Source: Opitutales bacterium (GTDB lineage: Bacteria; Verrucomicrobiota; Verrucomicrobiia; Opitutales; UBA2987). Taken from it: a stretch of DNA of 64,000 nucleotides. Positions 1 through 64,000 of this stretch are shown piece after piece; positions within the stretch are counted from its first letter, which is position 1, and every line of letters begins with the position of its first letter. The position numbers were made by a program, and so were the translations under genes. The notes beneath the pieces were generated by a model, which was given only the letters and a program-made list of their open reading frames with translations, was not told the DNA's origin and ran no database searches. The DNA lies in the NCBI GenBank assembly GCA_021772515.1, contig JAJFLU010000033.1:28106-92105 (forward strand). Reading direction: 5' to 3'.

Positions 1-461
1 TTGAAAATGGGAACGATGTCGAAGCGCGCCACCAATTGTCATTGGGCAGTCTCTATGGCGGGTTATGCTTGGGTCCGGTAAATACGGGAGCCGTTCATGC
101 GCTTGCCTACCCTCTTGGTGGCGAGTTCAAAATAGCCCACGGGGTCTCCAATTCGGTTCTTCTTCCACATGTTGTCAAATACAACCTGGAATCGGCGATC
201 GATCGCTATGCTGATATCGCAATAGCCTTGGGAGTGGAACCAAGCTCGAATGGTGAAGAAACTGCAAAAAGAGGTTTGCTCCGTATGAGGGAACTCTCAA
301 ATCAATGCGGAATACCTCAGCATCTGTCAGAAATGGGAGTGCCCCGTGAAGCGATTCCACAACTGGCATCTTCTGCAATGACAGTAACAAGACTTTTAAA
401 AAATAATCCTCGCGAAATGACTGAAGAGGCCGCACGCGCTATTTACAATTCGGCCTATTGA
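1..461 (+). CDS. Iron-containing (group III) alcohol dehydrogenase, C-terminal part only; the 5' end lies outside the window
   Basis: The frame is open from nt 3 to the stop at 459-461. The stretch GPVNTGAVHALAYPLGGEFKIAHGVSNSVLLPHVVKYN matches the His-rich metal-site region of the Fe-ADH family. Confidence 0.8.
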   Translation, partial: ENGNDVEARHQLSLGSLYGGLCLGPVNTGAVHALAYPLGGEFKIAHGVSNSVLLPHVVKYNLESAIDRYADIAIALGVEPSSNGEETAKRGLLRMRELSNQCGIPQHLSEMGVPREAIPQLASSAMTVTRLLKNNPREMTEEAARAIYNSAY

Positions 462-469
462 AAGCTATT

Positions 470-1402
470 ATGTTAAACATGCCTGTAGAAATGAAAACAC
501 ACAGTGGAATTATCGTGCCAATGGTTACACCATTTACGGCAAATAGACAGCTCGACGAGACTGCGGTGTGCCGTTTAGTCGAACATATTCTAAATGGAGG
601 GGCGCACGGGATTTTTATCCTTGGAACAACCGGCGAGGCTCTATCAATACCATTTTCCATGCGTAAGCAGTTGATTCGCCTGGTCACAAAGGAAGTCGGC
701 GAAAAAGGTCTGGTTTACACAGGAATTGCGGATAATTGTTTGGAGCATTCACTGGAATTGGCAGCCCATTCATTTGGCTGCGGAGTGGATGCGGTGGTCG
801 CTCATCCGCCTTTTTACTACGCAATTGGCAATAATGAACTTATAGATTTTTTTAGCGAATTAGCTGACAAAACCGGAGGTCCGCTCTTAATTTACAATAT
901 CCCGCAGACCACCGGAATTTCGGTGCCACTGGAAGTTATCGAGCGACTGCGTCAACATAAGAATATAATCGGAGTCAAGGACTCGGAAAATGATGTCGCG
1001 CGGTTGAGTGAACTTACTAAGCGATTTGGCGGCAGGGATGATTTTTCTGTTTTGGTTGGGTGCAATTCACTATCTAAAAAAGTCCTTTACGAGGGAGCCG
1101 ATGGGCTTGTTCCCAGTTTAGGTAATATCGCGCCAGATGCGTGTCGACAGTTGTTCGATAACGTGAAGACTGGCAATGAAGCCGGGGCGCAAGAAGCCCA
1201 GAATACCATGAACCAGGTTGTTGAGGTTTACCAAAATGATGGAACATCAACAACAACTTTCGCCGCTTTAAAGGTTGCCTTGAGTATTATGGGCCTTTGC
1301 CAGGAAACTGTTTTACCGCCACTGCGAGCATTGACGGATGCAGAACGACAAACGGTTTTGGAGAATATTCAAAAACTGGGCAGTTTGAAGGCTCTGAGCT
1401 GA
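470..1402 (+). CDS. DapA/HTPA-synthase family class I (Schiff-base) lyase or dehydratase
   Basis: IVPMVTPFT, GIFILGTTGEALSI, YNIPQTTG and the lysine context IIGVKDSEND are DapA/NAL-family hallmarks. The start is ambiguous (TTG 458, ATG 470/479/491). Confidence 0.8.
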   Translation: MLNMPVEMKTHSGIIVPMVTPFTANRQLDETAVCRLVEHILNGGAHGIFILGTTGEALSIPFSMRKQLIRLVTKEVGEKGLVYTGIADNCLEHSLELAAHSFGCGVDAVVAHPPFYYAIGNNELIDFFSELADKTGGPLLIYNIPQTTGISVPLEVIERLRQHKNIIGVKDSENDVARLSELTKRFGGRDDFSVLVGCNSLSKKVLYEGADGLVPSLGNIAPDACRQLFDNVKTGNEAGAQEAQNTMNQVVEVYQNDGTSTTTFAALKVALSIMGLCQETVLPPLRALTDAERQTVLENIQKLGSLKALS

Positions 1403-1462
1403 ATACTCCATTTCCCCCTGAATCCGGGTTTCCGTTTCCCAAACTTCGATCAGAACATTGTC

Positions 1463-2641
1463 ATGATAGGGGTGATCGCGGACGATTTAAGCGGAGCCGC
1501 CGAAATCGCGGGGCTTGCATACCGATATGGATTGGATTCCGTTGTGAGACTGGAACCATCTCAGGATTTTTCAAGTGAAAAGCTCTGTGTGTGGGATACC
1601 GATTCCCGCTCCTGCACAGCCAAGGAGGCAGAAATACGGGTCGAAAAAACGGCAAGTGAATTACTTAAAAAAAATCCCGATTGGATATATAAAAAGGTGG
1701 ATTCCGTCTTGCGGGGCCATATCGCGGTAGAACTCGATGTATTGAATCGTGTTTTCGAGCAAACACGTACTATATTAATTCCGGCCAATCCCTCGCTCGG
1801 ACGCACAATTAAGAACGGCCACTACTATGTTCATGGCCAACCATTGGAAGAAACCGATTTTATCGACGACCCCGAATTGATGGCAAAAACCTCAAAGGTT
1901 GTCGAATTGCTTGGCCCAGCACACAAGGCGAAAGTAGTTTATGGGCAGGCCGAAGATTTTCATTCACTTCCAGCGGAAGGAATCATCTGTGGAGATGCCG
2001 CAACTACCGAGGATATAATACACTGGACCGCAAAGCTCGACGAGCTAACCCTGCCAGCAGGAGGATCAGATTTCTTTACCGCAATTTTGGAAAAAAGAGG
2101 GTTCCGATTAAGTAAAAGATCCTCTACCAGAAATTGGCCGACTCGCACATTATTAATTTCAGGTTCAGCCTCCAAAGCAAGCGGAGAAAGAATTGCTGAG
2201 GCGGAATCGGAAGGCATCCCAGTGTGTCGAATGCCCGAGAAATTAATGCAAAAAAAAGCAGACGCCGAAAAACTCATAGAAGAATGGGAAAATCGAGTGG
2301 CGCTCTGTTTACGAGAAAACGATAGGGTTATTGTCACCATCGGAAAGCCGCGATCAAAGGATTCTGGAGACGCATTGAGATTGGGAGAACATTTATGCGA
2401 ATTGACCCGTAGGCTCATGAAAAAAGAAAAAATCGAACATCTTTGCATCGAGGGCGGAGCGACAGCATCCCGAATCATCAGAAGGCAAAAATGGAATTGC
2501 CTGCAAGTTATCCACGAATGGACCCGAGGTGTTGTCTCAATGAAAATACAGAATAAAAGCGGGCCCATACTAACGATCAAACCCGGCAGCTATCCCTGGC
2601 CAAGTGAACTGCTGGAAAAACGCTGCACCGCCAATAATTAA
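1463..2641 (+). CDS. Four-carbon acid-sugar kinase, DUF1537 family (OtnK/DtnK/DenK type)
   Basis: The N-terminus MIGVIADDLSGAAEIAG is the typical ADDxxGA start of DUF1537 kinases. The 392-aa length fits, and a PdxA-family gene follows directly. Confidence 0.8.
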   Translation: MIGVIADDLSGAAEIAGLAYRYGLDSVVRLEPSQDFSSEKLCVWDTDSRSCTAKEAEIRVEKTASELLKKNPDWIYKKVDSVLRGHIAVELDVLNRVFEQTRTILIPANPSLGRTIKNGHYYVHGQPLEETDFIDDPELMAKTSKVVELLGPAHKAKVVYGQAEDFHSLPAEGIICGDAATTEDIIHWTAKLDELTLPAGGSDFFTAILEKRGFRLSKRSSTRNWPTRTLLISGSASKASGERIAEAESEGIPVCRMPEKLMQKKADAEKLIEEWENRVALCLRENDRVIVTIGKPRSKDSGDALRLGEHLCELTRRLMKKEKIEHLCIEGGATASRIIRRQKWNCLQVIHEWTRGVVSMKIQNKSGPILTIKPGSYPWPSELLEKRCTANN

Positions 2642-2669
2642 CAAACTCTTTTTCTCAAAATAATAGGTT

Positions 2670-3671
2670 ATGAATAAACCACTGTTGGCAATTACTATGG
2701 GCGATGCTACCGGCACCGGGCCGGAACTTACCACCATGGCCTTGGCGAATCCCGAAATCAGAAGTTGCTGCCGCCCGGTTATTATCGGAGATGGTGATAC
2801 GATGAGGCAAGCGTTGAAAATTACGGGACAACCGATGGCAATTCGAACTATCGAGGATTTGCAGGAAACACAGTTTTCCGATGATTGCATAGAGGTTCTT
2901 GATTTGAATAACATTGACGTTACTAAACTACAAATGGGGAAAATCAGCCTGATGACGGCCAAGGCTGCCTATGAGTATATAAAGCGAGCCACCGAACTCG
3001 CCCTCGGAAATAAAGTCGATGCTATCGTTACTTCAGCTATCAACAAGGAGGCTTTGAACAACGCTGGCTTCCACTACGACGGCCATACTGGTTTGCTGTC
3101 TGAGTTATGCGGAAATCCACCGGTCACTATGATGCTTGCTGCCGGAAATCTTCGGGTCTGCCATGTCAGCACCCATGTCTCTTTACAAGAGGCAATAAAG
3201 AGGGTCCGCCCGGATCGAATATTGGAAGTAATCAAATTGGCGCAAGAAGGTTTAGAGCGTCTTGGCATAGTAAATCCGCAGATCGCGGTTGCGGGGCTTA
3301 ACCCCCATGCCGGAGAAGGTGGTCTTTTCGGCTGTGAAGAGGAAGAATTTATTACACCTGCCGTCGAAAAAGCCTGCCGCAAGGGTATCAAGGCCTCGGG
3401 ACCTCATCCGGGTGATACCGTTTTCTTTCGGACATTGCAGGGTGAGTTCGACTGCGCGGTTGCCATGTATCATGATCAGGGCCATGTAGCGGCGAAAATG
3501 CTGGGAATCTGGAAAGGTGTGAACATAACGCTCGGTCTGCCAGTAATCCGAACATCGGTGGAGCATGGAACAGATTTCCGAAACGCCGGAACCGGAAAGG
3601 CCGATCCCCGAAGCCTGATTGAGGCGATCAAACTTGCCGCAACTATGGCTCTTAACCAACGGAAAATTTAA
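2670..3671 (+). CDS. PdxA-family 4-phospho-hydroxyacid dehydrogenase (PdxA2-like)
   Basis: PdxA-family motifs are present: ITMGDATGTGPEL, NPHAGEGGLFG, AMYHDQGH and RTSVEHGT. Length is 333 aa. Confidence 0.85.
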   Translation: MNKPLLAITMGDATGTGPELTTMALANPEIRSCCRPVIIGDGDTMRQALKITGQPMAIRTIEDLQETQFSDDCIEVLDLNNIDVTKLQMGKISLMTAKAAYEYIKRATELALGNKVDAIVTSAINKEALNNAGFHYDGHTGLLSELCGNPPVTMMLAAGNLRVCHVSTHVSLQEAIKRVRPDRILEVIKLAQEGLERLGIVNPQIAVAGLNPHAGEGGLFGCEEEEFITPAVEKACRKGIKASGPHPGDTVFFRTLQGEFDCAVAMYHDQGHVAAKMLGIWKGVNITLGLPVIRTSVEHGTDFRNAGTGKADPRSLIEAIKLAATMALNQRKI

Positions 3672-3709
3672 TTTCCATCAATTTCCAACGGATGTTCAAG
3701 ACTGCTTTC

Positions 3710-3738
3710 TCGAACCCGAAAATACTATCTCGGGTCGA
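3710..3738. terminator. Hairpin between convergent genes (possible bidirectional terminator; no U-tract)
   Basis: TCGAACCCGA (3710-3719) pairs with TCGGGTCGA (3730-3738) with one bulge. It lies between the PdxA-like stop (3671) and the transporter stop (3754). Confidence 0.25.
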
Positions 3739-3753
3739 AAATGAATATTTGCT

Positions 3754-5295
3754 CTATGCAGAAGGAATTTTTCTAAAGGTTAAATGATCAATATCATCCG
3801 GCCTGTGCCCTCCGAAAATAATACTTACGCAGTATCCGACACTAAATACGATCAAATGGCCAAATACTCCAATCAGTATCGGGTTCATGTTAAAATTGAA
3901 ACTGCCGATATCTAAAATTCTTAACTTAGGACTGGTTAATACTGCCCACGAGGTAAAAGCGAGACAGGCCACTATGCCCGAATAAGCCCCCAAACGGGTC
4001 GCCCTTTTGGTTACAAATCCGAGCATGAAGAGGCCCAACGTGCCCGCCGAAAGGATGCTGGCAATAATGATACCCCTTTCCATTATGGACGCCGAACCTT
4101 TGTCAGGAATAAGCAACAAAGCCACCAGGCTGGCCAGGGTGCCCCCAGCCAACACCATTATTCGACCGAAAATCAAACGCGCGCGATCTGATGTTTGAGG
4201 GGAAAATGTTGCCAAATAATCCGTCGTTACCACAGTCGCGACACTGTTCAAATCCCCGCTCACGGTGGACATCGCCGCTGCCAGTATGGCCGCCAGTATC
4301 AGCCCCACAAGACCGTTGGGCAGAAAATTAACGATAAAGTGCGGCACCACATTATCCGCGATTTCGGGTGGAGTAGCACCAGTCAAACTATAATAGCCGT
4401 AGAGACAGGCACCGATAAACATGAACGTGACAAAAATGGGAACGCACGAAGAAGCTCCCCAAATTGTAGCCCAAAATGCTTGACGGTCCGTTTTTGCGAT
4501 CAGATACCGCTGAACCATATGCTGGTCGGTAATATACCGTCGGCTCCAGTTTAGAAAAAATACAACGATATACAGCCAAACGGTTGTATTCCCCGTATCA
4601 AACAGACTTTGCCAGGATAAATCGAAGGAGCCCAGATTGAATTTTCCCGCTCGAAATGCCTCTCCGACCACAGCCCCCGGCGGACCTGCCTCGGGTGCAA
4701 AAATCAAACGCATCAGGATAAGAACCGCTCCCCCCACCAGTACAATTCCCTGGACAACATCAGTCCAGACGACCGCTTCAATACCTCCAATCGCAGTATA
4801 AATCATGGTGAAAACCCCAACGCCAATAATAACCAATCTGAGATCCCAACCGGTCATCACATTTATGGCAATTGCCGTGGTCAACAAAGTGACTCCAAGG
4901 TCGAAGGTGCGATCTGCGAGGAATCCGAAAGAGGTGTAAATCCGACCGCCAAAACCGAACCGTTTGCCAATATATTCGTAGGCGCTCATCCCAACAACCC
5001 GCCTGTAAAAGGGAACAATTACATAGGCAACGATTACCAGAACTAGCGGCAGGGTCAAAATTCCCAAGAGGAGGATCATACTCTTTTGAAAAACCGTCGC
5101 CGGGTGCCCAACCACGGTGCCACTTCCGATCAATGTACCCATCAATGTAAAGGCCACAGCCCAGGCAGGGATTCTCCTATCGGCTATAAAATATTTGCGC
5201 GTGGATTTTTGCTCGCGCGACATATACAATCCAATCGCGGCTATCGCCACTAAATAAACCAGTACAATAACGTAATCCAGTACACCTAAAGTCAT
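3754..5295 (-). CDS. Sodium:solute symporter (SSF) family transporter
   Basis: The 513-aa protein is hydrophobic throughout with many predicted TM helices. GGIEAVVWTDVVQG is the SSF-type motif. Confidence 0.85.
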   Translation of the reverse strand: MTLGVLDYVIVLVYLVAIAAIGLYMSREQKSTRKYFIADRRIPAWAVAFTLMGTLIGSGTVVGHPATVFQKSMILLLGILTLPLVLVIVAYVIVPFYRRVVGMSAYEYIGKRFGFGGRIYTSFGFLADRTFDLGVTLLTTAIAINVMTGWDLRLVIIGVGVFTMIYTAIGGIEAVVWTDVVQGIVLVGGAVLILMRLIFAPEAGPPGAVVGEAFRAGKFNLGSFDLSWQSLFDTGNTTVWLYIVVFFLNWSRRYITDQHMVQRYLIAKTDRQAFWATIWGASSCVPIFVTFMFIGACLYGYYSLTGATPPEIADNVVPHFIVNFLPNGLVGLILAAILAAAMSTVSGDLNSVATVVTTDYLATFSPQTSDRARLIFGRIMVLAGGTLASLVALLLIPDKGSASIMERGIIIASILSAGTLGLFMLGFVTKRATRLGAYSGIVACLAFTSWAVLTSPKLRILDIGSFNFNMNPILIGVFGHLIVFSVGYCVSIIFGGHRPDDIDHLTFRKIPSA

Positions 5296-5532
5296 AATAA
5301 TTTTATTAACAAATATTGTAATTCAACTCACACATTTAGGTCTCCAGATAAAAGAAGAACCCCATGCTGTACAGACACTAAGAATCAATTGCATAACCTC
5401 AAGGCATTTAGTAGTTAATTAGCATCGTTTTTGTAATTAAATCTCAAGAAACGCATTATCCACTGCCATCTGCCCCACCCTTTTTGAACAATAATCCCCA
5501 CGAGTAAGATAACTTACACTAAATTAGAGGAA

Positions 5533-5601
5533 GACAAAGAGGATGAGGAATACGAAGATTTCGTGCTTACGACGGTATTTATCTTCGTCTTGCTCTTTGT
5601 C
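5533..5601. other. Long imperfect hairpin in an AT-rich spacer (terminator-like, downstream of the 5673-6506 gene)
   Basis: GACAAAGAG (5533-5541) pairs with CTCTTTGTC (5593-5601), and ACGAAGAT (5552-5559) pairs with ATCTTCGT (5581-5588). The apical part contains TCGT-GCTT-ACGA. A T5 run follows on the plus strand. Confidence 0.3.
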
Positions 5602-5672
5602 ACCTATTTTTCCCTAAACAGCAATTCCACGCCTGCGAAGGTATCGTAAAGCCTGTCTTGAGTCATTGAAGG

Positions 5673-6506
5673 CTATTTTTTCTTTAGACGGGCCACGATG
5701 ACCTCACGGTTTTTTTTGTGAATGCCGTAGAGGAGGCCGGGGGTGGATTTGTCCCAGGCGATGCCCTGACCGGTTGAGTTGACAGGGATGGTTTCCACAA
5801 ACTCGAGGGAAGATCCGGCTTGAGGAATTTTGAGAACGTATATCTCTTCTTCATGGTGCCCAGTTACATAGAGAAGTCCGTTTTCGGCGATTATTCCACC
5901 TGAGCTGCTATATACTTCAAATTTTTCAACGATTGATTTGGGGAAAATCCAGCCTTCTTTGCGGTTCCACTCCTTATCAAATTTAACGAGATTGGTCCAT
6001 GAAGGATCGTGATTCGGTTCCGCCGCTCTATTGCCATAGTAGGCGAATACGACATACCAGTGGTCTTCGTAAAAATCGACCCATGTGGTGGAACCAGAAT
6101 AGATGCCGAAGCTATGTGATCCGATGTGCTTCATCGTTTTGGTATCCCATATTTCTATGGAACCGGTCATGGGCACCTCTGGGTAATTGGAGTGTGCACA
6201 GTATAATTTGTCTTCGATGACGATTCCGCTGTTCAGGTGGGTGAGAGGTTGGCCTTCGGGGCATTCCCATCCATTCACTCGCTCACCGGTTGATTTAACG
6301 TATTTTCCGATAGCGTGATTACTAATAGCGTAGAAAAATTCTTCATCTACCGCCACAGCTTGGCGTGCCTCTATGCAGGGGAATCGGCGCAATTCCTGGT
6401 ATTCATAGGAACTGTCAGCAGCGAGACTATGAATCAAGGCCAGAAAGATAAACGACCCCGAATATAGATACCGATTCAGAACATGAGATAAAACGTATGC
6501 ATTCAT
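5673..6506 (-). CDS. Secreted hypothetical protein (possibly beta-propeller-like)
   Basis: The internal ATG at 6506 gives MNAYVLSHVLNRYLYSGSFIFLALIHSLAADS, which is signal-peptide-like. I recognise no family. The gene looks AT-richer than its neighbours. Confidence 0.5.
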   Translation of the reverse strand: MNAYVLSHVLNRYLYSGSFIFLALIHSLAADSSYEYQELRRFPCIEARQAVAVDEEFFYAISNHAIGKYVKSTGERVNGWECPEGQPLTHLNSGIVIEDKLYCAHSNYPEVPMTGSIEIWDTKTMKHIGSHSFGIYSGSTTWVDFYEDHWYVVFAYYGNRAAEPNHDPSWTNLVKFDKEWNRKEGWIFPKSIVEKFEVYSSSGGIIAENGLLYVTGHHEEEIYVLKIPQAGSSLEFVETIPVNSTGQGIAWDKSTPGLLYGIHKKNREVIVARLKKK

Positions 6507-6751
6507 AATAGACCTAGACTGACATGGTGAAGTGTACCGGTTTTTTGGAACTGTATTCGCAACTATCTCTAAGGAGATAATTCGTAAATAATTCCAATGC
6601 AATCCAACTTTTAGTAAGGCAGTGGTATTATTATTTCAACGTCGTTACACATTGCAATAGGAATAACAAATAGTATAACTGGTGGTTGAATTAGAGGTAT
6701 TAAATTAAATCGACTCTTACTCGCGATAGTAAAAATTCCAGTTTATCTGCC

Positions 6752-8215
6752 ATGAGTGAAAATCTTCCTGTATTCAGTTCAATGATAAATGGCGAATGGT
6801 GCGGGAATTCAGGCGAAACTGTTACCATTTACAACCCTGCAAATCACCAACAGAAAGTTGCTCATTGCCAGTATGCCGATGGCGAATTGGCTAAATACGC
6901 TGTGAATGCGGCAGAGACTTCTTTTGAAAAATGGTCCCGCCAACCAGTAAAGCACAGTATTTCGATTTTGCGGAAGGCGGTCGATATTCTGGAAGAAAAC
7001 GCTGAACTTGTAAGCCGAACAATAACCCTGGAAAACGGAAAAACATTAAGAGAATCACAGGCCGAGGTTGATGCCACAATAAGGGATGCGCGTTACCAAC
7101 TGAAAGCGGTGGCAGAAACAGATTGGCGCATCCCTGCAAATATCCACGACAGCGACTCGGCTCACTATGTGCAGCGCGAGTCGATGGGAGTTTTTCTCCT
7201 TATCACGCCCTGGAATTTCCCGCTTGCCACGATAGTTCGCAAACTCGTGCCCGCCCTCGGATTTGGAAATACAGTGGTGGTCAAACCGGCACAGCTTACT
7301 CCGGGTGCAGCGGGCCACTGGTTTGAGTTTCTACATCAGGCTGGATTGCCGGGAGGGGTTGCAAATTTGGTGCTAGGACGAGGTTCAATCGTTGGTAATA
7401 CCTTGATCAATCAACCAAAACTGAGTGGAATTTCCTTTACCGGATCGACGGAAATCGGCCTGGATATATGCCGTAAGGTTTCCGCGCGATCCGTGCGTTT
7501 GCAAATGGAGATGGGTGGTAAAAACGCCATCGTTGTGCTCGCCGATGCCGATCTCGATAAAGCGGTCGAGGCCACCGTTTTGGCCGCGTTTTCCTGCGCC
7601 GGACAATGGTGTACCAGCACGAGTCGAGCCATCGTAGAAGAGGCGGTTTACGAGTCGTTTCTCAATCGGCTCAAATCCCGGGTGGAATCCCTGAAAATCG
7701 GCGACGGTATGAATGAAAATACCAATATGGGTCCGGTAATTTCTAACGGTCAACGAAACATTTGTTGCGAAGCCATTAACAAGGCTCGTCAAGAAGGTGC
7801 GTTACTGCTAACGGGAGGTAAGGCGATTAGAGCAATTGACGGCAAAACGGGATTTTTCCTGGAGCCTACCATACTCCGAGATGTCCTGCCGAATATGTCT
7901 TTGGCAAATGAGGAAGTGTTCGGGCCCGTGCTTGCGGTGATTTCGGTAAAAAATCCCGAAGAAGCTCTCGAACTTGCTAACGCCACTGTTTACGGCCTGA
8001 CATTTTCCGTTTACACTCGCTCTGCGGAATGGGCGGACCGCTTCATCAACGAAATCCAAGCGGGTGTATGCCATGTTAATTTGCCGACGGCATACCGAGA
8101 GGCCGCCTTTCCAATCGGTGGATGGAAGGAATCGGGTCGGGGTGTTCCCGAATGCGGCGATGAGCAAAAACATTTTCATACTCGTTTAAAAACAGTTTAC
8201 CGAAGCCCGTTATGA
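6752..8215 (+). CDS. NAD(P)-dependent aldehyde dehydrogenase (semialdehyde dehydrogenase-like)
   Basis: ITPWNFP, the catalytic Glu context MEMGGKNA, the catalytic Cys context CAGQWCTSTSR, and EEVFGPVL are all present. Length is 487 aa. Confidence 0.9.
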   Translation: MSENLPVFSSMINGEWCGNSGETVTIYNPANHQQKVAHCQYADGELAKYAVNAAETSFEKWSRQPVKHSISILRKAVDILEENAELVSRTITLENGKTLRESQAEVDATIRDARYQLKAVAETDWRIPANIHDSDSAHYVQRESMGVFLLITPWNFPLATIVRKLVPALGFGNTVVVKPAQLTPGAAGHWFEFLHQAGLPGGVANLVLGRGSIVGNTLINQPKLSGISFTGSTEIGLDICRKVSARSVRLQMEMGGKNAIVVLADADLDKAVEATVLAAFSCAGQWCTSTSRAIVEEAVYESFLNRLKSRVESLKIGDGMNENTNMGPVISNGQRNICCEAINKARQEGALLLTGGKAIRAIDGKTGFFLEPTILRDVLPNMSLANEEVFGPVLAVISVKNPEEALELANATVYGLTFSVYTRSAEWADRFINEIQAGVCHVNLPTAYREAAFPIGGWKESGRGVPECGDEQKHFHTRLKTVYRSPL

Positions 8216-9372
8216 AAATTGTTTCCATAAAGCATAAATCGGTGCCCATTCAGTCCAAAATCCGCAACGCAGTGGTCGATTTTTCCGAGATGACGGCCGG
8301 AATTGTGGTTATTGAATCAGACGTTATTCGCAATGGAAAACCGCTCGTCGGTTATGGGTTCACTTCCAATGGACGGTACGCCCCTTGCGGAATAATGGCG
8401 GAGCGTATGATCCCGCGTTTGTTGAAAGCGTCCGAGAGCAGTCTTCTAAGCGAAGATGGACGGAACTTCGATCCTTTTAAAGCGTGGGAAGTAATGATGC
8501 GAAACGAAAAGCCGGGGGGGCACGGGGAACGTTCCGTGGCAGTGGGCGCAATCGACATGGCCTTGTGGGATCTGGTGGCGAAAATTGAAGATAAACCCCT
8601 TTACCAGATTTTGGCCGACAGATATAGAGGTGGAGAGGTCAATCGGAGAGTTTATGTCTACGCAGCAGGCGGTTATTATTATCCTGGGAAAGACCTTGAA
8701 ATGCTGAAAAAGGAAATTCAAGGTTTTCTAGACTCCGGGTATGAATCAGTGAAAATAAAAATCGGGGGAGCCTCGCTAGATGAGGACCGCAAACGGATTG
8801 AGGCGGTTGCAGAATTAACGGGTTTTCCCGGTCGAATCGCCGTGGACGCCAATGGCAAATTCACGGCCGAAGAAGCAATCAAGTGGGCTGAAGCGTTGGC
8901 CCCTTACAAATTGAAATGGTATGAAGAACCGGTCGATCCGCTCGATTACGCAGGTCTGGCAAATGTTGCGGAAATTTATGAAGGATCTCTGGCCACAGGG
9001 GAAAACCTGTTTTCCACGATCGATACACGAAATTTGATACGCCACGGTGGGCTTCGATCCGACCGAGATTATTTACAAATGGATCCCGCCCTCAGTTATG
9101 GTCTCGTGGAGTATATCCGCACCCTCGAAATGTTGAGTGATCACGGCTGGTCGCATGTTCGGTGCATCCCCCATGGAGGGCATCAATTTTCACTCCATAT
9201 CGCTGCTGGCCTGGGAATTGGCGGGAACGAATCCTATCCCGGAGTGTTTGGAGCCTTCGGCGGTTTCGGCGACAATATTCACCCACAAGCAGGGTATATC
9301 GAAATGCCCGATGCCCCCGGAATCGGCATAGAAATGAAGTCGGATTTGATGCAGATTTTCAAGAATCTTTGA
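8212..9372 (+). CDS. Enolase-superfamily dehydratase, D-tartrate dehydratase (TarD)-like
   Basis: Blocks GYGFTSNGRY, EKPGGHGERSVAVGAIDMALWD, VYAAGGYYYPGK, VKIKIGGA, AVDANGKF, WYEEPVDPLDY, ATGENLFS and CIPHGGHQFSLHIAAGLG closely resemble my recollection of Bradyrhizobium TarD. The ATGA start overlaps the ALDH stop. Confidence 0.75.
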   Translation: MKIVSIKHKSVPIQSKIRNAVVDFSEMTAGIVVIESDVIRNGKPLVGYGFTSNGRYAPCGIMAERMIPRLLKASESSLLSEDGRNFDPFKAWEVMMRNEKPGGHGERSVAVGAIDMALWDLVAKIEDKPLYQILADRYRGGEVNRRVYVYAAGGYYYPGKDLEMLKKEIQGFLDSGYESVKIKIGGASLDEDRKRIEAVAELTGFPGRIAVDANGKFTAEEAIKWAEALAPYKLKWYEEPVDPLDYAGLANVAEIYEGSLATGENLFSTIDTRNLIRHGGLRSDRDYLQMDPALSYGLVEYIRTLEMLSDHGWSHVRCIPHGGHQFSLHIAAGLGIGGNESYPGVFGAFGGFGDNIHPQAGYIEMPDAPGIGIEMKSDLMQIFKNL

Positions 9373-9412
9373 AAAAAACATGCGCATAGCAAAGCCTCCG
9401 AGAGGCGCCACC

Positions 9413-11203
9413 CTAATCTTGCGCTTTTACCGGCACATACTCATCGGCGCCAAGATCGATATTGGGAGAGAAACGTGGTTGCCCATCAATGTCGTCCGAG
9501 GCGAAATCGGCATATAAACCTCTGTTAATACATTTAGAATCAGGAGCTAGATGAAAGGTCGGTATAATTTCGGCCTTTTCTTCCTTATCAAGGTTAAAGT
9601 GCCCCCAAATCGTTATCTGACTGTCATCATTATCCACAATCAGGGACCAGGCTTCCCCCACCCTTATTACACGATCCCGGAGAGATCCGGGCTCAAAATT
9701 CCCTTCGATGGTGACAATAGTCTGGAAACGATTTTCCAGGGTTCGGAATGCCTTAGTTTCAAGGCTCAGTCCGTCATCTAGAAACCCAGGCTCAATATTG
9801 TAGGCAGCGTAGGAATTTCCAAAACCACCTTCGATCAAATTGTAAGACAGATCGACCCAGGGCTCCAACCTGATTTGCTTGGATTCATTGCCGTAAAAAA
9901 TGTTATTCCTCATAACCAGTGGCTGCAGAAAAGGGTTTTTAAAATTAAGATGATCCACTGCTCCACCATGTTTTCGAGCTTTGTTGAAAACCACCGTGTT
10001 GTTGACTGCATAGAGCCATCCGTGAGTACCGCCAAAAGCGCTCGATTTGTTGTCGGATGAATTATAAGCGAAAATATTATTCTCCAAGTGCATCAGCGAA
10101 TCATCCTGGTGAACAGCTCCACCGGATCCATCCGTATTGTTTCCGAAAAAAAGGTTATACTTGATTTTCGGATAGGAAAATTTTTGTGATTCGAGGCCGC
10201 CGCCATCGTCCTCTGCATAGTTATTGAGAAAAATATTCCACCTAACGGTAGGCCAGGAAAAATATTCGCAATAAATGGCTCCGCCGTCGCTTCCTCCGAG
10301 AGCTTTATTGGCAACAAAGAGGTTATGGAACACTCCTGCCCGAGAGCTGTTGGAAAGACTAATGGCTCCACCGTTGGATGAGCGGGTTAAATTTTTGTCA
10401 CCTATCCCAGCCCGATTGCCATAGAAAATATTATATCCAATTTGTGGAATGCAGTCGTCATTGGCGGATAATCCGGCCCCGTAACCGACCTCTGTCAAAT
10501 TTTCTATGATCAAGTTATGCTTAACGATGGGATTGGCAAAATCAACCAGACCTATCCCGCCCCCATCATGGCTGCGTTGGCGTCGTCGTTTAGGATCGTG
10601 GCTGAAACCTTCCGGGGCCAGAGTTTGGTTATTGCGAATAACGTTGTTGGTAATGACAGGCGAGGTCTTGTAGCAGTAAATGCCCGCCCCATGTCCCCGA
10701 ACTAATCCGCCGGTAATTATAAAGCCATCGATTTTTGCCGAATCGCCTCCCTCCACAACCCGGCCTTTCTGCCCACCATCCAGAATGGTGGCATTATCAA
10801 AAATATCCCGCTCCCATGTGGCCGGATCGAATCCACCGTAAAGGTCAACAAATGGAACCATTTTAAGAGGAGTTTGGAAATAAACGCCTTTGGCCACCAA
10901 AATGGCAATTCGGTGATTTTCGGATGCTTGCTCAAGCGCCCTCAACGCAGCCGGAATCGTTTGCCAGGGCCTGCTGCGATCTCCATTTCCGTTCCGGTCG
11001 TTTCCGGTCTCAACAGAAACATGAAGCACTTCCGCATAGCCTTCCAATGGGACAATTTCAGTCCGGGGACCCATATCTTGCAGCCGCCACCCGTGCGGGG
11101 CATCGGGCCAGGCATGGACATCTTCAGGCGGATCGGCTCTCAGAAACGAAATAGATATCAGGGAAAGAACAGAAAACGGGATGAAAAAATATTGCCTACA
11201 CAT
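9413..11203 (-). CDS. Secreted right-handed parallel beta-helix repeat protein
   Basis: The N-terminal signal peptide is MCRQYFFIPFSVLSLISISFLRA. Gly/Asn-rich repeats recur (NNxxxxN, GGGI, GGAI), as in pectate-lyase-fold proteins. The C-terminal DIDGQPR...DLGADEY is typical of such proteins. Confidence 0.65.
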   Translation of the reverse strand: MCRQYFFIPFSVLSLISISFLRADPPEDVHAWPDAPHGWRLQDMGPRTEIVPLEGYAEVLHVSVETGNDRNGNGDRSRPWQTIPAALRALEQASENHRIAILVAKGVYFQTPLKMVPFVDLYGGFDPATWERDIFDNATILDGGQKGRVVEGGDSAKIDGFIITGGLVRGHGAGIYCYKTSPVITNNVIRNNQTLAPEGFSHDPKRRRQRSHDGGGIGLVDFANPIVKHNLIIENLTEVGYGAGLSANDDCIPQIGYNIFYGNRAGIGDKNLTRSSNGGAISLSNSSRAGVFHNLFVANKALGGSDGGAIYCEYFSWPTVRWNIFLNNYAEDDGGGLESQKFSYPKIKYNLFFGNNTDGSGGAVHQDDSLMHLENNIFAYNSSDNKSSAFGGTHGWLYAVNNTVVFNKARKHGGAVDHLNFKNPFLQPLVMRNNIFYGNESKQIRLEPWVDLSYNLIEGGFGNSYAAYNIEPGFLDDGLSLETKAFRTLENRFQTIVTIEGNFEPGSLRDRVIRVGEAWSLIVDNDDSQITIWGHFNLDKEEKAEIIPTFHLAPDSKCINRGLYADFASDDIDGQPRFSPNIDLGADEYVPVKAQD

Positions 11204-11305
11204 GGGGACAAAATCTATTGGACTTACGACATCAGCTCAATTCCTTTCTCCAAATAATATGGCAGAAAAATCACTTATATTTTACGATCGTTTTTTTAAG
11301 GAAAG

Positions 11306-11826
11306 TTACCATCGGCACATTTGACGGTTCCACGCATGAATTGAAAAGAAGTTGATAATAATACAACCACCGTAGGCCAAGGGATCGACGGCCATACTCG
11401 AATCACCGTGGCCGACCACACGCCGACCGAGCAGGACATCTACATGTTTCGCCAGTCTTGGATAATACTTTGATAAGTGGTTGTTATTAAATGAATAATG
11501 GACAAAGAGGAAGACAAAGACGAAGAGGAAGATTATTAAAAAACGGCCTAAAGTTCGCGGCATTCGGATCGGCCCTTTTTCTTTCTGACTTAAAGCGGCC
11601 ACGAGGTTGCGGTACCATCTGAGTAAGGTGTCTGGTGTAACGATAGGTGAAATCCCGAAGAGAGCTCTTCGTCCGAGCTTTTTCGATTTCTAGGCAAGCT
11701 TTACCTTATTTTCTGGAAATTATTGAAGGCTTTGGGTTTTCCACCGAATTGCTCGATCAATATCTGCCCTTCCTCAGTCAGATACTCGATAACAGCCTGT
11801 TGCCGTCGATTCCTATAGTCCCCCGA
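11306..11826 (-). pseudogene. Decayed N-terminal remnant of an rve/integrase-core (IS481/IS3-like) transposase
   Basis: Minus-strand translation in shifting frames gives DYRNRRQQAVIEYLTEEGQILIEQFGGKPKAFNNFQKIR-stop. A frameshift then leads into KSKKLGRRALFGISPIVTPDTLLRWYRNLVAALSQKEKGPIRMPRTL, followed by a low-complexity insert. No DDE core follows. Confidence 0.6.
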
Positions 11827-12088
11827 TCAGATGAACCATAAAGTGAAATGGTAGAATCGTACCTCAGGCCAACACTGAGTCTGTCTTTCAGATATTCAAT
11901 GCGTTATTTGATTGGGCTGATTATTTTGGCCTAACAAGTTTTTTGTGCAACTTGCTGGGCGATTATTTTGCTACATTCTATAGGCTGGTTGTGCAAGAGA
12001 GCAGGCCTTGCTGCGCTGATAGAGTGGTTCTCATGGCCTTTACAGCTACGGTGGTCCATTCCGTCAATTAACTCACCTGGACCTGTTG

Positions 12089-12949
12089 TCAGTAAAGCAA
12101 TTCGATCCAGCGTTCACCGGCTACGAGCTCGGCCTTTCGCCGGTTCCATTTCTCGGCAGAACCCGCCAGCCTGGCAAACACTACATCCAACTCGTCGCGG
12201 ATGACTTCCAAGCCTGCCAGGTAAACGAAGGTTTTGGAATCTGAAAGCATTTTCCATAGCTCTTTGCCCCGCGATTCCAGGGCGCTCCCCCAATCGATCG
12301 CATCCGACCAATGGGGCCTGCTGCTTAAAGCCGAAATCGCTTCGAAGGTCTGCACGTCGTAATATTGGGCGAAATCATTTCTCTTGTCGTTCATGTAAAA
12401 GAGGTCCAGACCGGTTTTCCCCCCGTAGAAAAGCCGAACTTGGCCTTCGAATTGGGGAGTTTTCCCGTAAAGATGCTTAATAAAAGCCCGAAATGGCGCG
12501 ATTCCGGTGCCCGCTCCAATTAGTATCAGGGATGTGTCGGGTTCCTCCGGCGCCTCGAAGGCCTGACCGTAAGGACCGGTTAGGAACAGCGTGTCATCAA
12601 CGCTCAAATCGCAAAGATAGTTCGAGGCGACGCCCCGGTATTCCTCACCACTAAATTCGTCTATGTAGCTACAGCGGCGCACACAAATATGAACCAGTGT
12701 GTTGCCTTGGCTGGTTGTTTCCGCCAAGTCGGCGATGCTATAAAGCCTGAAGTGCCGATCCTGGCCGAACTCCTTTTGCCCCGGCGCCAGCACCCCGATG
12801 TTTTGTCCCAGCGCGACAGAAAAATCGCTATCGTCAAGCTGTAGGACAATATCCCGCACCTCTTCGGTTGATTCAGTCGGCGTAATGCGGTCCGTGGCAA
12901 CCACCCTGGCTTTGTACTGATGTTTTTTATCGTAATCCTGCAAACGCAT
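12089..12949 (-). CDS. Plant-type ferredoxin-NADP+ reductase (FNR)
   Basis: FRLYSIAD is the FAD-binding RLYSIA-type motif and LIGAGTGIAPFRAF is the NADP-binding motif. The protein ends in a terminal aromatic residue (ELLY). A strong AGGAGG lies 8 nt upstream of the ATG. Confidence 0.85.
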   Translation of the reverse strand: MRLQDYDKKHQYKARVVATDRITPTESTEEVRDIVLQLDDSDFSVALGQNIGVLAPGQKEFGQDRHFRLYSIADLAETTSQGNTLVHICVRRCSYIDEFSGEEYRGVASNYLCDLSVDDTLFLTGPYGQAFEAPEEPDTSLILIGAGTGIAPFRAFIKHLYGKTPQFEGQVRLFYGGKTGLDLFYMNDKRNDFAQYYDVQTFEAISALSSRPHWSDAIDWGSALESRGKELWKMLSDSKTFVYLAGLEVIRDELDVVFARLAGSAEKWNRRKAELVAGERWIELLY

Positions 12950-12965
12950 TTAGTTATCCTCCTGA

Positions 12966-13181
12966 TTAATCGTTTTTATCTAAAGTTGAAACTTCGTTAG
13001 AGCAGTCTTCCATCTTGCAATGGGTTTGATCGGAACAGCCGTGGCAGCCCAGGCGACCGACCAGCGCATCCTCGTCGGCGGGGATTCCGGGAAACACCCG
13101 TCGCCAGGCCAACTGCACCAGCAGCCAACCACTGAGGATGGCAGTGATGCCGATGACCGCTTTTACTATTTCTTGTAACAT
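12966..13181 (-). CDS. Small single-pass Cys-rich membrane protein (NqrM / FeoB-associated Cys-rich-like)
   Basis: The 71-aa protein has one hydrophobic helix (AVIGITAILSGWLLVQLAW) followed by GCHGCSDQTHCKMEDC. It lies 18 nt after rnfA and 16 nt before the FNR gene. No clear SD is visible. Confidence 0.5.
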   Translation of the reverse strand: MLQEIVKAVIGITAILSGWLLVQLAWRRVFPGIPADEDALVGRLGCHGCSDQTHCKMEDCSNEVSTLDKND

Positions 13182-13199
13182 TAGTAATAAATAAATTCG

Positions 13200-13781
13200 C
13201 TAATTTGAGAGTCCGGCAAAGCCCATGAAGCAGATGGATAGCAGCCCCGCCAGCATCAGGGTGATAGCGGTTCCTTTTACGAGATCGGGCGTTTTGGCCA
13301 GTTCCAGTTTTTCGCGCAGCCCAGCCATCAACACCAGCGCCAGGGTAAAGCCAAAACCGGCCCCCAGCGCATAGACTATTGACTGCACAAAGCCGTAACC
13401 CTTGTTGGTTTGAAAGAGGGCGAGGGCCAAAATCGCGCAATTTGTGGTGATGAGGGGAAGAAAGATGCCGAGGGCGCGGAAGAGGATCGGGCTGACTTTT
13501 TTGATGAACATCTCGACCAGTTGCACCGTCGAGGCAATCACGGCGATGAACGAGATCAGTTTCAGGTAAGGTGCGTCTATTTGAACCAACAAAAGCTGGA
13601 TCCCGAAGGCGCACATCGAACTGACCAGCATGACAAAGGTGACTGCCCCGCCCATGCGGGTGGCCGTGCCGAGCTTACCCGACACTCCCAAAAAGGGACA
13701 GATGCCCAGGAAGTAGGCCAACACGAAGTTGTTGATCAGACATGCGTTGATGAAGATCGACCAAAGTGAATCGCTATTCAT
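13200..13781 (-). CDS. rnfA: Rnf complex subunit A
   Basis: From the internal ATG the sequence reads MNSDSLWSIFINACLINNFVLAYFLGICPFLGVS...GIFLPLITTNCA, collinear with RnfA/RsxA. The ATGA start overlaps the rnfE stop. Confidence 0.9.
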   Translation of the reverse strand: MNSDSLWSIFINACLINNFVLAYFLGICPFLGVSGKLGTATRMGGAVTFVMLVSSMCAFGIQLLLVQIDAPYLKLISFIAVIASTVQLVEMFIKKVSPILFRALGIFLPLITTNCAILALALFQTNKGYGFVQSIVYALGAGFGFTLALVLMAGLREKLELAKTPDLVKGTAITLMLAGLLSICFMGFAGLSN

Positions 13782-14428
13782 GCCGTTGCCTCCTTTAAAG
13801 TTTCCCGGCGAGCCCTCGATTGCTCGAACCAGTTGAAGAACACGAGCCAGCCCGCGAGAGTGAAAAACCCGCCCGCCGGAAGCACCATGACGACCCATTC
13901 CTGATAGTGATCTCCAAATAATTGCAGACCGAACAGGCTTCCGTAACCGAATATTTCACGCACCGCGCCCAGGCAGAGTAGCGCTACGGTAAACCCTATT
14001 CCCATTCCTAGTCCGTCCAGGATTGAACGAAAAACACCATTTTTTGAGGCGAAAGCCTCCGCCCGGCCAAGGATCAGGCAATTGACGACTATCAACGAAA
14101 TGAAGGCTCCCAAAGCTTTGTGCAGTTCCAGACTGATTGCCTGAATCAGGTAATCGACGATGGTGACAAATGTTGCGATAATCAGGATGAAGGTGACTAT
14201 CCGCACCTGTTTGGGCACGAAGTTGCGAATCGAGGAAACGACGATATTTGACATGAGCAGCACAAATGAGGTCGCCAACCCCATCGCCAGCGCGTTTTCC
14301 GCAGTATTGCTGACGGCCAGGACCGGACACATCCCGAGCACTTGGACAAAGACCGGGTTTTGTTTCCACAAGCCTTTCAGAAACTCGTCTGTCCCCGTTG
14401 TCGTAACCTGTTTTGTTGTGTTAGCCAT
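13778..14428 (-). CDS. rnfE: Rnf complex subunit E
   Basis: GLWKQNPVFVQVLGMCPVLAVS...GAFISLIVVNCLILGRAEAFASKNG is collinear with RnfE/RsxE. Confidence 0.9.
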   Translation of the reverse strand: MANTTKQVTTTGTDEFLKGLWKQNPVFVQVLGMCPVLAVSNTAENALAMGLATSFVLLMSNIVVSSIRNFVPKQVRIVTFILIIATFVTIVDYLIQAISLELHKALGAFISLIVVNCLILGRAEAFASKNGVFRSILDGLGMGIGFTVALLCLGAVREIFGYGSLFGLQLFGDHYQEWVVMVLPAGGFFTLAGWLVFFNWFEQSRARRETLKEATA

Positions 14429-14429
14429 T

Positions 14430-15137
14430 TTAATCCCGATTATTCGGGTCTCTAAAGTCAGTCATTTGCCGACGGATTTTCGGAATCCACCAAACCGTGC
14501 TTTCTCGCAGCATGTCGGCCGTCGCCCGCGAGGTGATAGTCGCGCCGGTAATTCCGTCGATCTGCCAGGACTCAGTCTTTTTGCCTTGCTTGACGAATTC
14601 GATTGGATGGGCCACTGCGGCTCCGTCGGGCGACAGGCTCACGTCGAGATCGCCAAAGTTGCTCTGGAAATCTTCATCGGTCTCTATGCGGTCACCCAGA
14701 CCGGGAGTTTCACGACTTTCGAGCACACTTATGCCGAGGATGGATTCAGATTCAATCGAATAGCCATAGAGCAGCCTGACAACATCCTGATAGCCCATGC
14801 CCCGAGCTTCAATCGCCAGTCCGACAAGGGAATGCTGATCGTCATAACCGGCAAAAACGAGATCCGAGCCCTCGCTGTCGGGAGAAGTTGGCTCAAAACG
14901 GTTATCGTCAGTCAGGCGAAAGGCGGCGCTGGCTATTGCCTCCGGCAGCACCTCGAAAATGGCCTTCTGTCGCAGTTCGATCTTATTTTGCTGAATGACG
15001 GGACCGGTTAGCTCAAACACGGATACAATGGCCAGACCACAAACTAAGCCAATGCCCACCACCGCCCGGTACATCGGCCAGACTTTGACCCTGGGAGCGG
15101 TTTGTGGGGGATTGGCGGGTGTTCTCCTCTCGCTCAA
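14430..15137 (-). CDS. rnfG: Rnf complex subunit G (FMN-binding)
   Basis: It has an N-terminal TM helix and the covalent-FMN motif context DGITGATITSRA. Confidence 0.85.
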   Translation of the reverse strand: MSERRTPANPPQTAPRVKVWPMYRAVVGIGLVCGLAIVSVFELTGPVIQQNKIELRQKAIFEVLPEAIASAAFRLTDDNRFEPTSPDSEGSDLVFAGYDDQHSLVGLAIEARGMGYQDVVRLLYGYSIESESILGISVLESRETPGLGDRIETDEDFQSNFGDLDVSLSPDGAAVAHPIEFVKQGKKTESWQIDGITGATITSRATADMLRESTVWWIPKIRRQMTDFRDPNNRD

Positions 15138-16156
15138 GGTGTCTGCCTCCGTTTTTTTGTGCCGTAAACCCGTGGTTGAATCCAGTTGTCGATATGGGGC
15201 GAAACCGCATTACCCAGAAGGATGGCATACATGACGCCTTCGGGCATACCTCCCCAGACGCGAATCACCACCACCAGCAATCCGATGAGGACGCCATAAA
15301 GCTCGCAACCAAGGTGTGTCATGGGCGAAGCCACCATATCGGTCGCCATGAAAACCGCTCCGAGCATCAATCCTCCGGAAAACAACATGAAAAGCGGTCC
15401 GGCGTATTTGGCGGGATCGATCAATTGAAGGAGGCCACTGCAAAGCGCCACCGTCAGGAAAATGGTGACCGGAATCCGCCAGCTCATTATTTTCCGCATT
15501 ACCAGATAGACTCCGCCCAGTAAAATCAGCAGGGCGCAGGTTTCGCCGGTCGAGCCTGAGACATAACCCAAGAGCAGGTCGGTCGGTTCGGTCATTACGC
15601 GGTCGAACTTCCAGCCCGCGAGCGGAGTTGCCCCCGAGATACTGTCGTAAACCGGTTTGGTAAAAGGCCAGGCAAGGGTCGAGGATGGCAGTTGAGTAAA
15701 GCGATCCACCGGCATCGTGGGCCAGGTGGTCATGGCCACGGGAAAGGCGGCCTGGAGCAGCGCCCGGCCAACCAATGCAGGATTGAAGGGATTATAACCC
15801 AGCCCACCGAAAAGGAATTTACCCAATCCCACCGCCATTACGCCGCCCACCGCCACCATCCATACGGCCAAACCGGGTGGAAGGGTGAGACCATAGAGAA
15901 GACCGGTTACCACTACGGACCAATCACCCACGCTGGAATTCCGGCCAGTCAGGCGGCACAGGAGATGTTCGGTCACCAAACAGGAAGTAACCGCAGTGCC
16001 GAGGGTGATGAGCGCGGCCAGGCCGAACGCATAGACGGCGAAGGCTGTCACCGGCAGCAGCGCCAGAACCACGTTGAACATGATGGCGTTCACGCTCTTT
16101 CCACCGGCGATGTGGGGAGAGCTGCGGATTTCAAGCGTTTTGGTCCACCGCACCAT
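15134..16156 (-). CDS. rnfD: Rnf complex subunit D
   Basis: The N-terminus contains SSPHI, the protein is polytopic, and the flavinylation motif SGATPL is present (DSISGATPLAGWK). Confidence 0.9.
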   Translation of the reverse strand: MVRWTKTLEIRSSPHIAGGKSVNAIMFNVVLALLPVTAFAVYAFGLAALITLGTAVTSCLVTEHLLCRLTGRNSSVGDWSVVVTGLLYGLTLPPGLAVWMVAVGGVMAVGLGKFLFGGLGYNPFNPALVGRALLQAAFPVAMTTWPTMPVDRFTQLPSSTLAWPFTKPVYDSISGATPLAGWKFDRVMTEPTDLLLGYVSGSTGETCALLILLGGVYLVMRKIMSWRIPVTIFLTVALCSGLLQLIDPAKYAGPLFMLFSGGLMLGAVFMATDMVASPMTHLGCELYGVLIGLLVVVIRVWGGMPEGVMYAILLGNAVSPHIDNWIQPRVYGTKKRRQTP

Positions 16157-16157
16157 A

Positions 16158-17498
16158 TCAGGCCGTCACTTTCATTTTGCGTACCGCCGCTTTGGCGATG
16201 CGAAATTGCTGAACCAATGGGATATGGGACGGGCAAACGAAGGTGCAACAGCCGCATTCGAAGCAATCCATCAAGTGAAAATCATCGACCATTCGCCGGT
16301 AATGGTCCTGCTCCGCCAGCAGACCGAGTTGTGAAGGATTGAGGAAAATTGGGCAGGCATCCACACAATAACCACAGCGGATACAAGGATACTGCGGGTG
16401 TCCGTCCCGGAATCCGGTTTCCCGTGTGGTGAAAGCGATCACCCCGGTTGTGCCCTTGGTAATCGGGATGTCCAGGCTGGAAACGGCCTGGCCCATCATC
16501 GGACCGCCCAGGAAAACTCGGGTAATGTCGTCCTCAACACCCACAGTTTCAAGAACGAACCGTAGCGGAGTTCCAATCTGGATGCGGTAATTGCCCTTGT
16601 TTTTAACGGCAGGCCCCCCGACCGTGATGACCCGCTCCTGAATTCCCTTACCGTGCGGCAGAAGCTGCCCGATCTCGGCCGTGGTGGCGACATTTACACA
16701 GAGTGCATGGACATCTAGCGGTAGGCCGCCGGAGGGGATTTCCCGATCCAGAAGGGCGGTGATGAGCAATTTTTCTGCGCCCTGTGGGTATTTAACCGGC
16801 AAGACTTCGAGCTCGATTCCCGAACCATCGGGTATGGTGGCGCGTAAAGTTTCCGCCGCGTCGGGCTTATTGGCCTCCACCGCGATAATCGTTCTTGTGG
16901 CACCGGTAGCCTTCATCAAATAGGGGATACCTGCCATGACATCGACAGAGTGTTCCAGCATCACCCGGTGGTCGGTTGTGAGGTAAGGTTCACACTCGGC
17001 TCCATTGATCACCAGGGTGTCGACAAACTTTCCTTCGGGAATCCGCAGCTTGGCATGGGTGGGAAAACCGGCGCCCCCCAGGCCCACTACCCCTGCTTGC
17101 TGAACGGCAGCCACGATCTCCTCGGAGTCCGCCGTGGAGGCGTCGCAGGCGGCCCCCTCCATAATCTCCTGGGTCGAGGCGGGAAATGGTTCAATGAAAA
17201 TTCCGGGAACCATCTTTCCGGTGATGCTGGGCGTAAGCCCGATGTGGCAGACAATTCCAGAGGCTGGCGCATGCATGGCCACGGAAACAAAGCCGTCGTG
17301 CTTCGCAATACACTGGCCGCGGGTCACCTCCTGACCCTCCCGAACCACCGCCACCGCAGGTTTGCCGATATGCTGGGAAAGGGGAACCACAAGCGACGGC
17401 GCAAAGGGAAACTGCCGAATGGGCAATCCGCTGGTGTCATCCTTCGATTCCGGCGGATGAATGCCGTGGGCGAAGGTTTTGCTCCTAAAAATATTCAT
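16158..17498 (-). CDS. rnfC: Rnf complex subunit C
   Basis: GLGGAGFPTHAK is the nucleotide/flavin site. There are two ferredoxin motifs, CIRCGYCVDACP and CFECGCCTFVCP. Length is 446 aa. Confidence 0.9.
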   Translation of the reverse strand: MNIFRSKTFAHGIHPPESKDDTSGLPIRQFPFAPSLVVPLSQHIGKPAVAVVREGQEVTRGQCIAKHDGFVSVAMHAPASGIVCHIGLTPSITGKMVPGIFIEPFPASTQEIMEGAACDASTADSEEIVAAVQQAGVVGLGGAGFPTHAKLRIPEGKFVDTLVINGAECEPYLTTDHRVMLEHSVDVMAGIPYLMKATGATRTIIAVEANKPDAAETLRATIPDGSGIELEVLPVKYPQGAEKLLITALLDREIPSGGLPLDVHALCVNVATTAEIGQLLPHGKGIQERVITVGGPAVKNKGNYRIQIGTPLRFVLETVGVEDDITRVFLGGPMMGQAVSSLDIPITKGTTGVIAFTTRETGFRDGHPQYPCIRCGYCVDACPIFLNPSQLGLLAEQDHYRRMVDDFHLMDCFECGCCTFVCPSHIPLVQQFRIAKAAVRKMKVTA

Positions 17499-17517
17499 TC
17501 TAAACCGCTTGGTAGGT

Positions 17518-20500
17518 TCAATTATATTTCTCTGCCCTTGCGATCAATTGTTCGATGCGCTTCTCACTGCGATCCAAGGGCAAACCGGGATGAATAACCT
17601 GCGCGGTGCAGCGTTCGGCGGCTTTCACCAGATCCTTAAAGGATCCTGCTGAACCGTCTTTGATAAAAGCTTTCTTGTTTTCGTTATATTCAAAAATGGC
17701 AGAGTTGATTTTGATGCATTCGTCACAGGAGGTGCATTGCTCGGTATCGATCCACGGGGCCATATAGTCTCCGTTGCCGATACCTTGGGGGGAGCCCTCA
17801 GTCGCGACAGAGCTTGGCGTTGCCTGAGTCAAGGCCGTAACGGCAGCAGCTCGGTCGCCAACCAATTGCAGGAGGCCCGCTGTAATGCGACCAGTCAGCT
17901 CCTGCTTTACCTCAGCTTCAATGTCCGCACGGGTAGTTGGCTGTTTTTCGCCGATACGGGCTATCGCCCGGAGCATGGTCCAGAAGTCGCGCCGCTCCTC
18001 GCAGGATTGCACAATGGGCTCGGCCACCAGCAGCCTGGTAAGCTCCTTTTTACGGTTAACACTCCAAACATAGGGGAAAAAGTCTTCCCGTTCGTCATCC
18101 GATAGCTCCAAAAACTCGGCCAGCGGGAGCATGTTTTCATTCCATGTGTCCTGCGGAGCCAAACGAAAATGCTTGCGAAACCTGACCTCCGTAATTGCGA
18201 AATCGGCGAAAGTCATGGGGATTTCCATCGATTTTTCGTCTCCGTCTTCGAGATAATTCAAAGTGTAGGTGGGCCAGTCTTGATCGACAGCCGGGTTGCC
18301 CTCGAGTTCGAAGCAATCCTCGGGGCGGCTGCCCTCGTCTGGATTATAACGAAATAAGGGATAGGCGCGGGATTCCACCACGAGCTTGGCCTGATTGGCG
18401 CTCATATCATCACCGATGCCATGCTCGGGCTGACAGGTGGCGTAGAGGTTGAAGAGGGCGGGCCGCCGGGCCTTTAACCCCTCAATGAAACCTTCGATCA
18501 TATGGTTGGCATGGGCAATGGTGCTTTGCATGACATAGGTTGTGCGGTGAGCCATGCCGATAAGCCCTATTTCCTTGCGAACTTCTTCCTTGCCCTTTTG
18601 GGCTTTGCCGTACTGGGCCATATCCGAGATCTGACCGAAAAAACCGGAAGTGCAGGCTTGGCCACCTGTATTGGAGTAAACCTGCGTGTCCAAAACCAGA
18701 ACTTTGATCGGTTTCCCGGAAGAGAGGGCGCGGGAGAGATTCTGGAATCCGATGTCGTACATGGCGCCATCGCCCCCCATCGCGACGACGGGCGGGCAGA
18801 GTTCCCACTCTTCGTCACTGAATTTCCTCCAATCGAAATAGGTCATAAACTCATCATGGATGCTCGGATCGTAGTCTCCTGACAATTCGAGCTCGGCCAA
18901 CCGGATTGCCTTAAATCCCTCCGCCATCTTGGCCATGTGACCCTCGAATACGCCCATCGCCATCGAAGCTGGATCCTGGAACAGGTGGTTGGCCCAGGGG
19001 AAAGGATAGGGATTAAACGGGTAAGTGCTACCCCAAACCGAGGTGCATCCGGTCGCATTTACCATACCCATTTTTGCCCGTCCACGTCCGGTAGTTCCCT
19101 CGATGTATTTCCACTTCAGGTTCTTGAGTTTACCAACCGAACGGGTGACCCGGCGCAGCCAATCCTGGTCTATCGGCTCACCACCGGTCAACTGCTCCAG
19201 ACGTTCCGCTATACTGGCCAGGGTGACATCTCCACCACTCATCTCTTCGACTACATTGGCAAAGGTAGCCGGGTCGCCGACATTGATTCCCTTTACCAAC
19301 TGTAGTTGAATGTGTTTTTCCAGTTTTTCGATTAACTCGGTCAGGTAGGCCAAGTGGCGGTCGATGCGCGGCTGCATGAGCGCTTCAACAGTCGCCACAA
19401 AAAGGTGAACCACGGTTTTTTCACCACAACCCAGACAAGCGCCATCCCCACTGGTGAATGAAAGGTAGTTTCTCTTGTCGAGGAGGACGGTTTCAAGGGC
19501 ACCGATGCCCTCTTCTACGTTGTCTACCCGAATGAATTTCTTCGGCGTATTGGGCAAATCGAGCCAAAATTTCCAATTCTGGCGCAGCTTTTCGATTGAT
19601 TCGCCGGTCTGGGTAATGGGCCTCAAAGCGTCGTCGTCGCATACCTCTACGCACTCCATGCAGCCCTTGCAGGTGTAGGGGTTGACGGTGATGCTAAGGA
19701 GACCACCGGCACCTTTTTTCTTTTTTTCAGGAACCGTGAAATAAGGTCTGGAGAGCGCGAACTGGAAGTCGGAGATTTCCTCCCGGAAAAGATCGAATTC
19801 CTTTTTCAGCTTACCGTTTGTCTCCGCCCCATTCTCCAGTTTTTCATTTTTGAGGGTTTTCTGGATGGCCTCATCCATCATCAAGGTGACATTGTCGGTC
19901 TCCTCAGCTTTGGCAAAAATGGCACGCAGATGGCGTTCCATGACCCGCACAGCTTTGGACAAATGTTTGACCTCTTTGCCCTGCTTGCGCATACGGCTAA
20001 CGACAGTATCGAAAATCTGTGTTACCTCGTTGACCAAACCGGGGATTGCCGTGTCTGGACATACCGTATAGCAATTGCCGCAGGCGGTGCAGTTTTCCGC
20101 GATCCATTCGGGGTGCTGAAAACGGATGCCTGTCATGTCGCGAAACAGCGCCGTAACCGCCGGCATCACACCGAGGCCGATAAAGGGGTCTGTGATACTG
20201 TCCGTGCCCATGCCTCGGGCATAGAAACTACCAGTCTGCTCCCAAAAACGGTGGATGTCCGAAGCGGGGGACTTGCTCTTCGGCTCGCGTTTGAGCATGA
20301 CAGGCAACGGGGGCTCGGTGGTCGCTGTTTTTTCACCGGCCTTTCTTTCCGTGATCGAGCCGTGGGCCACCTCCTGCACCTCGTCGAAACCCCTCTTGAC
20401 GACCTGCATGTTTTCCTGAACAACACGTGCGCCCTTGGCACCGAATTTGTGTTGGAGCTGGTTGTGGATGGCTTCGAGTAATTTTTCCTCTGAAAATCCA

Positions 20501-22452
20501 GCCTGCAACGCGACCGGGGAGGCGGCGAAAAACGCACCCTGAAAGGCGATGCCCTGCATGCGCAACTGCAGGTCGGGATCGGTGGCCACATCGCGGGCAA
20601 TCTGAAAGGCATCAAGATAGAAAAGTTTGATGTTCTTCTCCACCATGATCTTGCGATAATAGGGCGATATGCTCATCCAAACGGCCTCGGGCGAAGCCTG
20701 GTCGCTCTGGATGATGAAGATGCCACCCTCCTTCAGCCCGGCAAGGGCATTGGTATGCTGGAAGACGTTGGGATCGGGCGAAAGCACCACATCGACGTAG
20801 AAGTATTCGCAGTTGACCCGGATCGGTTCCGGCGCCGCCGAGAGGTAGTAAGTGGTCGGCTGTCCCTTCTTTTCCGAGCCATATTTGGGGTTGGCCTTGA
20901 TGTGGAAACCGAGCAGATCGAACAAGGTCATGGCCAGATTTTTGCCGGTTGTGATAGCGCCCCACCCTCCCACCGAGTGAAAACGCACCGTGATACTGCC
21001 CTCGGGCATGAGGTTGGGATTTTCGGAACCGTGGACGGCCAACTCCCGCACATTGGGGTAACCGGATTCGATATTTTCCTGGTGTATCTGCTGCTTTGGA
21101 CTGATGGGCTTGTCCCGCAGGAAATCGATTGAAAGGTAAAAGAACTTCTTGTGCGCTCCTTCCGGCAGCATGTTCTCGATTGCTCCGATAATTCCTTCGG
21201 GCTGTAAATCGCGGCTGCCCATGCCAAAGGAACCCGAATACAAGGCCGGCGCTTCCGAGGCGGATTTGTAGGTTTCGAGATCCGGGTACGGCTTCCGCCT
21301 GGGGTCGCGGCCGTTTTCCAGACAGCGGCTCATGGTGGCTCGGATCTCACGCATTACCGGCAGGTCAACGGCCAGCGGTTGGTCGAGACGCTCAAGAATG
21401 GCGACCGCTTTTTTGCCCTTCAAAATACGACTCACCCAGTCTGCCGGAAAGGGGCGGAACATGAGGAGATCGACCACGCCGACCTTTAAGCCTCGGGTTT
21501 CGCGTAAATAATCGGCAACCACTTCGGCGGATGGTATGATGCTGCCTTGACCGAGGATCAAGTAATCGGCGTCCTCGGCCCGGTAGGACATGACGCGGTC
21601 GTAGCGGCGTCCGGTCAATTCGTAAAACTCGTCGAAAGCCTGTTCGGACAGTTCTTCTATGTGATCGAAAAAGAAGGGCCGCTGGGCCGCCACGCTCTGC
21701 ATATAGGAATCCTGGTTCTGCACCAGCCCAGCCATCATAGGGTTGTCGACATCCCAAAGCTCGGGGATACGGCGTCGAGTGTCGCCGTAAATAATTCGCT
21801 GGGCCGGTGTCGGTGTGTCGATGATGTCCTCAGGGTGTCCGAGGTATTCCTCGATCAGCTCCCTTTCCGGAACCATGAGCGACTCGATCAGGTGGGTGGT
21901 GAGAAAGCCGTCCTGGGCAATGGCTCCGGGAGTCAGGGCCAACTCGGCAATGCGGTGCGAAATGATATTGAGATCGGCCGAGGACTGGGCGTCTTTGGCA
22001 AATAGCTGGAAGAAACCGGTGTCGTCGATGCAATGATAGTCGTCATGACCGGCGTGGACATTGAGGGTGGCCTTTGTCATGGCCCGCGCCCCGATATTGA
22101 GAACATAGGGGAGACGTTTGCCGACGGCCGCGTAGAGCGACTCGTGCATGTAGGCAATGCCCTGGCCGGAGGAGAAGTTGATGGCCCGGAGTCCGGTCAT
22201 GGAGAGTCCTGCGGTCACTGCGGCGGCGGCATGTTCGCCCTCCGGTTCAATAAAAATCAAGGGACGCCCGGAGATATTGACATGACCTTGGGCGGCGGCT
22301 TCGGCCCAATACTCTCCCATCTGGGTGGAGGGGGTGATGGGATAAGCGCCAGCGGCATCGCTCGACTCACGCTCACACATGATGACAGCCGTATTGCCAT
22401 CCAAAGCGGCTCGGCTTCCGGTATATTTGAATTTCTTCGCCTTAATCTTCAT
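17518..22452 (-). CDS. nifJ: Pyruvate:ferredoxin (flavodoxin) oxidoreductase, unusually long (1644 aa), with a fused C-terminal single-cluster ferredoxin module
   Basis: All PFOR hallmarks appear in order: YPITPST; GWGAITTGKN...KYGSEKKGQPT; CTACGNCYTVCP and CKGCMECVEVCD; GDGACLGCGEK; NATGCTSVWG; GGDGAMYDIG...LDTQVYSNTGGQ; and YATCQPEHG. An extra C-terminal CTSCDEC...C module follows. Confidence 0.9.
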   Translation of the reverse strand: MKIKAKKFKYTGSRAALDGNTAVIMCERESSDAAGAYPITPSTQMGEYWAEAAAQGHVNISGRPLIFIEPEGEHAAAAVTAGLSMTGLRAINFSSGQGIAYMHESLYAAVGKRLPYVLNIGARAMTKATLNVHAGHDDYHCIDDTGFFQLFAKDAQSSADLNIISHRIAELALTPGAIAQDGFLTTHLIESLMVPERELIEEYLGHPEDIIDTPTPAQRIIYGDTRRRIPELWDVDNPMMAGLVQNQDSYMQSVAAQRPFFFDHIEELSEQAFDEFYELTGRRYDRVMSYRAEDADYLILGQGSIIPSAEVVADYLRETRGLKVGVVDLLMFRPFPADWVSRILKGKKAVAILERLDQPLAVDLPVMREIRATMSRCLENGRDPRRKPYPDLETYKSASEAPALYSGSFGMGSRDLQPEGIIGAIENMLPEGAHKKFFYLSIDFLRDKPISPKQQIHQENIESGYPNVRELAVHGSENPNLMPEGSITVRFHSVGGWGAITTGKNLAMTLFDLLGFHIKANPKYGSEKKGQPTTYYLSAAPEPIRVNCEYFYVDVVLSPDPNVFQHTNALAGLKEGGIFIIQSDQASPEAVWMSISPYYRKIMVEKNIKLFYLDAFQIARDVATDPDLQLRMQGIAFQGAFFAASPVALQAGFSEEKLLEAIHNQLQHKFGAKGARVVQENMQVVKRGFDEVQEVAHGSITERKAGEKTATTEPPLPVMLKREPKSKSPASDIHRFWEQTGSFYARGMGTDSITDPFIGLGVMPAVTALFRDMTGIRFQHPEWIAENCTACGNCYTVCPDTAIPGLVNEVTQIFDTVVSRMRKQGKEVKHLSKAVRVMERHLRAIFAKAEETDNVTLMMDEAIQKTLKNEKLENGAETNGKLKKEFDLFREEISDFQFALSRPYFTVPEKKKKGAGGLLSITVNPYTCKGCMECVEVCDDDALRPITQTGESIEKLRQNWKFWLDLPNTPKKFIRVDNVEEGIGALETVLLDKRNYLSFTSGDGACLGCGEKTVVHLFVATVEALMQPRIDRHLAYLTELIEKLEKHIQLQLVKGINVGDPATFANVVEEMSGGDVTLASIAERLEQLTGGEPIDQDWLRRVTRSVGKLKNLKWKYIEGTTGRGRAKMGMVNATGCTSVWGSTYPFNPYPFPWANHLFQDPASMAMGVFEGHMAKMAEGFKAIRLAELELSGDYDPSIHDEFMTYFDWRKFSDEEWELCPPVVAMGGDGAMYDIGFQNLSRALSSGKPIKVLVLDTQVYSNTGGQACTSGFFGQISDMAQYGKAQKGKEEVRKEIGLIGMAHRTTYVMQSTIAHANHMIEGFIEGLKARRPALFNLYATCQPEHGIGDDMSANQAKLVVESRAYPLFRYNPDEGSRPEDCFELEGNPAVDQDWPTYTLNYLEDGDEKSMEIPMTFADFAITEVRFRKHFRLAPQDTWNENMLPLAEFLELSDDEREDFFPYVWSVNRKKELTRLLVAEPIVQSCEERRDFWTMLRAIARIGEKQPTTRADIEAEVKQELTGRITAGLLQLVGDRAAAVTALTQATPSSVATEGSPQGIGNGDYMAPWIDTEQCTSCDECIKINSAIFEYNENKKAFIKDGSAGSFKDLVKAAERCTAQVIHPGLPLDRSEKRIEQLIARAEKYN

Positions 22453-22515
22453 CGTGATAACTTTCTTTCACTTTCAATAAGAGGAGGATAATTTTTCTAA
22501 AAAATTGGTTTGAGA

Positions 22516-23391
22516 TCAGGTTGGCGCCTCGCGCAATGAGCCCTGGCGGATTATTTTGCGTGCCGCCCGTCCTTTCACGGTCCCTTTTTTGGCGTCGAGC
22601 CAAACGATGGCTCCAGTCGGACAACGCTGCGTCGCCTCCGCCGATTGGAAGCGGTTTTTAGTGTAATCGACCACCGGCAGATTACCCCGCATTTCAATCA
22701 GGCCTGGGGCGTCCATGGCGCAACGTGCGCAGGCGGTGCAGGCAACCTGGCAGTCATCCAGGATTTCATCGCCTTCCTCCTGAGAGCGGCAGGCCACCCA
22801 GAGCCGATGGCTTTGCGGGTGCAGGGAAAACAAGTCTTTGGGGCATGCCGTCACGCAGTCGCCACAGGCGGTGCATAGATCCTCGTCAACCACCGGCAGG
22901 TGGTGCCGGTCCATCGTAATGGCGTCGAAGTCGCAGGACACCGCGCAGTCATCCAGCCCCAGGCAGCCCCAAAAACAGCCCTTGCCGCCGCCCGCGACCA
23001 ACGTTGCCGCCGCGCAGGATTCGAGGCCCACGTAACGGGCATGATTGCGGGATACATTGGCGCCACCGGCACAGGCCAGCCTCGCTACACGCTTCTCCTC
23101 GGCCCCCACATCAACCCCAAGATAGGCGGCTATCAGGATGTGTTCTTCAGGCGGACTGACGGTGCACTTTCCCGGCAGCACAACGCCTTCGACCAATGCT
23201 TCGGCAAAAGGACGGCACCCCGGATAGCCGCAACCTCCGCAGTTGGTATGCGGGAGCATATCTTCGACCGCATCGATACGCGGATCCTCCTCAACATGCA
23301 GCCAGTGGTTAGCCACAACAAGGAGCGAGGCCAGAGCCAGTGTAAGCCCACCGATTGTGGCAACAGCGGTTAGGACTAGCATAGAGTTCAC
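22516..23391 (-). CDS. rnfB: Rnf complex subunit B (polyferredoxin type)
   Basis: An N-terminal TM helix is followed by CGGCGYPGCRPFAEAL. Several Fe-S Cys motifs follow (CTACGDCVTACP, CQVACTACARC, CPTGAI). Confidence 0.85.
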   Translation of the reverse strand: MNSMLVLTAVATIGGLTLALASLLVVANHWLHVEEDPRIDAVEDMLPHTNCGGCGYPGCRPFAEALVEGVVLPGKCTVSPPEEHILIAAYLGVDVGAEEKRVARLACAGGANVSRNHARYVGLESCAAATLVAGGGKGCFWGCLGLDDCAVSCDFDAITMDRHHLPVVDEDLCTACGDCVTACPKDLFSLHPQSHRLWVACRSQEEGDEILDDCQVACTACARCAMDAPGLIEMRGNLPVVDYTKNRFQSAEATQRCPTGAIVWLDAKKGTVKGRAARKIIRQGSLREAPT

Positions 23392-23789
23392 GGAAAATGA
23401 CGCAAAGTGCGGACGTTGGAAACGAGGAGGGAAGTTTGCCAGTCAAACGGAAAATAACACATTTCTAATATTTTTCTTTCTTAGTTGAATTCGATCTGTG
23501 CCAGATACTTCTAATTTTTTTGGCCGATTGTGAAAAAAGGGAGGTTAAATCGAGATTCCCCAGACGAGGGGCTTGAGTCTTTGAAAATATCGACCTGACA
23601 CCTCTCCTGTGGAGCTTCCCGCGTTCGACTGTATATTACCCCTTTAATTACGCTTTTGCAATTTTTTTCTTGGTATCTACCAATGGAATAGGCGGTAATT
23701 GCTATTCGTTGGGGCTGTCGTCCTTGGCCCGCGATGCGTGCAAGGCATAGGATATCGACCCCAATGAATGATGCCCTCCAGTTGAAGAT

Positions 23790-24278
23790 TCAACCGGCCA
23801 GTAGTCTTGTTCGGGTGAAGGGGATGAGCCCTCCGGCTTCGATAATTTCCTGGCGGGATTTGGGGAGGGGCACAATTTCGAAACTTTGTCCGGTGGTTTT
23901 GTTGATTGCCTGATTTTCGCTGATTTCCAATTCGTCTCCGGTTGAGGCTTCGATGTTTGGGGCGATCACTATGTCCAGTCCCAGATTGACCGCGTTTTGC
24001 AGGAAAATACGGGCGATACTTTTGGCCACAATGACCACTTCGTGACCTTTCAATGTAGAAACCGCTTGCTCGCGCGAGGAGCCACAGCCGAAGTTTTCAC
24101 CCGCCACGATAGCGCGCGCCTGGGGTTCGTCCGTTGAGAGCAACCGACCATTGAATTCGGGGTCGTCTATAAACGCAAACTGGGGCGTCTCGCTGGGAAG
24201 CACGGTGGCCATATAGCGACCGGGATAGATGATGTCGGTGGAAATATCGTCGCCAACAGTGAAGATTACTTTTGCCAT
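23790..24278 (-). CDS. Aconitase-family dehydratase small subunit (LeuD/HacB-like)
   Basis: From the internal ATG the sequence reads MAKVIFTVGDDISTDIIYPGRY...GENFGCGSSREQA. It starts 2 nt after the large-subunit stop. Confidence 0.8.
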   Translation of the reverse strand: MAKVIFTVGDDISTDIIYPGRYMATVLPSETPQFAFIDDPEFNGRLLSTDEPQARAIVAGENFGCGSSREQAVSTLKGHEVVIVAKSIARIFLQNAVNLGLDIVIAPNIEASTGDELEISENQAINKTTGQSFEIVPLPKSRQEIIEAGGLIPFTRTRLLAG

Positions 24279-24280
24279 GA

Positions 24281-25573
24281 TTAATTGTCTCCTTTCCGGG
24301 GATCGGTGATAACGCCGGTGACAGCCGAAGCTGCCGCCACGGCAGGTGAGCAAAGATAAACCGCTGCCGTGGGATTGCCCATGCGGCCCTTGAAATTGCG
24401 GTTTGTCGTCGATAGAGCAACTTCCCCATCTCCCAGTGCGCCTTCGTGAATCCCCAGACAGGGGCCGCATCCGGGATTCATGACCAACGCGCCAGCAGTC
24501 ATGAAATCGCCGATCAATCCCTTTCCCAGGGCCTGGGAGTAAATCCTGCCGGAGGCCGGGAAGACGAGCATGCGAGTGTTTTGGGAAACCTTTTTGCCCC
24601 GGATCATGCTGGCAGCCATTTCTAGGTCGTCGAGGCGACCGTTGGTGCAGGAGCCGATGACCACCTGGTGGATAGCGGTTCCGTGAACTTCGTCGATCGA
24701 TTTCACATTATCAACGGTATGCGGACAGGCGATTTGCGGCTCCAGTTTCGACACATCGATTTCGATTAGCTCGTCGTACTCGGCATCGGCGTCTGGAAAC
24801 ACCATTTCCAAAGAGTCTTCCACGCCCGCTTCTTCTTTTAGATAGCGGACAGTTTCATCATCCGCTGGCACGATACCCGCGGTAGCCCCGGCTTCAACCG
24901 ACATATTGCAGATCACGAGGCGACCGGAAGTGGACATTTTCCTGATTGTATCGCCGTGGAACTCGATCACCCGAAAGTTGGCGCCCTGGGCGCTGATTTT
25001 TCCTATGAGGTGAAGAATGAGATCCTTGGGGCCGACAAATTCCGGGAATTCACCGGTTACAATAACCTTGATGGTGGCGGGAACCTCTACGTTGAGGGCT
25101 TTACCCAATGCCCAGACGCTGGCCATCTCGGTGGCTCCTATACCGAACGAGAACGCGCCCAATGCGCCGTGGCTTGTGGTGTGGGAATCCGTTCCCACCA
25201 CTACGCAACCGGGGCGCACATAGCCCGATTCGGGCAGAATCTGGTGACAAATCCCGCCAACATCTCCACGGATGTCGTGAAATTTTCCAATGAACTGCTC
25301 CCTTACGAACTCGCGCACTTTTTTCTGATTACTGGCCGTTTTGGGAGATTCCGCCGGCACACGATGATCGAAGATAATGGCAATTTTCGAGGCGTCCCAA
25401 ACTTTCGGCTCCAGGGGCGTGCCCTCATAAATCTGAAGAAACTGGTTGATGACCAAGGCGCCGTTTTCGTGCGACATGGCAAGGTCGATCCTCGGCTCGA
25501 CTACATCTCCCGGTTTCAGGGCCGATTTCCCGGCGGCTTTTGCCAGGATTTTTTCAACTATTGTCATGCTCAT
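24281..25573 (-). CDS. Aconitase-family dehydratase large subunit (LeuC/HacA-like, about 430 aa type)
   Basis: Motifs include MTIVEKILA, GTDSHTTSHGALGAFSFGIGATE, and the cluster cysteines in IGSCTNGR and PGCGPCLG. Confidence 0.85.
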   Translation of the reverse strand: MSMTIVEKILAKAAGKSALKPGDVVEPRIDLAMSHENGALVINQFLQIYEGTPLEPKVWDASKIAIIFDHRVPAESPKTASNQKKVREFVREQFIGKFHDIRGDVGGICHQILPESGYVRPGCVVVGTDSHTTSHGALGAFSFGIGATEMASVWALGKALNVEVPATIKVIVTGEFPEFVGPKDLILHLIGKISAQGANFRVIEFHGDTIRKMSTSGRLVICNMSVEAGATAGIVPADDETVRYLKEEAGVEDSLEMVFPDADAEYDELIEIDVSKLEPQIACPHTVDNVKSIDEVHGTAIHQVVIGSCTNGRLDDLEMAASMIRGKKVSQNTRMLVFPASGRIYSQALGKGLIGDFMTAGALVMNPGCGPCLGIHEGALGDGEVALSTTNRNFKGRMGNPTAAVYLCSPAVAAASAVTGVITDPRKGDN

Positions 25574-25601
25574 TTGCGCTCCTTGTGTCTTTAGATTTCA
25601 A

Positions 25602-26795
25602 TTAAACAATCTTCGCTTTTTTAAAGGCTTCCGTTTCGGTGGGCGAGTAGCCGAGTTCATGAAGGATATCATCGGTATGGGCTGAGAGATCGGGAGGGGG
25701 CGATTCCACGGCGCCGGGGGTCTTCTCGAATTTTGCGGTCAGGTCGAAGAGCTTCAGGATTCCGATTCCCTCTTTGTGGATCGACCGTATAGTTTGACGA
25801 TGCTGAATCTGGGACGCCTGCAATGCCGCCTCAAGACTGAGTATTTCACCCGACGGAATCCCTTTGACATTGAGAGCGTCAACCCAGTGTTTGGTCGAAT
25901 TTTCCTTTAATTTGGTCTCCAATAGCGGAGTAAGTTCTTTCCGGTTTTTTTTCCGGGCATCACGCTGCTGAAAACGAGGATCGGTCTTCAATTCCGGAAC
26001 CCCCAAAACATCCGCAACCGCCTCCCATTGCTCCTGTTTGTTGGCGGCGATATTTATATAACCATCTTTGGTCAAAAATGTGCCCGAAGGAGCCGCCGTG
26101 AAGTTATCATTACCGAGAAGTTGAGGCTGTTTTCCCCCGATGAGAAGATTGGCCGCCACCCAACCCATGAGAGGCATGATGGAATCCAGCAAGGCAACGT
26201 CTATGGATTGTCCCTGGCCGGTTCTCTCCCGATGAAACAGGGCGCCAAGAATGGAAAAAGCAGCGTTCAATCCGCCAACCGTGTCACAAACAGGAAATCC
26301 ACAGCGCAGTGGATTCAGGCGCTCATCGCCATTGATGGCCATAACTCCGCTCAAACCCTGGATGATCTGGTCGTAGGCGGGCTTCATTGAGTCTGGGCCC
26401 GTCTGCCCGAACCCGGAAATGGCGCAATAGATGATCTGTGGATTGATTTCACTTAGATGATTGTAGGAGAGGCCCAGGCGCTCCATGACCCCGGGACGAA
26501 AATTTTCGACTACGACGTCTGCGGTTTCGGTCAGTTTTTTAAAAATTTCCCTACCCTCGGGTGCTTTCAGATTGAGGGTGAGCGACTTTTTATTCGCGTT
26601 CTGGGCCAGGAAGCTGGTGCCCATGAGTTTGTCATTCAGTTCGGGAACATTTCCCAGGCGGCGGGCCAGATCGCCCTCGCCCGGTCTCTCAATTTTAATG
26701 ACCTCGGCCCCCAGCAAAGCGAGGTGCATAGTGGCAAAAGGTCCGGCCAAAACGTTGGTCAAATCGAGAACCCTGATTCCAGACAGTATTTTCAT
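25602..26795 (-). CDS. Family III CoA-transferase (CaiB/BaiF/Frc type)
   Basis: From the internal ATG the sequence reads MKILSGIRVLDLTNVLAGPFATMHLALLGAEVIKIERPGEGD, the canonical N-terminus of class III CoA-transferases. Confidence 0.85.
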   Translation of the reverse strand: MKILSGIRVLDLTNVLAGPFATMHLALLGAEVIKIERPGEGDLARRLGNVPELNDKLMGTSFLAQNANKKSLTLNLKAPEGREIFKKLTETADVVVENFRPGVMERLGLSYNHLSEINPQIIYCAISGFGQTGPDSMKPAYDQIIQGLSGVMAINGDERLNPLRCGFPVCDTVGGLNAAFSILGALFHRERTGQGQSIDVALLDSIMPLMGWVAANLLIGGKQPQLLGNDNFTAAPSGTFLTKDGYINIAANKQEQWEAVADVLGVPELKTDPRFQQRDARKKNRKELTPLLETKLKENSTKHWVDALNVKGIPSGEILSLEAALQASQIQHRQTIRSIHKEGIGILKLFDLTAKFEKTPGAVESPPPDLSAHTDDILHELGYSPTETEAFKKAKIV

Positions 26796-26823
26796 AATGA
26801 AACCAAAAGTGAAAAAATAATAT

Positions 26824-27741
26824 TCAGCCAAACTCAGGAATCGGTCCCGACTTGTGGACATATCCTGCCATGTCGCGTCCGAAAAATCGACCCACATCGC
26901 GGGCGATTTCGATCAGTTTTCCCAGATTCACCTCTTTCCTGACATTCATACGCTGGAGCATGTGAACGAGATCCTCCGTGCAAACATTTCCACCGGCAAT
27001 CTTCGTAAACGGGCAGCCTCCCAATCCGGCAAAGGAGGATTCAAAGTATCTTACACCCATCTGGTAGGCGGCATAGCAATTGGCCAATGCGAGGCCATAG
27101 GTGTTGTGGAAATGGCAGGCCCATTCCGCTTCGCTGTCCAGGGAGGCAACGGCATTGAATAATTTCTCGACCTTATCGGGGGTGGCGTGGCCCGCGGTGT
27201 CGGCCAGGCTGATCGTCTTGTGTCCAGCTTCGAGAAATTTCCCGACCAACCCCAGAACCCGATCCATAGAAATTTCTCCTTCATAACCGCAGCCGAAAGC
27301 CGATTGAACGGAGACCTGCACCTTTTTCTTCTCCCTTTCGGCCTGGTCAGCCATAGCGATAATCCGCCCGGATGCCTCGGCAATCGACATTCCGGTATTT
27401 TTCCTGCTATGGGTTTCACTGGCGGATACACCCATGCAAAACATATCGACGCCGCAGGCCAATCCGCGCTCAAGACCCTTTTCGTTCAACACCAACCCCG
27501 AAAGCGTGACATTGGAGTGTTTGCTCCGGTGGTTTTTCAATTCGGAAAATAGCAGATCGGCATCCGCCATTTGGGGCACTCTGGCGGGGTGGACAAAGGA
27601 GCCGACCTGAACGATATCAAGGCCGCACTCGAGCAGTCCGTGAATCCATTTGAGTTTTTGCTCCGTCGGAACGGTTTGCTCTTCAAATTGCAACCCATCG
27701 CGGGGTCCTACTTCGTGAAGGACTAATTCGCGAGTTATCAC
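26824..27741 (-). CDS. HMG-CoA lyase-like (DRE-TIM metallolyase) acyl-CoA lyase
   Basis: HEVGPRDGLQ, the HFHNTYG-type metal site (CHFHNTYGLALAN) and GLGGCPF are present. Length is 305 aa. Confidence 0.85.
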   Translation of the reverse strand: MITRELVLHEVGPRDGLQFEEQTVPTEQKLKWIHGLLECGLDIVQVGSFVHPARVPQMADADLLFSELKNHRSKHSNVTLSGLVLNEKGLERGLACGVDMFCMGVSASETHSRKNTGMSIAEASGRIIAMADQAEREKKKVQVSVQSAFGCGYEGEISMDRVLGLVGKFLEAGHKTISLADTAGHATPDKVEKLFNAVASLDSEAEWACHFHNTYGLALANCYAAYQMGVRYFESSFAGLGGCPFTKIAGGNVCTEDLVHMLQRMNVRKEVNLGKLIEIARDVGRFFGRDMAGYVHKSGPIPEFG

Positions 27742-28865
27742 GAAGCCCGGACTTTCTCCCCGATGGCCTCGGCCATTTGCAAGGTCGTCGCCTGCCCACC
27801 CATGTCATAGGTCCGCACACGGCCTTCCATAATAACGGCGGCAACGGCTTCCTCCAGTCGATTGCCCATATCCTCCTCCCCAAGCCAATCGAGCATCATT
27901 TTGGCGGCCAAAATGGTCGCGATCGGGTTGACTTTCCAGAGGCCATCATATTTCGGGGCCGAACCGTGGGTGGGCTCGAATACCGCCATTTCCCGACCGA
28001 TGTTGCCCGAACAACCGAACCCGAGGCCACCCACCATCTGCGCAGCCAGATCGGAGATGATGTCGCCGTATAAATTCGGGGCCACGAGCACATCGTAATT
28101 GTGTGGGTTTTTCTGCAGCCACATACAAATGGCATCGATATTGGCGGAGTCCATGGGAATGTCCGGGTACTCTTTGGCAATTTCCCCAGCCTCCTCGAGG
28201 AAAAGGCCATCCGTTGCGCGAACAACATTCGCCTTGTGGACGACAGTTACCTTTTTACGTTTGTTTTCCCTGGCAAACTCGAATGCGGCCCGCAGAATAC
28301 CAACGGAACCTTTTCTGGTGTTTATTTTGCAGGAGATCGCATATTCATCGCCGGGTAAATCCTTGAAAGCAGAAAATGGGGGCGAAATTTTTTCAAGGAG
28401 ATCGGCCAACTCTGGAGGGACGGGGTTGAATTCGACTCCGGAATAGAGATCCTCGGTATTTTCCCGAAAAATGACCAGATCGATTTCCTCTTTGAAATTT
28501 AGCGGATTCCCGGCGTAGGATTTGCAGGGTCTCAAACAGGTGTAAAGGTCCAGCAACTGGCGCATCCGCACGATTGGTGAGCGATAAACGAGGCCTGTCC
28601 CTTGGAGCGCGGGGGCCAATTCGGCTGCGGCCGCCTTGGCTGGTTTCGAGGTTATCGCTCCGAACATGGCGGCATCGACGTTTTTCAGGAGATCGAGAGT
28701 TCGCTCCGGCAGGGCATCTCCCTCGTTTTGCCAGAATTCCCAGCCGATGTCTCCCGGTAAATACTCCGCCTCCAATCCGACGCCCTCCAGGACCAGTCTG
28801 GCGGCTGCCATAACCTCTTTGCCAATGCCGTCTCCAGGCAGCCAGGCGATTCGATATTTACTCAT
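27738..28865 (-). CDS. Isocitrate/isopropylmalate dehydrogenase family beta-decarboxylating dehydrogenase
   Basis: LPGDGIGKEV, RENTEDLYSG and NLYGDIISDLAAQMVGGLG are present. Its stop overlaps the start of the lyase gene. Confidence 0.85.
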   Translation of the reverse strand: MSKYRIAWLPGDGIGKEVMAAARLVLEGVGLEAEYLPGDIGWEFWQNEGDALPERTLDLLKNVDAAMFGAITSKPAKAAAAELAPALQGTGLVYRSPIVRMRQLLDLYTCLRPCKSYAGNPLNFKEEIDLVIFRENTEDLYSGVEFNPVPPELADLLEKISPPFSAFKDLPGDEYAISCKINTRKGSVGILRAAFEFARENKRKKVTVVHKANVVRATDGLFLEEAGEIAKEYPDIPMDSANIDAICMWLQKNPHNYDVLVAPNLYGDIISDLAAQMVGGLGFGCSGNIGREMAVFEPTHGSAPKYDGLWKVNPIATILAAKMMLDWLGEEDMGNRLEEAVAAVIMEGRVRTYDMGGQATTLQMAEAIGEKVRAS

Positions 28866-29070
28866 AATTCGCTGATACCGGTTAACAATACGCTGGTTTC
28901 AAAAATTGCATCAAACAAAGCGGACAAGAGCGCAGATTGCTCATTCAGGAATATACATCCAAAAAGAAAAGATACAAGTAACCGGATAAATTAACCCAAA
29001 AAAACCAAAGTGGACGGGTCTGAATTGACGGACGAGGCGATCCGGGATAGGTTGAAGGTTTAGAAAAAGT

Positions 29071-29979
29071 ATGGATTTGGCGGAATTTATTTTAAGGCAA
29101 TCCCCCATATTGATGGACGGAGCGATGGGCACAGAACTCGCAAATGCCGGACTTGAGATGGGCGGGCAAAACTGTATTTCCCATCCGAAAGAGGTCCTCG
29201 CTATTCATGAAAAATATTCCCGAATCGGGTGCGACCTCCTTTTAACCAACACCCTGACTATGAACAGGGTTTACATCGAAACCCATGGGTTGAATATCGA
29301 TGTTAAAAAAGTGAATTTGGCCGGGGCCAAACTCGCCAAATCCGCAGCGCGGCCAGGGCAATATGTGCTGGGGGACATCAGCTCGACGGGTCAAATGCTG
29401 GAGCCCTATGGAGAATTTACTGAAACGCAGTTCTGCGAAACCTTCAGGGAACAAGCCGAAACCCTGGCCGCTGGTGACGTGGACGGCTTTATTGTCGAGA
29501 CGATGTTCGACCTGCGCGAGACCCTGTGCGCCGTCCGCGCCTGCCGGGAAGCGGGTTCTTTGCCGGTCTTTGCTTCTCTCTCATTTCAAACTGCCGAACG
29601 CGAGGGCCGCACCATGATGGGCGACTGTGCTCGTGATATAGCGATTGCCTTGGCGAATGCCGAGGTTGCTGCGGTAGGGGCCAATTGCGGGGATATCGAT
29701 CCCCACGAGGCCGCCCGTATAGTGGAGATAATGAAGGATGCCGTCGATCTGCCCATTCTGGCGCAGCCGAATGCCGGACTTCCAAAGCTTATTAACGGCC
29801 AGACAATATTTGAAATGACACCAGATGAGTTTGCTAAGGGAATAGCGGCCTGTCTGCACGCCGGCGCCAGCCTGGTGGGAGGTTGCTGCGGCACAACACC
29901 GGAACATATCCAGTGTATCGCTAAACTTATTGAAAACTGGAAGTCCGGGCCGGCCAATGTGTCCGAACACGGGGATTAG
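29071..29979 (+). CDS. Stand-alone homocysteine S-methyltransferase-domain (Zn, thiol-methylating) protein
   Basis: ILMDGAMGTEL, GANCG and GGCCGTTPEHI form the three-Cys zinc site pattern of MetH N-domain/BHMT/MmuM-type enzymes. The stop TAG is formed at the MITE junction. Confidence 0.8.
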   Translation: MDLAEFILRQSPILMDGAMGTELANAGLEMGGQNCISHPKEVLAIHEKYSRIGCDLLLTNTLTMNRVYIETHGLNIDVKKVNLAGAKLAKSAARPGQYVLGDISSTGQMLEPYGEFTETQFCETFREQAETLAAGDVDGFIVETMFDLRETLCAVRACREAGSLPVFASLSFQTAEREGRTMMGDCARDIAIALANAEVAAVGANCGDIDPHEAARIVEIMKDAVDLPILAQPNAGLPKLINGQTIFEMTPDEFAKGIAACLHAGASLVGGCCGTTPEHIQCIAKLIENWKSGPANVSEHGD

Positions 29980-30251
29980 AACCTATCTCAAATTCGATGA
30001 TGATGATGCAGAGAGCAATTATGTGCTTGGAGCAAGGCGCGACGGGGCTTGCAGGGCTGGAAGCCCTGCTGACCCGTCGGAACGCTGCTCAAACTCATAA
30101 TTGCCTCTGTCCGAAGGATTTGTGCGGCACGGTAGCACCTGCGGCGTTGGTTTGCACCCGAAGGGCGTCAGCCCATCGGTATGCAAATCCGCCTGGCATC
30201 TGCCACCGTTGCGCTACAAACATCATTCATCCGCGAATTTGAGATAGGTTC
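29979..30251. mobile_element. 273-bp MITE-like element with 18-bp perfect terminal inverted repeats and flanking TA
   Basis: GAACCTATCTCAAATTCG (29979-29996) and CGAATTTGAGATAGGTTC (30234-30251) are perfect inverted repeats. TA sits on both sides (29977-78, 30252-53). The left about 70 nt recur at 53970-54047. No convincing ORF is present. Confidence 0.7.
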
Positions 30252-30254
30252 TAG

Positions 30255-31337
30255 TCAGTATCCGCAAACATCGAGCGCGGTTGAGAGGTGCAGTTCGAGT
30301 TTTTCTTCGGGCATATCCTCGACGTGCTCGATGGTGAATATTTTATTGCCACAATCGCTCAGAATGGACGAGTAACCGCCAATGAGTTCCTCTTTGCTCG
30401 CCCAGGCAAGATGCGCGGGAAGATTCACGAATGGCACCTTGTCTGGCCACAAACGCCGGGCCTCCCGTAATGAAACGTCGCCGATTGGAGGGATTGAAAC
30501 GGAATCGATTACCTGAAATGGCGAATCGGTTATTTCATCCTTCAAGTGTCCGAAAAGGCCGTCAAAATGAACGGCCAGGATTTTTCCGGTCCCCGAAAGG
30601 GCGGAGGAATAGATTTCGTAGATGGGCAAACAGTAATCCCGATAGTATCGCGGTGAAATGGTGTTGGTTATATTGTCGATGCAAAGGATATGTTCCGATG
30701 GACAACCAGCCGTGATTTCCGCTGCTTTCTCGTGGAATAGCCTTTGAGTCTCAAAATATTCCAGGCATTCAGCAATTTCATCGGCGATATCCAGCGCGAT
30801 TCGCTCGATCGATGCCAACTCGATCCATGCGCGTTGAAATGGAGTTTTGTCAACGACTCCGATCGTGTAGCCGGCGTCTCCCAGGGTATCGAGATCCCGC
30901 TCCATTTCAGTATAATTCGGGCGCAGGCGGTCGGTCATGGCGGCAAAGATGTAGTTGATCACCCGCCAGTCGGAAGGCTCTTTGACAAACGCACTTTCCA
31001 TCGATCCGGTAAGCAGTCCGATATCGGGGTTGTGACCGACCACCGAATGCACGGACCCGATGGGGGTTTCCAGAGTGTGGCGAGTTTTGCGGACACCCGC
31101 CTCGCGGTAATTGGTGCGCGAATAGGTGACAGTATCGACATCGGGATCGATGGCATGGTCGAAAAAGAACATTGGGCGGTAGGGCGGAACAATATGTGAG
31201 ATCGCCATGCCTCGCGCCGAAAGCCGCCGCACCCACCCGCCAGACGGACCCGAACGGACTCCATCTGCGGCTAAAACATTCGGCTTATCGGGTGTTTCGC
31301 CGTGCAGGACACAAAGGTGTCGCTCGCGAGGTGTCAT
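30255..31337 (-). CDS. Uroporphyrinogen-decarboxylase (URO-D) family protein, MtaA/CmuA-like methyltransferase candidate
   Basis: The N-terminus MTPRERHLCVLHGETPDKP resembles the MT2-type URO-D family start. The 360-aa protein carries VHFDG at the position where CoM methylases carry H-x-C-G, judged by an alignment by eye. Confidence 0.6.
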   Translation of the reverse strand: MTPRERHLCVLHGETPDKPNVLAADGVRSGPSGGWVRRLSARGMAISHIVPPYRPMFFFDHAIDPDVDTVTYSRTNYREAGVRKTRHTLETPIGSVHSVVGHNPDIGLLTGSMESAFVKEPSDWRVINYIFAAMTDRLRPNYTEMERDLDTLGDAGYTIGVVDKTPFQRAWIELASIERIALDIADEIAECLEYFETQRLFHEKAAEITAGCPSEHILCIDNITNTISPRYYRDYCLPIYEIYSSALSGTGKILAVHFDGLFGHLKDEITDSPFQVIDSVSIPPIGDVSLREARRLWPDKVPFVNLPAHLAWASKEELIGGYSSILSDCGNKIFTIEHVEDMPEEKLELHLSTALDVCGY

Positions 31338-31377
31338 TATCCAGTCCGAAGTTTAGTAATGGAAATATAAAGATTTT

Positions 31378-32766
31378 TCAAGATTCGCTGAGGGCATATT
31401 CTTCGGGCAAAAAACGGCTGCGGTCAACTTGGGCTAATTGCTGGCTGATGAAGGCCTCCTCGCTGTCGGGTAAAGATTCGATGCCTTCCTTAATCCGGTC
31501 AAACCAAACGATTTCCTGGGGATTAATTTTGAGCTGACCGTTTTTATGTCCATCGCGCAGAAGCGAAATGGCGGTGTGAGCGGCCGCTTTTCCGGCGGCG
31601 TAATAGTCGTCGGACTCAACGATGGCGCGGGCGATGGCGAGAATGTTCTCCGGCGCCAGAATGAAAGCCTGTGGGTCGAGAGAGGAATCGGAGTCCACAA
31701 GCAGTTTGCGGTAAGCGAGCGATGAGTCTGGGCCATCTGCCAGAGCGCGGTTCATGATCCGACAATCGTAAATCAGTTGCTCAAGATAGCAGGTGGGCGC
31801 CATTCCCCCGAGTAGTTTGATATTTTGCACCGATTCGTTGGACCATGTGTCACAGGTCGCTGCGGCGATGTTTCCCATCGGGCTGAAATGCGCGCAGGCA
31901 GCGGTCTTTCCTTCCATCGCCATCGGATAGCCGGTAATCGCCTTGAGGATGGGGTTTTCATAACCGCAATCCTTTCCGGGGCCCACCGCACCGCATTCGT
32001 AGGCGACCAAGGAACGCACTGCGCTGACGGCGCGGACGACAGCGGCAAACAGGCGCGGGATCATCCGCTGTTCGGCCAGAGCCATTGCCGTATTGGCAAA
32101 TCCGCAGGCGGTGTCACCAGCACAATGAACACCGTGCCGGTCGGCAATTTCGGTAAGATGCGTCCATAGAAACTGCATGTCGCGCGCGCCGAGAACGCAA
32201 AGCGCAAAAATTACCTGACCAATATCGCACATGAGCAGGGCATCGTCGTGTATCTCCTTGCCGCCGACCGATTCGATGCTGAGTAACTCGCCCCCCGCCG
32301 CCGCCGATTCGTCGAACAGAGTAAGCATTTGTTCCCAATATTTGCCACCGCGCATTTGGGGAGGGCGCATAAAATCACGATTATCGTTTGGTGTAACCCG
32401 GAGAACGCTTTTCAGACTCTCCTTGCTCCAGGCTTCTTCCATGCCTTCGAGGAGAATTTTCACCACATCGAGACCCCAATCGGGATTTTCAGTCATGGGA
32501 GGAAGGGTCTCAAATTCAATGACCACTCCCGGAGCTTGCAGTTCAACCGCCCGTTTGAGCGCTCCGGTTATGATTTCTTGATAATGACGCCGAACAAGTG
32601 GCATGGTGGAGGCATCGACCACCATCGCGGGGAGGGTGAAATTCAGTTCTGGATAAACGACGCCTCCTCCAATTACCATTCCCCTCCGGGTGGTGAGCGG
32701 TTTCGGAGCCCGTCCAAAACAGAGTTCGTCGGCATTGTTGATGGCTAGTTGCTGGTAATGTTTCAT
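31378..32766 (-). CDS. mtaB: Methanol:corrinoid methyltransferase MtaB homologue
   Basis: The 462-aa protein is collinear with my recollection of Methanosarcina MtaB. Shared blocks are LLSIESVGGKE, AGDTACGFANTAM, VRSLVAYECGAVGPGKDCGYENPILKAITGYPMAMEGKTAACAH and CDTWSNESV. Confidence 0.85.
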   Translation of the reverse strand: MKHYQQLAINNADELCFGRAPKPLTTRRGMVIGGGVVYPELNFTLPAMVVDASTMPLVRRHYQEIITGALKRAVELQAPGVVIEFETLPPMTENPDWGLDVVKILLEGMEEAWSKESLKSVLRVTPNDNRDFMRPPQMRGGKYWEQMLTLFDESAAAGGELLSIESVGGKEIHDDALLMCDIGQVIFALCVLGARDMQFLWTHLTEIADRHGVHCAGDTACGFANTAMALAEQRMIPRLFAAVVRAVSAVRSLVAYECGAVGPGKDCGYENPILKAITGYPMAMEGKTAACAHFSPMGNIAAATCDTWSNESVQNIKLLGGMAPTCYLEQLIYDCRIMNRALADGPDSSLAYRKLLVDSDSSLDPQAFILAPENILAIARAIVESDDYYAAGKAAAHTAISLLRDGHKNGQLKINPQEIVWFDRIKEGIESLPDSEEAFISQQLAQVDRSRFLPEEYALSES

Positions 32767-32816
32767 CTATCGACCTCTTTGATTTTGCAGGGAGGTGAAC
32801 GAGGTTTCGCTCTTTA

Positions 32817-33926
32817 TCAATAGCTGCCGTATTTATCTACCAGTCGGATGATTTCCTGATAGGTCTGCCAGCTCACTTGTGGTGGCACCGAATGATCGGA
32901 ATGGAAGGCGTAGTTTTGGGCGGCTTTACCGGCGGCAAACTTGGTCGCGATTTCCTCCTCCAAAGCATCCACATCATTGGTTGCCATGAGTTGGGCATTG
33001 ATATTGCCCAAAAAAGCGAGCCGGTCACCGTAGATCGGGCAAAGTTTGCGGACATCCATGCCGGCTTTTGCCTCGAGGGGCTGCAGGCAGTCGAATCCTG
33101 CTTCAACATAAAGATCGAGCACGTTATTTATATTTCCATCGGTGTGGTAGATGAATTTCATGCCGTGCTCATGGGCCCAATCCACCAGCCGTTTATGGTC
33201 GGGCCAGATGAGTTCGCGATACATTTTTGGCGAACACACCGTCGAGTGGTTGTAGGCCATGTCCCCAAAAATCCAAAGACCATCAGGTTCGATTCCGATC
33301 TCCAGCCCGGCCTCGAAATTCATCAGCAGCATATCAGTAAAGGTGCGGGATATATCCTGAATCCATTCCGGCTCCTCAATCATGGCCATCAAACCGACTT
33401 CATCTCCAATGATAGCACGAAGAAATTCAAACGTTTCCACACCGGCCAGAAAACACCAGCGTCCGGCTCGGCGGCCGATTGCATAATCCTCCTTGATTTT
33501 TTCGAGATTCATCTGGTTACCGTTTTCAATGAGCTTCGGTTTAAAACGCTGGTACCAGACTTCCGGGGTTTTGCATTCAAATCCTAAATGCTCGGGCGTT
33601 CCGGATTTGTTTTTCCATAGCCGGACTGTGGCGCCAAAAGGATCCCGCAGGACATGAGTTTCATCATCCTCTTCAATAACGAGGTATTCTCCTTTGTGAA
33701 AATCATCCTTCTCTATAACGGAAGAAGCTCCCGAATAAATGGCCGGCCAGTTCATACTTAAGCGATGGAAGTCGGAATCGAGCAAATCCAGAAAATCATT
33801 GAGATCGCCCTCGAAATCTTCGCCCTGCCAGCGGACGAGGGTTTCCTTCCATAGTTGTTCAAACCGAGGCACCCGGTCGTGGTCCTGCCGGGCGAACATG
33901 CGGTTTACTCTTTCCTGCCCATTCAT
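32817..33926 (-). CDS. URO-D family protein, MtaA-like methylcorrinoid methyltransferase candidate
   Basis: MNGQERVNRMFARQDHDRVPRFE is a typical URO-D-family methyltransferase N-terminus. The 369-aa protein carries YHTDGN instead of an H-x-C-G zinc motif. Confidence 0.7.
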   Translation of the reverse strand: MNGQERVNRMFARQDHDRVPRFEQLWKETLVRWQGEDFEGDLNDFLDLLDSDFHRLSMNWPAIYSGASSVIEKDDFHKGEYLVIEEDDETHVLRDPFGATVRLWKNKSGTPEHLGFECKTPEVWYQRFKPKLIENGNQMNLEKIKEDYAIGRRAGRWCFLAGVETFEFLRAIIGDEVGLMAMIEEPEWIQDISRTFTDMLLMNFEAGLEIGIEPDGLWIFGDMAYNHSTVCSPKMYRELIWPDHKRLVDWAHEHGMKFIYHTDGNINNVLDLYVEAGFDCLQPLEAKAGMDVRKLCPIYGDRLAFLGNINAQLMATNDVDALEEEIATKFAAGKAAQNYAFHSDHSVPPQVSWQTYQEIIRLVDKYGSY

Positions 33927-33956
33927 GATATTTTTCCGGTTAGAATTTGAGGAAAA

Positions 33957-34586
33957 TCAAGAGGCAATCAGTTTGCGAACCAAGTCGACTGCGCTGGCCG
34001 CGTCAGAAGCGTATCCGTCGGCCCCGATTTCGTCGGCATAATCCTGGGTCACAGGGGCGCCCCCAAGGACGATTTTCACTCTGCTATCTGACGTTTTACG
34101 AATCGCTTCAACGGTAATTTTCATGTTCGGCATGGTGGTGGTCAACAAGGCGGAAAGCCCCACAATATCCGGTTTGTGTGTAACCACGGCTTCGGCAAAC
34201 TTTTCGGGTGGAACATTGGTTCCCAAATCGATCACCTTGAAGTTGGCTCCGCGCCACATCATGCCGACAAGGTTTTTCCCGATATCGTGCAGATCTCCCG
34301 TCACCGTGCCAATGACGGCGGTGTATTCCGGTTGAATGCCGGCGGCGACCAATACCGGCTCAAGGATGGCCATGCTTTCCTTCATGGCGCGAGCCGCAAT
34401 GAGCACTTCGGGGACAAATATAGCGTTTGCCTTGAAGCGGCGCCCGACGTCATCCATGCCCTTCACGAGCGCATCAAGGATGTCCTGCGGAGGCAGTTTC
34501 GCCGAGAGCGCGTCTTCCACACTACTTACCGCCGAATTGCGATTTCCTTGCTTTACAGCTTCTTCCAAAGATAACAAAAAACTCAT
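33957..34586 (-). CDS. Corrinoid (B12-binding) protein, MtaC-like
   Basis: It shows the four-helix cap plus Rossmann pattern. The base-off/His-on signature is present: GDLHDIGKN (DxHxxG), GLSALLTTT (SxL) and VLGGAPV (GG). Length is 209 aa. Confidence 0.85.
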   Translation of the reverse strand: MSFLLSLEEAVKQGNRNSAVSSVEDALSAKLPPQDILDALVKGMDDVGRRFKANAIFVPEVLIAARAMKESMAILEPVLVAAGIQPEYTAVIGTVTGDLHDIGKNLVGMMWRGANFKVIDLGTNVPPEKFAEAVVTHKPDIVGLSALLTTTMPNMKITVEAIRKTSDSRVKIVLGGAPVTQDYADEIGADGYASDAASAVDLVRKLIAS

Positions 34587-34734
34587 ACTGCTACGATGTT
34601 ACAGGCATTATCCAGTTAGTTCAACCAATACTGTAATTTTTTATGTTTTTACGGTAGAATTAGCTGCTGAAAAACTTGATTTCCTTAGATACATAGTTGC
34701 TTTTAATAATTGACTGATCTAAGGACTTCGACCC

Positions 34735-35502
34735 GTGAGCCTGCGCAATGGTCCAATCGAAACTTCCTCCCCTCCCCGGATTTCAGTCCTTGCCTGCGGG
34801 GTTCTGGAAGAGGAGGTGCGCCACTTTTCCAGGGAAACTTCCCAACTTGTCTCCATCCGCGTAATGGAATCGGGACTCCATGATAATCCCGAATATTTGA
34901 GAAACGAATTACAGCGTAATATCGACGAAATTGAGGCCGCCGATAACTGTGATGCCATTGCTCTGGTTTACGGGCTTTGCAGCCGAGGAACCGAGAATCT
35001 TCGCACACGGACCTGTCGGCTCGTTATGGCGCGGGCACACGATTGCATCACCCTGCTGTTGGGGAGCAAAGAACGTTATGCCGACTTTCAGAAAACCCAA
35101 CCGGGCACCTACTGGTATTCGCCGGGCTGGAACAAGAAAATGAATGTCCCGGGAAAAGACCGTTTTGAGAAACTTTATCGCCAATACCTGGAAAAATTCG
35201 GCGAAGACAACGCCGAATATCTGGTAAAAGCCGATAAAGAGGGCCTGGACAGTTACAATTGCGCGGCCTATGTGGACCTCGGGGTTGGCGATTCAGAAAA
35301 GGAATCGCGTTATTGTCGAGATTGCGCCCAGTGGATGGGTTGGGATCACGTCCGCGTGCAGAGCGATTCCAAACTCCTTCGAGATCTCCTCTGCGGAAGG
35401 TGGGACGAACAGCGCTTCCTCGTTCTTGAGCCGGGAGAGACCTTTCGATTCAGCCTGGATGACAATGTTATCAAAGCGGTGAAGTATGAGGAAGAGAAAT
35501 AA
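34735..35502 (+). CDS. DUF1638 domain protein (commonly linked to corrinoid methyltransferase systems)
   Basis: A GTG start gives ...RISVLACGVLEEEVRHF, which I recall as the typical DUF1638 N-terminal pattern. The stop overlaps the RACo start by 1 nt. Confidence 0.65.
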   Translation: MSLRNGPIETSSPPRISVLACGVLEEEVRHFSRETSQLVSIRVMESGLHDNPEYLRNELQRNIDEIEAADNCDAIALVYGLCSRGTENLRTRTCRLVMARAHDCITLLLGSKERYADFQKTQPGTYWYSPGWNKKMNVPGKDRFEKLYRQYLEKFGEDNAEYLVKADKEGLDSYNCAAYVDLGVGDSEKESRYCRDCAQWMGWDHVRVQSDSKLLRDLLCGRWDEQRFLVLEPGETFRFSLDDNVIKAVKYEEEK

Positions 35503-37163
35503 TGAATGATAGCGTTAGACTTTCTCTTTCCAGCCCTAACGGGCAGCAGGAGTTTATTCTTGAAAAGAAGGAGGCGCAAACTTCACTTGCGGAAATTATG
35601 GCGCGGCGAGGACATCCTCTCAACACACGTTGCGGCCAGCGCGGAATCTGCAAGGGGTGCGTAATAAATCTGACAATCGGTCAACTGTTGGAAAATACCG
35701 AGGTAATCTCAGCGCCGGCCGAAATCCGCTCCTGCCAATGCCATACCCTACCCGGTTCGGAAATTTCGGTTGAAGCGCCCGCCCGATCGCTTCTGAACTA
35801 CGAGCCGAGGGTGATGGCCGATTTTGCCATTGGCATCCCCTTTGGGCACGATCCGTTGTTTGAGACTAGAAAAGGAGAGACGCGGCTAGGTCTGGCCATC
35901 GATATAGGAACGACCACCATCGTCGTACTTCTGGTCGATATGGCGACGGGAGAGATCCTTGCGCGGGCCAGCGATTTCAACCGTCAGATACATTTTGGTG
36001 ACGACGTTTTAACCCGCATTCAACTTTGCTCAGATGACCCGACCCTGCTTGGCAAGCTTCAAGAGGCAATCGTAACGAATACTCTAACGCCGCTGATCCG
36101 GCAAACGTGTTCCCAAGCTTCGGTTTCGCCCGATGATCTTGCGGGCATAACTGTGGCGGGAAACACCACCATGCTGCACTTTTTGGCGGGCGAAGATCCC
36201 ACACCGATGGGTATGGTTCCATTCACCCCGCGATTTCTCGAGCATAAGAAACTGCAAACGGATCAAATCGGACTCGATCTCGATTCGGCAGAGAGCGTTT
36301 TACCCCCATTGGATATTCATCTCCTTCCCGGATTGGCCGCCTATGTGGGCGCCGATGTAACGGCGGGAATTTTCACCACCGGAATGCATTTTAAGGAGAA
36401 GCCGACTCTTTTTACGGATATTGGGACCAATGGGGAAATTGTCCTCAAATACGGCGATTGCCTCCTCGGCTGCGCAACCGCTGCCGGGCCTGCTTTTGAG
36501 GGATCGGGACTCTCCTGCGGAATGCGCGCCGTCGATGGCGCAATCGAACATATCCGGCTTCGAGAGCCTCCGGATGCTCCAATTTGCCAGTTGATCGAGC
36601 AAAATCCATCCGCCCGCAGACCCGTGGGCCTCTGTGGTTCGGCGTACATTGATTTTCTGGCCGAGGGACGGCGTATGGGCCTGCTTAATGAAAGTGGCCG
36701 TTTTGATGCCGCATTTTGCGCGACCTTGCGACAGGAGTTTGTGCTAAATACGGACGACGGAAAGGCGTTCTCCCTAAATCCAAAGCTCAAGGATCCAATA
36801 ACCATCTCGGAGCGTGATATTGCGCATTTACTCCAGGCCAAGGCGGCAATCGCCGCCGGTATCGAAATCCTTCTTACCCGCGCTGGCATTACCCCCGACG
36901 ATGTGGACAAATTAACCCTGGCAGGCGGATTCGGTTTTCACATTGATATTTCAAACGCCATCGTCAGCGGACTGTTGCCGGGGTTTCACCCCGACCAGAT
37001 TGAGGTCGTCGGCAACACTTCACTGGCGGGCGCTTATGTCGCATTACTCGACCGCAACTCATTTGCCGAAATGGAGTCCATTCGCAAAAACATCGAAATC
37101 GTAGAGCTAAACCTCGATCCCGAATTCGAGGATCGCTACATCGACCACCTCAGCCTGTCCTGA
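35502..37163 (+). CDS. Reductive activator of corrinoid enzymes (RACo-type; [2Fe-2S] ferredoxin + ASKHA ATPase, DUF4445)
   Basis: The N-terminal CGQRGICKGC is a plant-type ferredoxin motif. LAIDIGTTTIVVLLVD and FTDIGTNGEIV are ASKHA phosphate-binding motifs. Length is 553 aa. Confidence 0.8.
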   Translation: MNDSVRLSLSSPNGQQEFILEKKEAQTSLAEIMARRGHPLNTRCGQRGICKGCVINLTIGQLLENTEVISAPAEIRSCQCHTLPGSEISVEAPARSLLNYEPRVMADFAIGIPFGHDPLFETRKGETRLGLAIDIGTTTIVVLLVDMATGEILARASDFNRQIHFGDDVLTRIQLCSDDPTLLGKLQEAIVTNTLTPLIRQTCSQASVSPDDLAGITVAGNTTMLHFLAGEDPTPMGMVPFTPRFLEHKKLQTDQIGLDLDSAESVLPPLDIHLLPGLAAYVGADVTAGIFTTGMHFKEKPTLFTDIGTNGEIVLKYGDCLLGCATAAGPAFEGSGLSCGMRAVDGAIEHIRLREPPDAPICQLIEQNPSARRPVGLCGSAYIDFLAEGRRMGLLNESGRFDAAFCATLRQEFVLNTDDGKAFSLNPKLKDPITISERDIAHLLQAKAAIAAGIEILLTRAGITPDDVDKLTLAGGFGFHIDISNAIVSGLLPGFHPDQIEVVGNTSLAGAYVALLDRNSFAEMESIRKNIEIVELNLDPEFEDRYIDHLSLS

Positions 37164-37479
37164 TCCACTTTCGCGGGGAGATGTAGCGCTAAATGGTGAT
37201 ATGGCTGTTTTCGAGGACACTTTATGCGTAGTCTTAGACAATTGATGATTTGCGTTTTTCCCAGTTTTTCGTTAATATAAAAAACTAGAAAAAATGAATT
37301 AATTGCTGAATTGCCCGGCTCCTCGGGTGGATTCGGTAATGTTGATACCTTCCTGAAAACTTGATTCTAAACCCTTGGTGGACCAATGCATTCCTTGCCG
37401 GAAGGACGACCCCCTATTACGCCCCTTCAACACTTAAAGGAAAAGCTATGGTTCACCGAAACTAACATAATGCGCTTAA

Positions 37480-39396
37480 ATGACATCTTCCTCCTCACTG
37501 GCAGCGGATAAGATTAAGCCAACCAAAAAAAAGTCTGCGACCATCGAGCCTCAGTCTGTTTCCAACGCAATTGTTGAGATTGTCAGTGATTCAGGTGAAG
37601 GATCGCAAACTGCGGGCCAGTTATTTGGAATCGTCAGCGCCCGGATGGGCAATGGCACCTGGACGGTCGAACTCATACCGGCAGAGATTGAGCCCCCCGC
37701 CCGGTCCCCGGCCGGAGCGAGCGGAAATCGCATTCGCTTCGGAACCGATGTGGTTACGAATATGGGTGATACGGCTGATGTGGTAGTCGCCTTCAACGAG
37801 CAGGTGCTTTACAGCCGGATCGACAAGGATGCCTTTCGTGAGGGGACCCATATTTTTATCGAAAACAAATGGGGTTCCGTTCCCCAGGAGGCGATTCGCA
37901 AGGCTTACGCGACCGCACTCGCCGATTTTCAGACACGGGGATATGTGGTCCACGAGATCGCCATGGAAAAGGAATGTTTACGCCATGTGACCGATGCCCG
38001 GCGTGGTAAAAACATCTGGGTATTAGGTCTTCTCTGCGCACTGTACGATCGCGATATCGGCATCGCATCGGAGGAAATCGAGCGCAAACTTTCACGCAAA
38101 GGAGCCAAGGTCGTTGAGAACAATCTCACGCTCCTGCGGGCCGGTTATGAGTGGGGTCTCGCCAATCTGCCATTTCGCTACACCGTTGCGGTTAAGCCGC
38201 CGGATAAGCCCATGGTTGTTATGAATGGCAATCAGGCGGTCGGGCTCGGGGCGATGGCCGCAGGGTTTGAAATCTGCTCTATGTATCCAATCACCCCGGC
38301 TACATCGGCCTCGCACTACCTCGCCTCCGAATTCAAGAAAGCCGGTGGTTTTCTCCATCAGGCGGAGGACGAGATCGCCGCCATCGGGTTCGCCATCGGC
38401 GCTTCCTATGCCGGAAAGACCGCCCTGACGATCACCTCGGGGCCGGGTCTGGCGCTTAAAACAGAATTCATCGGTCTGGCCGTCATGTCAGAGATTCCAC
38501 TGGTAATTGTTGATGTTCAGCGAGGCGGACCCTCCACCGGGCTACCCACCAGAGTCGAGCAATCGGATCTCCTGGCCGCACTTTTCGCCTCTCCGGGGGA
38601 CTCCCCAAAAATCATTCTGGCGCCATCGACCATCGACGAGTGCTTCCACTTCATGATCACAGCCCGGAGGTTGGCGGAGATGTTTCGGACTCCGGTCATT
38701 GTCCTGACAGATGCCAATTTGGCCACGGGGGTGCAGCCATTTCCGAGGCCGAGGTTGAGCGAAAAGTGGTTGTCCCCTCCCCTCGACATGTCTCCCTGGG
38801 ATAAAAATGTGGACCCCTATGACTGGGATCCGGAAACGGGCCTTTCACAGCGCCCGGTTCCCGGTCAAAAAGACGGCAAATACATTCTCACCGGCTTGGC
38901 CCACGATGAAAAAAGTCATGTCGCCTACGTTTCAAGGATCAACCAGTACACCCATGACATGCGGAGCCGCAAATTGGCAACGCTGCAACATTCGCTCAAT
39001 AAGCCAATCGTGAATGGGGAACCTGAAGGTGACGTTCTGGTGGTCGGTTGGGGATCTACCCGTGGCGCCATCGAGGAGGCGGTGGGGAGAGTTCGCGATG
39101 ACGGGGAAAAGGTTTCGAGCCTCCATCTGCGTATTCTATCGCCCCTCGAACCCGGTTTGAAAGAAGTGCTCTCGGAGTTCAAACGAGTAATAACGGTGGA
39201 AATCAATTACAGCGATAATCCCGATCCGGGGCAGCCGGAGTCCAACAATCGGCGCTATGCCCAACTCGCATTTTGCCTGCGGTCACACACTTTCATCGAT
39301 GTTGAATGCCTTTCCATGGTCCACGGCATCCCGTTTTCTCCGGGTACAATCGAAGCTGAAATACGGCGAATCCTGAAAGCCCTTTCCACGGTTTGA
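37480..39396 (+). CDS. 2-oxoacid:ferredoxin oxidoreductase alpha subunit (fused gamma+alpha, KorA type)
   Basis: VSDSGEGSQTAGQLF marks the gamma domain. NGNQAVGLGAMAAG...MYPITPATS...QAEDEIAAIG...SGPGLALK marks the alpha domain. Length is 638 aa. Confidence 0.85.
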   Translation: MTSSSSLAADKIKPTKKKSATIEPQSVSNAIVEIVSDSGEGSQTAGQLFGIVSARMGNGTWTVELIPAEIEPPARSPAGASGNRIRFGTDVVTNMGDTADVVVAFNEQVLYSRIDKDAFREGTHIFIENKWGSVPQEAIRKAYATALADFQTRGYVVHEIAMEKECLRHVTDARRGKNIWVLGLLCALYDRDIGIASEEIERKLSRKGAKVVENNLTLLRAGYEWGLANLPFRYTVAVKPPDKPMVVMNGNQAVGLGAMAAGFEICSMYPITPATSASHYLASEFKKAGGFLHQAEDEIAAIGFAIGASYAGKTALTITSGPGLALKTEFIGLAVMSEIPLVIVDVQRGGPSTGLPTRVEQSDLLAALFASPGDSPKIILAPSTIDECFHFMITARRLAEMFRTPVIVLTDANLATGVQPFPRPRLSEKWLSPPLDMSPWDKNVDPYDWDPETGLSQRPVPGQKDGKYILTGLAHDEKSHVAYVSRINQYTHDMRSRKLATLQHSLNKPIVNGEPEGDVLVVGWGSTRGAIEEAVGRVRDDGEKVSSLHLRILSPLEPGLKEVLSEFKRVITVEINYSDNPDPGQPESNNRRYAQLAFCLRSHTFIDVECLSMVHGIPFSPGTIEAEIRRILKALSTV

Positions 39397-39427
39397 GAAA
39401 ATCATAGCGATACGAAAACAAGATACC

Positions 39428-40381
39428 ATGCTGGATATAAAAACTCCAAAGACGACCGAACCAAAACCTCGTTTTTTCACGATCGAAGACTATGAGGGGC
39501 AGGTGCCCCGGTGGTGTAGCGGCTGCGGCGATTTGCCCGTGCTTGCCGCTGTCCAACGCCTATGCCGGGACGAACAGCTTCTGCCCGAAATGACCGTTGT
39601 AGTATCGGGAATCGGTTGTTCGAGCCGGTTCCCCCACTATATGAAAACCTATGGGTTTCACGGGCTTCATGGGCGCGCCTTTCCCGTAGCCTGCGGAATA
39701 CGCAGCCGCCGCCCCGATCTCAATATCTTTGTTGCGACCGGAGATGGAGACTGCTGCGCAATCGGCGCGGGGCATTGGATTCATGCCATTCGCTACAACA
39801 TGAAAATGGTCGTCATGCTATTTGATAATAACATCTATGGCCTGACAAAAAAACAAACGTCACCCACCACGGCAAAGCATGCCAACACCCTCACGCACCC
39901 CAAAGGCTCGTTTATCAGTCCCCTCAACCCAATCGCGGTAACCTTGAGTATTTCAAATGTTTCCTTTGTCGCGCAGACTGTGGACTGGAATCCACCTCAT
40001 CTCTACCAAACCCTCCTTGCCGCTCACCGTCATCCCGGATTGGCTTTTGTGCGCATCCTGCAACGCTGTCCGCACTTTACGGCGGAGGTCTTTGAGCCCT
40101 GCCAGAGGGATCCCTCACTTCTCCTCCTGATGAAACACCCCAATGGAATATCCACCGACGACACGGTGAATAAGATATTTAAAAACCAGGTGGAACACGA
40201 TCCGACCAATCTCCTTGAAGCGCAAGGTTTGGCGGTGAGAGAGGATTGCCACCCGATTGGCCTTTTTTACCGCAATGAATCAGCCGAGCGTTACGACGAT
40301 TTTTCCAAATCGGGTATCGAAATGGATCGTTCGGAGAAAATTAAGGCAGTCGAAGAGGAACTGGATCGCCTTCAAATATAA
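39428..40381 (+). CDS. 2-oxoacid:ferredoxin oxidoreductase beta subunit (TPP-binding, KorB type)
   Basis: WCSGCGD, GIGCSSRFP and ATGDGDCCAIGAGHWIHAIRYNMKMVVMLFDNNIYGLTKKQ (the GDG...N TPP motif) are present. Length is 317 aa. Confidence 0.85.
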   Translation: MLDIKTPKTTEPKPRFFTIEDYEGQVPRWCSGCGDLPVLAAVQRLCRDEQLLPEMTVVVSGIGCSSRFPHYMKTYGFHGLHGRAFPVACGIRSRRPDLNIFVATGDGDCCAIGAGHWIHAIRYNMKMVVMLFDNNIYGLTKKQTSPTTAKHANTLTHPKGSFISPLNPIAVTLSISNVSFVAQTVDWNPPHLYQTLLAAHRHPGLAFVRILQRCPHFTAEVFEPCQRDPSLLLLMKHPNGISTDDTVNKIFKNQVEHDPTNLLEAQGLAVREDCHPIGLFYRNESAERYDDFSKSGIEMDRSEKIKAVEEELDRLQI

Positions 40382-40395
40382 TTACAGGTCCTGCA

Positions 40396-42849
40396 ATGGC
40401 CATGAGTTCGCCCTCAAAATCGGCTTCACAAGCGATTCCCAAAACCTCCGGCAAGGAGGAGAGAAAGGAATCCAGTGTGGGGAAATCTCCGGGTAAAACC
40501 ACGGCAGAAGAATCCCGTCAAAACACTGGTTCCGATGAAAGGACAACGGAATCAACCGCCCGTTCGTCGCTTCGGTGGAGTTCCCGAGACCTTCTGGCGA
40601 GAATTCCTCTCACCCATATCGTATGTGATTCGCAAAAGGTTGAAACCGGCACACTCACCGTAATTTCATTAAACGAGTTGCTTGTCCAAAAACTGGAAAA
40701 AATGGAGGTTGAGGAACCTCGGAAAAAGGCTGTTTCAGATAATTTGTGGCGTCTTTTTGACGTTCTTGAAAGGCATCTTGCGGCAAACGAAAAACAGATA
40801 CGCGTTGACGAAATAGCGGAAACGGCCTCAACCGAATTCAGCGACCTTTTCGAAGGAGGCGAAACAGGCAAAAAACAGCTCAAGGAGGTCGTTCACGGGC
40901 TGCTTACCGATCTTCCGAAACCTGGATGGCTAGTGGGGTCAAGGCGGGCTGATCTCGGTCTTCTTTTCACAACCGCCCTCGGTTCTAGTCGGCGCACCGT
41001 TCTGGACCGATTTCGCAATGATACAAGGCGGTTAGTTGTTTGCCTGAAAGATCGGTTGCGGATCGATTTTCTCAACTCTCCCGAAGGGCGAAAGCCGGCT
41101 GAACTTGCAACCTTATTTGGCGATGCGGGTTTGAGTTCCATCAACGTGGAATCCCTGGCTGAAAATCTACCCGTCTATAGCGGGTCATTACAACTTTCCG
41201 GGTCACACCGGGCACGCCTGCAAAAAACTGTCGATATTCTCCGTCAATGGCTGGAATCGGCGTGTGAACCCGAAGAATTTCAACTCCTCTCCTCTTCCGA
41301 ACCGCTTCAAGGTCTTTTTTCAACGACTTCGACAGACTCCGAGGAGGGGAACATTTTCCAAAATGCCATTGCCCATTTTGACCGCATTGACAGTGAATGG
41401 GTTGAATTTTTCCGGGCCTTTCGCACGGCGCTTCTCGAAGTCGAGAACGCCTACCAAGCGGACTGGCATGATGCCGCGATGTCGGGCATGGATTGGCAAA
41501 CCCTTTCGGATGAAGAATTGGCTCTGGTTCCCCCGGTAGTGGTTCTAGCGGATGCTGATTCGATTGGTGGTGAAAGCCTTGATTCGCTCAATAGTTTACT
41601 GAACTCAGGCCGTCCAATAATCGTTCTGCTGACGGATACCGCTAACGGCTTTGATGCGGAAACGCCACAAAACCTTTTTGGCGCCTCCCACTCGGGTCTG
41701 GCAGCGCCAATCACAGCCCGAGGCAACGTATTTGTCGTCCAATCCTCACTGGCAAAACCCGATCACCTTGTGGAAGGATTCTCCCGATTGATCGGCGCCT
41801 CCCGACCCGGCGTTGCGCTGTTAAGCATCCCAAGCGCAGCAGTGAGCAAAAAAATTGCCCTCCCCCTTCTCTACGCGGCGCTGGAAAGCCGTGTGACGCC
41901 CTGTTTTATGTTCGATCCCGATGCCGGGGACTCGTGGTCCGCCTGTTTCGACCTCAAGGGCAACCCGCAAAGCCACCGACCCTGGCCCGATTACGAAAAT
42001 GAAAACGCCGACTTTACTGCCCTGCCGTTCACTCTTGCAGACCATGCGGCGCTCACCCCTGCCGGGATGTCTGCCTTCACCATCTTATCAAAATCCGAAT
42101 GGTCTGAACAACAATGTCCGTTGGCTGAATACCTTGAGAGATCACAAAGGGACGCCCAAGGCCTGATCCCCTATATTCTCGTGGTCGACGGAGATGATTC
42201 AGTCGAGCGAGCTATGGTGCCTCCGCTTTTGGTCGAAGCCTGCCGCGAGCGAGCAAGAAATTGGCGCCTGATGCAGGAACTTGGAGGCATTGACAACGAA
42301 TACGCGCGACAGGCAGTCGAACGGACAAGAGAGGAGGCGGCAAAGGAAATGGTGAGCGAGCGGGAAAATTTGCTCGACGCGCACAAATCGGAACTAGAAA
42401 AGATTCGTCAAGAGTTGGCCGGAGAAACCATCGACCGGTTGGTCTCCATGCTCATGGGTGATACGCCGATGTCGTTGCCGACCGAATTGACCAAAAGTTC
42501 TCCTGCGATTGAGGTTCCGGCCCCATCCTTGGTTGCAAGCGAAGATTCGGCTCAAGAAAAAGAAGGCGATATTGAGGAAGAGGAGGATGAAGAAGCGGGA
42601 TTCGATGAACCGTATATTGATTCTGCCCTATGCACTACCTGCAACGAGTGTACCAACATAAATTCACTTCTATTTGAATACAACGACAACAAGCAGGCAA
42701 TCATCGCCGACCCCGAGGCGGGGACTTTCGCTCAACTTGTCCAGGCTGCTTTGAAATGCCCTGCCCGCTGCATTCATCCGGGAAAACCACGTTCGGGCGA
42801 TGACTCGGCCTCGAAAAAGCTCATTGCCCAGGCGGCGCAGTTCAATTAG
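40396..42849 (+). CDS. 817-aa protein: cofactor-motif-less paralogue of the PFOR C-terminal half with a C-terminal single-cluster ferredoxin module; function unknown
   Basis: It starts 14 nt after the KorB-type gene. The N-terminal about 60 aa are disordered and S/T/K/E-rich. Long blocks align by eye with PFOR residues from the domain V insertion to the end. GDG is replaced by ADA. The C-terminus is CTTCNEC...CPARC. Confidence 0.8.
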   Translation: MAMSSPSKSASQAIPKTSGKEERKESSVGKSPGKTTAEESRQNTGSDERTTESTARSSLRWSSRDLLARIPLTHIVCDSQKVETGTLTVISLNELLVQKLEKMEVEEPRKKAVSDNLWRLFDVLERHLAANEKQIRVDEIAETASTEFSDLFEGGETGKKQLKEVVHGLLTDLPKPGWLVGSRRADLGLLFTTALGSSRRTVLDRFRNDTRRLVVCLKDRLRIDFLNSPEGRKPAELATLFGDAGLSSINVESLAENLPVYSGSLQLSGSHRARLQKTVDILRQWLESACEPEEFQLLSSSEPLQGLFSTTSTDSEEGNIFQNAIAHFDRIDSEWVEFFRAFRTALLEVENAYQADWHDAAMSGMDWQTLSDEELALVPPVVVLADADSIGGESLDSLNSLLNSGRPIIVLLTDTANGFDAETPQNLFGASHSGLAAPITARGNVFVVQSSLAKPDHLVEGFSRLIGASRPGVALLSIPSAAVSKKIALPLLYAALESRVTPCFMFDPDAGDSWSACFDLKGNPQSHRPWPDYENENADFTALPFTLADHAALTPAGMSAFTILSKSEWSEQQCPLAEYLERSQRDAQGLIPYILVVDGDDSVERAMVPPLLVEACRERARNWRLMQELGGIDNEYARQAVERTREEAAKEMVSERENLLDAHKSELEKIRQELAGETIDRLVSMLMGDTPMSLPTELTKSSPAIEVPAPSLVASEDSAQEKEGDIEEEEDEEAGFDEPYIDSALCTTCNECTNINSLLFEYNDNKQAIIADPEAGTFAQLVQAALKCPARCIHPGKPRSGDDSASKKLIAQAAQFN

Positions 42850-42876
42850 AATCACATCAAGCCTGGCATGTCATAT

Positions 42877-42905
42877 ATTTTAGGACACATCATTTGTCCT
42901 AAAAT
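42877..42905. terminator. Perfect 11-bp-arm palindrome 28 nt after the 817-aa gene (terminator or operator-like)
   Basis: ATTTTAGGACA (42877-42887), a loop CATCATT, then TGTCCTAAAAT (42895-42905). GGACA/TGTCC words recur at about 42917 and 42940. There is no U-tract. Confidence 0.3.
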
Positions 42906-42989
42906 TAAATAGAGTCTGTCCCAAAATCCAACGAAAAGTGGACACTGAGGCTATTGATTGTTGAAGATTAGTGGGTTATGTATTTTTTG

Positions 42990-43049
42990 ACGGGTTTATA
43001 ATCCGCTGTCCGTAAGGACGTGAGGGTTCAAGTCTCTTCCTGGGTACCA
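42990..43049 (+). pseudogene. tRNA 3' fragment (type II, Leu-like variable arm + T arm + CCA) lacking the acceptor 5' strand and D arm
   Basis: TGTCCGTAAGGACGT GAGGG TTCAAGT CTCTT CCTGGGT A CCA parallels E. coli tRNA-Leu (TGTCCTTACGGACGT GGGGG TTCAAGT CCCCC ...). The T stem needs two G-U pairs. No complementary 5' acceptor strand exists upstream. Confidence 0.5.
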
Positions 43050-43090
43050 TCTGATGCAATCTGTGAGAATAAATGAAATTATAAAAAAAT

Positions 43091-43144
43091 TCCGCTGGCT
43101 CGGCATACAAGAGGTCGCTGGTTCGACTCCAATATCTCCCACCA
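43091..43144 (+). pseudogene. Second tRNA-like 3' fragment (T loop TTCGACT + acceptor + CCA), not foldable into a full cloverleaf
   Basis: GCTGG TTCGACT CCAAT ATCTCCC A CCA is followed by a T6 run. The T stem has a mismatch. I could build no anticodon or D arm from the AT-rich upstream sequence. Confidence 0.4.
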
Positions 43145-43407
43145 TTTTTTGCTTTGTGGACCTAGGGCGAGGAGTTGGCGCGGGAAGATCGCAGCAGGAG
43201 AGTTGGCGCAAAATGGGTAAGAAGTTTCATAGTTTTTTATCCGTAGGTTACGCTGATTTGCGTAGATTAATATTTGTTGGGTGAACTTTTTATCTTTTGA
43301 GAATATCCAGTATATTTAGATTAGTGTGTAAAGTTAGGCATGATTTCTTTTTTAAAATTGTGTTGTTTTGGGAGATGATTATTTTGGCCTATCTGGTGTA
43401 ATTTTCT

Positions 43408-44277
43408 ATGAGGAAGTTGGAGAAATTTGGCAAGATGACGAGGCGTGGGTTCTTTGGCCTGGGCTTGGCGGGATTGAGTGGTCTTGGGGGGTTGGGTTAT
43501 GGTTTTTTGGTGGAGTCCCGTTGGCTGGAGGTCAGTAGGGTTCGGATAAAGCTTCCCAAATCATTGAAGGCTCCGATTCGGATTGCTCATTTGTCTGATC
43601 TGCATTGGTCGTCCTTTGTCTCGCTTTCTTTTATTGAAAAAGCCATCGAAATCGGCCTCGGGCAGAATCCTGATTTTGTTTGTGTTACGGGGGATTTTGT
43701 TACGGCCGGTGATGAGATGGAGTTGGATGAATATACTCGGTTTCTGCGAGGGCTTTCGTCGAGGGTAACGACCTTTGGCGTGCTTGGTAATCACGACGGG
43801 GGCTCTTGGAGTAAGGTGAGGGGTGGCTACCGCACGACGGCGCAAGTCTCGAACCTTCTCGATAATGCTGGTTTTACTTTGCTGAGTAATCGTTCGACCA
43901 CCATCGACACCAAGGGTGGTCGGTTAACATTGGTAGGAACTGATGACCTCAGGTCTGGAAGCTTCCGTCCATCAGCGGCGTTCAAGGGAGTTGAGAAAAA
44001 GGCGGCTGCGGCTACGATCTTGCTGGCGCATAATCCCGACAGCAAGGATTACGTGGGCAATTGGGGTTGGGATTTGATGCTTTCCGGGCATACGCATGGA
44101 GGGCAAATCGTGGTTCCGTTTTTAGGCGCACCGGTGGTCCCTGTGCGAGACAGGCGTTACATAGCGGGGCTCAATCCGTGGAAAGATCGATTGATTTACA
44201 CCACGCGAGGGGTCGGCAATCTGTTGGGAATTCGGCTGAATTGTCGGCCGCAGATCAGTATTCTGGATTTAGCGTAA
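43408..44277 (+). CDS. Metallophosphoesterase (YaeI-like) with a Tat-type signal
   Basis: MTRRGFFGLGLAGL is twin-arginine-like. HLSDLHW, TGDFV, GNHD and GHTHGGQ are the calcineurin-like phosphoesterase motifs. Confidence 0.85.
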   Translation: MRKLEKFGKMTRRGFFGLGLAGLSGLGGLGYGFLVESRWLEVSRVRIKLPKSLKAPIRIAHLSDLHWSSFVSLSFIEKAIEIGLGQNPDFVCVTGDFVTAGDEMELDEYTRFLRGLSSRVTTFGVLGNHDGGSWSKVRGGYRTTAQVSNLLDNAGFTLLSNRSTTIDTKGGRLTLVGTDDLRSGSFRPSAAFKGVEKKAAAATILLAHNPDSKDYVGNWGWDLMLSGHTHGGQIVVPFLGAPVVPVRDRRYIAGLNPWKDRLIYTTRGVGNLLGIRLNCRPQISILDLA

Positions 44278-44305
44278 AAATTAAGAGAGCCGAGGGGTAG
44301 TTATC

Positions 44306-44998
44306 TTATTTTTGTTCCCAGAATTGGACGAAGCTGTTTTCGCGGCGGGCGCTGACGGGGGCTCCGAGCACTTCCATGTAGAGGAAGGCTTTGCGGGGGC
44401 CTCTGGGGTCGCTGAGGGAATTGACCACTTCATCACGCAGACTGCCGACGATGTCCGGTGTATGTTGTTGCCCGGATCTTGACGATTTCCCCCAGGACTT
44501 GGATTTCCTGATGCGGGCAGCGTGGGCTTTGGTTTCTTCCATTTTTTGCAATTGCTCTCTCAACTGCGCTTCCAAATCTACCTGTGCGGATGCCGCTTTG
44601 GAGTCGGCAAATTGTTCATACCGGGTATGGGCTTCGGGTCGCGCTTGATGGAAGCCATCGTCTGAGGGCTCTCTGGTAGTTGGGCGGAAGGTGGTTTGCC
44701 CTGCTTGCTGCTGCGGGTGCATTTGCGTTTGCTGCTGGGCGGGAGTTCTTTGCGGGGGCGACGCCTGCTGCGGTTGCTGTTGCTGCTTACGCTCGGCGAT
44801 GCGGCGGCGTATCTCCTTCTGGATTTCCTGAGATCGGTCTATTTCGACCGGCGGGGATGAGGATGTGGGTTCGGGCTGGCCATCTTCGGCAGTTTCGCGT
44901 TTGCCGAACACAGCCTTCAAGATAAAGAAGATCACGATGACCACTGGCATGAGCCAATCCGCTGCAATATACATGGTGATGTCTGTTGTTTGACTCAC
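44306..44998 (-). CDS. Membrane-anchored Gln/Pro-rich low-complexity protein, last gene of the NfeD/FloA operon
   Basis: It has one N-terminal TM helix (WLMPVVIVIFFILKAVF), then a QQQQPQQASPPQRTPAQQQTQMHPQQQ tract and a charged coiled-coil-like region. I recognise no family. Confidence 0.55.
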   Translation of the reverse strand: MSQTTDITMYIAADWLMPVVIVIFFILKAVFGKRETAEDGQPEPTSSSPPVEIDRSQEIQKEIRRRIAERKQQQQPQQASPPQRTPAQQQTQMHPQQQAGQTTFRPTTREPSDDGFHQARPEAHTRYEQFADSKAASAQVDLEAQLREQLQKMEETKAHAARIRKSKSWGKSSRSGQQHTPDIVGSLRDEVVNSLSDPRGPRKAFLYMEVLGAPVSARRENSFVQFWEQK

Positions 44999-45053
44999 GT
45001 TAAACTTACCTAAGTGGCATTGCCGACCCGTTGGGGGGAGAGGCGCAATTTAA

Positions 45054-46109
45054 CTATGCTCCAGATTCGTCTTCATCTTTGGGAGGCTTGGAGATCGATT
45101 GGCGCATATCGGTGTCGGACTGTATATTCATCATTTTGTAGTAGTCCATCACACCGAGATTGCCGGACCTGAATGCCTCGGCCATTGCGAGGGGCACTTC
45201 GGCCTCGGCTTCGACCACTTTGGCCTGCATTTCCTGCACCTTGGCGAGGTTTTCCTGCTCGACAGCGACGGCGGCGGCGCGGCGGATTTCGGCCTGGGCC
45301 TGGGCCATGTTTTTATTGGCTTCGGCCTGGGCTACCTGTAACTGGGCACCGATGTTTTCACCGACATCGATATCGGCGATGTCGATGGAGAGAATTTCAA
45401 AGGCAGTGCCGGTGTCGAGTCCTCGGCTGAGAACGTTTTTGGAAATAGAGTCGGGGTTTTCGAGCACCCATTTGTAGGTTTCGGCGGAACCGATGGTGGT
45501 GACAATGCCTTCACCAACACGAGCGATGATGGTTTCTTCCTGGGCGCTGCCGACGTAGCGTTCGAGGTTGCTACGGACGGTGACGCGGGCGCGGGCTTTT
45601 ACCTGGATGCCGTCTTTGGCCACGCCGTCGATGGTGGTGCGTCCGCTGCCGGCGCCGGGAACGTCAATCACCTTTGGGTTGATGGAGGTGCGGACCGCTT
45701 CGATGATGGATTTGTCGGTGCCCTTGGTGGCGAGGTCGATTGTGCAGGCGCGGTTCCAGTCGATATCGATGCCAGCTTTTTTGGCATTGATGAGACCGAG
45801 GGTAGTTTGCATGATGTCGCCCCCTGCCATGTAGTGGGTTTCGAGTTCGTCGATCTCGACATCGATACCGGCTTTAACGGCGGCGATGCGGGCTTCGACG
45901 ATGAGGTTGTAGGGGAGTTTACGGAACCAGCGCATGACGACGAGATTCCAGAGGGAAACGGGTGCGCCCGATGACTGGGCTTTCAGCCAAACGCTGATGA
46001 AGGAGAAAATGATAAGGGCCAGGACTACGAGGGCAAAGGCGACGCCGATAGATACCATTTGCATTGGCAGTAAAGCCAAGGGGAGTTGGGGGATGGTTGT
46101 AATATTCAT
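45054..46109 (-). CDS. floA: Flotillin-like protein FloA (YqfA/UPF0365)
   Basis: It is collinear with B. subtilis FloA as I recall it. Shared blocks are ESHYLAGG-type [38 protein letters not shown], and the C-terminal [26 protein letters not shown]. Confidence 0.85.
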
Positions 46110-46573
46110 ATCTGTTTAATGATTAATCTAAAATTATCTACGCGGACTACTTCGATGGGTACAGCAGCTTCCAGCAGGCCCGATTGCGAGAAGGCTTCGT
46201 ATTTCTTCCCATCGATAATAACCATGCCTGTGGGGGCCATTTTTGTCAAGGATTCCCCCGTTTTTCCGACAATGTCTTCAGCTTTGGCCTGCGGTTCGAG
46301 GCTGGAACTGGTGTTCCTTTTATCCAAACGGAGGAATTTTCCGAATTTCTTGTGCTGGATAAGCCAGATTTCCACAAAAAACATGATCAAGGCGAGAGTG
46401 GCCGAAATGCAGAAAATAGTCATCGCGGTGGTGCCGCCATACTCGGTGTAGCCGATCACACAGGCCGCGATAAGAAGGATGCCGCCGATGATGGCGAGAA
46501 TTCCTCCGGGGAGGAAAATTTCCAGAAAAAAGAGGAACAGGGCGAGGAGAAATAGAAATATTATGGTCAGCAT
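46106..46573 (-). CDS. NfeD-family membrane protein, short form (TM helices + C-terminal OB fold)
   Basis: Three hydrophobic helices are followed by [30 protein letters not shown]...[11 protein letters not shown], an NfeD C-terminal OB-like pattern. It overlaps the floA start by 4 nt. Confidence 0.7.
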
Positions 46574-46579
46574 ATCTGA

Positions 46580-48163
46580 TTAACCTTCGATTTTTTCCAC
46601 CTGGAGGGAAAAGTTTTTATAGCCGGTCACTTTGATTTGTTCGCCGCGGTCGATGACGTCGAGTGCAGAGGTTGCCTGGAAGCGGATTCCATCGATTTCG
46701 ATTTCGCCGAGCGGGTGCAGATCGGTGACGGCTTTTCCGATGCTGCCGATTTCGGGAAGATTGTGGCCGGCGCCCGTAATGGCCCCACCCTTTGCGATGA
46801 CGGGATCGACATCGGCGGTGGTTCTGCTGTGGACGAGCTTATCCCAGATGCTTGTTTTGGGCAAATAACGCCATAGGAGGGCGAATCCGATGGCGGCAAT
46901 GATGAGGCCCAGACTAATATCGTTAACCGGTTCCCAGAGGATTGCGGGGTCGAAGGGGATGCCCTCACCGGTGTCTTCGAAGTCGCCGGGCCAGATGTCG
47001 GCCAGAGACCAGATGAGGGAGCCGAAGAGCATCAATAGCCCGAACATTCCGAAAAAGATGGTGCCGGGCATAACGAAGAGCTCCACCCCTATGAGGACGA
47101 TGCCGACAAAGAAAACGATGAGGGCCTCGTTGCCGGCGAGACCAGCGACGTAGTTGCTGGCAAATACGATGAGCAATAGCATGACTCCACCGATCCCGGG
47201 CGCGCCGAATCCGGGGGTTTTGAATTCGATCATGAGGAGCAAAAACCCGATACCAAGAAGAACCGGGGTAATCGTCTCCATGTATTGAGCAAATGATTCC
47301 GACCATGTGACTTCAAATTTTTTGATGGTATGATTTCCGCGCCCGTATTTGAGATTGAGCAAGTCTTCCACCGTCTCGGCGATGCCTGCCCCCAACAGAG
47401 GCTCGGATGGTTCGCCGTATTCCCGCATAGCTTCATCGGCCGTGAGGGAAAGCAACTCGCCTTCATCCTTTAGAACCTGTTCGTCTATCTCTAAAACGAA
47501 ATCGGAATCCATCATGGCTTTGAGAACCTTTGCGCGGTAGCGGTATTCGCCGGTCATGCTGCGGACCTTGGCCCCGAGGTAGCTGTTGATTTTCAGCTTC
47601 ATTGTTTCGTCGATATCCTCGCCTCCACCAGAAACAACGGCAGCGGCCCCGATGATGCCTTGAGGCGTAAAATATATATCGCCCGTAGCGATTGATATAA
47701 AGGCTCCTGCGGAGATTGCCTCGTCGTTGACGTAGGCAATGGTGTCTCCCTCGAACTCGTCCAGCATCTTCATCAAATCCAATGTAATGTCGAGGCGACC
47801 GCCGGGGGTATTGATATCGAGCACGACAGTGTTGATGTCGTTTTCGATGGCCTCCTTGAGGCCACGACGGACGATGTAGAGGATGGGCTTTCCGATTCCC
47901 TCGTGAACGGGAATTATATATACCGAAATGGGTTTGCCGGAGATGGGTTGTTCCTCGGCCACGACTTCAATTTTTTCGGCAGCTGCCTCTTCGTCCTCTT
48001 TTATCTCCTCAGCGAGAATCGGAGCGGCCTCCTCCGCTTGTTCGGTCATCGAGGGTTCTTCGATTGCGGGCGGCTCTGCGGGAATGTCCTCCTCGGAAAA
48101 CCCGATTGAAGAGAATATAAGAAAAAAGGCCAGGACAGCTCTGAAATAATAACGATTGAACAT
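46580..48163 (-). CDS. NfeD-family membrane-bound ClpP-class serine protease, long form
   Basis: The ATG at 48163 has AGGAAG upstream and gives the signal peptide MFNRYYFRAVLAFFLIFSSIG. A ClpP-like domain follows (VLDINTPGGRLD, AISAGAFISIA), then a TM block and a C-terminal OB fold (GKAVTDLHPLGEIEIDGIRFQATS). Confidence 0.8.
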   Translation of the reverse strand: MFNRYYFRAVLAFFLIFSSIGFSEEDIPAEPPAIEEPSMTEQAEEAAPILAEEIKEDEEAAAEKIEVVAEEQPISGKPISVYIIPVHEGIGKPILYIVRRGLKEAIENDINTVVLDINTPGGRLDITLDLMKMLDEFEGDTIAYVNDEAISAGAFISIATGDIYFTPQGIIGAAAVVSGGGEDIDETMKLKINSYLGAKVRSMTGEYRYRAKVLKAMMDSDFVLEIDEQVLKDEGELLSLTADEAMREYGEPSEPLLGAGIAETVEDLLNLKYGRGNHTIKKFEVTWSESFAQYMETITPVLLGIGFLLLMIEFKTPGFGAPGIGGVMLLLIVFASNYVAGLAGNEALIVFFVGIVLIGVELFVMPGTIFFGMFGLLMLFGSLIWSLADIWPGDFEDTGEGIPFDPAILWEPVNDISLGLIIAAIGFALLWRYLPKTSIWDKLVHSRTTADVDPVIAKGGAITGAGHNLPEIGSIGKAVTDLHPLGEIEIDGIRFQATSALDVIDRGEQIKVTGYKNFSLQVEKIEG

Positions 48164-48276
48164 ATTTCTTCCTAAAAATGGGGCATCCACTGGATAAATG
48201 CAAGCTCTTGAATGACAATCAACAATGGGTTTGATGCTATTTTGACAACTGTTGAAGCGAATAAGTTCAACAGAAA

Positions 48277-49341
48277 GTGTTGAATGTTTCCTGGTTGGTC
48301 GAGAAAATGGTTTTCAGAATGGATTCGCCCGTTGTATTTGATGAGACCCTGAAGTCCGATTTACAGGCGGAAGCCGCGCGGTTGGGGTTTTCCGTGTGCG
48401 GGGTGGCTCCTGTTCAACCGGAAAAGCGAAGGGAGTATTATCTGAAATGGATCGCCGAGGGTCAGCATGGGGAAATGGCCTGGATGGAGAGGAATATCGA
48501 GCGGCGGCTCGATCCGGGGCTTATTTTGCCGGAAGCCCGGAGTGTGTTGTGTCTGGGTATGAATTATTTTCAAACCGAGCCAAGCCGCCGGGGACGCATC
48601 GCCAAGTATGCTTTGGGCAGGGATTACCACGGGCTGATGCTGAAAAAACTGAAAAAGCTCTGCCATTGGCTGCGGTTGAAGGGCGGGCAGAACCGGCCCT
48701 ATGTCGATACGGGGCCGGTGTTGGAAAAGCCTTTGGCCGTGCGGGCGGGTCTCGGTTGGCAGGCCAAAAACACGATGCTGATTCACCCGAAGATTGGGAA
48801 TTGGCTGTTTTTGGGGGAAATATTTACGACTTTGGAAATACCGCCGGATGAGGGGGTTTCCGACCATTGCGGGGACTGTATCGCCTGCATTGAGGCCTGC
48901 CCAACGGGGGCCATCACCGCGCCCTACCAACTGGATGCGCGACGCTGCATCGCCTATTTGACGATCGAACATCAGGGCGCGATTCCCGAGGAATTTCGGG
49001 AGGCGATCGGGGACCGTCTTTTCGGCTGTGATGAATGCCTCGATGTCTGCCCTTGGAATCGCTGGGCCCAAGCCACCCGCGAGGAGAAGTTCGCCGCCCG
49101 TCAATACCCCGATCTGCGGGAAATGCTGGCCTGGAGTGAAGAGGAATTCCGCGCCCATTTCCGGCAAACCCCGATCCTGCGGCTGAAGCGTCCGCGTTGG
49201 CTGCGCAATATCTGTGTGGTTTTGGGAAATATCGGAACTCTGGAGGATCTTCCGGCCCTGGAAAAAGCCGCCAATGATCCCGATCCCCTGGTCGCCGAAC
49301 ACGCCAACTGGGCGATTGAAAAAATCAAAGGCCGGGTTTAA
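48277..49341 (+). CDS. queG: Epoxyqueuosine reductase QueG
   Basis: GFSVCGVAP...KWIAEGQHGEMAWMERN is present, with Fe-S motifs CGDCIACIEACPTGAI and FGCDECLDVCPWN and a HEAT-like C-terminus. The likely true start is ATG 48307 or 48319. Confidence 0.85.
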   Translation: MLNVSWLVEKMVFRMDSPVVFDETLKSDLQAEAARLGFSVCGVAPVQPEKRREYYLKWIAEGQHGEMAWMERNIERRLDPGLILPEARSVLCLGMNYFQTEPSRRGRIAKYALGRDYHGLMLKKLKKLCHWLRLKGGQNRPYVDTGPVLEKPLAVRAGLGWQAKNTMLIHPKIGNWLFLGEIFTTLEIPPDEGVSDHCGDCIACIEACPTGAITAPYQLDARRCIAYLTIEHQGAIPEEFREAIGDRLFGCDECLDVCPWNRWAQATREEKFAARQYPDLREMLAWSEEEFRAHFRQTPILRLKRPRWLRNICVVLGNIGTLEDLPALEKAANDPDPLVAEHANWAIEKIKGRV

Positions 49342-49406
49342 TCAAAGATAATCGAGATGAGCCAAACACACTTAAAATTACTACTTCCTTCCACAAGCGA
49401 CACGGA

Positions 49407-50348
49407 ATGACCCAGTTCAAGAATCAACCCTTTTTTGAAGCAACTGGTATTATGGAGGATTTTATTGCAGGCCCGCAGCTTTGGCTTTTTCCTTGGCGGA
49501 ATCCGCTTACTGCGCGGTTGGGGAGAGAGTATTTTCTGGGTTTGCCGAGGAGGCCGGGCGTGTATTTGATGCGGGATAAGGACGGGCGGGTCATCTATGT
49601 GGGGCAATCGAAAAATCTTCGCCAACGGCTGGATTCGTATCGGTACGCGAGGCCGGAGTCTTCCTCGCGCAAGGTGATTCGACTCATCGCCCGAATTTCG
49701 ACCATCGAGATCGAACTTTGCCCGACTGCCCAAGCGGCGATGCTGCGTGAAAATTTCCTTTTACGCAAATACCGCCCGTTATTTAATACGGTGAATACGC
49801 ATCCCGAATCCCATGTTTTTATTCGAATCAGGACCGAGAAAGAGGGTCTTGAAGTGGATTATACCAATATCCAGGGGACTTATTCGGCCAATGAGCCCGG
49901 TGCCCTAATTTTTGGCGCTTTCAAGAGTTTCCCGGCCCGTCGGGGACTTCTGGCGCTTTTTCGTCTTTTCTGGAGCCAATCGAATCTATCGGCGGATCGC
50001 CACTCACTCCCGGTGCACCTGAACGGGCAAAAACCGCCCCGCCCCTTTCGGTTAAAAATCTTGACCGACAACAAACGGATGGCGCGTAAAACCTTCGATT
50101 ATTTTTCGGGGAAATCGGATGTTCTGATCAACCGCCTGTGTGGGAAATCGGGGCAAATGTTGACATCGGTGGAGGATCCCTGGCTGCGCGATATACTGTC
50201 TGAGGATCGCGATGCTCTCACCCATTTTTATCGAGTGGGCCCCGCGCGGAACACGCAGTTGAAGGAGGGTTCGCCCCTTTCACGCAAGCAGCCCATTGGT
50301 CAGGCACAATTGGATGATTTGCTGGTCACAGTGAATTTGTCGGTGTAG
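49407..50348 (+). CDS. GIY-YIG nuclease family protein (UvrC N-terminal half / Cho-like)
   Basis: PGVYLMRDKDGRVIYVGQSKNLRQRLDSY...IEIELCPTAQAAMLRENFLLRKYRPLFN is a GIY-YIG module. The C-terminal about 180 aa are not recognised. Confidence 0.7.
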   Translation: MTQFKNQPFFEATGIMEDFIAGPQLWLFPWRNPLTARLGREYFLGLPRRPGVYLMRDKDGRVIYVGQSKNLRQRLDSYRYARPESSSRKVIRLIARISTIEIELCPTAQAAMLRENFLLRKYRPLFNTVNTHPESHVFIRIRTEKEGLEVDYTNIQGTYSANEPGALIFGAFKSFPARRGLLALFRLFWSQSNLSADRHSLPVHLNGQKPPRPFRLKILTDNKRMARKTFDYFSGKSDVLINRLCGKSGQMLTSVEDPWLRDILSEDRDALTHFYRVGPARNTQLKEGSPLSRKQPIGQAQLDDLLVTVNLSV

Positions 50349-50363
50349 AACGGAGGTTTGCCT

Positions 50364-51572
50364 ATGAAAATAACCGATGTTGAAGTTCTCCATTGTGATG
50401 CCGGGTGGCGGTATTTTTCATTTTTGAAGATTACCACCGATGAGGATATTGTCGGTTACAGTGAGTTCAATGAATGCTTCGGTGGGTATGGTATATCGAC
50501 CGTGATAAAGGAACTCGATTATCTTGTCATCGGGCAGGATCCGATGGCCCATGAAAAACTGTATTTTGAACTTTATGCCGCGAGCAGACCGGGTTCGGGC
50601 GGGGTGATTGGGATGGCGCTCGGCGCGATTGAAAACGCCGTCCTCGACATCAAAGGCAAGGCTCTCGGATTACCGGTTTACAAGCTGCTCGGCGGCCCGG
50701 TGCGGGATCGTATCCGGCTATACTGGTCCCATTGCGGCACCTACAGAATCCATCAACATGCGATTTTGGGCAAATCTCCAGTGAGCAAGATGGAGGATCT
50801 GGCGGATATTGGCCGGGAGGTTGCGGAAAATAAATTCTCCGCTTTCAAAACCAATGTATTTCTTTTCGATGATGGAAAACCAATGCTCTATTCTCCGGGA
50901 TTCAATGGGCCGCGCGGCCTGCCGGAGCTGCCTTCGGATGGCCGGGTAATCGAGTCGTTAAAGGCCCAAATGGGCATTTTCCGTGAAGCGGTCGGTCCGG
51001 AAATGGATATTTTGCTGGATTTGAACTTCAATTTCAAAACCGAGGGGTTCCGTAAAATCATGAGGGCGATGGAGGCTTTCGATTTATTTTGGATCGAAAT
51101 GGATTCCGGGGATGCCATGGCGCTCAAAACAATCAGAGATTGCTCCACGACATCTATAAGCTCCTGTGAAACACTGATTGGCCTTCGGCAGTTTAAGCCC
51201 TATTTTGAAAATCATTCGGTGGACTTTGCGATTATTGATGCGGTTTGGAATGGGGTGGCGCAATCAATGAAAATCGCGGCTATGGCGGAGGCGTATGAGG
51301 TGAATATCGCGCCCCATAATTTCTATGGCCATCTGTCGACGTTTATGAACGTGAATTTTTGCGCGGCGGTCGCCAATTTCGAGATAATGGAAATAAACGT
51401 GGAAGGCGTTCCCTGGCGTGACGACATGGTAACTCGTCTCCCTGAAATCATAGACGGCTATTTGCAATTGCCCACCGGTCCTGGCTGGGGCACGGATGTG
51501 AACGAGGAATTCGTCCGAGCGCATCCGGCCAAAGAGACCTATGGCGGCCTAACGGAAAGTGTATTACCTTAG
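50364..51572 (+). CDS. Enolase-superfamily (mandelate racemase/muconate lactonizing enzyme family) acid-sugar dehydratase candidate
   Basis: MKITDVEV..., ALGAIENAVLDIKGKALGLPVYKLLGG, and metal-ligand contexts LDLNFN, WIEMD and CETL are present. GGAGG lies 7 nt upstream of ATG 50364. Confidence 0.85.
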   Translation: MKITDVEVLHCDAGWRYFSFLKITTDEDIVGYSEFNECFGGYGISTVIKELDYLVIGQDPMAHEKLYFELYAASRPGSGGVIGMALGAIENAVLDIKGKALGLPVYKLLGGPVRDRIRLYWSHCGTYRIHQHAILGKSPVSKMEDLADIGREVAENKFSAFKTNVFLFDDGKPMLYSPGFNGPRGLPELPSDGRVIESLKAQMGIFREAVGPEMDILLDLNFNFKTEGFRKIMRAMEAFDLFWIEMDSGDAMALKTIRDCSTTSISSCETLIGLRQFKPYFENHSVDFAIIDAVWNGVAQSMKIAAMAEAYEVNIAPHNFYGHLSTFMNVNFCAAVANFEIMEINVEGVPWRDDMVTRLPEIIDGYLQLPTGPGWGTDVNEEFVRAHPAKETYGGLTESVLP

Positions 51573-51706
51573 AAAATTGAATTTAGCTTCCCTAATGGAG
51601 ACCATCAGTTAATCTGATATTTGTCCGCAGCTATTTCAAAAACTACGTTGTACCATTAACTTACGCTAAATTGTGGTTGAGAATTTTTTGGGAATGGAGA
51701 ATGGTT

Positions 51707-51928
51707 ATGATCAAACATGCTACGGAAGATTTGTTGTCAAATACCGGTGCGGAAAAGGATGTTTCCGAGGTTAAATCTGGTGAAAACGATCCTGGAAAAA
51801 CACCTCATCGCGCCGGAAAAAAGGTCGATGTTGAGAAGCGGCACGAGAAAGGCATGGCGGAATACATGGCGACTAAACACATGAGGGAGTCACACCCGCA
51901 TATGGGGGGATTGGGGATGTCTCTATAG
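51707..51928 (+). CDS. Small hydrophilic hypothetical protein (73 aa), weak call
   Basis: The ATG has GGAG 7 nt upstream. The sequence MIKHATEDLLSNTG...HPHMGGLGMSL matches no family I recognise. Confidence 0.25.
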   Translation: MIKHATEDLLSNTGAEKDVSEVKSGENDPGKTPHRAGKKVDVEKRHEKGMAEYMATKHMRESHPHMGGLGMSL

Positions 51929-52061
51929 TTCGAATGAGATCGGTGACGGCGCTGGTGTGGGCCGCGTGAAATAGGTTGAATCTTTGGGGTTGTTGTGGGA
52001 GATATGGTTTATTGTTTTTTATCGCCATTCGAGTCTGAATTTTCGTTTTGGGCATAGCTTG

Positions 52062-52232
52062 ATGCCACTCTCTCGTGGGGGGCTTTTCGTGTGTCTGTGT
52101 TTTTTGGCGCCTTCGGCTGTTGTGGTGGAGGGTGATCATGGCGGCGGGGAGGCGCGTTTGCTCTTCTACATCACACTGGATGATGCGCGAATTGGGAGCA
52201 TGTTGTTTCAGGAAGGATCCAATGAGACTTGA
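52062..52232 (+). pseudogene. Orphan 5' remnant of a kelch-type gene (signal-peptide region only), running into darT
   Basis: MPLSRGGLFVCLCFLAPSAVVVEGDHGGGEARL duplicates the N-terminus of the 54018-55121 protein. It then diverges and stops after 56 codons. Confidence 0.45.
52079..52161 (+). repeat. Direct repeat copy A (83 nt) flanking the DarTG cassette
   Basis: By my hand alignment, 52079-52153 are identical to 54041-54115 (75 nt), and 6 of the next 8 nt also match. Confidence 0.85.
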
Positions 52233-52821
52233 GGAATTTCAAAATATTACTCCACTTGACAATATTCCATCGATTCTGAATCACGCAATCCTGTCGCATA
52301 ACAAAGCGGCAAAGCTGCCTCATAATACGGTGGCTCATCAAGAGGTTCAGCAGAGGCGGGATGCCAAGATGGTCCCTAGAGGCCTTCCCCTGCATCAGTA
52401 TGCGAATGTCTATTTCCACGCTCGTAATCCCATGATGTACTCCAGGAAAAACCAGGCTCAGAAACTTTGTGTTCTCAGGATTTCAACACGAATACTTGAA
52501 ATTCCCGGAGCGGTGATTACCGATCAGAATGCGGCCAGCCCATACGTTCGCTTTTCGAGTCCGGACAGGCTTCCGGAGATGGATTTGGAATACGTCTTCG
52601 CCCGATACTGGAAACATAAGGATGACCCTATCGAGGATAGGAAGCATAGCAACGCAAAGTGTGCCGAGACACTGATTCCTAATAGGATTTCACCGCGTTT
52701 TTTACAGGGAGCCCATGCGCTTAACGAGACAGCCAAACAAAAATTGATTGCTCTCGGTTTTAGTCTTCCGCTAGTGTGCAATCCTGATCTATTGTGCAAT
52801 CCTGATCTATTTTTCCACTAA
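52222..52821 (+). CDS. darT: DarT, DNA ADP-ribosyltransferase toxin (DUF4433)
   Basis: GGAAGGA lies 5 nt upstream of the ATG. Motifs include ITPLDNIPSILNHAILSH, YANVYFHARNPMMY, AVITDQNAAS, and the ARTT glutamate context NAKCAETLIP (compare QAEFLV in the Thermus DarT). A macrodomain gene follows directly. Confidence 0.85.
   Translation: MRLEEFQNITPLDNIPSILNHAILSHNKAAKLPHNTVAHQEVQQRRDAKMVPRGLPLHQYANVYFHARNPMMYSRKNQAQKLCVLRISTRILEIPGAVITDQNAASPYVRFSSPDRLPEMDLEYVFARYWKHKDDPIEDRKHSNAKCAETLIPNRISPRFLQGAHALNETAKQKLIALGFSLPLVCNPDLLCNPDLFFH
52776..52811 (+). repeat. Perfect 2 x 18-bp tandem duplication at the darT 3' end
   Basis: GTGCAATCCTGATCTATT occurs at 52776-52793 and again at 52794-52811. It is in frame and gives CNPDLL-CNPDLF just before the stop. 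Confidence 0.9.
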
Positions 52822-52838
52822 TTGCTTGAAGCTTACAC

Positions 52839-53954
52839 ATGATTAAGGCCCAGATCGGAGATATGTTTGCGAGCGATATGCAGACCATCGTGAATACGGT
52901 GAACTGTGTCGGTATCATGGGTAAAGGAATCGCCCAGATTTTCAAAAAAAGTTATCCTGACATGTTCACCGACTATGCCAACCGCTGTAAACGCGGCGAG
53001 GTGAAGCTTGGCGAGCCATACCACTACACCGATTTGGCCGGCGCCTCGATCATCAATTTTCCGACCAAAGGACACTGGCGGGCATCGACCCGCTTGGCAG
53101 ATGTGGAGGCAGGACTGGACTATTTTGTTAAGCATTTTCGGTCCTGGGGGGTAACATCAGTGGCTTTCCCCCCGCTGGGTTGTGGTAATGGGGGTCTCGA
53201 ATGGTCAACCGTGGGGCCACTGATGTATGCAAAACTGAAAGGCATTGGAATACCGGTGGAACTCTACGCTCCGTATGGCACGCCTCCCATTCAATTAAAG
53301 CCCAACTTCCTCGGGGCAGATCAACAAACTGAGTTTTTGGTTAAGGGACAACGCCGGGAGAAATTGCGGCCCGAATGGGTAGCATTGGTCGAAGTGCTGT
53401 ACGAGTTGGAAAAGCAGCCCTACGCAAATCAAGTTGGCCGAACCATTTTTCAGAAAATATGTTATATAATCACCAAACTGGGAGTGGACACTGGCTTCCA
53501 ATTTGAGCGCAACAGTTACGGTCCCTTTGCCGGAGAGGTCAAAGAAGCGATCAACGTTTTGGCCAATAATAATTGGGTGACCGAGAAACAGATGGGACGG
53601 ATGACCGCGCTGAAAGTAGGTCCTCGCTACGCGCGGGATCGGTTAAAATTTTCCAAGCAATTGAAGCCCTTGAAACAAAAGATTGAGAAAACCGTGGATC
53701 TGTTCAGTCGAATCAAGAGCACGGAGCAGGCCGAAGAAGTCGCCACAGTTATCTTTGCCGTGCAGAGTTTGAAAAAAGAGCACGATCCGGATCGGGTTTC
53801 CGAAGAGGATCTTTTTGGCTATATTCTCGGTTGGAAGAAGGGTTGGAAGAGCGATGAAGCCAAACAAAGCAGCTTGGCGGAGACTATTCGAAATCTTGAG
53901 ATGCTGGGGTGGGTGAAGCTCCGGTTCAGTGAATCGCTTCCGGTTCCGGTGTGA
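52839..53954 (+). CDS. darG: DarG, macrodomain antitoxin / DNA ADP-ribosyl glycohydrolase
   Basis: IVNTVNCVGIMGKGIAQIFKKSYPDMFTDYANRCKRGEVKLG...INFPTKGHWRASTRLADVEAGL...VAFPPLGCGNGGLEW is near-collinear with my recollection of the Thermus DarG macrodomain. A C-terminal domain of about 200 aa follows. Confidence 0.9.
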   Translation: MIKAQIGDMFASDMQTIVNTVNCVGIMGKGIAQIFKKSYPDMFTDYANRCKRGEVKLGEPYHYTDLAGASIINFPTKGHWRASTRLADVEAGLDYFVKHFRSWGVTSVAFPPLGCGNGGLEWSTVGPLMYAKLKGIGIPVELYAPYGTPPIQLKPNFLGADQQTEFLVKGQRREKLRPEWVALVEVLYELEKQPYANQVGRTIFQKICYIITKLGVDTGFQFERNSYGPFAGEVKEAINVLANNNWVTEKQMGRMTALKVGPRYARDRLKFSKQLKPLKQKIEKTVDLFSRIKSTEQAEEVATVIFAVQSLKKEHDPDRVSEEDLFGYILGWKKGWKSDEAKQSSLAETIRNLEMLGWVKLRFSESLPVPV

Positions 53955-53969
53955 CGTTGCGGATAACTC

Positions 53970-54047
53970 GAACCTATCTCAAATTCGATGATGATGATGA
54001 TGACGCACAGAGCAATTATGCGCTTGGAGCAAGGCGCGACGGGGCTT
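53970..54047. mobile_element. Left-end fragment of the same MITE family as 29979-30251
   Basis: It begins GAACCTATCTCAAATTCGATGATGATGATG and continues ...CAGAGCAATTATG(C/T)GCTTGGAGCAAGGCGCGACGGGGCTT, as in the full copy. Homology ends inside the shared GGGGCTT at 54041-54047. Confidence 0.65.
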
Positions 54048-55121
54048 TTCGTGTGTCTGTGTTTTTTGGCGCCTTCGGCTGTTGTGGTGGAGGGTGATCA
54101 TGGCGGCGGGGAGGCTCGGTTGCCGGAAAAGATTGCGAACAATGCGGTTGCTTGGGTGGAGATTGAGGGGCAGCCGGTTATTTTTAGTTTTCTTGGTCTG
54201 GAGGAGGGAAAAACTTATGAGGATACCAGTTTGGCCGCGTTTGAATATCGGCTGGTGGAAAAAACTGGCCGAAGACTGACACCCGTTCCGGGTGGTGAGG
54301 GGCGGTTGGCGGGGGTTGCCGCGACGGTTGGGCAGAAGATTTATATTTTCGGCGGTTATACTGTGGATGCCGAGGGGGGTGAAGTTTCCTCGCCATTGGT
54401 GCATTCTTTCGATCCCCAATCGCATGTTTATCGGGAACGCAAGCCGATGCCTACGCCGGTTGATGATTCGGTTGCCCTGGTTTACAAGGATCGTTATGTT
54501 TACCTTGTCAGTGGCTGGCATGACAAAGGAAACGTCTCGCTTGTGCAGGTTTATGATACGGAAAAGGATGTTTGGTTTGGGGCCACGGATTATCCGGGGT
54601 CGCCGGTATTTGGGCATTCCGGGGGGATCGTGGGGGATCGGTTGATTATTGCAGATGGTGTGCGAGAAAAGCGTTTAGAAAGCGGTAAGCGGACCTTCGA
54701 GATCACCGATGAGGTTTACCAGGGTATCATCGATTCCGCGGACCCAAGTGTTATCAAATGGGGGAAATTGCCTCCGCATCCGGGGAAACCTAGGTATCGG
54801 ATGGCGGCGGTCGGTTCCGGGCAGAAAGGCGGGTTGGTCGTATTCGCGGGGGGCACGGGTAATCCCTACAATTACAATGGTATTGGTTATGACGGTGTGC
54901 CGAGCGAGCCTTCCGATCGGGTTTTTGGCTACCAAATGGATCGCGGAGAGTGGTTGGTGTATGCTCCCAAGGAGACGGCCACGATGGATCATCGGGGTTT
55001 GCTGGAGATTGATGGCGTTTTTTATACGGTGGGGGGAATGGTCGCCGGGCAGGAGGTTAGCGATGGGATTTTTTCTTTTCGTCTGCGGGAGCGGGGGGAA
55101 ATTGGGCATTTGGAAAATTAG
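54018..55121 (+). CDS. Secreted kelch-repeat beta-propeller protein (NanM/galactose-oxidase-like fold)
   Basis: The signal-like N-terminus is MRLEQGATGLFVCLCFLAPSAVVV. Kelch-like blades repeat (GQKIYIFGGY, DRYVYLVSGW, GDRLIIADG, GLVVFAGG, GVFYTVGGM). The ORF is also open from the (ATG)5 run at 53988. Confidence 0.8.
   Translation: MRLEQGATGLFVCLCFLAPSAVVVEGDHGGGEARLPEKIANNAVAWVEIEGQPVIFSFLGLEEGKTYEDTSLAAFEYRLVEKTGRRLTPVPGGEGRLAGVAATVGQKIYIFGGYTVDAEGGEVSSPLVHSFDPQSHVYRERKPMPTPVDDSVALVYKDRYVYLVSGWHDKGNVSLVQVYDTEKDVWFGATDYPGSPVFGHSGGIVGDRLIIADGVREKRLESGKRTFEITDEVYQGIIDSADPSVIKWGKLPPHPGKPRYRMAAVGSGQKGGLVVFAGGTGNPYNYNGIGYDGVPSEPSDRVFGYQMDRGEWLVYAPKETATMDHRGLLEIDGVFYTVGGMVAGQEVSDGIFSFRLRERGEIGHLEN
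54041..54123 (+). repeat. Direct repeat copy B (83 nt), which forms the 5' coding region of the kelch gene
   Basis: See copy A. This copy encodes GLFVCLCFLAPSAVVVEGDHGGGEARL. Confidence 0.85.
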
Positions 55122-56296
55122 AAAAGTTCGGCGTATTTGGCTCCGCCTCCGGTGATGAAGAGGACGATGCGTTCATTCTCGTGCAGTATTCCGGTTTCTT
55201 TTAGAGTCTGTAGTGCGGCCACGGTGGCGCCTCCTTCGGGGGCTGCGAAAATTCCTTCTGTTGAGCCGAGGGTTCGCACACCTTGCATGAGGGCATCGTC
55301 ACTGACGGCCACGGCCTCTCCCCCACTTTCACGTATGGCTCTTAAAATGAGGAAGTCGCCGACGGCTCCGGGCACGCGCAGGCCGAGCGCGATGGTTTGG
55401 GCATTTTTGGCGGGGGTGGCTTTTTCATGGCCCTGAATGAAGGCTTCGACGATGGGGGCGCAGCCTTCTGCCTGCACGGAAATCATTCGCGGGCGTTCCT
55501 TGCCGATCCAGCCGAGCTGCTCCATTTCATGGAAGGCTTTCCACATGCCGATCAACCCGGTGCCGCCGCCGGTGGGGTAAATAATGGCGTCCGGCAGCGA
55601 CCAGCCGAACTGCTCCGTCAATTCGTAGGCCATCGTCTTTTTTCCCTCGACTCGATAGGGTTCTTTTAAGGTTGAAAGGTCGAACCAGCCGGATTCCTGG
55701 CGCATTTTTTCGGCCACCCTTTTTGCGCAATCACTGATGAGGCCGTCGATACGCTCGACCTCGGCCCCGCATTGCTCGCATTCGATTAAAAAAGGAGCCG
55801 GGGTGTCCGCGGGCATAGCGACGAATGCCTTCATGCCGGCTTTTGCGGCATAGGCGGCGGCAGCGCCCCCGGCGTTACCGGCGGTGGGAAGGGCCACTTT
55901 TCGGATGCCCAATTCGAAGGCCTTGGAAACGGCAGCGCTGAGGCCCCGGGCTTTGAACGAGCCGGTGGGGTTGAGGGATTCGTCCTTGAGGTAGAGATTG
56001 TTAAAGCCCAATTCGGCAGCCAAACGGTTCGCTTTGACAAGGGGTGTCCCGCCTTCGCCGAGAGAAATCACATTTTCCGGCCGTTCTATGGGGAGAATTT
56101 CGTGGAAACGCCAAAGACCCGACTCCCTTTTGGCAAATGAACTCCTGTCGATTAGTTGGGCTGCGCGCTCCAGATCATATCTGGCAAAAAGAGGCTGGTG
56201 ACAAAGGGGGCAGAGGTTGAGCGGCTCCGTTTTGGCAAAGCGCTGACCGCAGGAAGCGCATTCGAGATGATGAAAAGTGGAAAAGTTTTCGTTCAT
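55118..56296 (-). CDS. thrC: Threonine synthase
   Basis: An N-terminal Zn-ribbon-like CASCG...CPLC is followed by the PLP lysine context NPTGSFKARG and LPTAGNAGGAAAAYAA. Length is 392 aa. Confidence 0.9.
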   Translation of the reverse strand: MNENFSTFHHLECASCGQRFAKTEPLNLCPLCHQPLFARYDLERAAQLIDRSSFAKRESGLWRFHEILPIERPENVISLGEGGTPLVKANRLAAELGFNNLYLKDESLNPTGSFKARGLSAAVSKAFELGIRKVALPTAGNAGGAAAAYAAKAGMKAFVAMPADTPAPFLIECEQCGAEVERIDGLISDCAKRVAEKMRQESGWFDLSTLKEPYRVEGKKTMAYELTEQFGWSLPDAIIYPTGGGTGLIGMWKAFHEMEQLGWIGKERPRMISVQAEGCAPIVEAFIQGHEKATPAKNAQTIALGLRVPGAVGDFLILRAIRESGGEAVAVSDDALMQGVRTLGSTEGIFAAPEGGATVAALQTLKETGILHENERIVLFITGGGAKYAELF

Positions 56297-56685
56297 ATTG
56301 ATTCAACTGACCAGCGGAGAAAGTAAAATGCCACGGTCCCTCGGGGTCTGACGAGTTTAGAATGTATTTTTGGAAAAAGACTGTCCCATTTTTGGGATGG
56401 CGAGTGTTGCGATATTGAAACACCTGTTTTCGGGTTTTTCTGGGGGAAAATTGTTTCGTTTCGCATTCTGTTAAAGATTAGCAGGTTACAAATTTCAGTA
56501 AGTCTATTGGCACAGTTAATGCCTTGGAAGATTAAGGCTTTTCCGATCTGCCAAACACTCCCCAAACTGCCGGGGACTTCATTTAGAGAATATGAAAAGA
56601 AAACAGGGAAAAAGAAAAATCCGGTGTGTGATGTAACCTCTTGGGATGAATTCTGGTAATCATTAGGAACCCCACGCCTGCGCCT

Positions 56686-58944
56686 ATGAAAATTATACCA
56701 CCTTTGGAAACCTGCCCAAAAACTGGATGCTTTCGCTCCGAGATGATTTGGTTTATTGCAATTTTTCTGGTCGGCATTGCCAGTTTTGGAAGTCAGCGAT
56801 TATGGGGAGACGATTTTATTGGTGAGGAAGCGGCTGAAAGATCGGTTCAAAGCGGCGAGAGACCGAAATTGAACATGATCCGAACCACTCAGCCACCCAA
56901 GATCGATGGGGTGCTCGACGATGGCTCATGGTCTGAAGCGGCGATTATTCACGAGTTTACTCAGGAGGAGCCCGCCGAGGGTTCACCGGCCACGGAAAAG
57001 ACGAAAATCCGGCTTTTATATGATTCCAATTTTCTTTATGTGGGTATCCGGGCCTACGATTCGGAGCCGGGGCGGATTGTGGCAAAGGAGATGCAGAGGG
57101 ATGTTCATCTGGGTTCGGAAGATTCGGTGAGTTTCTCGCTGGATACTTTTCACGATTTTAGAAATGGGTACTATTTTCAGATAAATCCGCGAGGCTCCCG
57201 AAGGGATGGATTGATCTCTTCCGATTTGGAAGATGATGGCTATAAGGCGGAATGGGATGGCATTTGGTACGGTAAATCCTCGATTGACGAAAAGGGTTGG
57301 TCGGCGGAGATGGCGATCCCGATGAAGACGGTCAATTTCGACCCTCAAATCGGCACTTGGGGATTCAATGTCGAGCGATCCATTCAGCGAAAAAATGAGA
57401 CAGTGCGCTGGACCGGTCACACACGCAACAACCAGGTATCCTCGATGGGAGTGGCCGGAGAATTGGAAAACATCAGCGATCTCAATCAGGGTTTAGGCAT
57501 CGATTTTATTCCCTATGCAACGATGAAGGCCACCCATGACAGCGCTAATGGCGGTGACAATGATTTTGAGCTCAAGCCGGGCTTCGATCTGTTTTACAAA
57601 ATCACTCCTGCGATAACGGCCGCGCTTACGATTAATACCGATTTTGCGGAGGCGGAAATTGATGACCGGAGGGTCAACTTATCGCGTTTTCCACTGTTTT
57701 TTGAGGAGAAAAGGGATTTCTTTTTGCAGGATGCGACAATTTTTCGATTTGGCGGCATTCAGCAGAACCCGCTTCCCTTCCACTCGCGAAAAATTGGCCT
57801 GGGGCCCGACGGAAAGCAAATTGACATCACCGGAGGACTCAAGGTTACGGGGCGGACCGGGCCGGTAAATTTTGGCCTCCTGAGCGTACAGGTGGAGGGA
57901 ACGGATACTCTGGAATCAAAGAATCTATCGGTGGGGCGGGCTTCACTCAATATTCTGGAGCAATCATCGGTGGGAATGATTTTTACGAATGGCGATCCTC
58001 ACACCAACGGTTCGAATTCGTTGGCCGGTTTTGATTTTAACTATAAGAACTCCGATTTTCGTGAGACGGGTCAAACGGTGCAAGGCAATGTCTATTTTAT
58101 GAAGACCTTTTCGACAGGATTGGATGGAGACGACACCGCATTGGGGATCAACCTGGAATACCCTAACGATATTTGGCAGTGGTCCATTTTTTACCGCAGG
58201 TGGGGCGCAGATTTCAACCCGGCGCTCGGTTTCATCGCCCAAACCGGTGTGCATGATATTCTTGCCTGGGTCGGGCATCGTTGGCGGCCGGATTTCGTAA
58301 ATTCCATTTATTTGGAGGTGTTTACAGGCCAGGCAATAACGCTGGAAGGAGAACATCAAAGCAGTAATATAAATTTGCCCTTTTTCTTTATGGAAAGCAA
58401 TTCGCAGGACTGGATTGAAGGTTCTCCGCTGCAACTCATGAAGGAACAATTATTTGAACCCTTCGAGATTTCAGACGGAGTGGTGATTCCCATAGGCACG
58501 TACAGCTATACACGTTACTTTCTCAATTTTGGAACCTCTGACCATCGTCCGTTTAATGTTGGTTTAGATTTCAGCGGTGGCGAGTATTGGAACGGGACGC
58601 GAACATTTATCGGCGGTTCCGTTGGTTGGCGTCCCTCGCCGCATTTCAATGTCGAGGCCGAATACGGCAACAACAGAATCCGGCTACCCCAAGGGGATTT
58701 TGATGTGAACATCGCCAGTATGAATCTCAATTTCCTGTTTTCGCCGAGCCTGACGTGGAATATCGTTACTCAATGGGATAATGTATCGGATACCTTTGGA
58801 CTCAATAGCCGCATCCGGTGGACGATCAATCCGGGCAATGATCTATTTCTGGTATTCAATCAGGGCGTGGATACCTCCAACCAAAGCTGGCGGCCAATCA
58901 ACTCCGAAATCAGCACGAAACTATCGTGGACTTTCCGGTTTTAG
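56686..58944 (+). CDS. CBM9-like + DUF5916 domain protein (predicted outer-membrane or secreted)
   Basis: QPPKIDGVLDDGSWSEAA...LLYDSNFLYVGIRAYD...DSVSFSLDTFHDFRNGYYFQINPRGSRRDG matches the family pattern as I recall it. The C-terminal half is beta-rich and ends in F. An alternative start at 56743 gives a signal peptide. Confidence 0.7.
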   Translation: MKIIPPLETCPKTGCFRSEMIWFIAIFLVGIASFGSQRLWGDDFIGEEAAERSVQSGERPKLNMIRTTQPPKIDGVLDDGSWSEAAIIHEFTQEEPAEGSPATEKTKIRLLYDSNFLYVGIRAYDSEPGRIVAKEMQRDVHLGSEDSVSFSLDTFHDFRNGYYFQINPRGSRRDGLISSDLEDDGYKAEWDGIWYGKSSIDEKGWSAEMAIPMKTVNFDPQIGTWGFNVERSIQRKNETVRWTGHTRNNQVSSMGVAGELENISDLNQGLGIDFIPYATMKATHDSANGGDNDFELKPGFDLFYKITPAITAALTINTDFAEAEIDDRRVNLSRFPLFFEEKRDFFLQDATIFRFGGIQQNPLPFHSRKIGLGPDGKQIDITGGLKVTGRTGPVNFGLLSVQVEGTDTLESKNLSVGRASLNILEQSSVGMIFTNGDPHTNGSNSLAGFDFNYKNSDFRETGQTVQGNVYFMKTFSTGLDGDDTALGINLEYPNDIWQWSIFYRRWGADFNPALGFIAQTGVHDILAWVGHRWRPDFVNSIYLEVFTGQAITLEGEHQSSNINLPFFFMESNSQDWIEGSPLQLMKEQLFEPFEISDGVVIPIGTYSYTRYFLNFGTSDHRPFNVGLDFSGGEYWNGTRTFIGGSVGWRPSPHFNVEAEYGNNRIRLPQGDFDVNIASMNLNFLFSPSLTWNIVTQWDNVSDTFGLNSRIRWTINPGNDLFLVFNQGVDTSNQSWRPINSEISTKLSWTFRF

Positions 58945-59033
58945 GTTTGGGTTGGAGAAAATTAAGGTGCCCTTCTACTGCGCTGTATTGCTCAGAATAT
59001 TGTTAAGATTTAAAGGAATTTCGTGTGCGATTT

Positions 59034-59327
59034 TTATCTGCCATATATTTCGTGCCCACCTATGCCGAGCGTCAGAATAGTGTTGCCCTCTTGACAAAAT
59101 ACCGCACGAAGATCGCCATCAACTACAACTGCATAGATAGTTTTCTTGGCAAGAGCGCTCAAGTGATTAATTTTATGCGGGCGCAATCTTGGATCGAAAG
59201 GATTTATCCGAAAAACTTCAAAAGCTCGTAACGCATTCTTTTTTTGGTTACTGGATAACTTGTGGAACTGCCGACGGAAAGTCCGAGTAGCCCGGAATAC
59301 CAGCTTATTCTTCTGGTGGGGGCTCAT
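59034..59327 (-). CDS. RelE/ParE-superfamily type II toxin (YafQ/RelE-like mRNA interferase)
   Basis: FRRQFHKLSSNQKKNALRAFEVFRINPFDPRLRPHKINHLS...DLRAVFCQEGNTILTLGIGGHEIY follows the RelE-family pattern (...P.dp.L..HkL...R.vf....i.l..iG.H..vY). Confidence 0.75.
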   Translation of the reverse strand: MSPHQKNKLVFRATRTFRRQFHKLSSNQKKNALRAFEVFRINPFDPRLRPHKINHLSALAKKTIYAVVVDGDLRAVFCQEGNTILTLGIGGHEIYGR

Positions 59328-59568
59328 TGAGCGCCGTATTTAAATCAACTTCACGACCAGATTCAATATCGTCTAACGCATCGAGAAACCAATCAGGAGC
59401 CACTGGCGGAGCATGCTCGTTTTCCAGATCAAACAGTATTGAATCCTTATGGGCCGCTGATTCTCCATGGTTCGAATCTTGTGTTAAAGTGAAAATGTAA
59501 TCCTTAACATTGGCCGAGGATTGGGCAATATTGTATTCTTCGTTGAATTCCATAGTATTTAGGTTCAT
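59305..59568 (-). CDS. Putative cognate antitoxin (acidic, family not recognised)
   Basis: It lies upstream of the toxin gene and overlaps it by 23 nt. The 87-aa acidic protein has the C-terminal DWFLDALDDIESGREVDLNTAL. Confidence 0.45.
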   Translation of the reverse strand: MNLNTMEFNEEYNIAQSSANVKDYIFTLTQDSNHGESAAHKDSILFDLENEHAPPVAPDWFLDALDDIESGREVDLNTALNEPPPEE

Positions 59569-59598
59569 CGGTATAAATTTTTTAGGTTTAAGGCTTAG

Positions 59599-60084
59599 TT
59601 AGGCTTGTGCTGAAATGGCCTTGACTTCGAATTCACGGTTCCCAATGGGCTCGCTGTTTACTAAAATTTGTATTTTATACATTCCGGCTCCGGGAAAAAT
59701 CACGCCGATGAACGGGAAAGAACGATCAAAAATAAAAGTTCTTGGAAACTCTTGACCATCACCGGTAGTCTCAAGGGTTCCTGAAGCACTCATAGCAACA
59801 TGTCCTGTATTTGGATCCTCAATTCGAACAGTGACGTTAATACGCTTTTGAATTCCACTAAGATTGGTGATAAAAGGAGTTACAAAAAAGTTTGGTGCGG
59901 GGAAGGGAAATGCCGCCGCGTTGAAAAAGGAAAAACATCCGATTAAGCTGAGTTTATTCGTTCCCACTTCTCGAATTGTGCTGTCTGAAAGCATAATTGC
60001 ATCGAGAACTACCGGCTCCATTTGGTCTCCTTTAGGTTTCATATCAGTTCTATAAGTATTGATATAAAAGACAATTTGATTCAA
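59599..60084 (-). CDS. Hypothetical beta-rich protein upstream of the TA pair
   Basis: The ORF is 140-161 aa, with possible starts at 60084, 60042 or 60021. The sequence LDAIMLSDSTIREVGTNKLSLIGCFSFFNAAAFPFPAPNFFV...GMYKIQILVNSEPIGNREFEV matches no family I can assign confidently. Confidence 0.5.
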   Translation of the reverse strand: MNQIVFYINTYRTDMKPKGDQMEPVVLDAIMLSDSTIREVGTNKLSLIGCFSFFNAAAFPFPAPNFFVTPFITNLSGIQKRINVTVRIEDPNTGHVAMSASGTLETTGDGQEFPRTFIFDRSFPFIGVIFPGAGMYKIQILVNSEPIGNREFEVKAISAQA

Positions 60085-60194
60085 ATGTCGAGCCTGAATC
60101 CAAGCCGCTAATCACCACCCACTTTTTAAACAGCAGGCCGATACATGCTTACTGCATTTCAATTAATCTCAAGGGTGAAGATAGAGCGGTTGCC

Positions 60195-60716
60195 TTGGAG
60201 CTTTTTTTTTGCTTTGGTGGTTTGATGGATAATTTTGGCGCTCATTTCAGGGGGATTCGGCTTTTGGCCGGGTTGGTTGTGGTTTCTGGGCTTTTGGGGG
60301 CCTTGCTGAATTTTGGTTATGGCGAAGATGGTGATGGTGGCGCCGATGCCGGTGCGGAGACGGCGGTTGCTCAGGGTGGTGGTGATGCGCCGGTCGAGTG
60401 GATGCGGACGGAGTTGTATTTTGGGGCGAGGCTTCGTGATCAGGAGGGCGATTATGAAGCGATGTGGAATGATTATCTGGATACTGTGGTAACACCGCGC
60501 TTTCCGGAGGGGTTGACGGTGCTCGATGCCTCGGGGCAATGGCGGGTAAAGGAGGGGCAGAAGCCGCGTCGGGGGGCATCGCGAATCATCATCCTGATCC
60601 ACGAGGCATCAGGGGAGAAATTGCGATATTTGGATGAGATTCGTGAGATTTGGAAGGAGCGGGCGGGGCATTTGTCGGTTCTGAAGGTGTCGGTGCCGGT
60701 CGAGGTGTCTTTTTGA
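60195..60716 (+). CDS. DUF3574-like secreted or lipoprotein-type protein
   Basis: A hydrophobic N-terminus is followed by RTELYFGARL...YLDTVVTPRFPEGLTVLDASGQW...HLSVLKVSVPVEVSF, which matches my recollection of DUF3574. The likely start is ATG 60225. Confidence 0.6.
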   Translation: MELFFCFGGLMDNFGAHFRGIRLLAGLVVVSGLLGALLNFGYGEDGDGGADAGAETAVAQGGGDAPVEWMRTELYFGARLRDQEGDYEAMWNDYLDTVVTPRFPEGLTVLDASGQWRVKEGQKPRRGASRIIILIHEASGEKLRYLDEIREIWKERAGHLSVLKVSVPVEVSF

Positions 60717-60916
60717 AGTTTCTTTCAAATTCCTCCATCGACCGCGAGTAAAGAAAAATGGGGGTATGCGAGATGGCCGCAAAATCAATTTTCAATTCAT
60801 TATTGAGTGTCGTTCGAGTAATATCATAAAGATAGACATGGCTACGTTTATGAAATTTTGAAAACTGCATCAATGCAACTCATGGGAAACCTATAAACTG
60901 AAGTGGGAGGATCATT

Positions 60917-61765
60917 GTGAACGCTGAATTTCAAAAGCAGAAAGCTCAGGATTTTCTCTTGCTTCACACTCGGGGGGATCTCCTCATCCTGCCCAATGTG
61001 TGGAATCCGATCGGCGCCCGGATTTTGCAAGCGAAGGGGTACCCTGCGGTAGCAACGGCCAGCGCTGCGATTTCCGCCAGTCTTGGTTATAGGGACGGAG
61101 AAAAGATCAGGCGCTCCACACTCATCGACCTCATTAGTCGTATTGCCGGCAGTGTTGAAATTCCGGTTACCGCCGACATCGAAAGCGGTTACGGCGATTC
61201 CATCTCAGAGCTGGAGGAGACGATATCTGAAGTGATCGATTCCGGTGTCATTGGCATCAACCTCGAAGACAGCCTGGAGGAAGGCGGAGCGCTGCGCCCG
61301 GTCGAGGGGCAATGCGAGAGGATTGCGGCGGTGAAACAGATTGCCGCCAGCCGGGGTCTGCCTCTGGTCGTAAATGCCCGGATTGATAGTTACCTGTCCT
61401 CCAGCTTTAAGGAAAAAGACGAGGCAACGGAAGATGCCGTATCGAGGGCCAATGCCTACTCTGACGCAGGGGCCGACTGTGTTTACCCAATTGGTCCCGG
61501 CGACGAGGCAACCGTCCGCGTACTTCGAGCCCGCATAGATTTGCCCATTAACATATTGGCGACACCGGAGGCTGCGACACTTTCGACATTGCAGGCAATC
61601 GGCGTCAATCGCGTCAGTTTCGGCCCCTTCGTCTTCAGGTCGGGCCTGAAGAAGTTCATTGACATCGCCGATCGCCTGAAAAGCAAAGGAGACTATTCCT
61701 GCTTCAGTGATATGCTATCGAAAGAACAGACCGAAGAATACCTGCTCGGCGGCCACGAAACCTAA
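60917..61765 (+). CDS. Isocitrate lyase / PEP mutase superfamily protein (2-methylisocitrate lyase-like)
   Basis: The start is GTG. LILPNVWNPIGARILQAKGYPAVATASAAIS...PVTADIESGYG...INLED is the PEP-mutase/ICL superfamily pattern. Confidence 0.8.
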   Translation: MNAEFQKQKAQDFLLLHTRGDLLILPNVWNPIGARILQAKGYPAVATASAAISASLGYRDGEKIRRSTLIDLISRIAGSVEIPVTADIESGYGDSISELEETISEVIDSGVIGINLEDSLEEGGALRPVEGQCERIAAVKQIAASRGLPLVVNARIDSYLSSSFKEKDEATEDAVSRANAYSDAGADCVYPIGPGDEATVRVLRARIDLPINILATPEAATLSTLQAIGVNRVSFGPFVFRSGLKKFIDIADRLKSKGDYSCFSDMLSKEQTEEYLLGGHET

Positions 61766-61997
61766 CGGAGAGAAGAGCCGACCCTTGGGGGATTATGAGG
61801 GGTCGTGTCGATCTACTTGATATCGACTGTTTTCGCTGTAACGGAATTGTTATAGAGAAAATATCGCACAAAGGAAATGCTAATTGATGGGTGAACCTTG
61901 ATGCTCACATTTCGGGGTGGTTGGGTTGTCTGTGGCTGCGGAATTGTTGGGGTTGATTTTCTTTGGTTGATGTGGGGGGATTATTTTTCTTAGGTTT

Positions 61998-63311
61998 TTG
62001 GATATGGATGAGCTTACTTATTATGAGACTTTGGATGGTCGGGAGAATGCCTACACTATCAATGCCCAATCGCTGAAGTTTGGGGCCGGGGTGTTGGCGG
62101 AGTTGGGGCCGGATGCCGTTCGGCTGGGGATGAAGCGGGTGGCTTTTTTTATCGATAAAAATGTCGATGGGACGGAGCCCGCTGCGTTGGCAAAGGAGTC
62201 GTTGCGGCGGGAGGGGGTTGATTTTGAAATGTTTACCGAGAGCCGTGTCGAGCCGACGGATCGGTCGATATTGCTGGCTGGTGAATTTGCCCAAAAGGGC
62301 GCTTTCGATGGTTTTATCTCGCTGGGCGGGGGATCGGTCATCGATACGGCCAAGGCGGCCAATTTGCTGGCTTCTTACCCTGATGATTTGATGGCTTATA
62401 TTTATGCTCCTCTGGGCGGGGGCAAGGCGATTCCGGGGCCTGTCATGCCGCATATCGCCTGCCCGACGACATCGGGAACGGGGAGCGAAACGAGCGTGGT
62501 CTCGATTTTTGATCTGGAGGAGAGGCGGGTAAAAGCGGGGGTGGCTTCGCCGCTGCTGCGCCCCACCCTTGCGGTGGTTGATCCGACGACGACCCACAGT
62601 ATGCCGGCGGGGGTGGTGGCGGCGACGGGGTTTGATGTTTTGAGCCACGCGATCGAGTCTTACACGGCACGGCCATTCAGCAGTCGACCCCGTTCGGAAA
62701 GCCCGGATAAACGTCCCCCTTATCAGGGCGCCAACCCGTATGCCGACATCGGGAGCCTGGCGGCAATCCGTATTGGGGGGCGAAATCTGGTGCGGGCGGT
62801 GAATGATCCGGAGGATCAACAGGCACGGCATGAGCTAATGTTTGCGGCGACTTTGGCGGGGCAGGCTTTCGGCAATGCGGGGGTGCATATTCCGCATGCG
62901 ATGGCGACGTCGGTCTCGGGGCTCAGGCATACCTATCGGGCCAGTGGTTATGAGTGCGAGCATGCGATGGTGCCGCATGGGATTTCAGTGGTTCTGAACA
63001 CCCCGGCGGTTTTTCGTTTTACGGCTCCGGCAGCGCCTCAACGGCATCTGGAAGCGGCGGCGGCGCTGGGCGCGGATGTCGATGGGGCCGATCCGAGTGA
63101 GGCGGGTCTTGTCCTGGCGGGCGCGATGATACGAATGATGAAAGAAACGAGGCTGCCCAATGGGTTGAAGGAAGTCGGTTATAGCGAGGAGGATATCCCG
63201 GCGTTGGTGAAAGGAGCGATTGCGCAAAAGCGGCTTCTGTTGATCGCTCCACGGGAGGTAACCGAGGAAAATTTGGCGGAATTGTTTAAAAAAGCCCTGC
63301 GTAACTGGTAA
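61998..63311 (+). CDS. Iron-containing alcohol dehydrogenase family protein (hydroxyacid-oxoacid transhydrogenase-like)
   Basis: LGGGSVIDTAKA, CPTTSGTGSE, GFDVLSHAIESY and HGISV are Fe-ADH metal and nucleotide motifs. The 437-aa length and N-terminal extension resemble the HOT subgroup. Confidence 0.8.
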   Translation: MDMDELTYYETLDGRENAYTINAQSLKFGAGVLAELGPDAVRLGMKRVAFFIDKNVDGTEPAALAKESLRREGVDFEMFTESRVEPTDRSILLAGEFAQKGAFDGFISLGGGSVIDTAKAANLLASYPDDLMAYIYAPLGGGKAIPGPVMPHIACPTTSGTGSETSVVSIFDLEERRVKAGVASPLLRPTLAVVDPTTTHSMPAGVVAATGFDVLSHAIESYTARPFSSRPRSESPDKRPPYQGANPYADIGSLAAIRIGGRNLVRAVNDPEDQQARHELMFAATLAGQAFGNAGVHIPHAMATSVSGLRHTYRASGYECEHAMVPHGISVVLNTPAVFRFTAPAAPQRHLEAAAALGADVDGADPSEAGLVLAGAMIRMMKETRLPNGLKEVGYSEEDIPALVKGAIAQKRLLLIAPREVTEENLAELFKKALRNW

Positions 63312-63408
63312 ATTGGCGAGCGGCTTCGGTGTCCATTAAGCGTAGCAAGGTTTTTCAGTCTGCCGCGTCTAAAACTGGAAAATACGGGTAATGTTTTTAT
63401 AGAAAAGT

Positions 63409-63945
63409 TTGGTAATGTCTGATTTTGAGAAAAAAACTGAAACGGCCACCTTTGGGGCGGGCTGTTTTTGGTGTGTGGAGGCGATTTTTAAGCGTCTGGA
63501 GGGAGTGGTTTCATTTACTTCGGGTTATATGGGCGGCGATACGGAGAATCCGACCTATGCGGAAGTCTGCACGGGCCAAACGGGTCATGCAGAAGTGGTT
63601 GAGGTGGTTTTCGATCCGACCAAAATCTCCTATGAAGAATTGCTGGATGTATTTTGGCAGTTGCACGATCCTACGACGCTGAACCAGCAAGGAGCGGACC
63701 GTGGAAGCCAATACCGGTCGGTGATTTTTTACCATTCGGAGGCGCAGCGGGTGGTCGCGGAGAAGTCGCGGGATGCCGAGAATTTATCAGGTCGGCAGAG
63801 GTCGGTGATTGTGACGGAAATCACTGCGGCAACGGAGTATTTTGTGGCCGAAGATTATCATCAGGACTATTATGACAACAACCGGGGGGCACCCTATTGC
63901 CAGATAGTGATTTCGACGAAGTTGGCCAAATTGGGGATGGATTGA
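63409..63945 (+). CDS. msrA: Peptide-methionine (S)-S-oxide reductase MsrA
   Basis: ATFGAGCFWCVEA, GYMGG and GHAEVVEVVFDP...YHQDYY are MsrA hallmarks. The probable start is the ATG two codons in. Confidence 0.9.
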   Translation: MVMSDFEKKTETATFGAGCFWCVEAIFKRLEGVVSFTSGYMGGDTENPTYAEVCTGQTGHAEVVEVVFDPTKISYEELLDVFWQLHDPTTLNQQGADRGSQYRSVIFYHSEAQRVVAEKSRDAENLSGRQRSVIVTEITAATEYFVAEDYHQDYYDNNRGAPYCQIVISTKLAKLGMD

Positions 63946-64000
63946 CCGGGGGGGGTTGGAATCCGTTTATGCCTTGCGGTTTGGGAATGGTTTTTTGCGT

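What the first reader, a model, noticed from the sequence alone, without database searches (positions are those of the whole stretch)
17518..22452. Oversized PFOR (1644 aa versus the usual ~1170-1230 aa) with internal insertions and a fused C-terminal ferredoxin
Seen in sequence: all canonical PFOR motifs are present and in order, but the protein is about 400 aa longer than the classical enzyme. Extra sequence lies between the two ferredoxin-domain Cys motifs: about 125 aa separate CTACGNCYTVCP from CKGCMECVEVCD. More extra sequence lies between GDGACLGCGEK and NATGCTSVWG. There is also an about 130-aa tail (linker plus ferredoxin module).
Established knowledge: the Desulfovibrio africanus-type PFOR is about 1230 aa with seven domains. 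Longer natural fusions are known, such as the Euglena and Cryptosporidium PNO, but those carry a P450-reductase module, not a ferredoxin.
Inference: this is a distinct long PFOR subclass. The insertions are exactly the regions retained in the 817-aa paralogue, so they may form a shared structural platform.
Basis: partly seen in the sequence, partly recalled or inferred. Interest (0 to 1): 0.6.

Follow-up and report, generated by a model that had tools for sequence, protein, structure and literature searches.

The report
Long PFOR hard-wired to Rnf
The oversized pyruvate:ferredoxin oxidoreductase is real, belongs to a widespread but apparently uncharacterised clade that carries its own ferredoxin on a flexible tether, and in every relative examined its gene sits inside an operon for the ion-pumping Rnf complex, which suggests a direct pyruvate-to-NAD(P) electron route.

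Summary
Window 17518-22452(-) is one uninterrupted 1644-aa ORF with every PFOR motif in order. Compared with Moorella PFOR it has an ~84-aa helical insertion in the ferredoxin domain, a ~102-aa helical insertion after the first proximal-cluster cysteines, and a 261-aa tail. The tail is a conserved beta-rich domain, a variable disordered linker and a single-[4Fe-4S] ferredoxin.

It is not a frameshift fusion. More than 120 protein clusters and 80 genome loci from at least 10 phyla have the same 1620-1675-aa architecture at 58-88% identity. The length class is therefore common. My literature searches found no characterisation of it.

The gene lies in rnfB-PFOR-rnfCDGEA-FNR, and rnfC follows it directly in 67 of 67 informative loci, including clades only 30-50% identical.

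The 817-aa "paralogue" is a cofactor-less copy of the PFOR C-terminal half. It keeps both insertions, a dead TPP domain, the tail and the tethered ferredoxin, and it always follows korAB.

Best reading: tethered-ferredoxin 2-oxoacid oxidoreductases that feed the Rnf complex directly, or are fed by it. The direction of electron flow and any physical docking are not shown. This is a new variant of a known kind. Interest about 0.7.

The parts
17518..22452 (-). PFOR-L: 1644-aa long-type pyruvate:ferredoxin oxidoreductase (whole ORF including the stop codon)
21670..22359 (-). Domain I (POR_N, residues 32-261). YPITPST, the catalytic Glu in EPEGEHAAA, and the Arg123 equivalent of Da Arg114 are all conserved.
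20383..20970 (-). Domain III (POR/gamma, residues 495-690)
19447..20127 (-). Ferredoxin domain V (residues 776-1002) with two CxxCxxCxxxC motifs, for the medial and distal [4Fe-4S] clusters
19723..20040 (-). Insertion 1 (residues 805-910), between the two Cys motifs. Three helices in the AF2 model. Length is 102-106 aa across relatives.
18304..19446 (-). Domain VI (residues 1003-1383). Proximal-cluster Cys are C1006, C1009, C1135 and C1340. The TPP motif is GGDGAMYDIG...SNTGGQ.
19078..19401 (-). Insertion 2 (residues 1018-1125). Four helices, including one of ~46 residues. Retained in the 817-aa family.
17962..18303 (-). Conserved tail domain (residues 1384-1497), beta-rich plus helices, confidently modelled
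17758..17961 (-). Variable linker (residues 1498-1565). Majority-residue frequency 0.47, length 62-93 aa, pLDDT <50 at q1532-1560.
17521..17757 (-). C-terminal single-cluster ferredoxin (residues 1566-1644). Ligands C1572, C1575, C1578 and C1613. Conserved terminal peptide ...ARAEKYN.
22516..23391 (-). rnfB (291 aa): N-terminal membrane helix, FeS domain and Fer4 domains
16158..17498 (-). rnfC (446 aa; TIGR01945 486 bits, above cutoff). Its start is 19 nt from the PFOR-L stop.
15134..16156 (-). rnfD
14430..15137 (-). rnfG (FMN_bind)
13778..14428 (-). rnfE
13200..13898 (-). rnfA. The ORF as listed overlaps rnfE, so the true start is probably near 13780.
12089..12949 (-). Plant/cyanobacterial-type ferredoxin-NADP reductase-like gene (286 aa, ends in ...ELLY)
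37480..39396 (+). korA-type 2-oxoacid:acceptor oxidoreductase alpha (gamma+alpha fusion; TIGR03710 527 bits, above cutoff)
39428..40381 (+). korB-type beta subunit (TPP-binding)
40396..42849 (+). 817-aa pseudo-PFOR C-half paralogue. It has insertion 1-like and insertion 2-like helices, a dead TPP domain, the tail, the linker and a single-cluster ferredoxin. It ends in ...AQAAQFN.

Best explanation
PFOR-L is a catalytically intact pyruvate:acceptor oxidoreductase of a distinct long clade. Besides the usual TPP site and three [4Fe-4S] clusters, it has two helical insertions flanking the cluster chain, an extra conserved tail domain, and a fourth [4Fe-4S] cluster. That fourth cluster sits in a small ferredoxin domain on a 60-90-residue disordered tether.

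I propose that the tethered ferredoxin is the enzyme's built-in acceptor. It would swing between the distal cluster and the partners encoded in the same operon. One partner is RnfB/Rnf, giving NAD+ reduction coupled to Na+/H+ export. The other is the plant-type FNR, giving NADP+ reduction. Pyruvate oxidation would then be wired to NAD(P)H and ion pumping without a free low-potential ferredoxin pool. That would make sense in the largely aerobic hosts.

The korAB-encoded 2-oxoacid oxidoreductase would obtain the same tethered ferredoxin and helical platform from the 817-aa cofactor-less paralogue.

Shown: the architecture, the conserved motifs, the variable linker, the invariant rnf synteny, and the paralogy.

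Inferred: electron transfer from the tethered Fd to RnfB or FNR, physical docking, the oxidative direction, and pyruvate as substrate.
For: - Catalytic equipment is complete. Present are domain I Ile-Thr (YPITPST), Arg123, the Glu in EPEGEH, GDG...SNTGGQ, all 12 internal cluster Cys, and 4 Cys in the C-terminal Fd.
- Linker and ferredoxin conservation differ sharply. The linker is the least conserved and most length-variable segment (0.47; 62-93 aa) and is disordered in the model. The Fd and its terminal peptide are highly conserved (0.80).
- Synteny is invariant. rnfC directly follows PFOR-L in 67/67 informative loci from >=10 phyla, with a median gap of 25 nt. rnfDGEA follow. The FNR gene is present in 54/59 loci. 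rnfB is always in the cluster.
- The linkage persists in clades only 30-50% identical (L084, L086, L087).
- A long PFOR without the C-terminal Fd (P0310) is not next to rnf.
- Catalytically dead versions still sit between rnfB and rnfC and keep the Fd-domain cluster motifs. This argues for a role within an Rnf-linked electron path.
- korAB plus the 817-like gene lie in the same super-operon as rnfB and PFOR-L in L081, L084 and L087, and korAB abut the cluster in L030, L033, L040 and L058.
- The same C-terminal peptide, [RQK]A[AE]x[YF]N, ends PFOR-L and the 817-like proteins.
- The FNR gene has a plant-type profile and a terminal Tyr.
Against: - No biochemical or interaction data exist. Synteny shows functional linkage, not contact.
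- The AF2 model is a monomeric fragment without cofactors. I could not access its coordinates, so inter-cluster distances and the placement of the insertions relative to the clusters were not measured.
- Rnf is reversible, and aerobes usually run it from NADH towards ferredoxin. The oxidative direction is therefore a preference, not a result.
- Five loci (Gallionellaceae, one Verrucomicrobia MAG) lack the FNR gene.
- The whole-protein score is below the TIGR02176 cutoff (415 vs 911), so substrate identity is not guaranteed.
- The claim that hosts are aerobic rests on my own knowledge of the named isolates, not on a tool result.
Confidence: 0.45

Rival explanations
1. Same tethered-ferredoxin/Rnf coupling, but running in reverse. 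Rnf would use NADH plus the ion-motive force to reduce the tethered ferredoxins. PFOR-L would then act as a pyruvate synthase, and KorAB/817-aa as a 2-oxoglutarate synthase. That is anaplerotic or rTCA-type CO2 fixation in oxic or microoxic cells.
For: - The two enzymes linked to Rnf catalyse exactly the two ferredoxin-dependent carboxylations of the reductive TCA route.
- L081 (a sulfur-oxidising Lucinoma symbiont) places them next to malate dehydrogenase and a fumarate-reductase-like flavoprotein.
- L087 inserts sucCD into the operon.
- Papers on thiotrophic symbionts propose PFOR/Kor as carboxylases alongside Rnf (PMC6593406, PMC6315080).
- From my own knowledge: Rnf in aerobes such as Azotobacter and Rhodobacter generally works from NADH towards Fd, and many hosts probably also have PDH.
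Against: - An FNR in the operon would drain reduced ferredoxin to NADPH, short-circuiting a reductive mode.
- Many hosts are ordinary heterotrophs or methanotrophs with no rTCA genes.
- No data on direction exist.
Confidence: 0.3
2. PFOR-L is a soluble, free-standing PFOR whose fused ferredoxin and insertions mainly protect the cluster chain from O2, comparable in purpose to domain VII of D. africanus PFOR. Its position in the rnf operon would reflect only co-regulation, with ordinary soluble ferredoxin or flavodoxin carrying electrons between the two.
For: - The extras surround the Fe-S-bearing domains V and VI.
- The hosts are largely aerobes (record titles; the aerobic lifestyle is from my own knowledge).
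- A precedent exists for a protective C-terminal extension in D. africanus PFOR (established knowledge).
Against: - This does not explain why catalytically dead PFOR-L copies are kept between rnfB and rnfC.
- It does not explain why a cofactor-less paralogue keeping only the platform and tethered Fd accompanies korAB.
- It does not explain why the gene order PFOR-L then rnfC is invariant over >=10 phyla.
Confidence: 0.15
3. The enzyme's physiological substrate is a 2-oxoacid other than pyruvate.
For: - The score is far below the PFOR equivalog cutoff.
- Ile123 of the D. africanus enzyme is Val here, and the neighbouring residues differ.
- Upstream genes encode LeuCD-like, IPMDH-like, HMGL-like and CoA-transferase enzymes that handle branched or substituted acids.
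Against: - The pyruvate-contacting Thr, Arg and Asn equivalents are conserved.
- The separate korAB enzyme already covers a second 2-oxoacid.
- The low score is largely explained by the insertions splitting the alignment.
Confidence: 0.1

Closest known systems
Homodimeric single-chain PFOR (D. africanus 1B0P, M. thermoacetica 6CIN; NifJ/YdbK, TIGR02176)
   Same: - Same domain order I-II-III-V-VI.
- Same TPP motif and three [4Fe-4S] ligand sets.
- Same pyruvate-contacting Thr, Arg and Asn.
- It is the best sequence hit (2.7e-87) and best fold hit (5e-34).
   Different: - 410-470 aa longer.
- Two ~85-105-aa helical insertions in domains V and VI.
- A new tail domain and a tethered fourth-cluster ferredoxin.
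- Scores below the family cutoff.
- Encoded inside an rnf operon.
- Found mainly in aerobic lineages.
Pyruvate:NADP+ oxidoreductase (PNO) of Euglena and Cryptosporidium
   Same: A PFOR covalently extended by its own electron acceptor. With the operon's FNR, the system could likewise pass pyruvate electrons to NADP+.
   Different: PNO carries a fused NADPH-cytochrome-P450-reductase module (FMN plus FAD/NADPH). No such domain is in this ORF. Here the fused module is a [4Fe-4S] ferredoxin, and the FNR is a separate gene.
Rnf (ferredoxin:NAD+ oxidoreductase, ion-translocating), RnfABCDGE
   Same: All six subunits are encoded around PFOR-L with normal family matches. The known role is to exchange electrons between low-potential ferredoxin and NAD(H).
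   Different: Known Rnf complexes use a diffusible ferredoxin. In the literature I could search, none is described with a 2-oxoacid oxidoreductase gene inserted between rnfB and rnfC.
Three-subunit 2-oxoglutarate:NADP+ oxidoreductase (KorABC) of Azoarcus evansii (from my own knowledge)
   Same: A two-subunit KorAB-type OFOR that has a dedicated extra electron-transfer subunit and delivers electrons to a pyridine nucleotide.
   Different: As I recall, the extra subunit there is an FNR/ferredoxin-type flavoprotein. Here it is an 817-aa dead copy of a PFOR C-terminal half with a tethered single-cluster ferredoxin.

Membership tests
PFOR, single-chain homodimeric type (TIGR02176) | Domain order: alpha (I-II), gamma (III), delta/ferredoxin (V), beta/TPP (VI), all in one chain | tested here: met
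   Pfam order POR_N, PFOR_II, POR, Fer4, TPP_enzyme_C. Collinear alignment to 6cin and 1b0p.
PFOR, single-chain homodimeric type (TIGR02176) | TPP/Mg motif GDG...N(N) in domain VI, and the catalytic Glu in domain I | tested here: met
   GGDGAMYDIG...YSNTGGQ at 1225-1265 and EPEGEHAAA. These are invariant in the close clade.
PFOR, single-chain homodimeric type (TIGR02176) | Ligands for three [4Fe-4S] clusters: 2 x CxxCxxCxxxC, plus CxxC...C...C | tested here: met
   C787/790/793/797, C928/931/934/938 and C1006/1009/1135/1340 align to the Moorella ligands.
PFOR, single-chain homodimeric type (TIGR02176) | Whole-protein score above the curated equivalog cutoff | tested here: not met
   415.3 bits against a cutoff of 911.35.
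PFOR, single-chain homodimeric type (TIGR02176) | Pyruvate- and CoA-dependent reduction of ferredoxin or flavodoxin | not testable with these tools
   Only the conservation of the Thr, Arg and Asn substrate contacts could be checked.
Pyruvate:NADP+ oxidoreductase (PNO) | C-terminal fused flavodoxin-like FMN domain plus FAD/NADPH-binding domains | tested here: not met
   No flavodoxin, FAD_binding or NAD_binding match in the ORF. The FNR is a separate gene at 12089-12949.
Rnf complex operon | Genes for RnfA, B, C, D, E and G with family-level matches | tested here: met
   - RnfC TIGR01945: 486 bits vs cutoff 246.
- RnfB TIGR01944: 82 bits vs 68.7.
- RnfD PF03116 at 1.9e-107.
- RnfE and RnfA PF02508.
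- RnfG TIGR01947: 90 bits, below its cutoff of 102, but the FMN_bind domain is present.

Single-cluster ferredoxin (Pfam Fer4_13) | CxxCxxC...C ligand set and a score above the gathering threshold | tested here: met
   26.4 bits vs 24.5. The four Cys are 1572, 1575, 1578 and 1613. It hits D. gigas ferredoxin I (1dax) at 3e-4.
Plant-type ferredoxin-NADP+ reductase (for ORF 12089-12949) | FNR-family profile match and a C-terminal aromatic residue | tested here: inconclusive
   The PetH models match at 1e-41 to 1e-43 but far below the equivalog cutoffs. The protein ends in Tyr. Cofactor specificity was not tested.

The most novel reading that the evidence does not exclude
PFOR-L is a plug-in catalytic head of a modular Rnf supercomplex, and KorAB joins the same supercomplex through the 817-aa pseudo-PFOR adaptor. 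Together they would form a ferredoxin-pool-free, oxygen-compatible, ion-translocating 2-oxoacid:NAD+ oxidoreductase, reversible to an ion-driven pyruvate/2-oxoglutarate synthase. The helical insertions, the tail and the conserved C-terminal ...A[AE]x[YF]N peptide would form the docking platform. In some lineages the PFOR scaffold has lost catalysis and survives purely as an Rnf-bound electron wire.
Probability: 0.3. Interest if true: 0.85.

Novelty: new variant of a known kind. Interest (0 to 1): 0.7.

Why it matters
PFOR and 2-oxoglutarate:ferredoxin oxidoreductase are usually treated as oxygen-sensitive enzymes of anaerobes that need a diffusible low-potential ferredoxin. Here a highly conserved version carries its own tethered ferredoxin. 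It is genetically welded to the Rnf ion pump in Planctomycetota, Verrucomicrobiota, Bacteroidota, Myxococcota, methanotrophs, iron oxidisers and thiotrophic symbionts.

If the coupling is direct, two consequences follow:
- Many aerobes could conserve extra energy from pyruvate and 2-oxoglutarate oxidation.
- Or they could drive the two hard carboxylations of the reverse TCA route with NADH plus membrane potential.

Either would change how carbon and energy budgets are read from genomes of abundant environmental bacteria. Cultured hosts exist, for example Methylotuvimicrobium buryatense, which to my knowledge is genetically tractable. The question is therefore directly testable.

Tried and rejected
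- **Frameshift or fusion artefact:** rejected. Full-length collinear homologues occur in >120 clusters and 80 loci, including complete genomes.
- **First AF2 model:** built from 36 close homologues for residues 761-1644. It was poor (pLDDT 59.8) and was not used. A second model with 74 sequences including distant clades was good (pLDDT 85.2). Its coordinates are not exposed to scripts, so I could not measure cluster-to-cluster distances or insertion contacts.
- **817-aa protein search:** the word-indexed search found only 3 relatives because the family evolves fast. Its family had to be assembled from genomic neighbours instead.
- **P0001 look-up:** the exact-sequence look-up found no contig record.
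- **Promoter/terminator scan of 11200-29200:** no different from shuffled sequence.
- **Nine literature searches:** none found a paper describing a long PFOR inside an rnf operon or the 817-aa family. The nearest are symbiont papers that mention Rnf, dimeric korAB and a 'PFOR-like' gene without analysis. The library covers open-access papers and bioRxiv only, so absence is not proof.
- **RnfB missing in the 48%-identity clade (L086):** considered and rejected. tblastn finds rnfB just upstream, split by a frameshift.
Full report
**1. The observation**

Window 17518-22452 on the minus strand is a single ATG-initiated ORF of 1644 codons with no internal stop.

Pfam finds the PFOR domains in canonical order:
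- POR_N at 32-261
- PFOR_II at 295-375
- POR/gamma at 495-690
- 4Fe-4S motifs at about 780-803 and 927-1010
- TPP_enzyme_C at 1221-1333
- A separate single-cluster ferredoxin, Fer4_13, at 1568-1621

The best solved relatives are M. thermoacetica PFOR (6cin, 2.7e-87) and the Desulfovibrio enzymes.

Residue-level mapping to 6cin gives the following:
- An ~84-aa insertion at residues 805-910, between the two ferredoxin-domain Cys motifs.
- A ~102-aa insertion at residues 1018-1125, between GACLGCGEK and NATGCTSVWG.
- A ~31-aa deficit before the GDG motif.
- Several 17-44-aa surpluses in the N-terminal half.
- A 261-aa tail after the last PFOR-homologous residue.

All catalytic and cofactor ligands are present:
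- YPITPST and the Arg equivalent of D. africanus Arg114
- The domain I Glu
- GDG...SNTGGQ
- Twelve internal cluster cysteines
- Four cysteines in the C-terminal ferredoxin

**2. Not an artefact, and not rare**

A search of 5.8 billion proteins returned more than 120 clusters at >=72% identity. All are 1618-1674 aa. They are annotated only as 'pyruvate ferredoxin/flavodoxin oxidoreductase' or '2-oxoacid:acceptor oxidoreductase family protein'.

A scan of one genome per species returned 80 loci matching residues 1-1644 at 58-88% identity. They come from:
- Verrucomicrobiota (an Opitutales MAG is closest, at 88%)
- Planctomycetota
- Acidobacteriota
- KSB1
- Bacteroidota (Cyclobacteriaceae, Saprospiraceae, Flavobacteriales)
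- Gammaproteobacteria (Methylotuvimicrobium buryatense 5G, Methylomicrobium, Halioglobus, Wenzhouxiangella)
- Gallionellaceae
- Gemmatimonadota
- Myxococcota
- Calditrichia
- Kiritimatiellae
- Hydrogenedentota

An exhaustive HMMER search with residues 761-1644 found 1481 50%-identity representatives at E<=1e-30. Many are 1450-1780 aa and only 27-49% identical, so this is a large and diverse 'long PFOR' radiation.

The protein scores 415 bits against the NCBIfam PFOR equivalog, whose cutoff is 911. It is therefore a separate subclass rather than a NifJ orthologue.

**3. Anatomy of the extras**

With a 74-sequence alignment spanning distant clades, AlphaFold2 gave a confident model of residues 445-1644 (pLDDT 85.2, pTM 0.87). 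The model shows:
- Insertion 1 as three helices.
- Insertion 2 as four helices, including one of about 46 residues.
- Residues about 1395-1498 as a confidently modelled beta-rich domain followed by helices.
- Residues 1532-1560 as disordered (pLDDT <50).
- The terminal ferredoxin as a folded domain.

Conservation across 36 relatives matches this picture:

| Segment | Majority-residue frequency | Note |
|---|---|---|
| TPP core | 0.90 | |
| Terminal ferredoxin | 0.80 | |
| Tail domain | 0.79 | |
| Insertion 2 | 0.72 | |
| Insertion 1 | 0.64 | |
| Linker | 0.47 | length varies, 62-93 aa |

A conserved domain on a variable, disordered linker is the signature of a tethered, mobile module. The last residues (...ARAEKYN) are nearly invariant. 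Foldseek against the PDB matched only PFOR/OFOR chains.

I could not read the model coordinates. Where the insertions lie relative to the clusters is therefore inferred only from their positions in the sequence: within domain V, and between the proximal-cluster ligands.

**4.

The gene sits in a tight same-strand cluster:

| Gene | Coordinates | Note |
|---|---|---|
| rnfB | 22516-23391 | |
| PFOR-L | 17518-22452 | |
| rnfC | 16158-17498 | 19-nt gap after PFOR-L |
| rnfD | 15134-16156 | |
| rnfG | 14430-15137 | |
| rnfE | 13778-14428 | |
| rnfA | ~13200-13780 | |
| plant-type FNR-like gene | 12089-12949 | ends in Tyr |

Using the window proteins as tblastn probes on the 80 loci:
- rnfC follows PFOR-L directly in 67 of the 67 loci that have a complete 3' end and at least 1.5 kb downstream. 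The median gap is 25 nt.
- rnfCDGEA are complete in 63 loci.
- The FNR gene follows rnfA in 54 of the 59 loci with enough flank. It is absent in four Gallionellaceae/Nitrosomonadales loci (L057, L060, L061, L070) and in Verrucomicrobia MAG L001.
- rnfB is upstream of PFOR-L in 29 loci and after the FNR gene in 37.

The linkage also holds in distant clades:
- L086 (PFOR-L 48-52% identical): korA-korB-x-rnfB-PFOR-L-rnfCDGEA-apbE.
- L084 (about 33% identical): rnfB-PFOR-L-rnfCDGEA-korA-korB-817-like.
- L087 (about 27% identical): NuoF-like-korA-korB-832 aa-rnfB-PFOR-like-sucCD-rnfCDGEA-hemerythrin.

A long PFOR that lacks the C-terminal ferredoxin (P0310) is not next to rnf.

**5. The 817-aa 'paralogue'**

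ORF 40396-42849(+) is the third gene after korA (37480-39396) and korB (39428-40381), which form a two-subunit 2-oxoacid:acceptor oxidoreductase.

BLASTP aligns it to PFOR-L residues 1017-1644 (27% identity, 1e-67).

A profile-profile comparison of a five-member family alignment against the PFOR-L alignment extends the homology back to PFOR-L residue ~761 (probability 100%, E 1e-104, 745 columns). The alignment:
- Runs through insertion 1.
- Skips the region carrying the second ferredoxin motif (about 918-997).
- Resumes at the proximal-cluster segment.
- Continues through insertion 2, domain VI, the tail, the linker and the ferredoxin.

In the 817-aa family every internal cluster cysteine and the TPP motif are gone (for example LADADSIGG in place of GGDGAMYDIG). 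Only the terminal CxxCxxC...C ferredoxin remains as a cofactor site.

The family ends in the same peptide as PFOR-L...AQAAQFN...AKAAQFN...KRAEAYN...ERAAPYNSF.

It follows korAB in every lineage where I found it (window, L081, L083, L084, L087). In L081, L084 and L087 it lies in the same operon as rnfB and PFOR-L.

But the paralogue is a dead copy of the whole C-terminal half, not of the insertions alone.

**6. Pseudo-PFORs**

Within the long clade, P0147 and a group of 1394-1569-aa proteins (P0281, P0291, P0299, P0305, P0212, P0306-P0309) have lost several features:
- The domain I motifs.
- The proximal cluster (P0147 retains it).
- The TPP motif (in P0147 it is only degenerate: GDQ in place of GDG, with the Asn retained).

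They keep both ferredoxin-domain cluster motifs. Where context is known (L084, L087) they still lie between rnfB and rnfC.

This is hard to reconcile with simple co-regulation of a soluble enzyme. It suggests that the scaffold has an electron-relay or structural role tied to Rnf.

**7. Mechanism**

The best-supported reading is that PFOR-L oxidises pyruvate and passes electrons through its three clusters to its own tethered ferredoxin. That ferredoxin then serves the operon's two acceptors:
- RnfB/Rnf, giving NADH plus ion export.
- FNR, giving NADPH.

KorAB would obtain an equivalent tethered ferredoxin from the 817-aa adaptor.

What is shown and what is inferred:
- Shown: the architecture, the ligand conservation, the linker behaviour, the synteny and the paralogy.
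- Inferred: electron transfer to RnfB and FNR, physical docking, substrate and direction.

Because the Fd/NAD couple across Rnf is close to equilibrium with the membrane potential, the reverse mode is a serious rival. In that mode NADH and ion-motive force would drive pyruvate and 2-oxoglutarate synthases. The TCA-gene neighbours in thiotrophic symbionts favour it (PMC6593406, PMC6315080). The FNR gene and the heterotrophic or methanotrophic hosts favour the oxidative mode.

**8. Comparison with known systems, and novelty**

It works like a PFOR and meets the structural defining features of PFOR. It fails the curated equivalog score. It differs by the insertions, the tail, the tethered ferredoxin and the rnf embedding.

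It parallels PNO in fusing an acceptor to PFOR, but the fused module is different and the membership test for PNO fails.

Nine full-text searches found no description of this clade, its rnf linkage or the 817-aa family. The Endoriftia study mentions a 'PFOR-like' gene co-varying with dimeric korAB.

I classify it as a new variant of a known kind: common in genomes and apparently uncharacterised.

Noticed in passing
window 29071-37163: A methanol-type corrinoid methyltransferase system in what appears to be an Opitutales genome. It lies between the two oxidoreductase operons. Components:
- MtaB homologue at 31378-32766(-) (PF12176, 2.4e-169)
- URO-D/MtaA-like gene at 32817-33926(-)
- B12-binding corrinoid protein at 33957-34586(-)
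- DUF1638 at 34735-35502(+)
- RACo reductive activator at 35502-37163(+)
- Homocysteine S-methyltransferase-like gene at 29071-29979(+)
   Followed up: no
window 23790-28865 (-): Directly upstream of rnfB on the same strand lie five genes: an IPMDH/ICDH-like gene, an HMGL-like lyase or synthase, a family III CoA-transferase, and a LeuCD-like aconitase-family pair. They could be a citramalate or itaconate-type route that yields or consumes pyruvate and acetyl-CoA. The function was not examined.
   Followed up: no
P0147, P0281, P0291, P0299, P0305, P0212, P0306-P0309; loci L084 9001-13944 and L087 10001-14629: Full-length long-PFOR homologues that have lost the domain I catalytic motifs, the TPP motif (only degenerate in P0147) and, except P0147, the proximal cluster. 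They keep both ferredoxin-domain cluster motifs. Where context is known they still sit between rnfB and rnfC.
   Followed up: partly
C-termini of window 17518-22452(-) and 40396-42849(+); P0123, P0124, L087 6556-9051: A conserved terminal peptide ...[RQK]A[AE]x[YF]N is shared by PFOR-L and the 817-aa family, after the ferredoxin domain. It is a possible docking motif.
   Followed up: partly
L081 1371-4947 and L087 2122-3369: A NuoF-like protein (Complex1_51K + NADH_4Fe-4S, ~411-415 aa) precedes korA in two distant lineages. In L081 it lies with a Fer2/FAD_binding_2 flavoprotein pair and malate dehydrogenase. L087 also has sucCD inside the operon and a hemerythrin gene after rnfA.
   Followed up: no
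window 17518-22452(-), residues C1219, C1267, C1380: These are extra invariant or near-invariant cysteines in domain VI that are not cluster ligands in known PFORs: ELCPPVV, GGQACTSG and EDCFELEG. Their significance is unknown.
   Followed up: no
window 1-12000 versus 12000-41000: G+C content rises from about 0.47 to 0.52-0.57 at around 12 kb, where the FNR/rnf/PFOR-L cluster begins. Together with the 58-88% identity of the operon across phyla, this is compatible with horizontal acquisition. It was not tested.
   Followed up: no

Follow-up and report, generated by a model that had tools for sequence, protein, structure and literature searches.

A tightly packed five-gene operon in an Opitutales bacterium probably encodes a self-contained pathway that, judged by sequence, would run the 2-oxoacid elongation chemistry of leucine and citramalate synthesis backwards, without the synthase. 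The interconversion of a 2-oxoacid plus CO2 with an acetyl unit plus the 2-oxoacid one carbon shorter is the only scheme that places all five enzymes in sequence. Granting that scheme, cleavage is somewhat favored as the main direction of a chemistry that lies near equilibrium, and 2-oxobutyrate as the substrate comes close to an even call. Our explanation as a whole, in which a retro-alkylmalate module converts 2-oxobutyrate into pyruvate and an acetyl unit in the cleavage direction, is put forward tentatively, as rather short of an even chance.

The proposed steps were all assigned from family membership and comparative genomics. An NADP(H)-dependent dehydrogenase would reductively carboxylate the 2-oxoacid to a 3-alkylmalate, which a LeuCD-type Fe-S isomerase would convert into the 2-alkylmalate. 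A family III CoA-transferase would then take CoA from, for example, acetyl-CoA or succinyl-CoA to form 2-alkylmalyl-CoA, and an HMG-CoA-lyase-type enzyme would split this ester into acetyl-CoA and a 2-oxoacid one carbon shorter. The likeliest pair, 2-oxobutyrate and pyruvate, would be linked via (2R,3S)-3-methylmalate, citraconate, (R)-citramalate and (R)-citramalyl-CoA. If acetyl-CoA donates the CoA, the steps would sum to 2-oxobutyrate + CO2 + NADPH -> pyruvate + acetate. The pathway is widespread, yet our literature search found no paper that describes the operon. To our knowledge, no member of the module clade has a known enzyme activity.

Organization of the operon and its enzymes

The operon runs from 28865 to 23790 on the minus strand of the window, by which we mean the whole 64,000-nucleotide stretch that was analyzed. 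The ORF listing and the sequence give five co-directional, tightly packed genes, with junctions of -4, 28, 28 and 2 nt from the dehydrogenase to the small isomerase subunit. A preliminary description had reported a five-gene minus-strand operon with a 4-nt overlap, gaps of at most 28 nt and no LeuA/CimA-type synthase; ORFs, family assignments and recurrence in other phyla bear this out, and no such synthase lies within or beside the cluster. Because the identical gene order is found again in other phyla, the juxtaposition is not due to chance. The operon lies between rnfB (22516-23391) and a divergent homocysteine S-methyltransferase gene (29071-29979). In the divergent intergenic region upstream (28866-29070, no strand assigned) we found no Rfam match at E ≤ 1 and no sigma-70-like site, and neither the ORF listing nor the family assignments revealed a regulator gene adjacent to the operon. 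The catalytic motifs of all the operon enzymes are intact.

The first gene (27738-28865, minus strand) encodes a predicted NADP-type, beta-decarboxylating dehydrogenase of 375 residues from the IPMDH/ICDH/HICDH family (Iso_dh, PF00180, E 2e-85). It reaches no NCBIfam equivalog cut-off, the top model being AksF2 with 336 bits against a cut-off of 540, and its best solved relatives are NAD-IDH (6LKY) and Thermus thermophilus homoisocitrate dehydrogenase (HICDH). The motif YRSPIVRMRQ is invariant across the clade and retains the equivalent of E. coli ICDH Ser113, and HGSAPKY resembles the Lys344/Tyr345 pair of NADP-ICDH. The clade has Ile where ICDH has Asn115, which binds the gamma-carboxylate of isocitrate, and Val where T. 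thermophilus HICDH has Arg85, its distal-carboxylate residue. This hydrophobic Ile-Val pair occupies the site where IPMDH has Leu-Leu.

The lyase gene (26824-27741, minus strand, 305 residues) starts at the GTG within a GTGA that forms the 4-nt overlap with the dehydrogenase stop. Its product is a predicted HMG-CoA-lyase-type (DRE-TIM) acyl-CoA lyase (HMGL-like, PF00682, E 6e-43) that scores 290 bits on the NCBIfam HMG-CoA lyase subfamily NF004283, against a cut-off of 246, and matches solved HMG-CoA lyases at E 1e-59. Its clade is tight (61-77% identity) and covers several phyla, and the motifs GPRDGLQ, H-x-H and GLGGCP are invariant among 120 relatives. The family III CoA-transferase (25602-26795, minus strand; CoA_transf_3, PF02515, E 1e-122) has 397 residues counted from the ATG 28 nt past the lyase stop, and falls far under the cut-off of every NCBIfam equivalog. 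Human succinate-hydroxymethylglutarate CoA-transferase (SUGCT) is its best solved relative (E 1e-80); SUGCT acts on C5/C6 dicarboxylates, an observation that runs against 2-oxobutyrate. In Chloroflexus, the enzyme that cleaves (R)-citramalyl-CoA belongs to the HMGL family, and its gene lies beside that of a family III succinyl-CoA:(R)-citramalate CoA-transferase; we know of no other precedent for an HMGL-family lyase acting on an alkylmalyl-CoA. The pair is best read as carrying out a citramalyl-CoA-type cleavage into a 2-oxoacid and acetyl-CoA.

The last two genes encode a predicted Fe-S (de)hydratase-isomerase. The archaeal-type LeuC/HacA large subunit (24281-25573, minus strand, 430 residues; Aconitase, PF00330, E 3.5e-100) follows the CoA-transferase after a 28-nt gap. 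It scores above cut-off for PRK00402 (552 bits) and hacA_fam (525 bits), carries the three cluster cysteines in GSCTN and CGPC, and is 69-81% identical to orthologues from all operon variants. Two nucleotides further on, the LeuD/HacB-type small subunit (23790-24278, minus strand, 162 residues; Aconitase_C, PF00694) matches LEUD_arch at its cut-off and has the small subunit of Methanocaldococcus jannaschii isopropylmalate/citramalate isomerase (3VBA) as its best solved relative. Its substrate-recognition loop reads YMAT, compared with YLVY in 3VBA and YLRT in M. jannaschii homoaconitase, and has Ala in place of the Arg that the homoaconitase uses for the distal carboxylate. The surrounding motif, YPGR[YFH]MAT, is invariant in all operon variants. 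The missing loop Arg still leaves room for homoaconitate, because the Pyrococcus horikoshii small subunit 1V7L (loop YNLT), which is reported to be of dual specificity, likewise lacks it.

Variant operons, host context and direction

Between Bacteroidota, Eisenbacteria and the host genome, module proteins share 61-77% identity. The module is abundant, with more than 600 metagenome matches to the small-subunit motif and with 31 carriers among 301 genomes of one Bacteroidota class. Among relatives of the host its distribution is patchy: it occurs in one of four congeners and in none of 36 other relatives from the same family or order. A variant operon is carried by at least 10 metagenome loci and four genomes, with an isocitrate-lyase (ICL)-family enzyme in place of the lyase and CoA-transferase. 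In seven of these loci and all four genomes the dehydrogenase gene comes first, then those of the ICL/PEP-mutase-family lyase, the large subunit and the small subunit; three further loci have the ICL-family lyase and both isomerase subunits with no dehydrogenase nearby. Among solved structures, the variant lyase matches petal death protein best (E 2e-50), which is a 2-alkylmalate lyase; PrpB and dimethylmalate lyase come next. The remaining genes are orthologous to those of the host operon, the specificity motifs are identical between the two variants, and no HMG-lyase homologue was found in the four ICL-lyase-variant genomes. The exchange is a non-orthologous displacement, and the net reaction of a free-acid lyase equals that of the CoA-transferase and lyase together when acetyl-CoA donates the CoA. 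Because the pair has been swapped for a free-acid alkylmalate-lyase-type enzyme, the citramalyl-CoA-type reading is reinforced.

Separate from the operon, the host genome encodes LeuA, CimA, LeuB, LeuCD, AcnA, NADP-ICDH and prpBCD, as well as two citrate-synthase-family genes, one of them within the prpBCD cluster; the operon is thus additional to these genes. The preliminary description had held that this is not an amino-acid biosynthesis operon, a claim that it tied to other leuBCD genes being present. LeuB and LeuC/LeuD do exist elsewhere in the genome, and the claim is upheld further by a module-bearing genome (G041) in which LeuA/CimA, LeuB, a second LeuC, IlvC and IlvD were not found. 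Among 23 module-bearing genomes from one Bacteroidota class, IlvD was found in only 8, compared with 28 of 121 in a sample of that class, and its absence from the other 15 indicates that the module does not depend on branched-chain amino-acid synthesis. Against the 2-oxobutyrate scheme, the host can call on CimA and a methylcitrate cluster, so that it has no obvious need of the module either to make 2-oxobutyrate or to remove it.

The only grounds for the cleavage direction are the variant lyase and the lack of a biosynthetic need. ICL-family enzymes are known for cleaving, whereas NADP-type enzymes of the dehydrogenase family are usually oxidative, which counts against the reductive direction. 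The module might instead run forward, as a thioester-conserving substitute for citramalate or isopropylmalate synthase that makes either 2-oxoisocaproate or 2-oxobutyrate, the latter destined for isoleucine or, through an adjoining oxidoreductase, for propionyl-CoA. Keeping the thioester should make it reversible in principle, oxidative decarboxylation is the family's usual direction, and a VorB-type oxidoreductase that adjoins the module in other genomes could use up the product. We nevertheless judge this improbable: the host already has CimA, LeuA, LeuB and LeuCD, and most module genomes of the Bacteroidota class, lacking IlvD, could not turn the product into isoleucine or leucine, nor could G041. 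Moreover, the variant operon replaces the CoA-dependent pair by a free-acid lyase, and, at millimolar levels, the condensation of a ketoacid with free acetate would be unfavorable, as estimated from the energies of the citrate synthase reaction and of thioester hydrolysis.

Seven genomes carry the isomerase genes apart from the rest; the dehydrogenase (72-75% identical) is present in all seven, beside the lyase in five, and its retention despite the split indicates functional coupling. Every operon type for which the sequence reaches far enough has it, and so do all 11 split-type or ICL-lyase-variant genomes tested. The preliminary description had suggested that citramalate, citraconate or 3-methylmalate may be broken down via citramalyl-CoA to pyruvate and acetyl-CoA. 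As a route for an external hydroxy- or unsaturated dicarboxylate, this would mean that the acid is taken up, isomerized, activated and cleaved. Isomerase, CoA-transferase and lyase would suffice for this, and the three loci with no dehydrogenase nearby, which resemble the dimethylmalate dehydratase and dimethylmalate lyase of nicotinate fermentation, fit it as well. However, such a route would reduce so consistently kept a dehydrogenase to a side branch with no role, and no regulator and no transporter of a recognized family recur beside the module in about 120 loci, the one recurrent membrane protein being a 6-8-TM protein of about 291 residues with no family assignment that follows the small subunit in seven. 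That interpretation is partly supported: cleavage to a 2-oxoacid and acetyl-CoA stands as the best reading, but uptake of an external branched hydroxy-dicarboxylate is very unlikely.

Substrate of the module

Hints of 2-oxobutyrate as the substrate come from the YMAT loop without Arg, the Ile-Val pair of the dehydrogenase and two recurrent neighbors. In at least 10 loci, and in differing arrangements, the module lies next to a VorB-type four-subunit 2-oxoacid:ferredoxin oxidoreductase. In six loci it lies next to a PLP enzyme, for which the 19 best-matching solved relatives are all methionine gamma-lyases; such lyases make 2-oxobutyrate. Both neighbors come largely from related Bacteroidota and count as kin rather than independent cases, and neither adjoins the operon in the window.

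The same oxidoreductase could be fed by breakdown of the leucine skeleton, in which 2-oxoisocaproate + CO2 + NADPH would yield 3-isopropylmalate, 2-isopropylmalate, its CoA ester and finally 2-oxoisovalerate + acetyl-CoA. Its alpha subunit falls into the VorB (2-oxoisovalerate) subfamily, the module often has peptidase genes in its vicinity, the Ile-Val pair is hydrophobic like the Leu-Leu of IPMDH, and among solved structures the small subunit comes closest to an isopropylmalate/citramalate isomerase. Against this, the gamma-lyase-like neighbor favors 2-oxobutyrate, the sole HMGL-family precedent is citramalyl-CoA, and redox balance would be the only gain over direct oxidative decarboxylation; we regard the route as quite unlikely.

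The main rival shares the mechanism and direction of the 2-oxobutyrate scheme, and would take 2-oxoadipate from lysine through the upper aminoadipate pathway in reverse (2-oxoadipate + CO2 + NADPH -> homoisocitrate -> homocitrate -> homocitryl-CoA -> 2-oxoglutarate + acetyl-CoA). The top NCBIfam models are of homo(iso)citrate types: AksF2 for the dehydrogenase, HacA_Meth for the large subunit (494 vs 457 for LEU2) and HacB2 for the small subunit (115 vs 105 for leud). This slight preference for methanogen homoisocitrate-dehydrogenase/homoaconitase models over leucine models speaks against 2-oxobutyrate. In addition, T. thermophilus HICDH is among the dehydrogenase's top solved relatives, and SUGCT handles glutarate and HMG. 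Yet all three scores lie under the equivalog cut-offs, and Val and Ala stand at the HICDH Arg85 and homoaconitase Arg positions. Genomic context is no more favorable. A BLAST search with the host's saccharopine-dehydrogenase-family and AlaDh_PNT proteins found no relative in 86 loci, and when the neighbors in about 120 loci were clustered, neither family recurred; no lysine genes were seen beside the module. Of 33 module-bearing genomes, only 17 have the saccharopine-dehydrogenase-family domain PF16653, in no case adjacent to the module, and the four ICL-lyase-variant genomes all lack it. The host's two AlaDh_PNT proteins are alanine dehydrogenase and PntA, its single PF03435 protein, which is unassigned, is also found in congeners without the module, and the oxidoreductase adjoining the module is VorB-type, not KorA-type. 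We consider 2-oxoadipate an unlikely substrate, albeit the strongest competitor.

Farthest from the evidence is citrate cleavage of the reductive TCA type (2-oxoglutarate -> isocitrate -> citrate -> citryl-CoA -> oxaloacetate + acetyl-CoA). Citryl-CoA would closely resemble HMG-CoA, the Arg-Ser and Lys-Tyr motifs of the dehydrogenase are like those of ICDH, and the window also carries PFOR-Rnf and, about 9 kb from the operon, a KorAB-type oxidoreductase. But Ile replaces Asn115 throughout the clade, the small-subunit loop lacks Arg, and the host has AcnA, NADP-ICDH and two citrate-synthase-family genes of its own; we find this route scarcely credible.

If the 2-oxobutyrate scheme is true, its substrate would come from methionine, threonine or propionyl-CoA, and an anaerobe could turn 2-oxobutyrate into two acetates with no net release of electrons.

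The operon and the separate leucine-type genes of the genome

The preliminary description of a five-gene minus-strand operon proved accurate when compared with the ORF list, the sequence and the Pfam and NCBIfam families. The first gene encodes a 375-aa dehydrogenase (28865..27738, minus; Pfam Iso_dh), and its stop codon is overlapped by 4 nt by the GTG start codon, within GTGA, of a gene for a 305-aa HMGL-like lyase (27741..26824, minus). Gaps of 28 nt then precede the genes for a 397-aa CoA-transferase (26795..25602, minus; CoA_transf_3) and the 430-aa large subunit of the isomerase (25573..24281, minus; Aconitase), and the 162-aa small subunit (24278..23790, minus; Aconitase_C) follows after 2 nt. 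None of the five proteins reached the cut-off of an NCBIfam equivalog model. The lyase resembles HMG-CoA lyase in passing the subfamily model NF004283 (290 bits versus a cut-off of 246) and in having all of the catalytic residues, with the Arg-Asp, His-x-His and Cys loop intact; it differs in forming a separate tight clade and in having a dehydrogenase and a LeuCD-type isomerase encoded adjacently, or co-occurring when the genes are split. The large subunit keeps three cluster cysteines and exceeds the cut-offs of hacA_fam and PRK00402, and the small subunit scores at the cut-off of LEUD_arch.

The cluster contains no condensing synthase of the LeuA/CimA type, its sole HMGL-family member being the 305-aa HMG-CoA-lyase-type protein. 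The operon is flanked by a divergent homocysteine S-methyltransferase gene on one side and rnfB on the other, and abuts an Rnf-PFOR-FNR unit. A corrinoid methyltransferase island also adjoins it. An Rfam search of 22000-30500 gave no match at E ≤ 1 and hence no riboswitch, and scans for promoters and terminators around the operon gave scores at or below shuffle expectation, none of them convincing. Literature searches turned up no paper dealing with this set of genes, with a reverse citramalate route or with "homocitryl-CoA".

The operon had been read as non-biosynthetic, a view open to refutation by a genome with no other leuBCD genes. We checked the source genome (3.85 Mb in 63 contigs, 93.8% complete) and located LeuA on contig C13, CimA on C40 adjoining thrC, LeuB on C49 and a bacterial-type LeuC/LeuD on C45. 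Because separate leuBCD genes are present, the view was upheld on this count, and the module also occurs where IlvC and IlvD were not found. The leucine equivalog models were missed by the operon proteins (leuB 192 versus 353, LEU2 457 versus 611, leud 105 versus 246; score versus cut-off). A 4.1-Mb Bacteroidota MAG (locus L013) carries the operon, and its only other members of these families are AcnA and NADP-ICDH; LeuA/CimA, LeuB, a second LeuC, IlvC and IlvD were all not found there. IlvD was found in 8 of 23 module-bearing genomes of the Bacteroidota class and in 28 of 121 genomes of a class-wide sample, and the module is therefore found whether or not a genome can synthesise branched-chain amino acids. 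Incomplete MAGs make any single gene absence less certain, but not the overall IlvD pattern. The source genome also has two citrate-synthase-family genes, one of them inside a prpB-prpC-prpD cluster on contig C15, and methylmalonyl-CoA mutase was not found in it.

Two cleavage systems and the predicted pathway

We kept 80 metagenome loci, and in 38 the sequence preceding the large-subunit gene could be read. The CoA-transferase gene lies directly upstream in about 25 loci (type A, the arrangement of the window), and seven have the order dehydrogenase, 310-aa protein, large subunit, small subunit (type B). Three more encode the same 304-310-aa protein and both subunits with no dehydrogenase nearby, and five have other arrangements. 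The isomerase genes adjoin GatD/GatE in three of these last five (L141, L148 and L169), which are on probably archaeal contigs; their large and small subunits are 70-74% and 64-67% identical to those of the window and keep its YMAT loop, a hint that archaea and bacteria have exchanged this isomerase.

The 310-aa protein is a member of the PEP-mutase/isocitrate-lyase (ICL) superfamily and scores 220 bits against a PrpB cut-off of 354. Among solved proteins, the petal death protein is its best relative (E = 2e-50), followed by methylisocitrate lyases, oxaloacetate acetylhydrolase and 2,3-dimethylmalate lyase. The petal death protein splits (2R)-alkylmalates into a 2-oxoacid and acetate or propionate. 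The source genome has three PEP-mutase-family members, among them PrpB on contig C15 and a 282-aa protein encoded in the window at 60917-61765 on the plus strand (PF13714, 260 bits), 32 kb from the operon and only about 25% identical to the type-B lyase.

Among 31 loci from the Bacteroidota class sample, 19 are type A, four are type B and eight carry the isomerase genes alone. No HMG-lyase homologue was found in any of the four type-B genomes at E ≤ 1e-20, and the type-B lyase is therefore a true non-orthologous displacement of the lyase and CoA-transferase. The motifs of the dehydrogenase and small subunit are the same across all operon types. We examined seven of the eight isomerase-alone genomes, and all seven encode a dehydrogenase 72-75% identical to that of the window, which in five adjoins a lyase gene (56-60% identity). 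Thus, the genes of the module co-occur even without synteny. Two loci depart from this organization: L098 (10001-14425) and L099 (7016-11440) have a lyase (67% identical) and CoA-transferase with no dehydrogenase before them, a 700-aa fused MFS/spermidine-synthase-like protein in place of the isomerase, and an MttB-type methyltransferase and corrinoid protein upstream. In three Bacteroidota genomes (L225:7494-8996, L230:8285-9238 and L222), about 1.8 kb separates the lyase and CoA-transferase genes; the insert contains an ORF of 315 aa, joined in one genome by an ORF of 159 aa, and neither matched a Pfam family.

Only one scheme, the shortening of 2-oxoacids, places every enzyme of both variants in sequence. 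A 2-oxoacid(n+1), CO2 and NADPH would be interconverted with a 3-alkylmalate, the LeuCD-type isomerase would interconvert 3-alkylmalate and 2-alkylmalate, and the latter would be in equilibrium with 2-oxoacid(n) and acetate or acetyl-CoA. With acetyl-CoA as donor, the CoA-transferase and lyase together would convert 2-alkylmalate into a 2-oxoacid and acetate. This net reaction equals that of a free-acid alkylmalate lyase, so the replaced step would be the C-C cleavage of 2-alkylmalate. As a prediction from comparative genomics, the general scheme is well supported. We infer that cleavage is the direction of the module, because ICL-superfamily lyases are known as cleaving enzymes and the condensation of free acetate with a ketoacid, at about 0 kJ/mol at 1 M by our estimate from citrate synthase and thioester hydrolysis energies, should be unfavourable at millimolar concentrations. 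The citramalyl-CoA-type cleavage put forward in the preliminary description thus holds up as a prediction, since the ICL-family lyase that replaces the pair would carry out the same cleavage, but the proposal that an external dicarboxylate is catabolised is not supported. Two other candidates were rejected. The pair is not expected to act on free HMG, which lacks the alpha-hydroxy-carboxylate that an aconitase-type isomerase needs, and splitting 3-alkylmalate into glyoxylate and an acyl unit would place either the isomerase or the dehydrogenase outside the main sequence of steps.

Several known systems come close to the proposed module. In Chloroflexus aurantiacus, the HMGL-family (R)-citramalyl-CoA lyase Ccl is encoded beside Sct, a family III succinyl-CoA:(R)-citramalate CoA-transferase, and together they convert a 2-alkylmalate into acetyl-CoA and a 2-oxoacid. 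Compared with Ccl/Sct by description (the nearest solved relatives of the operon pair are HMG-CoA lyases and SUGCT), the operon likewise joins an HMGL-family lyase to a family III CoA-transferase across a 28-nt gap, but here the pair is flanked by a decarboxylating dehydrogenase and a LeuCD-type isomerase within a set of five genes from non-phototrophic anaerobes. The CimA/LeuCD/LeuB and LeuA/LeuCD/LeuB pathways share the isomerase and beta-decarboxylating dehydrogenase families and the proposed intermediates; the module differs in lacking a synthase, in having the CoA-transferase and lyase (or ICL-family lyase) instead, in its NADP-type dehydrogenase and in its proposed reverse direction. Type B, which is not the arrangement in the window, resembles the DmdAB and Dml (2,3-dimethylmalate lyase) pair of nicotinate fermentation in combining a LeuCD-type hydratase/isomerase with an ICL/PEP-mutase lyase, and differs from it by the added decarboxylating dehydrogenase.

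Substrate of the module

Sequence motifs bear on the side chain that the enzymes would accept. The recognition loop of the small subunit is YMAT in the window, YLVY in its best solved relative, the M. jannaschii isopropylmalate/citramalate isomerase, and YLRT in M. jannaschii homoaconitase, which binds the distal carboxylate through this Arg. In the dehydrogenase, the segment YRSPIVRMRQ retains a residue equivalent to Ser113 of E. coli ICDH and carries Ile at the position of Asn115; in ICDH, both residues serve the gamma-carboxylate of isocitrate. Val occupies the position of Arg85 of T. thermophilus homoisocitrate dehydrogenase, and the resulting Ile-Val resembles the Leu-Leu pair of IPMDH. 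The residues at the distal-carboxylate Arg positions, Val in the dehydrogenase and Ala in the small subunit, are invariant in the clade, and the HGSAPKY motif of the dehydrogenase, which also has insertions of 13 and 30 residues, is an NADP-ICDH-type cofactor signature. Together, the motifs of the two proteins favour a side chain that is small and uncharged. The missing loop Arg does not settle the matter: it is likewise absent from the small subunit of P. horikoshii (1V7L), reportedly a dual-specificity protein. The Ile at the Asn115 position also sets the module apart from ICDH and aconitase of the TCA cycle, as do the separate AcnA (contig C38) and NADP-ICDH (C35) genes of the source genome. 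The Eisenbacteria MAG (L211, L205; contig C172) encodes citrate synthase, a 419-aa archaeal-type LeuC/HacA-like large subunit and NADP-ICDH side by side, and its TCA branch may use a small aconitase of the two-subunit type.

Homo(iso)citrate profile models score slightly above leucine models, and the nearest solved relative of the CoA-transferase is SUGCT. Both would suit a module that runs the aminoadipate pathway backward, from 2-oxoadipate to 2-oxoglutarate and acetyl-CoA. The models of the upper alpha-aminoadipate/coenzyme B pathway do score best for the dehydrogenase and isomerase, but all remain below cut-off (AksF2 336 versus 540, HacA_Meth 494 versus 550, HacB2 115 versus 230), the cluster has no synthase and the Arg positions are Val and Ala. 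The neighbourhoods in our data also lean away from lysine. BLAST with the saccharopine-dehydrogenase-family and AlaDh_PNT proteins of the source genome found no relative in 86 loci, and clustering of the neighbours from about 120 loci revealed no recurrent lysine gene. PF16653 is present in 17 of 33 module-bearing genomes but in no type-B genome, and it is never adjacent to the module. In the source genome, the AlaDh_PNT proteins are alanine dehydrogenase and PntA, and the one PF03435 protein also occurs in congeners without the module. We rate the backward aminoadipate pathway as the main rival reading, with a fairly low probability.

Other neighbours recur beside the module. At least 10 loci have a four-subunit oxidoreductase next to it, in one of them in convergent orientation; the alpha subunit scores 555 bits with VorB (cut-off 399) and does not pass the KorA and PorA cut-offs. 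In six loci, the module adjoins a PLP enzyme whose top 19 solved relatives are methionine gamma-lyases, enzymes that make 2-oxobutyrate. In two loci, L012 and L013, NfnAB-like genes (DHODB_Fe-S_bind/NAD_binding_1 and Fer4_20/Pyr_redox_2), ack and pta follow the module at 15500-19860, beyond Usp and hemerythrin genes, giving a ferredoxin-to-NADPH and acetyl-CoA-to-ATP context.

On the basis of these motifs and neighbours and the Chloroflexus Ccl/Sct precedent, 2-oxobutyrate/citramalate is our first choice for the substrate pair. After pyruvate oxidation, the net reaction would be 2-oxobutyrate + H2O → 2 acetate, which is redox-neutral, unlike the oxidation of 2-oxobutyrate to propionate. The module may also be promiscuous.

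Several small genes accompany the module in subsets of loci. Conserved ORFs lie between the VorB-type oxidoreductase and the dehydrogenase in L100 (7650-8812), L102, L107 and L152; they encode proteins of 82 aa, of 70-83 aa (rubrerythrin-like) and of about 195 aa, the last a four-span protein with no assigned family. Downstream of the operon, OsmC and HemN genes recur in 8-11 loci. In seven metagenome loci (L137:10568-11455; also L132, L139, L145, L162, L180 and L182), the small-subunit gene is directly followed by one for a protein of about 291 aa, for which 6-8 membrane spans are predicted. This protein matched no Pfam family, as was the case for several single neighbour proteins, and it may function as a transporter linked to the module.

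Distribution and metabolic implications

The lyases of the module form a tight clade (61-77% identity) whose members carry the source labels Bacteroidota, Eisenbacteria and others; among the matches listed in a scan of genome contigs, ordinary HMG-CoA lyases are 37-45% identical to the operon lyase. The identical five-gene order is present in a Bacteroidota MAG, the Eisenbacteria MAG and several metagenome contigs. Closer to the source genome, the operon occurs in one of four congeners and in none of 36 further relatives from its family or order, and this patchiness suggests that it spread laterally. Motifs specific to the clade's small subunit gave at least 600 metagenome matches, and within the class to which the Bacteroidota MAG belongs, 31 of 301 species genomes carry this subunit. 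The operon represents a widespread, uncharacterised pathway assembled from known enzyme families.

If the proposed pathway is correct, a common and apparently mobile five-gene cassette, found in about one-tenth of the genomes of one Bacteroidota class, several other phyla and hundreds of metagenome loci, encodes a route that is absent from metabolic maps. The chemistry of leucine and citramalate elongation would be used backwards, at the cost of NADPH and CO2. Current automatic annotation labels these genes leuB/leuC/leuD, HMG-CoA lyase and CaiB, which inflates predicted leucine prototrophy and hides the route. Predicted fermentations would shift as well, with acetate rather than propionate formed from threonine or methionine and electrons consumed. 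The two interchangeable cleavage systems, one CoA-dependent and the other of the free-acid ICL type, offer a clean biochemical handle on a set of four to five soluble enzymes.

A more speculative extension, to which we assign a low probability, joins the module to the often adjacent VorB-type oxidoreductase in a doubly CO2-fixing route from propionyl-CoA through 2-oxobutyrate, 3-methylmalate and citramalate to pyruvate and acetyl-CoA. Driven by hydrogen or ferredoxin, it would turn propionate and CO2 into two acetates. From textbook formation energies, we calculate about -28 kJ/mol under standard conditions for propionate + HCO3- + H2 → 2 acetate + H2O; syntrophic propionate oxidation stands at about +76 kJ/mol. 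If this is true, the module would be part of an unrecognised propionate sink in anoxic sediments and biofilms, and possibly a segment of a new carbon-fixation cycle.

Follow-up and report, generated by a model that had tools for sequence, protein, structure and literature searches.

A putative DarTG2-class toxin-antitoxin cassette inserted in a secreted kelch-repeat gene, probably through microhomology-mediated recombination

DarTG2 modules are toxin-antitoxin and abortive-infection systems, with examples in Thermus, M. tuberculosis, and EPEC, in which the toxin DarT2 attaches ADP-ribose to thymidine in ssDNA, a modification reversed by the macrodomain of the antitoxin DarG. Defence and toxin-antitoxin modules occupy scattered chromosomal sites without mobility genes, and the route by which they arrived is rarely visible. 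Assignment to the DarTG2 class is set by the antitoxin, a macrodomain DarG as opposed to a NADAR protein, and K80 is the catalytic residue of DarG (PMC11543638). In the RRDM island of EPEC, a DarTG2 module is embedded between hsdS and hsdR of a type I restriction-modification operon (PMC12255303).

The cassette described here lies in a 64-kb stretch of DNA (hereafter the window), with all of its features on the forward strand, and comprises darT (52222..52821; 199 aa) followed 17 nt downstream by the co-oriented darG (52839..53954; 371 aa). DarT was recognized by Pfam PF14487 (127.4 bits vs. a cut-off of 22.5) and by the PADLOC DarT model (128.7 bits), and phmmer matched it to PDB entries 7omu and 7omv. 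The stretch K146-C-A-E149-x-L-I-P153, which aligns with the AE(T)LIP glutamate motif of 7omu, is invariant in four DarTs, and its glutamate is presumably the catalytic residue, as in work on Thermus DarT. DarG contains a Pfam Macro domain, exceeds the cut-off of the NCBIfam family antitoxin_DarG (276.3 vs. 250 bits), is covered from residue 1 to 355 by the PADLOC model (308 bits), and matches PDB entries 5m3i and 5m31, with its FPTKGHW lysine motif aligning to the M. tuberculosis and Thermus DarG proteins. An earlier note on this DNA, made from the sequence alone, had named the pair DarTG, and all four resources agree with that identification. Like known DarTG2 systems, the cassette has the toxin-first order, a DarT domain, a DarG of two domains, the N-terminal one a macrodomain, and the residues of the catalytic motifs, and we assign it on these grounds to the DarTG2 class of toxin-antitoxin/anti-phage modules, with toxicity and phage defence being putative here. 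Unlike them, its toxin scores only 109.8 bits against the NCBIfam equivalog NF048013 (toxin_DarT; cut-off 150), the sole family matched, and carries an 18-nt tandem duplication (52771..52806; repeat finder family D3, alignment) that adds six residues (LVCNPD/LLCNPD) near the C-terminus and is missing in three relatives. The toxin is also substituted at positions that the three relatives have in common, and it is a divergent DarT.

The arrangement in EPEC recurs among relatives of the window DarG, which at ~80% identity are found at exactly that place between hsdS and hsdR (L207), while the free-standing relatives L085 and L220 keep remnants of the 3′ end of hsdS and the 5′ end of hsdR. Unlike these, the window cassette is without restriction-modification genes, alone among housekeeping genes, and within a coding region. 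The leader that precedes darT (52162..52221), conserved with the closest cassette found (L084), is 60 nt long, not 58 nt as first counted, and reads as if left over from the C-terminal end of an upstream ORF (LFYITLDDARIG...), with 5 of 12 residues identical to hsdS; for an origin of the leader in hsdS, the match is suggestive only. A promoter-like site is present in the L084 leader, and the equivalent position in the window is degenerate.

The cassette is bracketed by two direct repeats, R1 (52079..52161) and R2 (54041..54123), each 83 nt long and 98% identical, which a repeat finder and BLAST against the window recovered as the sole such pair in the 64 kb. In keeping with the earlier description, the first 75 positions all match, followed by six of the last eight (GCGCGTTTGC vs. 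GCTCGGTTGC). Whether the repeat might be a common dispersed element had been raised as a check; it is not such an element, and no further copies are present in the 64-kb window. Both R1 and R2 code for the peptide GLFVCLCFLAPSAVVVEGDHGGGEARL; the two mismatches fall at third codon positions and are synonymous, which hints that R1 and R2 may come from different alleles. Between the repeats lie the leader, darT, darG, a 15-nt spacer (53955..53969), the first 4 nt of which still align with L084, and 78 nt from the left end of a MITE (53970..54047). R1 belongs to an upstream, truncated duplicate of the 5′ end of kelch (52062..52232; ORF list, sequence). Its reading frame opens at the native ATG at 52062 (MPLSRGG...), crosses R1, enters the cassette leader, and ends after 56 codons at 52230-52232, 8 nt past the darT ATG; this copy matched no Pfam family. 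At the right recombination junction, the MITE and R2 overlap in the microhomology GGGGCTT (54041..54047), common to the MITE and kelch sequences in the alignment as previously noticed, and the probability of at least 7 nt of microhomology at a random junction is ~4^-7. At the left junction, six of eight bases match the kelch gene, and the donor sequence is needed to score microhomology there. The impression that the cassette is AT-richer than its flanks did not hold, as its GC content of 0.488 is not unusual (1.8-kb windows average 0.516 with an sd of 0.033, which puts the cassette at the 24th percentile) and matches that of the upstream flank (0.491).

The MITE fragment matches positions 29979-30050 at 88% over its 78 nt, as the earlier note had recognized; these positions are the left end of a full-length, 273-bp MITE (29979..30251; BLAST, sequence) with ~35-nt inverted ends (89%) and a TA at either side. 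An 18-nt core of the MITE end occurs more than 120 times in metagenomes, mostly at the ends of ~830-bp elements, and the ORF of a related element (L155) has DUF4096 and DDE_Tnp_1 domains. The terminal inverted repeats are those of an IS5-family insertion sequence, which justifies the name MITE, and the element appears from this match to derive from a widespread mobile member of that family. In addition to the full copy and the fragment in the window, one end is present in a sister species (L083) and one full copy, 83% identical, in a metagenome (L097). An ORF running through the MITE is unlikely to be coding because the frame changes in the L097 homologue. The donor plausibly came from this lineage, because the IS5-type family of the MITE is also found in the sister species. 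The spacer sequence TTGCGGATA (53956-53964) recurs in reverse complement at 30259-30267, just past the right end of the full MITE, and a motif of this type is absent from 104 other flanks of the insertion sequence.

The outer end of the MITE faces darG, as it would after an ordinary insertion, and the family is active at different sites in the two sister species; the right junction, moreover, is of the deletion type, with its 7-nt microhomology. These features would fit a history in several steps, in which DarTG was inserted with a larger duplication of the kelch 5′ region, a full MITE later entered immediately downstream of darG, and a deletion at GGGGCTT, from MITE position 78 to the second copy of the gene, then eliminated the remainder. 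We regard such a history as improbable: it requires three events where one suffices, and the 75/75 identity of R1 and R2 leaves little time for several. Furthermore, the flank consensus of the insertion sequence is C-T-A next to GAACC, with TA at 90% of 104 independent flanks, whereas TC adjoins the end of the fragment beside darG.

The only empty site located is in the sister species (L083), where the syntenic order is QueG ... GIY-YIG, an enolase-family gene, a conserved small ORF, kelch, and threonine synthase, at ~25% nucleotide divergence from the window flanks. There, the small ORF and kelch are 74 nt apart, and DarTG, the repeats, and the duplicated 5′ end are all absent. Because the syntenic site lacks both, DarTG is an insertion and the duplication part of the same event. 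Of the proposal that the module arrived by a recombination that duplicated the 5′ end of the gene, arrival and duplication thus stand, and the mode is best read as illegitimate joining mediated by microhomology, as opposed to transposition or site-specific integration; a relative with the duplicated arrangement minus DarTG, which the proposal had marked as a check, is not what L083 represents. Since recombination of R1 with R2 would leave the gene whole and free of any scar, the empty site alone gives no direction, and the arrangement could in principle be ancestral, with the sister species having lost DarTG. We consider this very improbable, as the repeats are identical at 75 of 75 positions while the two species differ at about a quarter of the flanking nucleotides, and the sister gene has a signal-peptide region with no sequence relationship to that of the window. 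Moreover, the DarTG nearest to that of the window, which comes from the sample that also yielded the sister-species locus, is located elsewhere, and DarTG-free relatives exist for that site too.

The source is a metagenome-type contig, and a 75-nt repeat makes an assembly graph ambiguous, so that a chimeric join, or a small circle of repeat plus cassette threaded into an uninterrupted kelch gene, has to be considered. An independent k=31 assembly (Logan) of run SRR15505512 does break at the repeat: contig L081 corresponds to window positions 52124-54070, with each of its ends 30 nt within a repeat (R1 on the left, R2 on the right), and L082 begins at 54086. This is the pattern expected of a k=31 graph for a single-copy insert between 75-nt repeats, and because L081 spans both novel junctions, both exist in the reads. 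A 1.96-kb circle without a replication gene but with 75 nt of kelch would be possible only by excision from the integrated form, and neither an in-frame fusion nor a microhomology is a feature of assembler chimeras. An artefact is therefore extremely unlikely.

The closest cassette, L084, is at a guaA-folD site in another genome, is 82% identical, and is without the MITE. The two cassettes have the same left and right ends within ~2-4 nt, the common left end being CTCYTCYACATCAYACTGGA and the right end TGACSTT, 4 nt past the darG stop, and the L084 flank aligns to DarTG-free relatives right up to the cassette boundary. Random breakpoints do not predict such matching ends. Together with an inverted match of 11/13 at the cassette ends (52168-52180 vs. 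53945-53957), they are the grounds for seeing leader, darT, and darG as a separate mobile cassette, non-autonomous and with fixed ends, moved between two unrelated sites by a recombinase or transposase encoded elsewhere, with the duplication and the MITE as side products. We think this unlikely, given that the two loci are the only ones available and are homologous to each other, that neither the kelch site nor the guaA-folD site shows a regular short target duplication, and that the inverted match, which is short, weak, and identified post hoc, overlaps a coding region. Searches of phage and plasmid collections and of the fetched loci turned up no more copies, and no second copy that could have served as donor is present in the window or the SRR15505512 k=31 assembly. 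To our knowledge, an 83-nt duplication fits no known transposase. A related conception, distinctly improbable in our judgement, is that of a recombinase-free 1.8-kb mobile cassette moving by copy-choice or template switching, conceivably triggered by DarT ADP-ribosylation of ssDNA at stalled forks; if true, long target duplications would keep the gene usable and the insertion exactly reversible, with reversal penalised by the toxin.

A transposon or integrative-element origin of the 83-nt repeats was also considered and rejected on the size of the duplication (75-83 nt), the weakness of the inverted match, the absence of any transposase or integrase ORF inside the cassette (ORF list, Pfam), and the absence of tRNA genes from the 64-kb window. 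Long flanking repeats are absent from the other DarTG loci compared.

The reading we favour, and which is probably correct, is that microhomology-mediated illegitimate recombination or a template switch, involving a donor with DarTG beside an IS5-family MITE, inserted the cassette. MMBIR and FoSTeS are template-switch models of this type. For the enzymology, the donor, and the expression of the three genes, we infer the following. A DarTG2 cassette of 1.8 kb (the 60-nt leader, darT, and darG) would have been copied or spliced into codons 7-33 of the secreted kelch-repeat gene, either by a switch of replication or repair to the donor template and back, or by double illegitimate recombination of incoming DNA. 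Along with it would have come a donor flank of 11-15 nt and the initial 78 nt of the adjacent MITE, which would then have been fused to kelch through GGGGCTT. Because the right junction is 75-83 nt upstream of the left one, a stretch of kelch now stands to the left and to the right of the insert. For natural transformation, both homology-facilitated and double illegitimate recombination are described (de Vries and Wackernagel, 2002; Hulter and Wackernagel, 2008; listed in PMC8116780). As in illegitimate recombination at microhomologies, foreign DNA is joined here without a recombinase or inverted repeats, with a 7-nt microhomology at one junction and a duplication of recipient sequence at the site. 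Unlike in those cases, the event is natural and is reconstructed from sequence alone, and the ends of the insert coincide with those of the L084 cassette, which the model does not predict.

MITEs and the ends of insertion sequences can provide adjacent genes with promoters or start codons. The present kelch-repeat beta-propeller ORF (53988..55121; ORF list, Pfam, homologues) recalls such cases in having a truncated IS5-family end directly upstream that gives it in-frame ATGs and 8-18 residues. Specifically, the (ATG)5 run (53988-54002) and the ATG at 54018, both within the MITE fragment, share one reading frame with the ORF, as had been claimed, and translation from 53988 or 54018 would give 377 or 367 aa, with the MITE encoding the first 18 or 8 residues. 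The ORF is full length relative to its homologues, 87% of which have an N-terminal hydrophobic segment, and it keeps its own hydrophobic signal core. A replacement start supplied by the MITE is consistent with the sequence, and a protein started there would retain the hydrophobic core and the cleavage region of the signal peptide. Unlike in the known cases, the fusion came about via truncation at a microhomology rather than adjacent transposition, and a promoter-like site is not detectable in the fragment. The earlier suggestion that the fragment may also be a promoter source gained no support, as a scan for sigma-70-like promoters, which may misfit this phylum, found none in the MITE fragment, in the darG-kelch interval, or near either copy. 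No terminator-like site was found between darG and kelch, and read-through from upstream seems at least as likely a source of kelch expression as a MITE promoter. The native promoter and start of kelch would now drive the 56-codon truncated peptide that overlaps the start of darT, and darTG probably borrows this promoter; the kelch body is probably co-transcribed after darG and translated from ATG 53988 or 54018.

Overall, we regard the locus as a natural example of gene capture without a transposon and not as a new kind of system. The two junctions, the duplicated target, a MITE end from the donor flank, and, in a sister species, the empty site are all preserved, which allows a nearly base-by-base reconstruction of the event. 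It suggests that a gene can survive the arrival of a defence cassette within its coding region, as the duplicated 5′ end would let the cassette take over the native promoter while a transposon fragment would provide the displaced gene with a new start. Recombination between the 75-nt repeats would excise the cassette and leave the gene exactly as it was before the insertion, and the toxin-antitoxin pair, through DarT, would select against this loss. If the cassette ends shared between two sites prove to be general, they may reflect a so far unrecognised route by which such cassettes move.

A single pair of direct repeats of 83 nt brackets the DarTG cassette, with the upstream copy R1 at 52079-52161 and the downstream copy R2 at 54041-54123, at the start of a kelch gene; a repeat finder, and a BLAST search with this region across the entire window, returned this pair only. 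The first 75 nt of R1 and R2 are identical, and the final 8 nt differ by two synonymous mismatches, both at third codon positions (GCGCGTTTGC vs. GCTCGGTTGC), where six or more matches in eight would arise by chance with P = 0.004. As the earlier note had claimed, both copies translate to GLFVCLCFLAPSAVVVEGDHGGGEARL, and in the ORF list the upstream copy runs on the forward strand from ATG 52062 to an early stop at 52230-52232, while the downstream copy continues on the same strand into an intact kelch ORF of 377 or 367 aa, depending on the start. An uninterrupted kelch gene would be expected to read MPLSRGGLFVCLC.... No further copy of the repeat was found by BLAST in the 64-kb window, and it was missing from all other loci examined except contigs of the same organism, which excludes the possibility that the repeat is a dispersed element unrelated to the insertion.

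Between the repeats lie a leader of 60 nt (52162-52221), rather than the 58 nt first counted, darT, darG, a 15-nt spacer (53955-53969), and a MITE fragment (53970-54047) that is 88% identical to 29979-30050 by BLAST. The outer end of the fragment points toward darG, the orientation that an ordinary MITE insertion would leave, and the inner part is missing. At the right junction, MITE and kelch sequence overlap in GGGGCTT: the full MITE continues from ...GCGCGACGGGGCTT into GCAGGG, and the gene continues from ...CGTGGGGGGCTT into TTCGTG. An (ATG)5 run and ATG 54018 are in frame with the kelch ORF. The fragment, spacer, overlap, and start codons all agree with the earlier description. By contrast, the impression that the cassette is AT-richer than its flanks did not hold, since its GC content (0.488) matches that of the upstream flank and ranks at the 24th percentile among 1.8-kb windows; a foreign composition of the cassette was thus rejected.

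The ORF downstream of darG encodes a kelch-repeat beta-propeller. N-acetylneuraminate epimerase (NanM) was rejected as its identity (24.5 bits vs. a cut-off of 416). A strongly hydrophobic segment is present within the first 45 residues in 87% of 116 kelch homologues and is followed by a conserved LPxxxxNNAVA, indicating that the repeat spans the core of the signal peptide as well as its cleavage region. The rebuilt N-terminus, MRLEQGAT- or MMMMMTHRAIMRLEQGAT-, places at least one arginine before the unchanged hydrophobic core, and the kelch protein could still be exported despite its new N-terminus. In exact-protein look-ups, the 377-aa protein was absent from records as a called gene and only Logan contigs of the same organism were returned; a cluster look-up gave neither an accession nor a name.

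Both novel junctions exist in the reads of run SRR15505512. In an independent assembly of this run (k = 31), a 1947-bp contig corresponds to window positions 52124-54070, starting 30 nt before the end of the identical part of R1 and ending 30 nt inside R2, and a second contig starts at 54086. An insert present once, with a 75-nt repeat on either side, is expected to break the graph in just this way. Any free circle made of repeat and cassette would have to derive from the integrated form.

The gene darT (52222-52821, forward strand) was recognized by Pfam and PADLOC as DarT and by alignment to solved DarT structures. Its product retains the K-C-A-E-x-L-I-P motif kept across relatives and scores 109.8, below the NCBIfam strict equivalog cut-off of 150. 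An 18-nt tandem duplication (52771-52806, forward strand) adds six residues near the C-terminus, LLCNPD after LVCNPD, which are missing in three relatives, and the protein diverges at several positions common to its relatives (e.g., AENWKHPDNQ to ARYWKHKDDP). The window DarT could be an attenuated toxin. The product of darG (52839-53954, forward strand) is above the NCBIfam DarG equivalog cut-off, is called DarG at full length by PADLOC, and retains the FPTKxHW lysine motif of solved DarG macrodomains. Possession of a macrodomain antitoxin is the defining trait of DarTG2, the class that acts on thymidine in single-stranded DNA (PMC11543638), and on sequence grounds the window pair is assigned to DarTG2.

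The closest kelch homologue (71% identity) is carried by L083, a Logan contig of a sibling run. This contig represents a sister species and is syntenic with the window at a DNA identity of 70-79%. The gene order there is QueG, GIY-YIG, an enolase-family gene, a small ORF, kelch, and threonine synthase; the small ORF has the same C-terminus as that of the window (...HMRESHPHMGGLGMSL) and is separated from kelch by 74 nt. Neither DarTG nor the repeat is present on L083, and the comparison with a relative called for in the earlier note thus yields the kelch site in its empty form. Alternatively, the window arrangement could be ancestral, with DarTG later lost in the sister species, which would equally leave a DarTG-free kelch gene there; this is unlikely, as R1 and R2 are identical at 75 of 75 positions, yet the two genomes differ at about one-quarter of flanking positions. 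We therefore favor arrival of DarTG in the window lineage. The same MITE/IS end terminates the L083 contig, but at a different place, which shows that this MITE family is mobile in the lineage. Among GTDB genomes, the best kelch match (69%) is in an Opitutales MAG (L005) with other synteny and an IS-split kelch gene, and hence no conspecific empty site was available. Judged by its nearest named relatives, the organism of the window probably belongs to Opitutales (Verrucomicrobiota). In that MAG, the homologous kelch gene (10760-12330) is interrupted by an IS whose DDE transposase is in two ORFs. Separately, a pair of enolase-family and aldehyde dehydrogenase genes (window 6752-9373; L083 1128-3749) lies between QueG and GIY-YIG on L083 and about 40 kb away and inverted in the window; the two genomes thus differ here by a rearrangement.

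The window DarG is 70-86% identical to proteins of several phyla. Some relatives (L207) lie between hsdS and hsdR in type I restriction-modification operons, a location of DarTG known from EPEC (PMC12255303). Two free-standing DarTG2 cassettes carry an hsdS 3' remnant (LLSGELxV...) upstream and an hsdR 5' remnant (MNLNESIVE...) downstream (L085, 5350-5415 and 7135-7180; L220, 3400-3475 and 5198-5260). Read from sequence, these remnants indicate that DarTG2 has repeatedly left its place between hsdS and hsdR in such operons.

A guaA-folD site holds the closest cassette (L084; DarG 86% identical), which comes from the same sample as L083. In two relatives whose GuaA is 87% identical, this site lacks DarTG, so the L084 cassette is itself an insertion. 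The window and L084 are homologous in DNA over 52161-53958, from the last base of R1 to 4 nt past the darG stop, with boundaries at 5941 and 7722 in L084. To the left of the cassette, L084 can be aligned to the DarTG-free relatives all the way to its boundary. The cassette ends common to the kelch and guaA-folD sites are CTCYTCYACATCAYACTGGA on the left and TGACSTT on the right, and an inverted match of 11 of 13 positions (52168-52180 vs. 53945-53957) is present at the cassette ends in the window. The leader can be read as the C-terminal end of an upstream ORF that is now lost (in L084, LLHIILDGGRIVDIFFKN and a stop), with weak likeness to the hsdS C-terminus. Random breakpoints do not predict ends common to two insertion sites, and such common ends may mark a discrete mobilizable unit. 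These shared ends are the sole route to something more novel here, an outcome we consider very improbable. Nothing close to the cassette was found in plasmids (one 71-nt match), phages (no match), or viral contigs (at most 57% protein identity).

How the cassette entered the kelch gene is constrained by several absences. No recombinase ORF is present in the insert, and integration into an RNA gene was excluded, as the window contains no Rfam family and no tRNA or tmRNA gene. Long flanking repeats are lacking at the other DarTG loci L084, L085, and L086. To our knowledge, target duplications made by transposases are nowhere near 75-83 nt. The GGGGCTT overlap reads as a signature of illegitimate joining at microhomology. 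A donor with the order leader-darT-darG-spacer-MITE, which would carry GTGACGTTGCGGATAACTCGAACCTATCTC (the darG end, spacer, and full MITE), may have given a segment that stopped 78 nt inside the MITE. In a template switch, synthesis would exit the kelch template near codon 33, copy the donor, and re-enter 75-83 nt upstream; alternatively, incoming DNA may have been joined by double illegitimate recombination, a process covered by references in PMC8116780. Either route would account for both insert and duplication in a single event. Three steps are also possible, in which an insertion was followed by MITE transposition and then a deletion, although this is less economical than a single event. 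The way the cassette was inserted is similar to illegitimate-recombination and template-switch events that are already known.

The full element at 29979-30251 is 273 bp long; its inverted ends measure about 35 nt, and it is bordered by TA at each side. Its 18-nt end core (GAACCTATCTCAAATTCG) has at least 120 matches (L087-L206) in soil, wetland, gut, and other metagenomes and, among the matches listed, mostly represents termini of insertion sequences of about 830 bp, which encode a 262-aa transposase with DUF4096 and DDE_Tnp_1 domains (domains checked for the ORF of one element). The IS flank consensus, C-T-A/GAACC, implies a CTAG-like target with TA duplication. Given its inverted ends, TA flanks, and ends common to transposase-coding IS, the 273-bp element is a MITE of an IS5-type family. 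Its left half folds into a hairpin roughly 100 nt in length (alignment columns 31-133; window 29979-30251, L097 1432-1705, L126 ~940-1167). Of the 99 pairs predicted in it, 21 differ on both sides among three copies from unrelated metagenomes and still pair, and the frame of an ORF through the MITE differs from copy to copy. These observations suggest that a MITE with IS5-type ends carries a conserved RNA or DNA structure, with three sequences being too few for certainty. The spacer also contains TTGCGGATA (53956-53964), the reverse complement of 30259-30267 just beyond the right end of the full MITE; by our own post hoc estimate, the chance of this 9-base recurrence is about 2e-4. Target-site preference was rejected as its cause, as the motif occurs in none of 104 other IS flanks.

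With the cassette in place, the kelch gene's own upstream region and ATG serve a 56-codon ORF that ends 8 nt beyond the start of darT. In the leader of L084, a promoter-like site (5957-5984, TGGACG-16-TATATT) has a window counterpart at 52177-52204 (TGGATG ... CATGTT) with a degraded -10, and darTG may thus depend on the kelch promoter. The earlier suggestion that the MITE fragment supplied a promoter found no support: the scan detected no promoter-like site in the fragment, the region has fewer such sites than shuffled sequence, and its sole match is within darT. As neither a terminator-like nor a promoter-like site was detected between darG and kelch, co-transcription would be the simplest expectation.

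Recombination between R1 and R2 would rebuild the original kelch gene exactly, and the DarT/DarG pair, if functional, should disfavor cells that lose the cassette in this way. No new kind of system is needed, as the locus combines DarTG2 genes, joining that resembles known events, and a MITE of a widespread IS family. Its value is that a single capture event is kept in unusual detail, with testable predictions.
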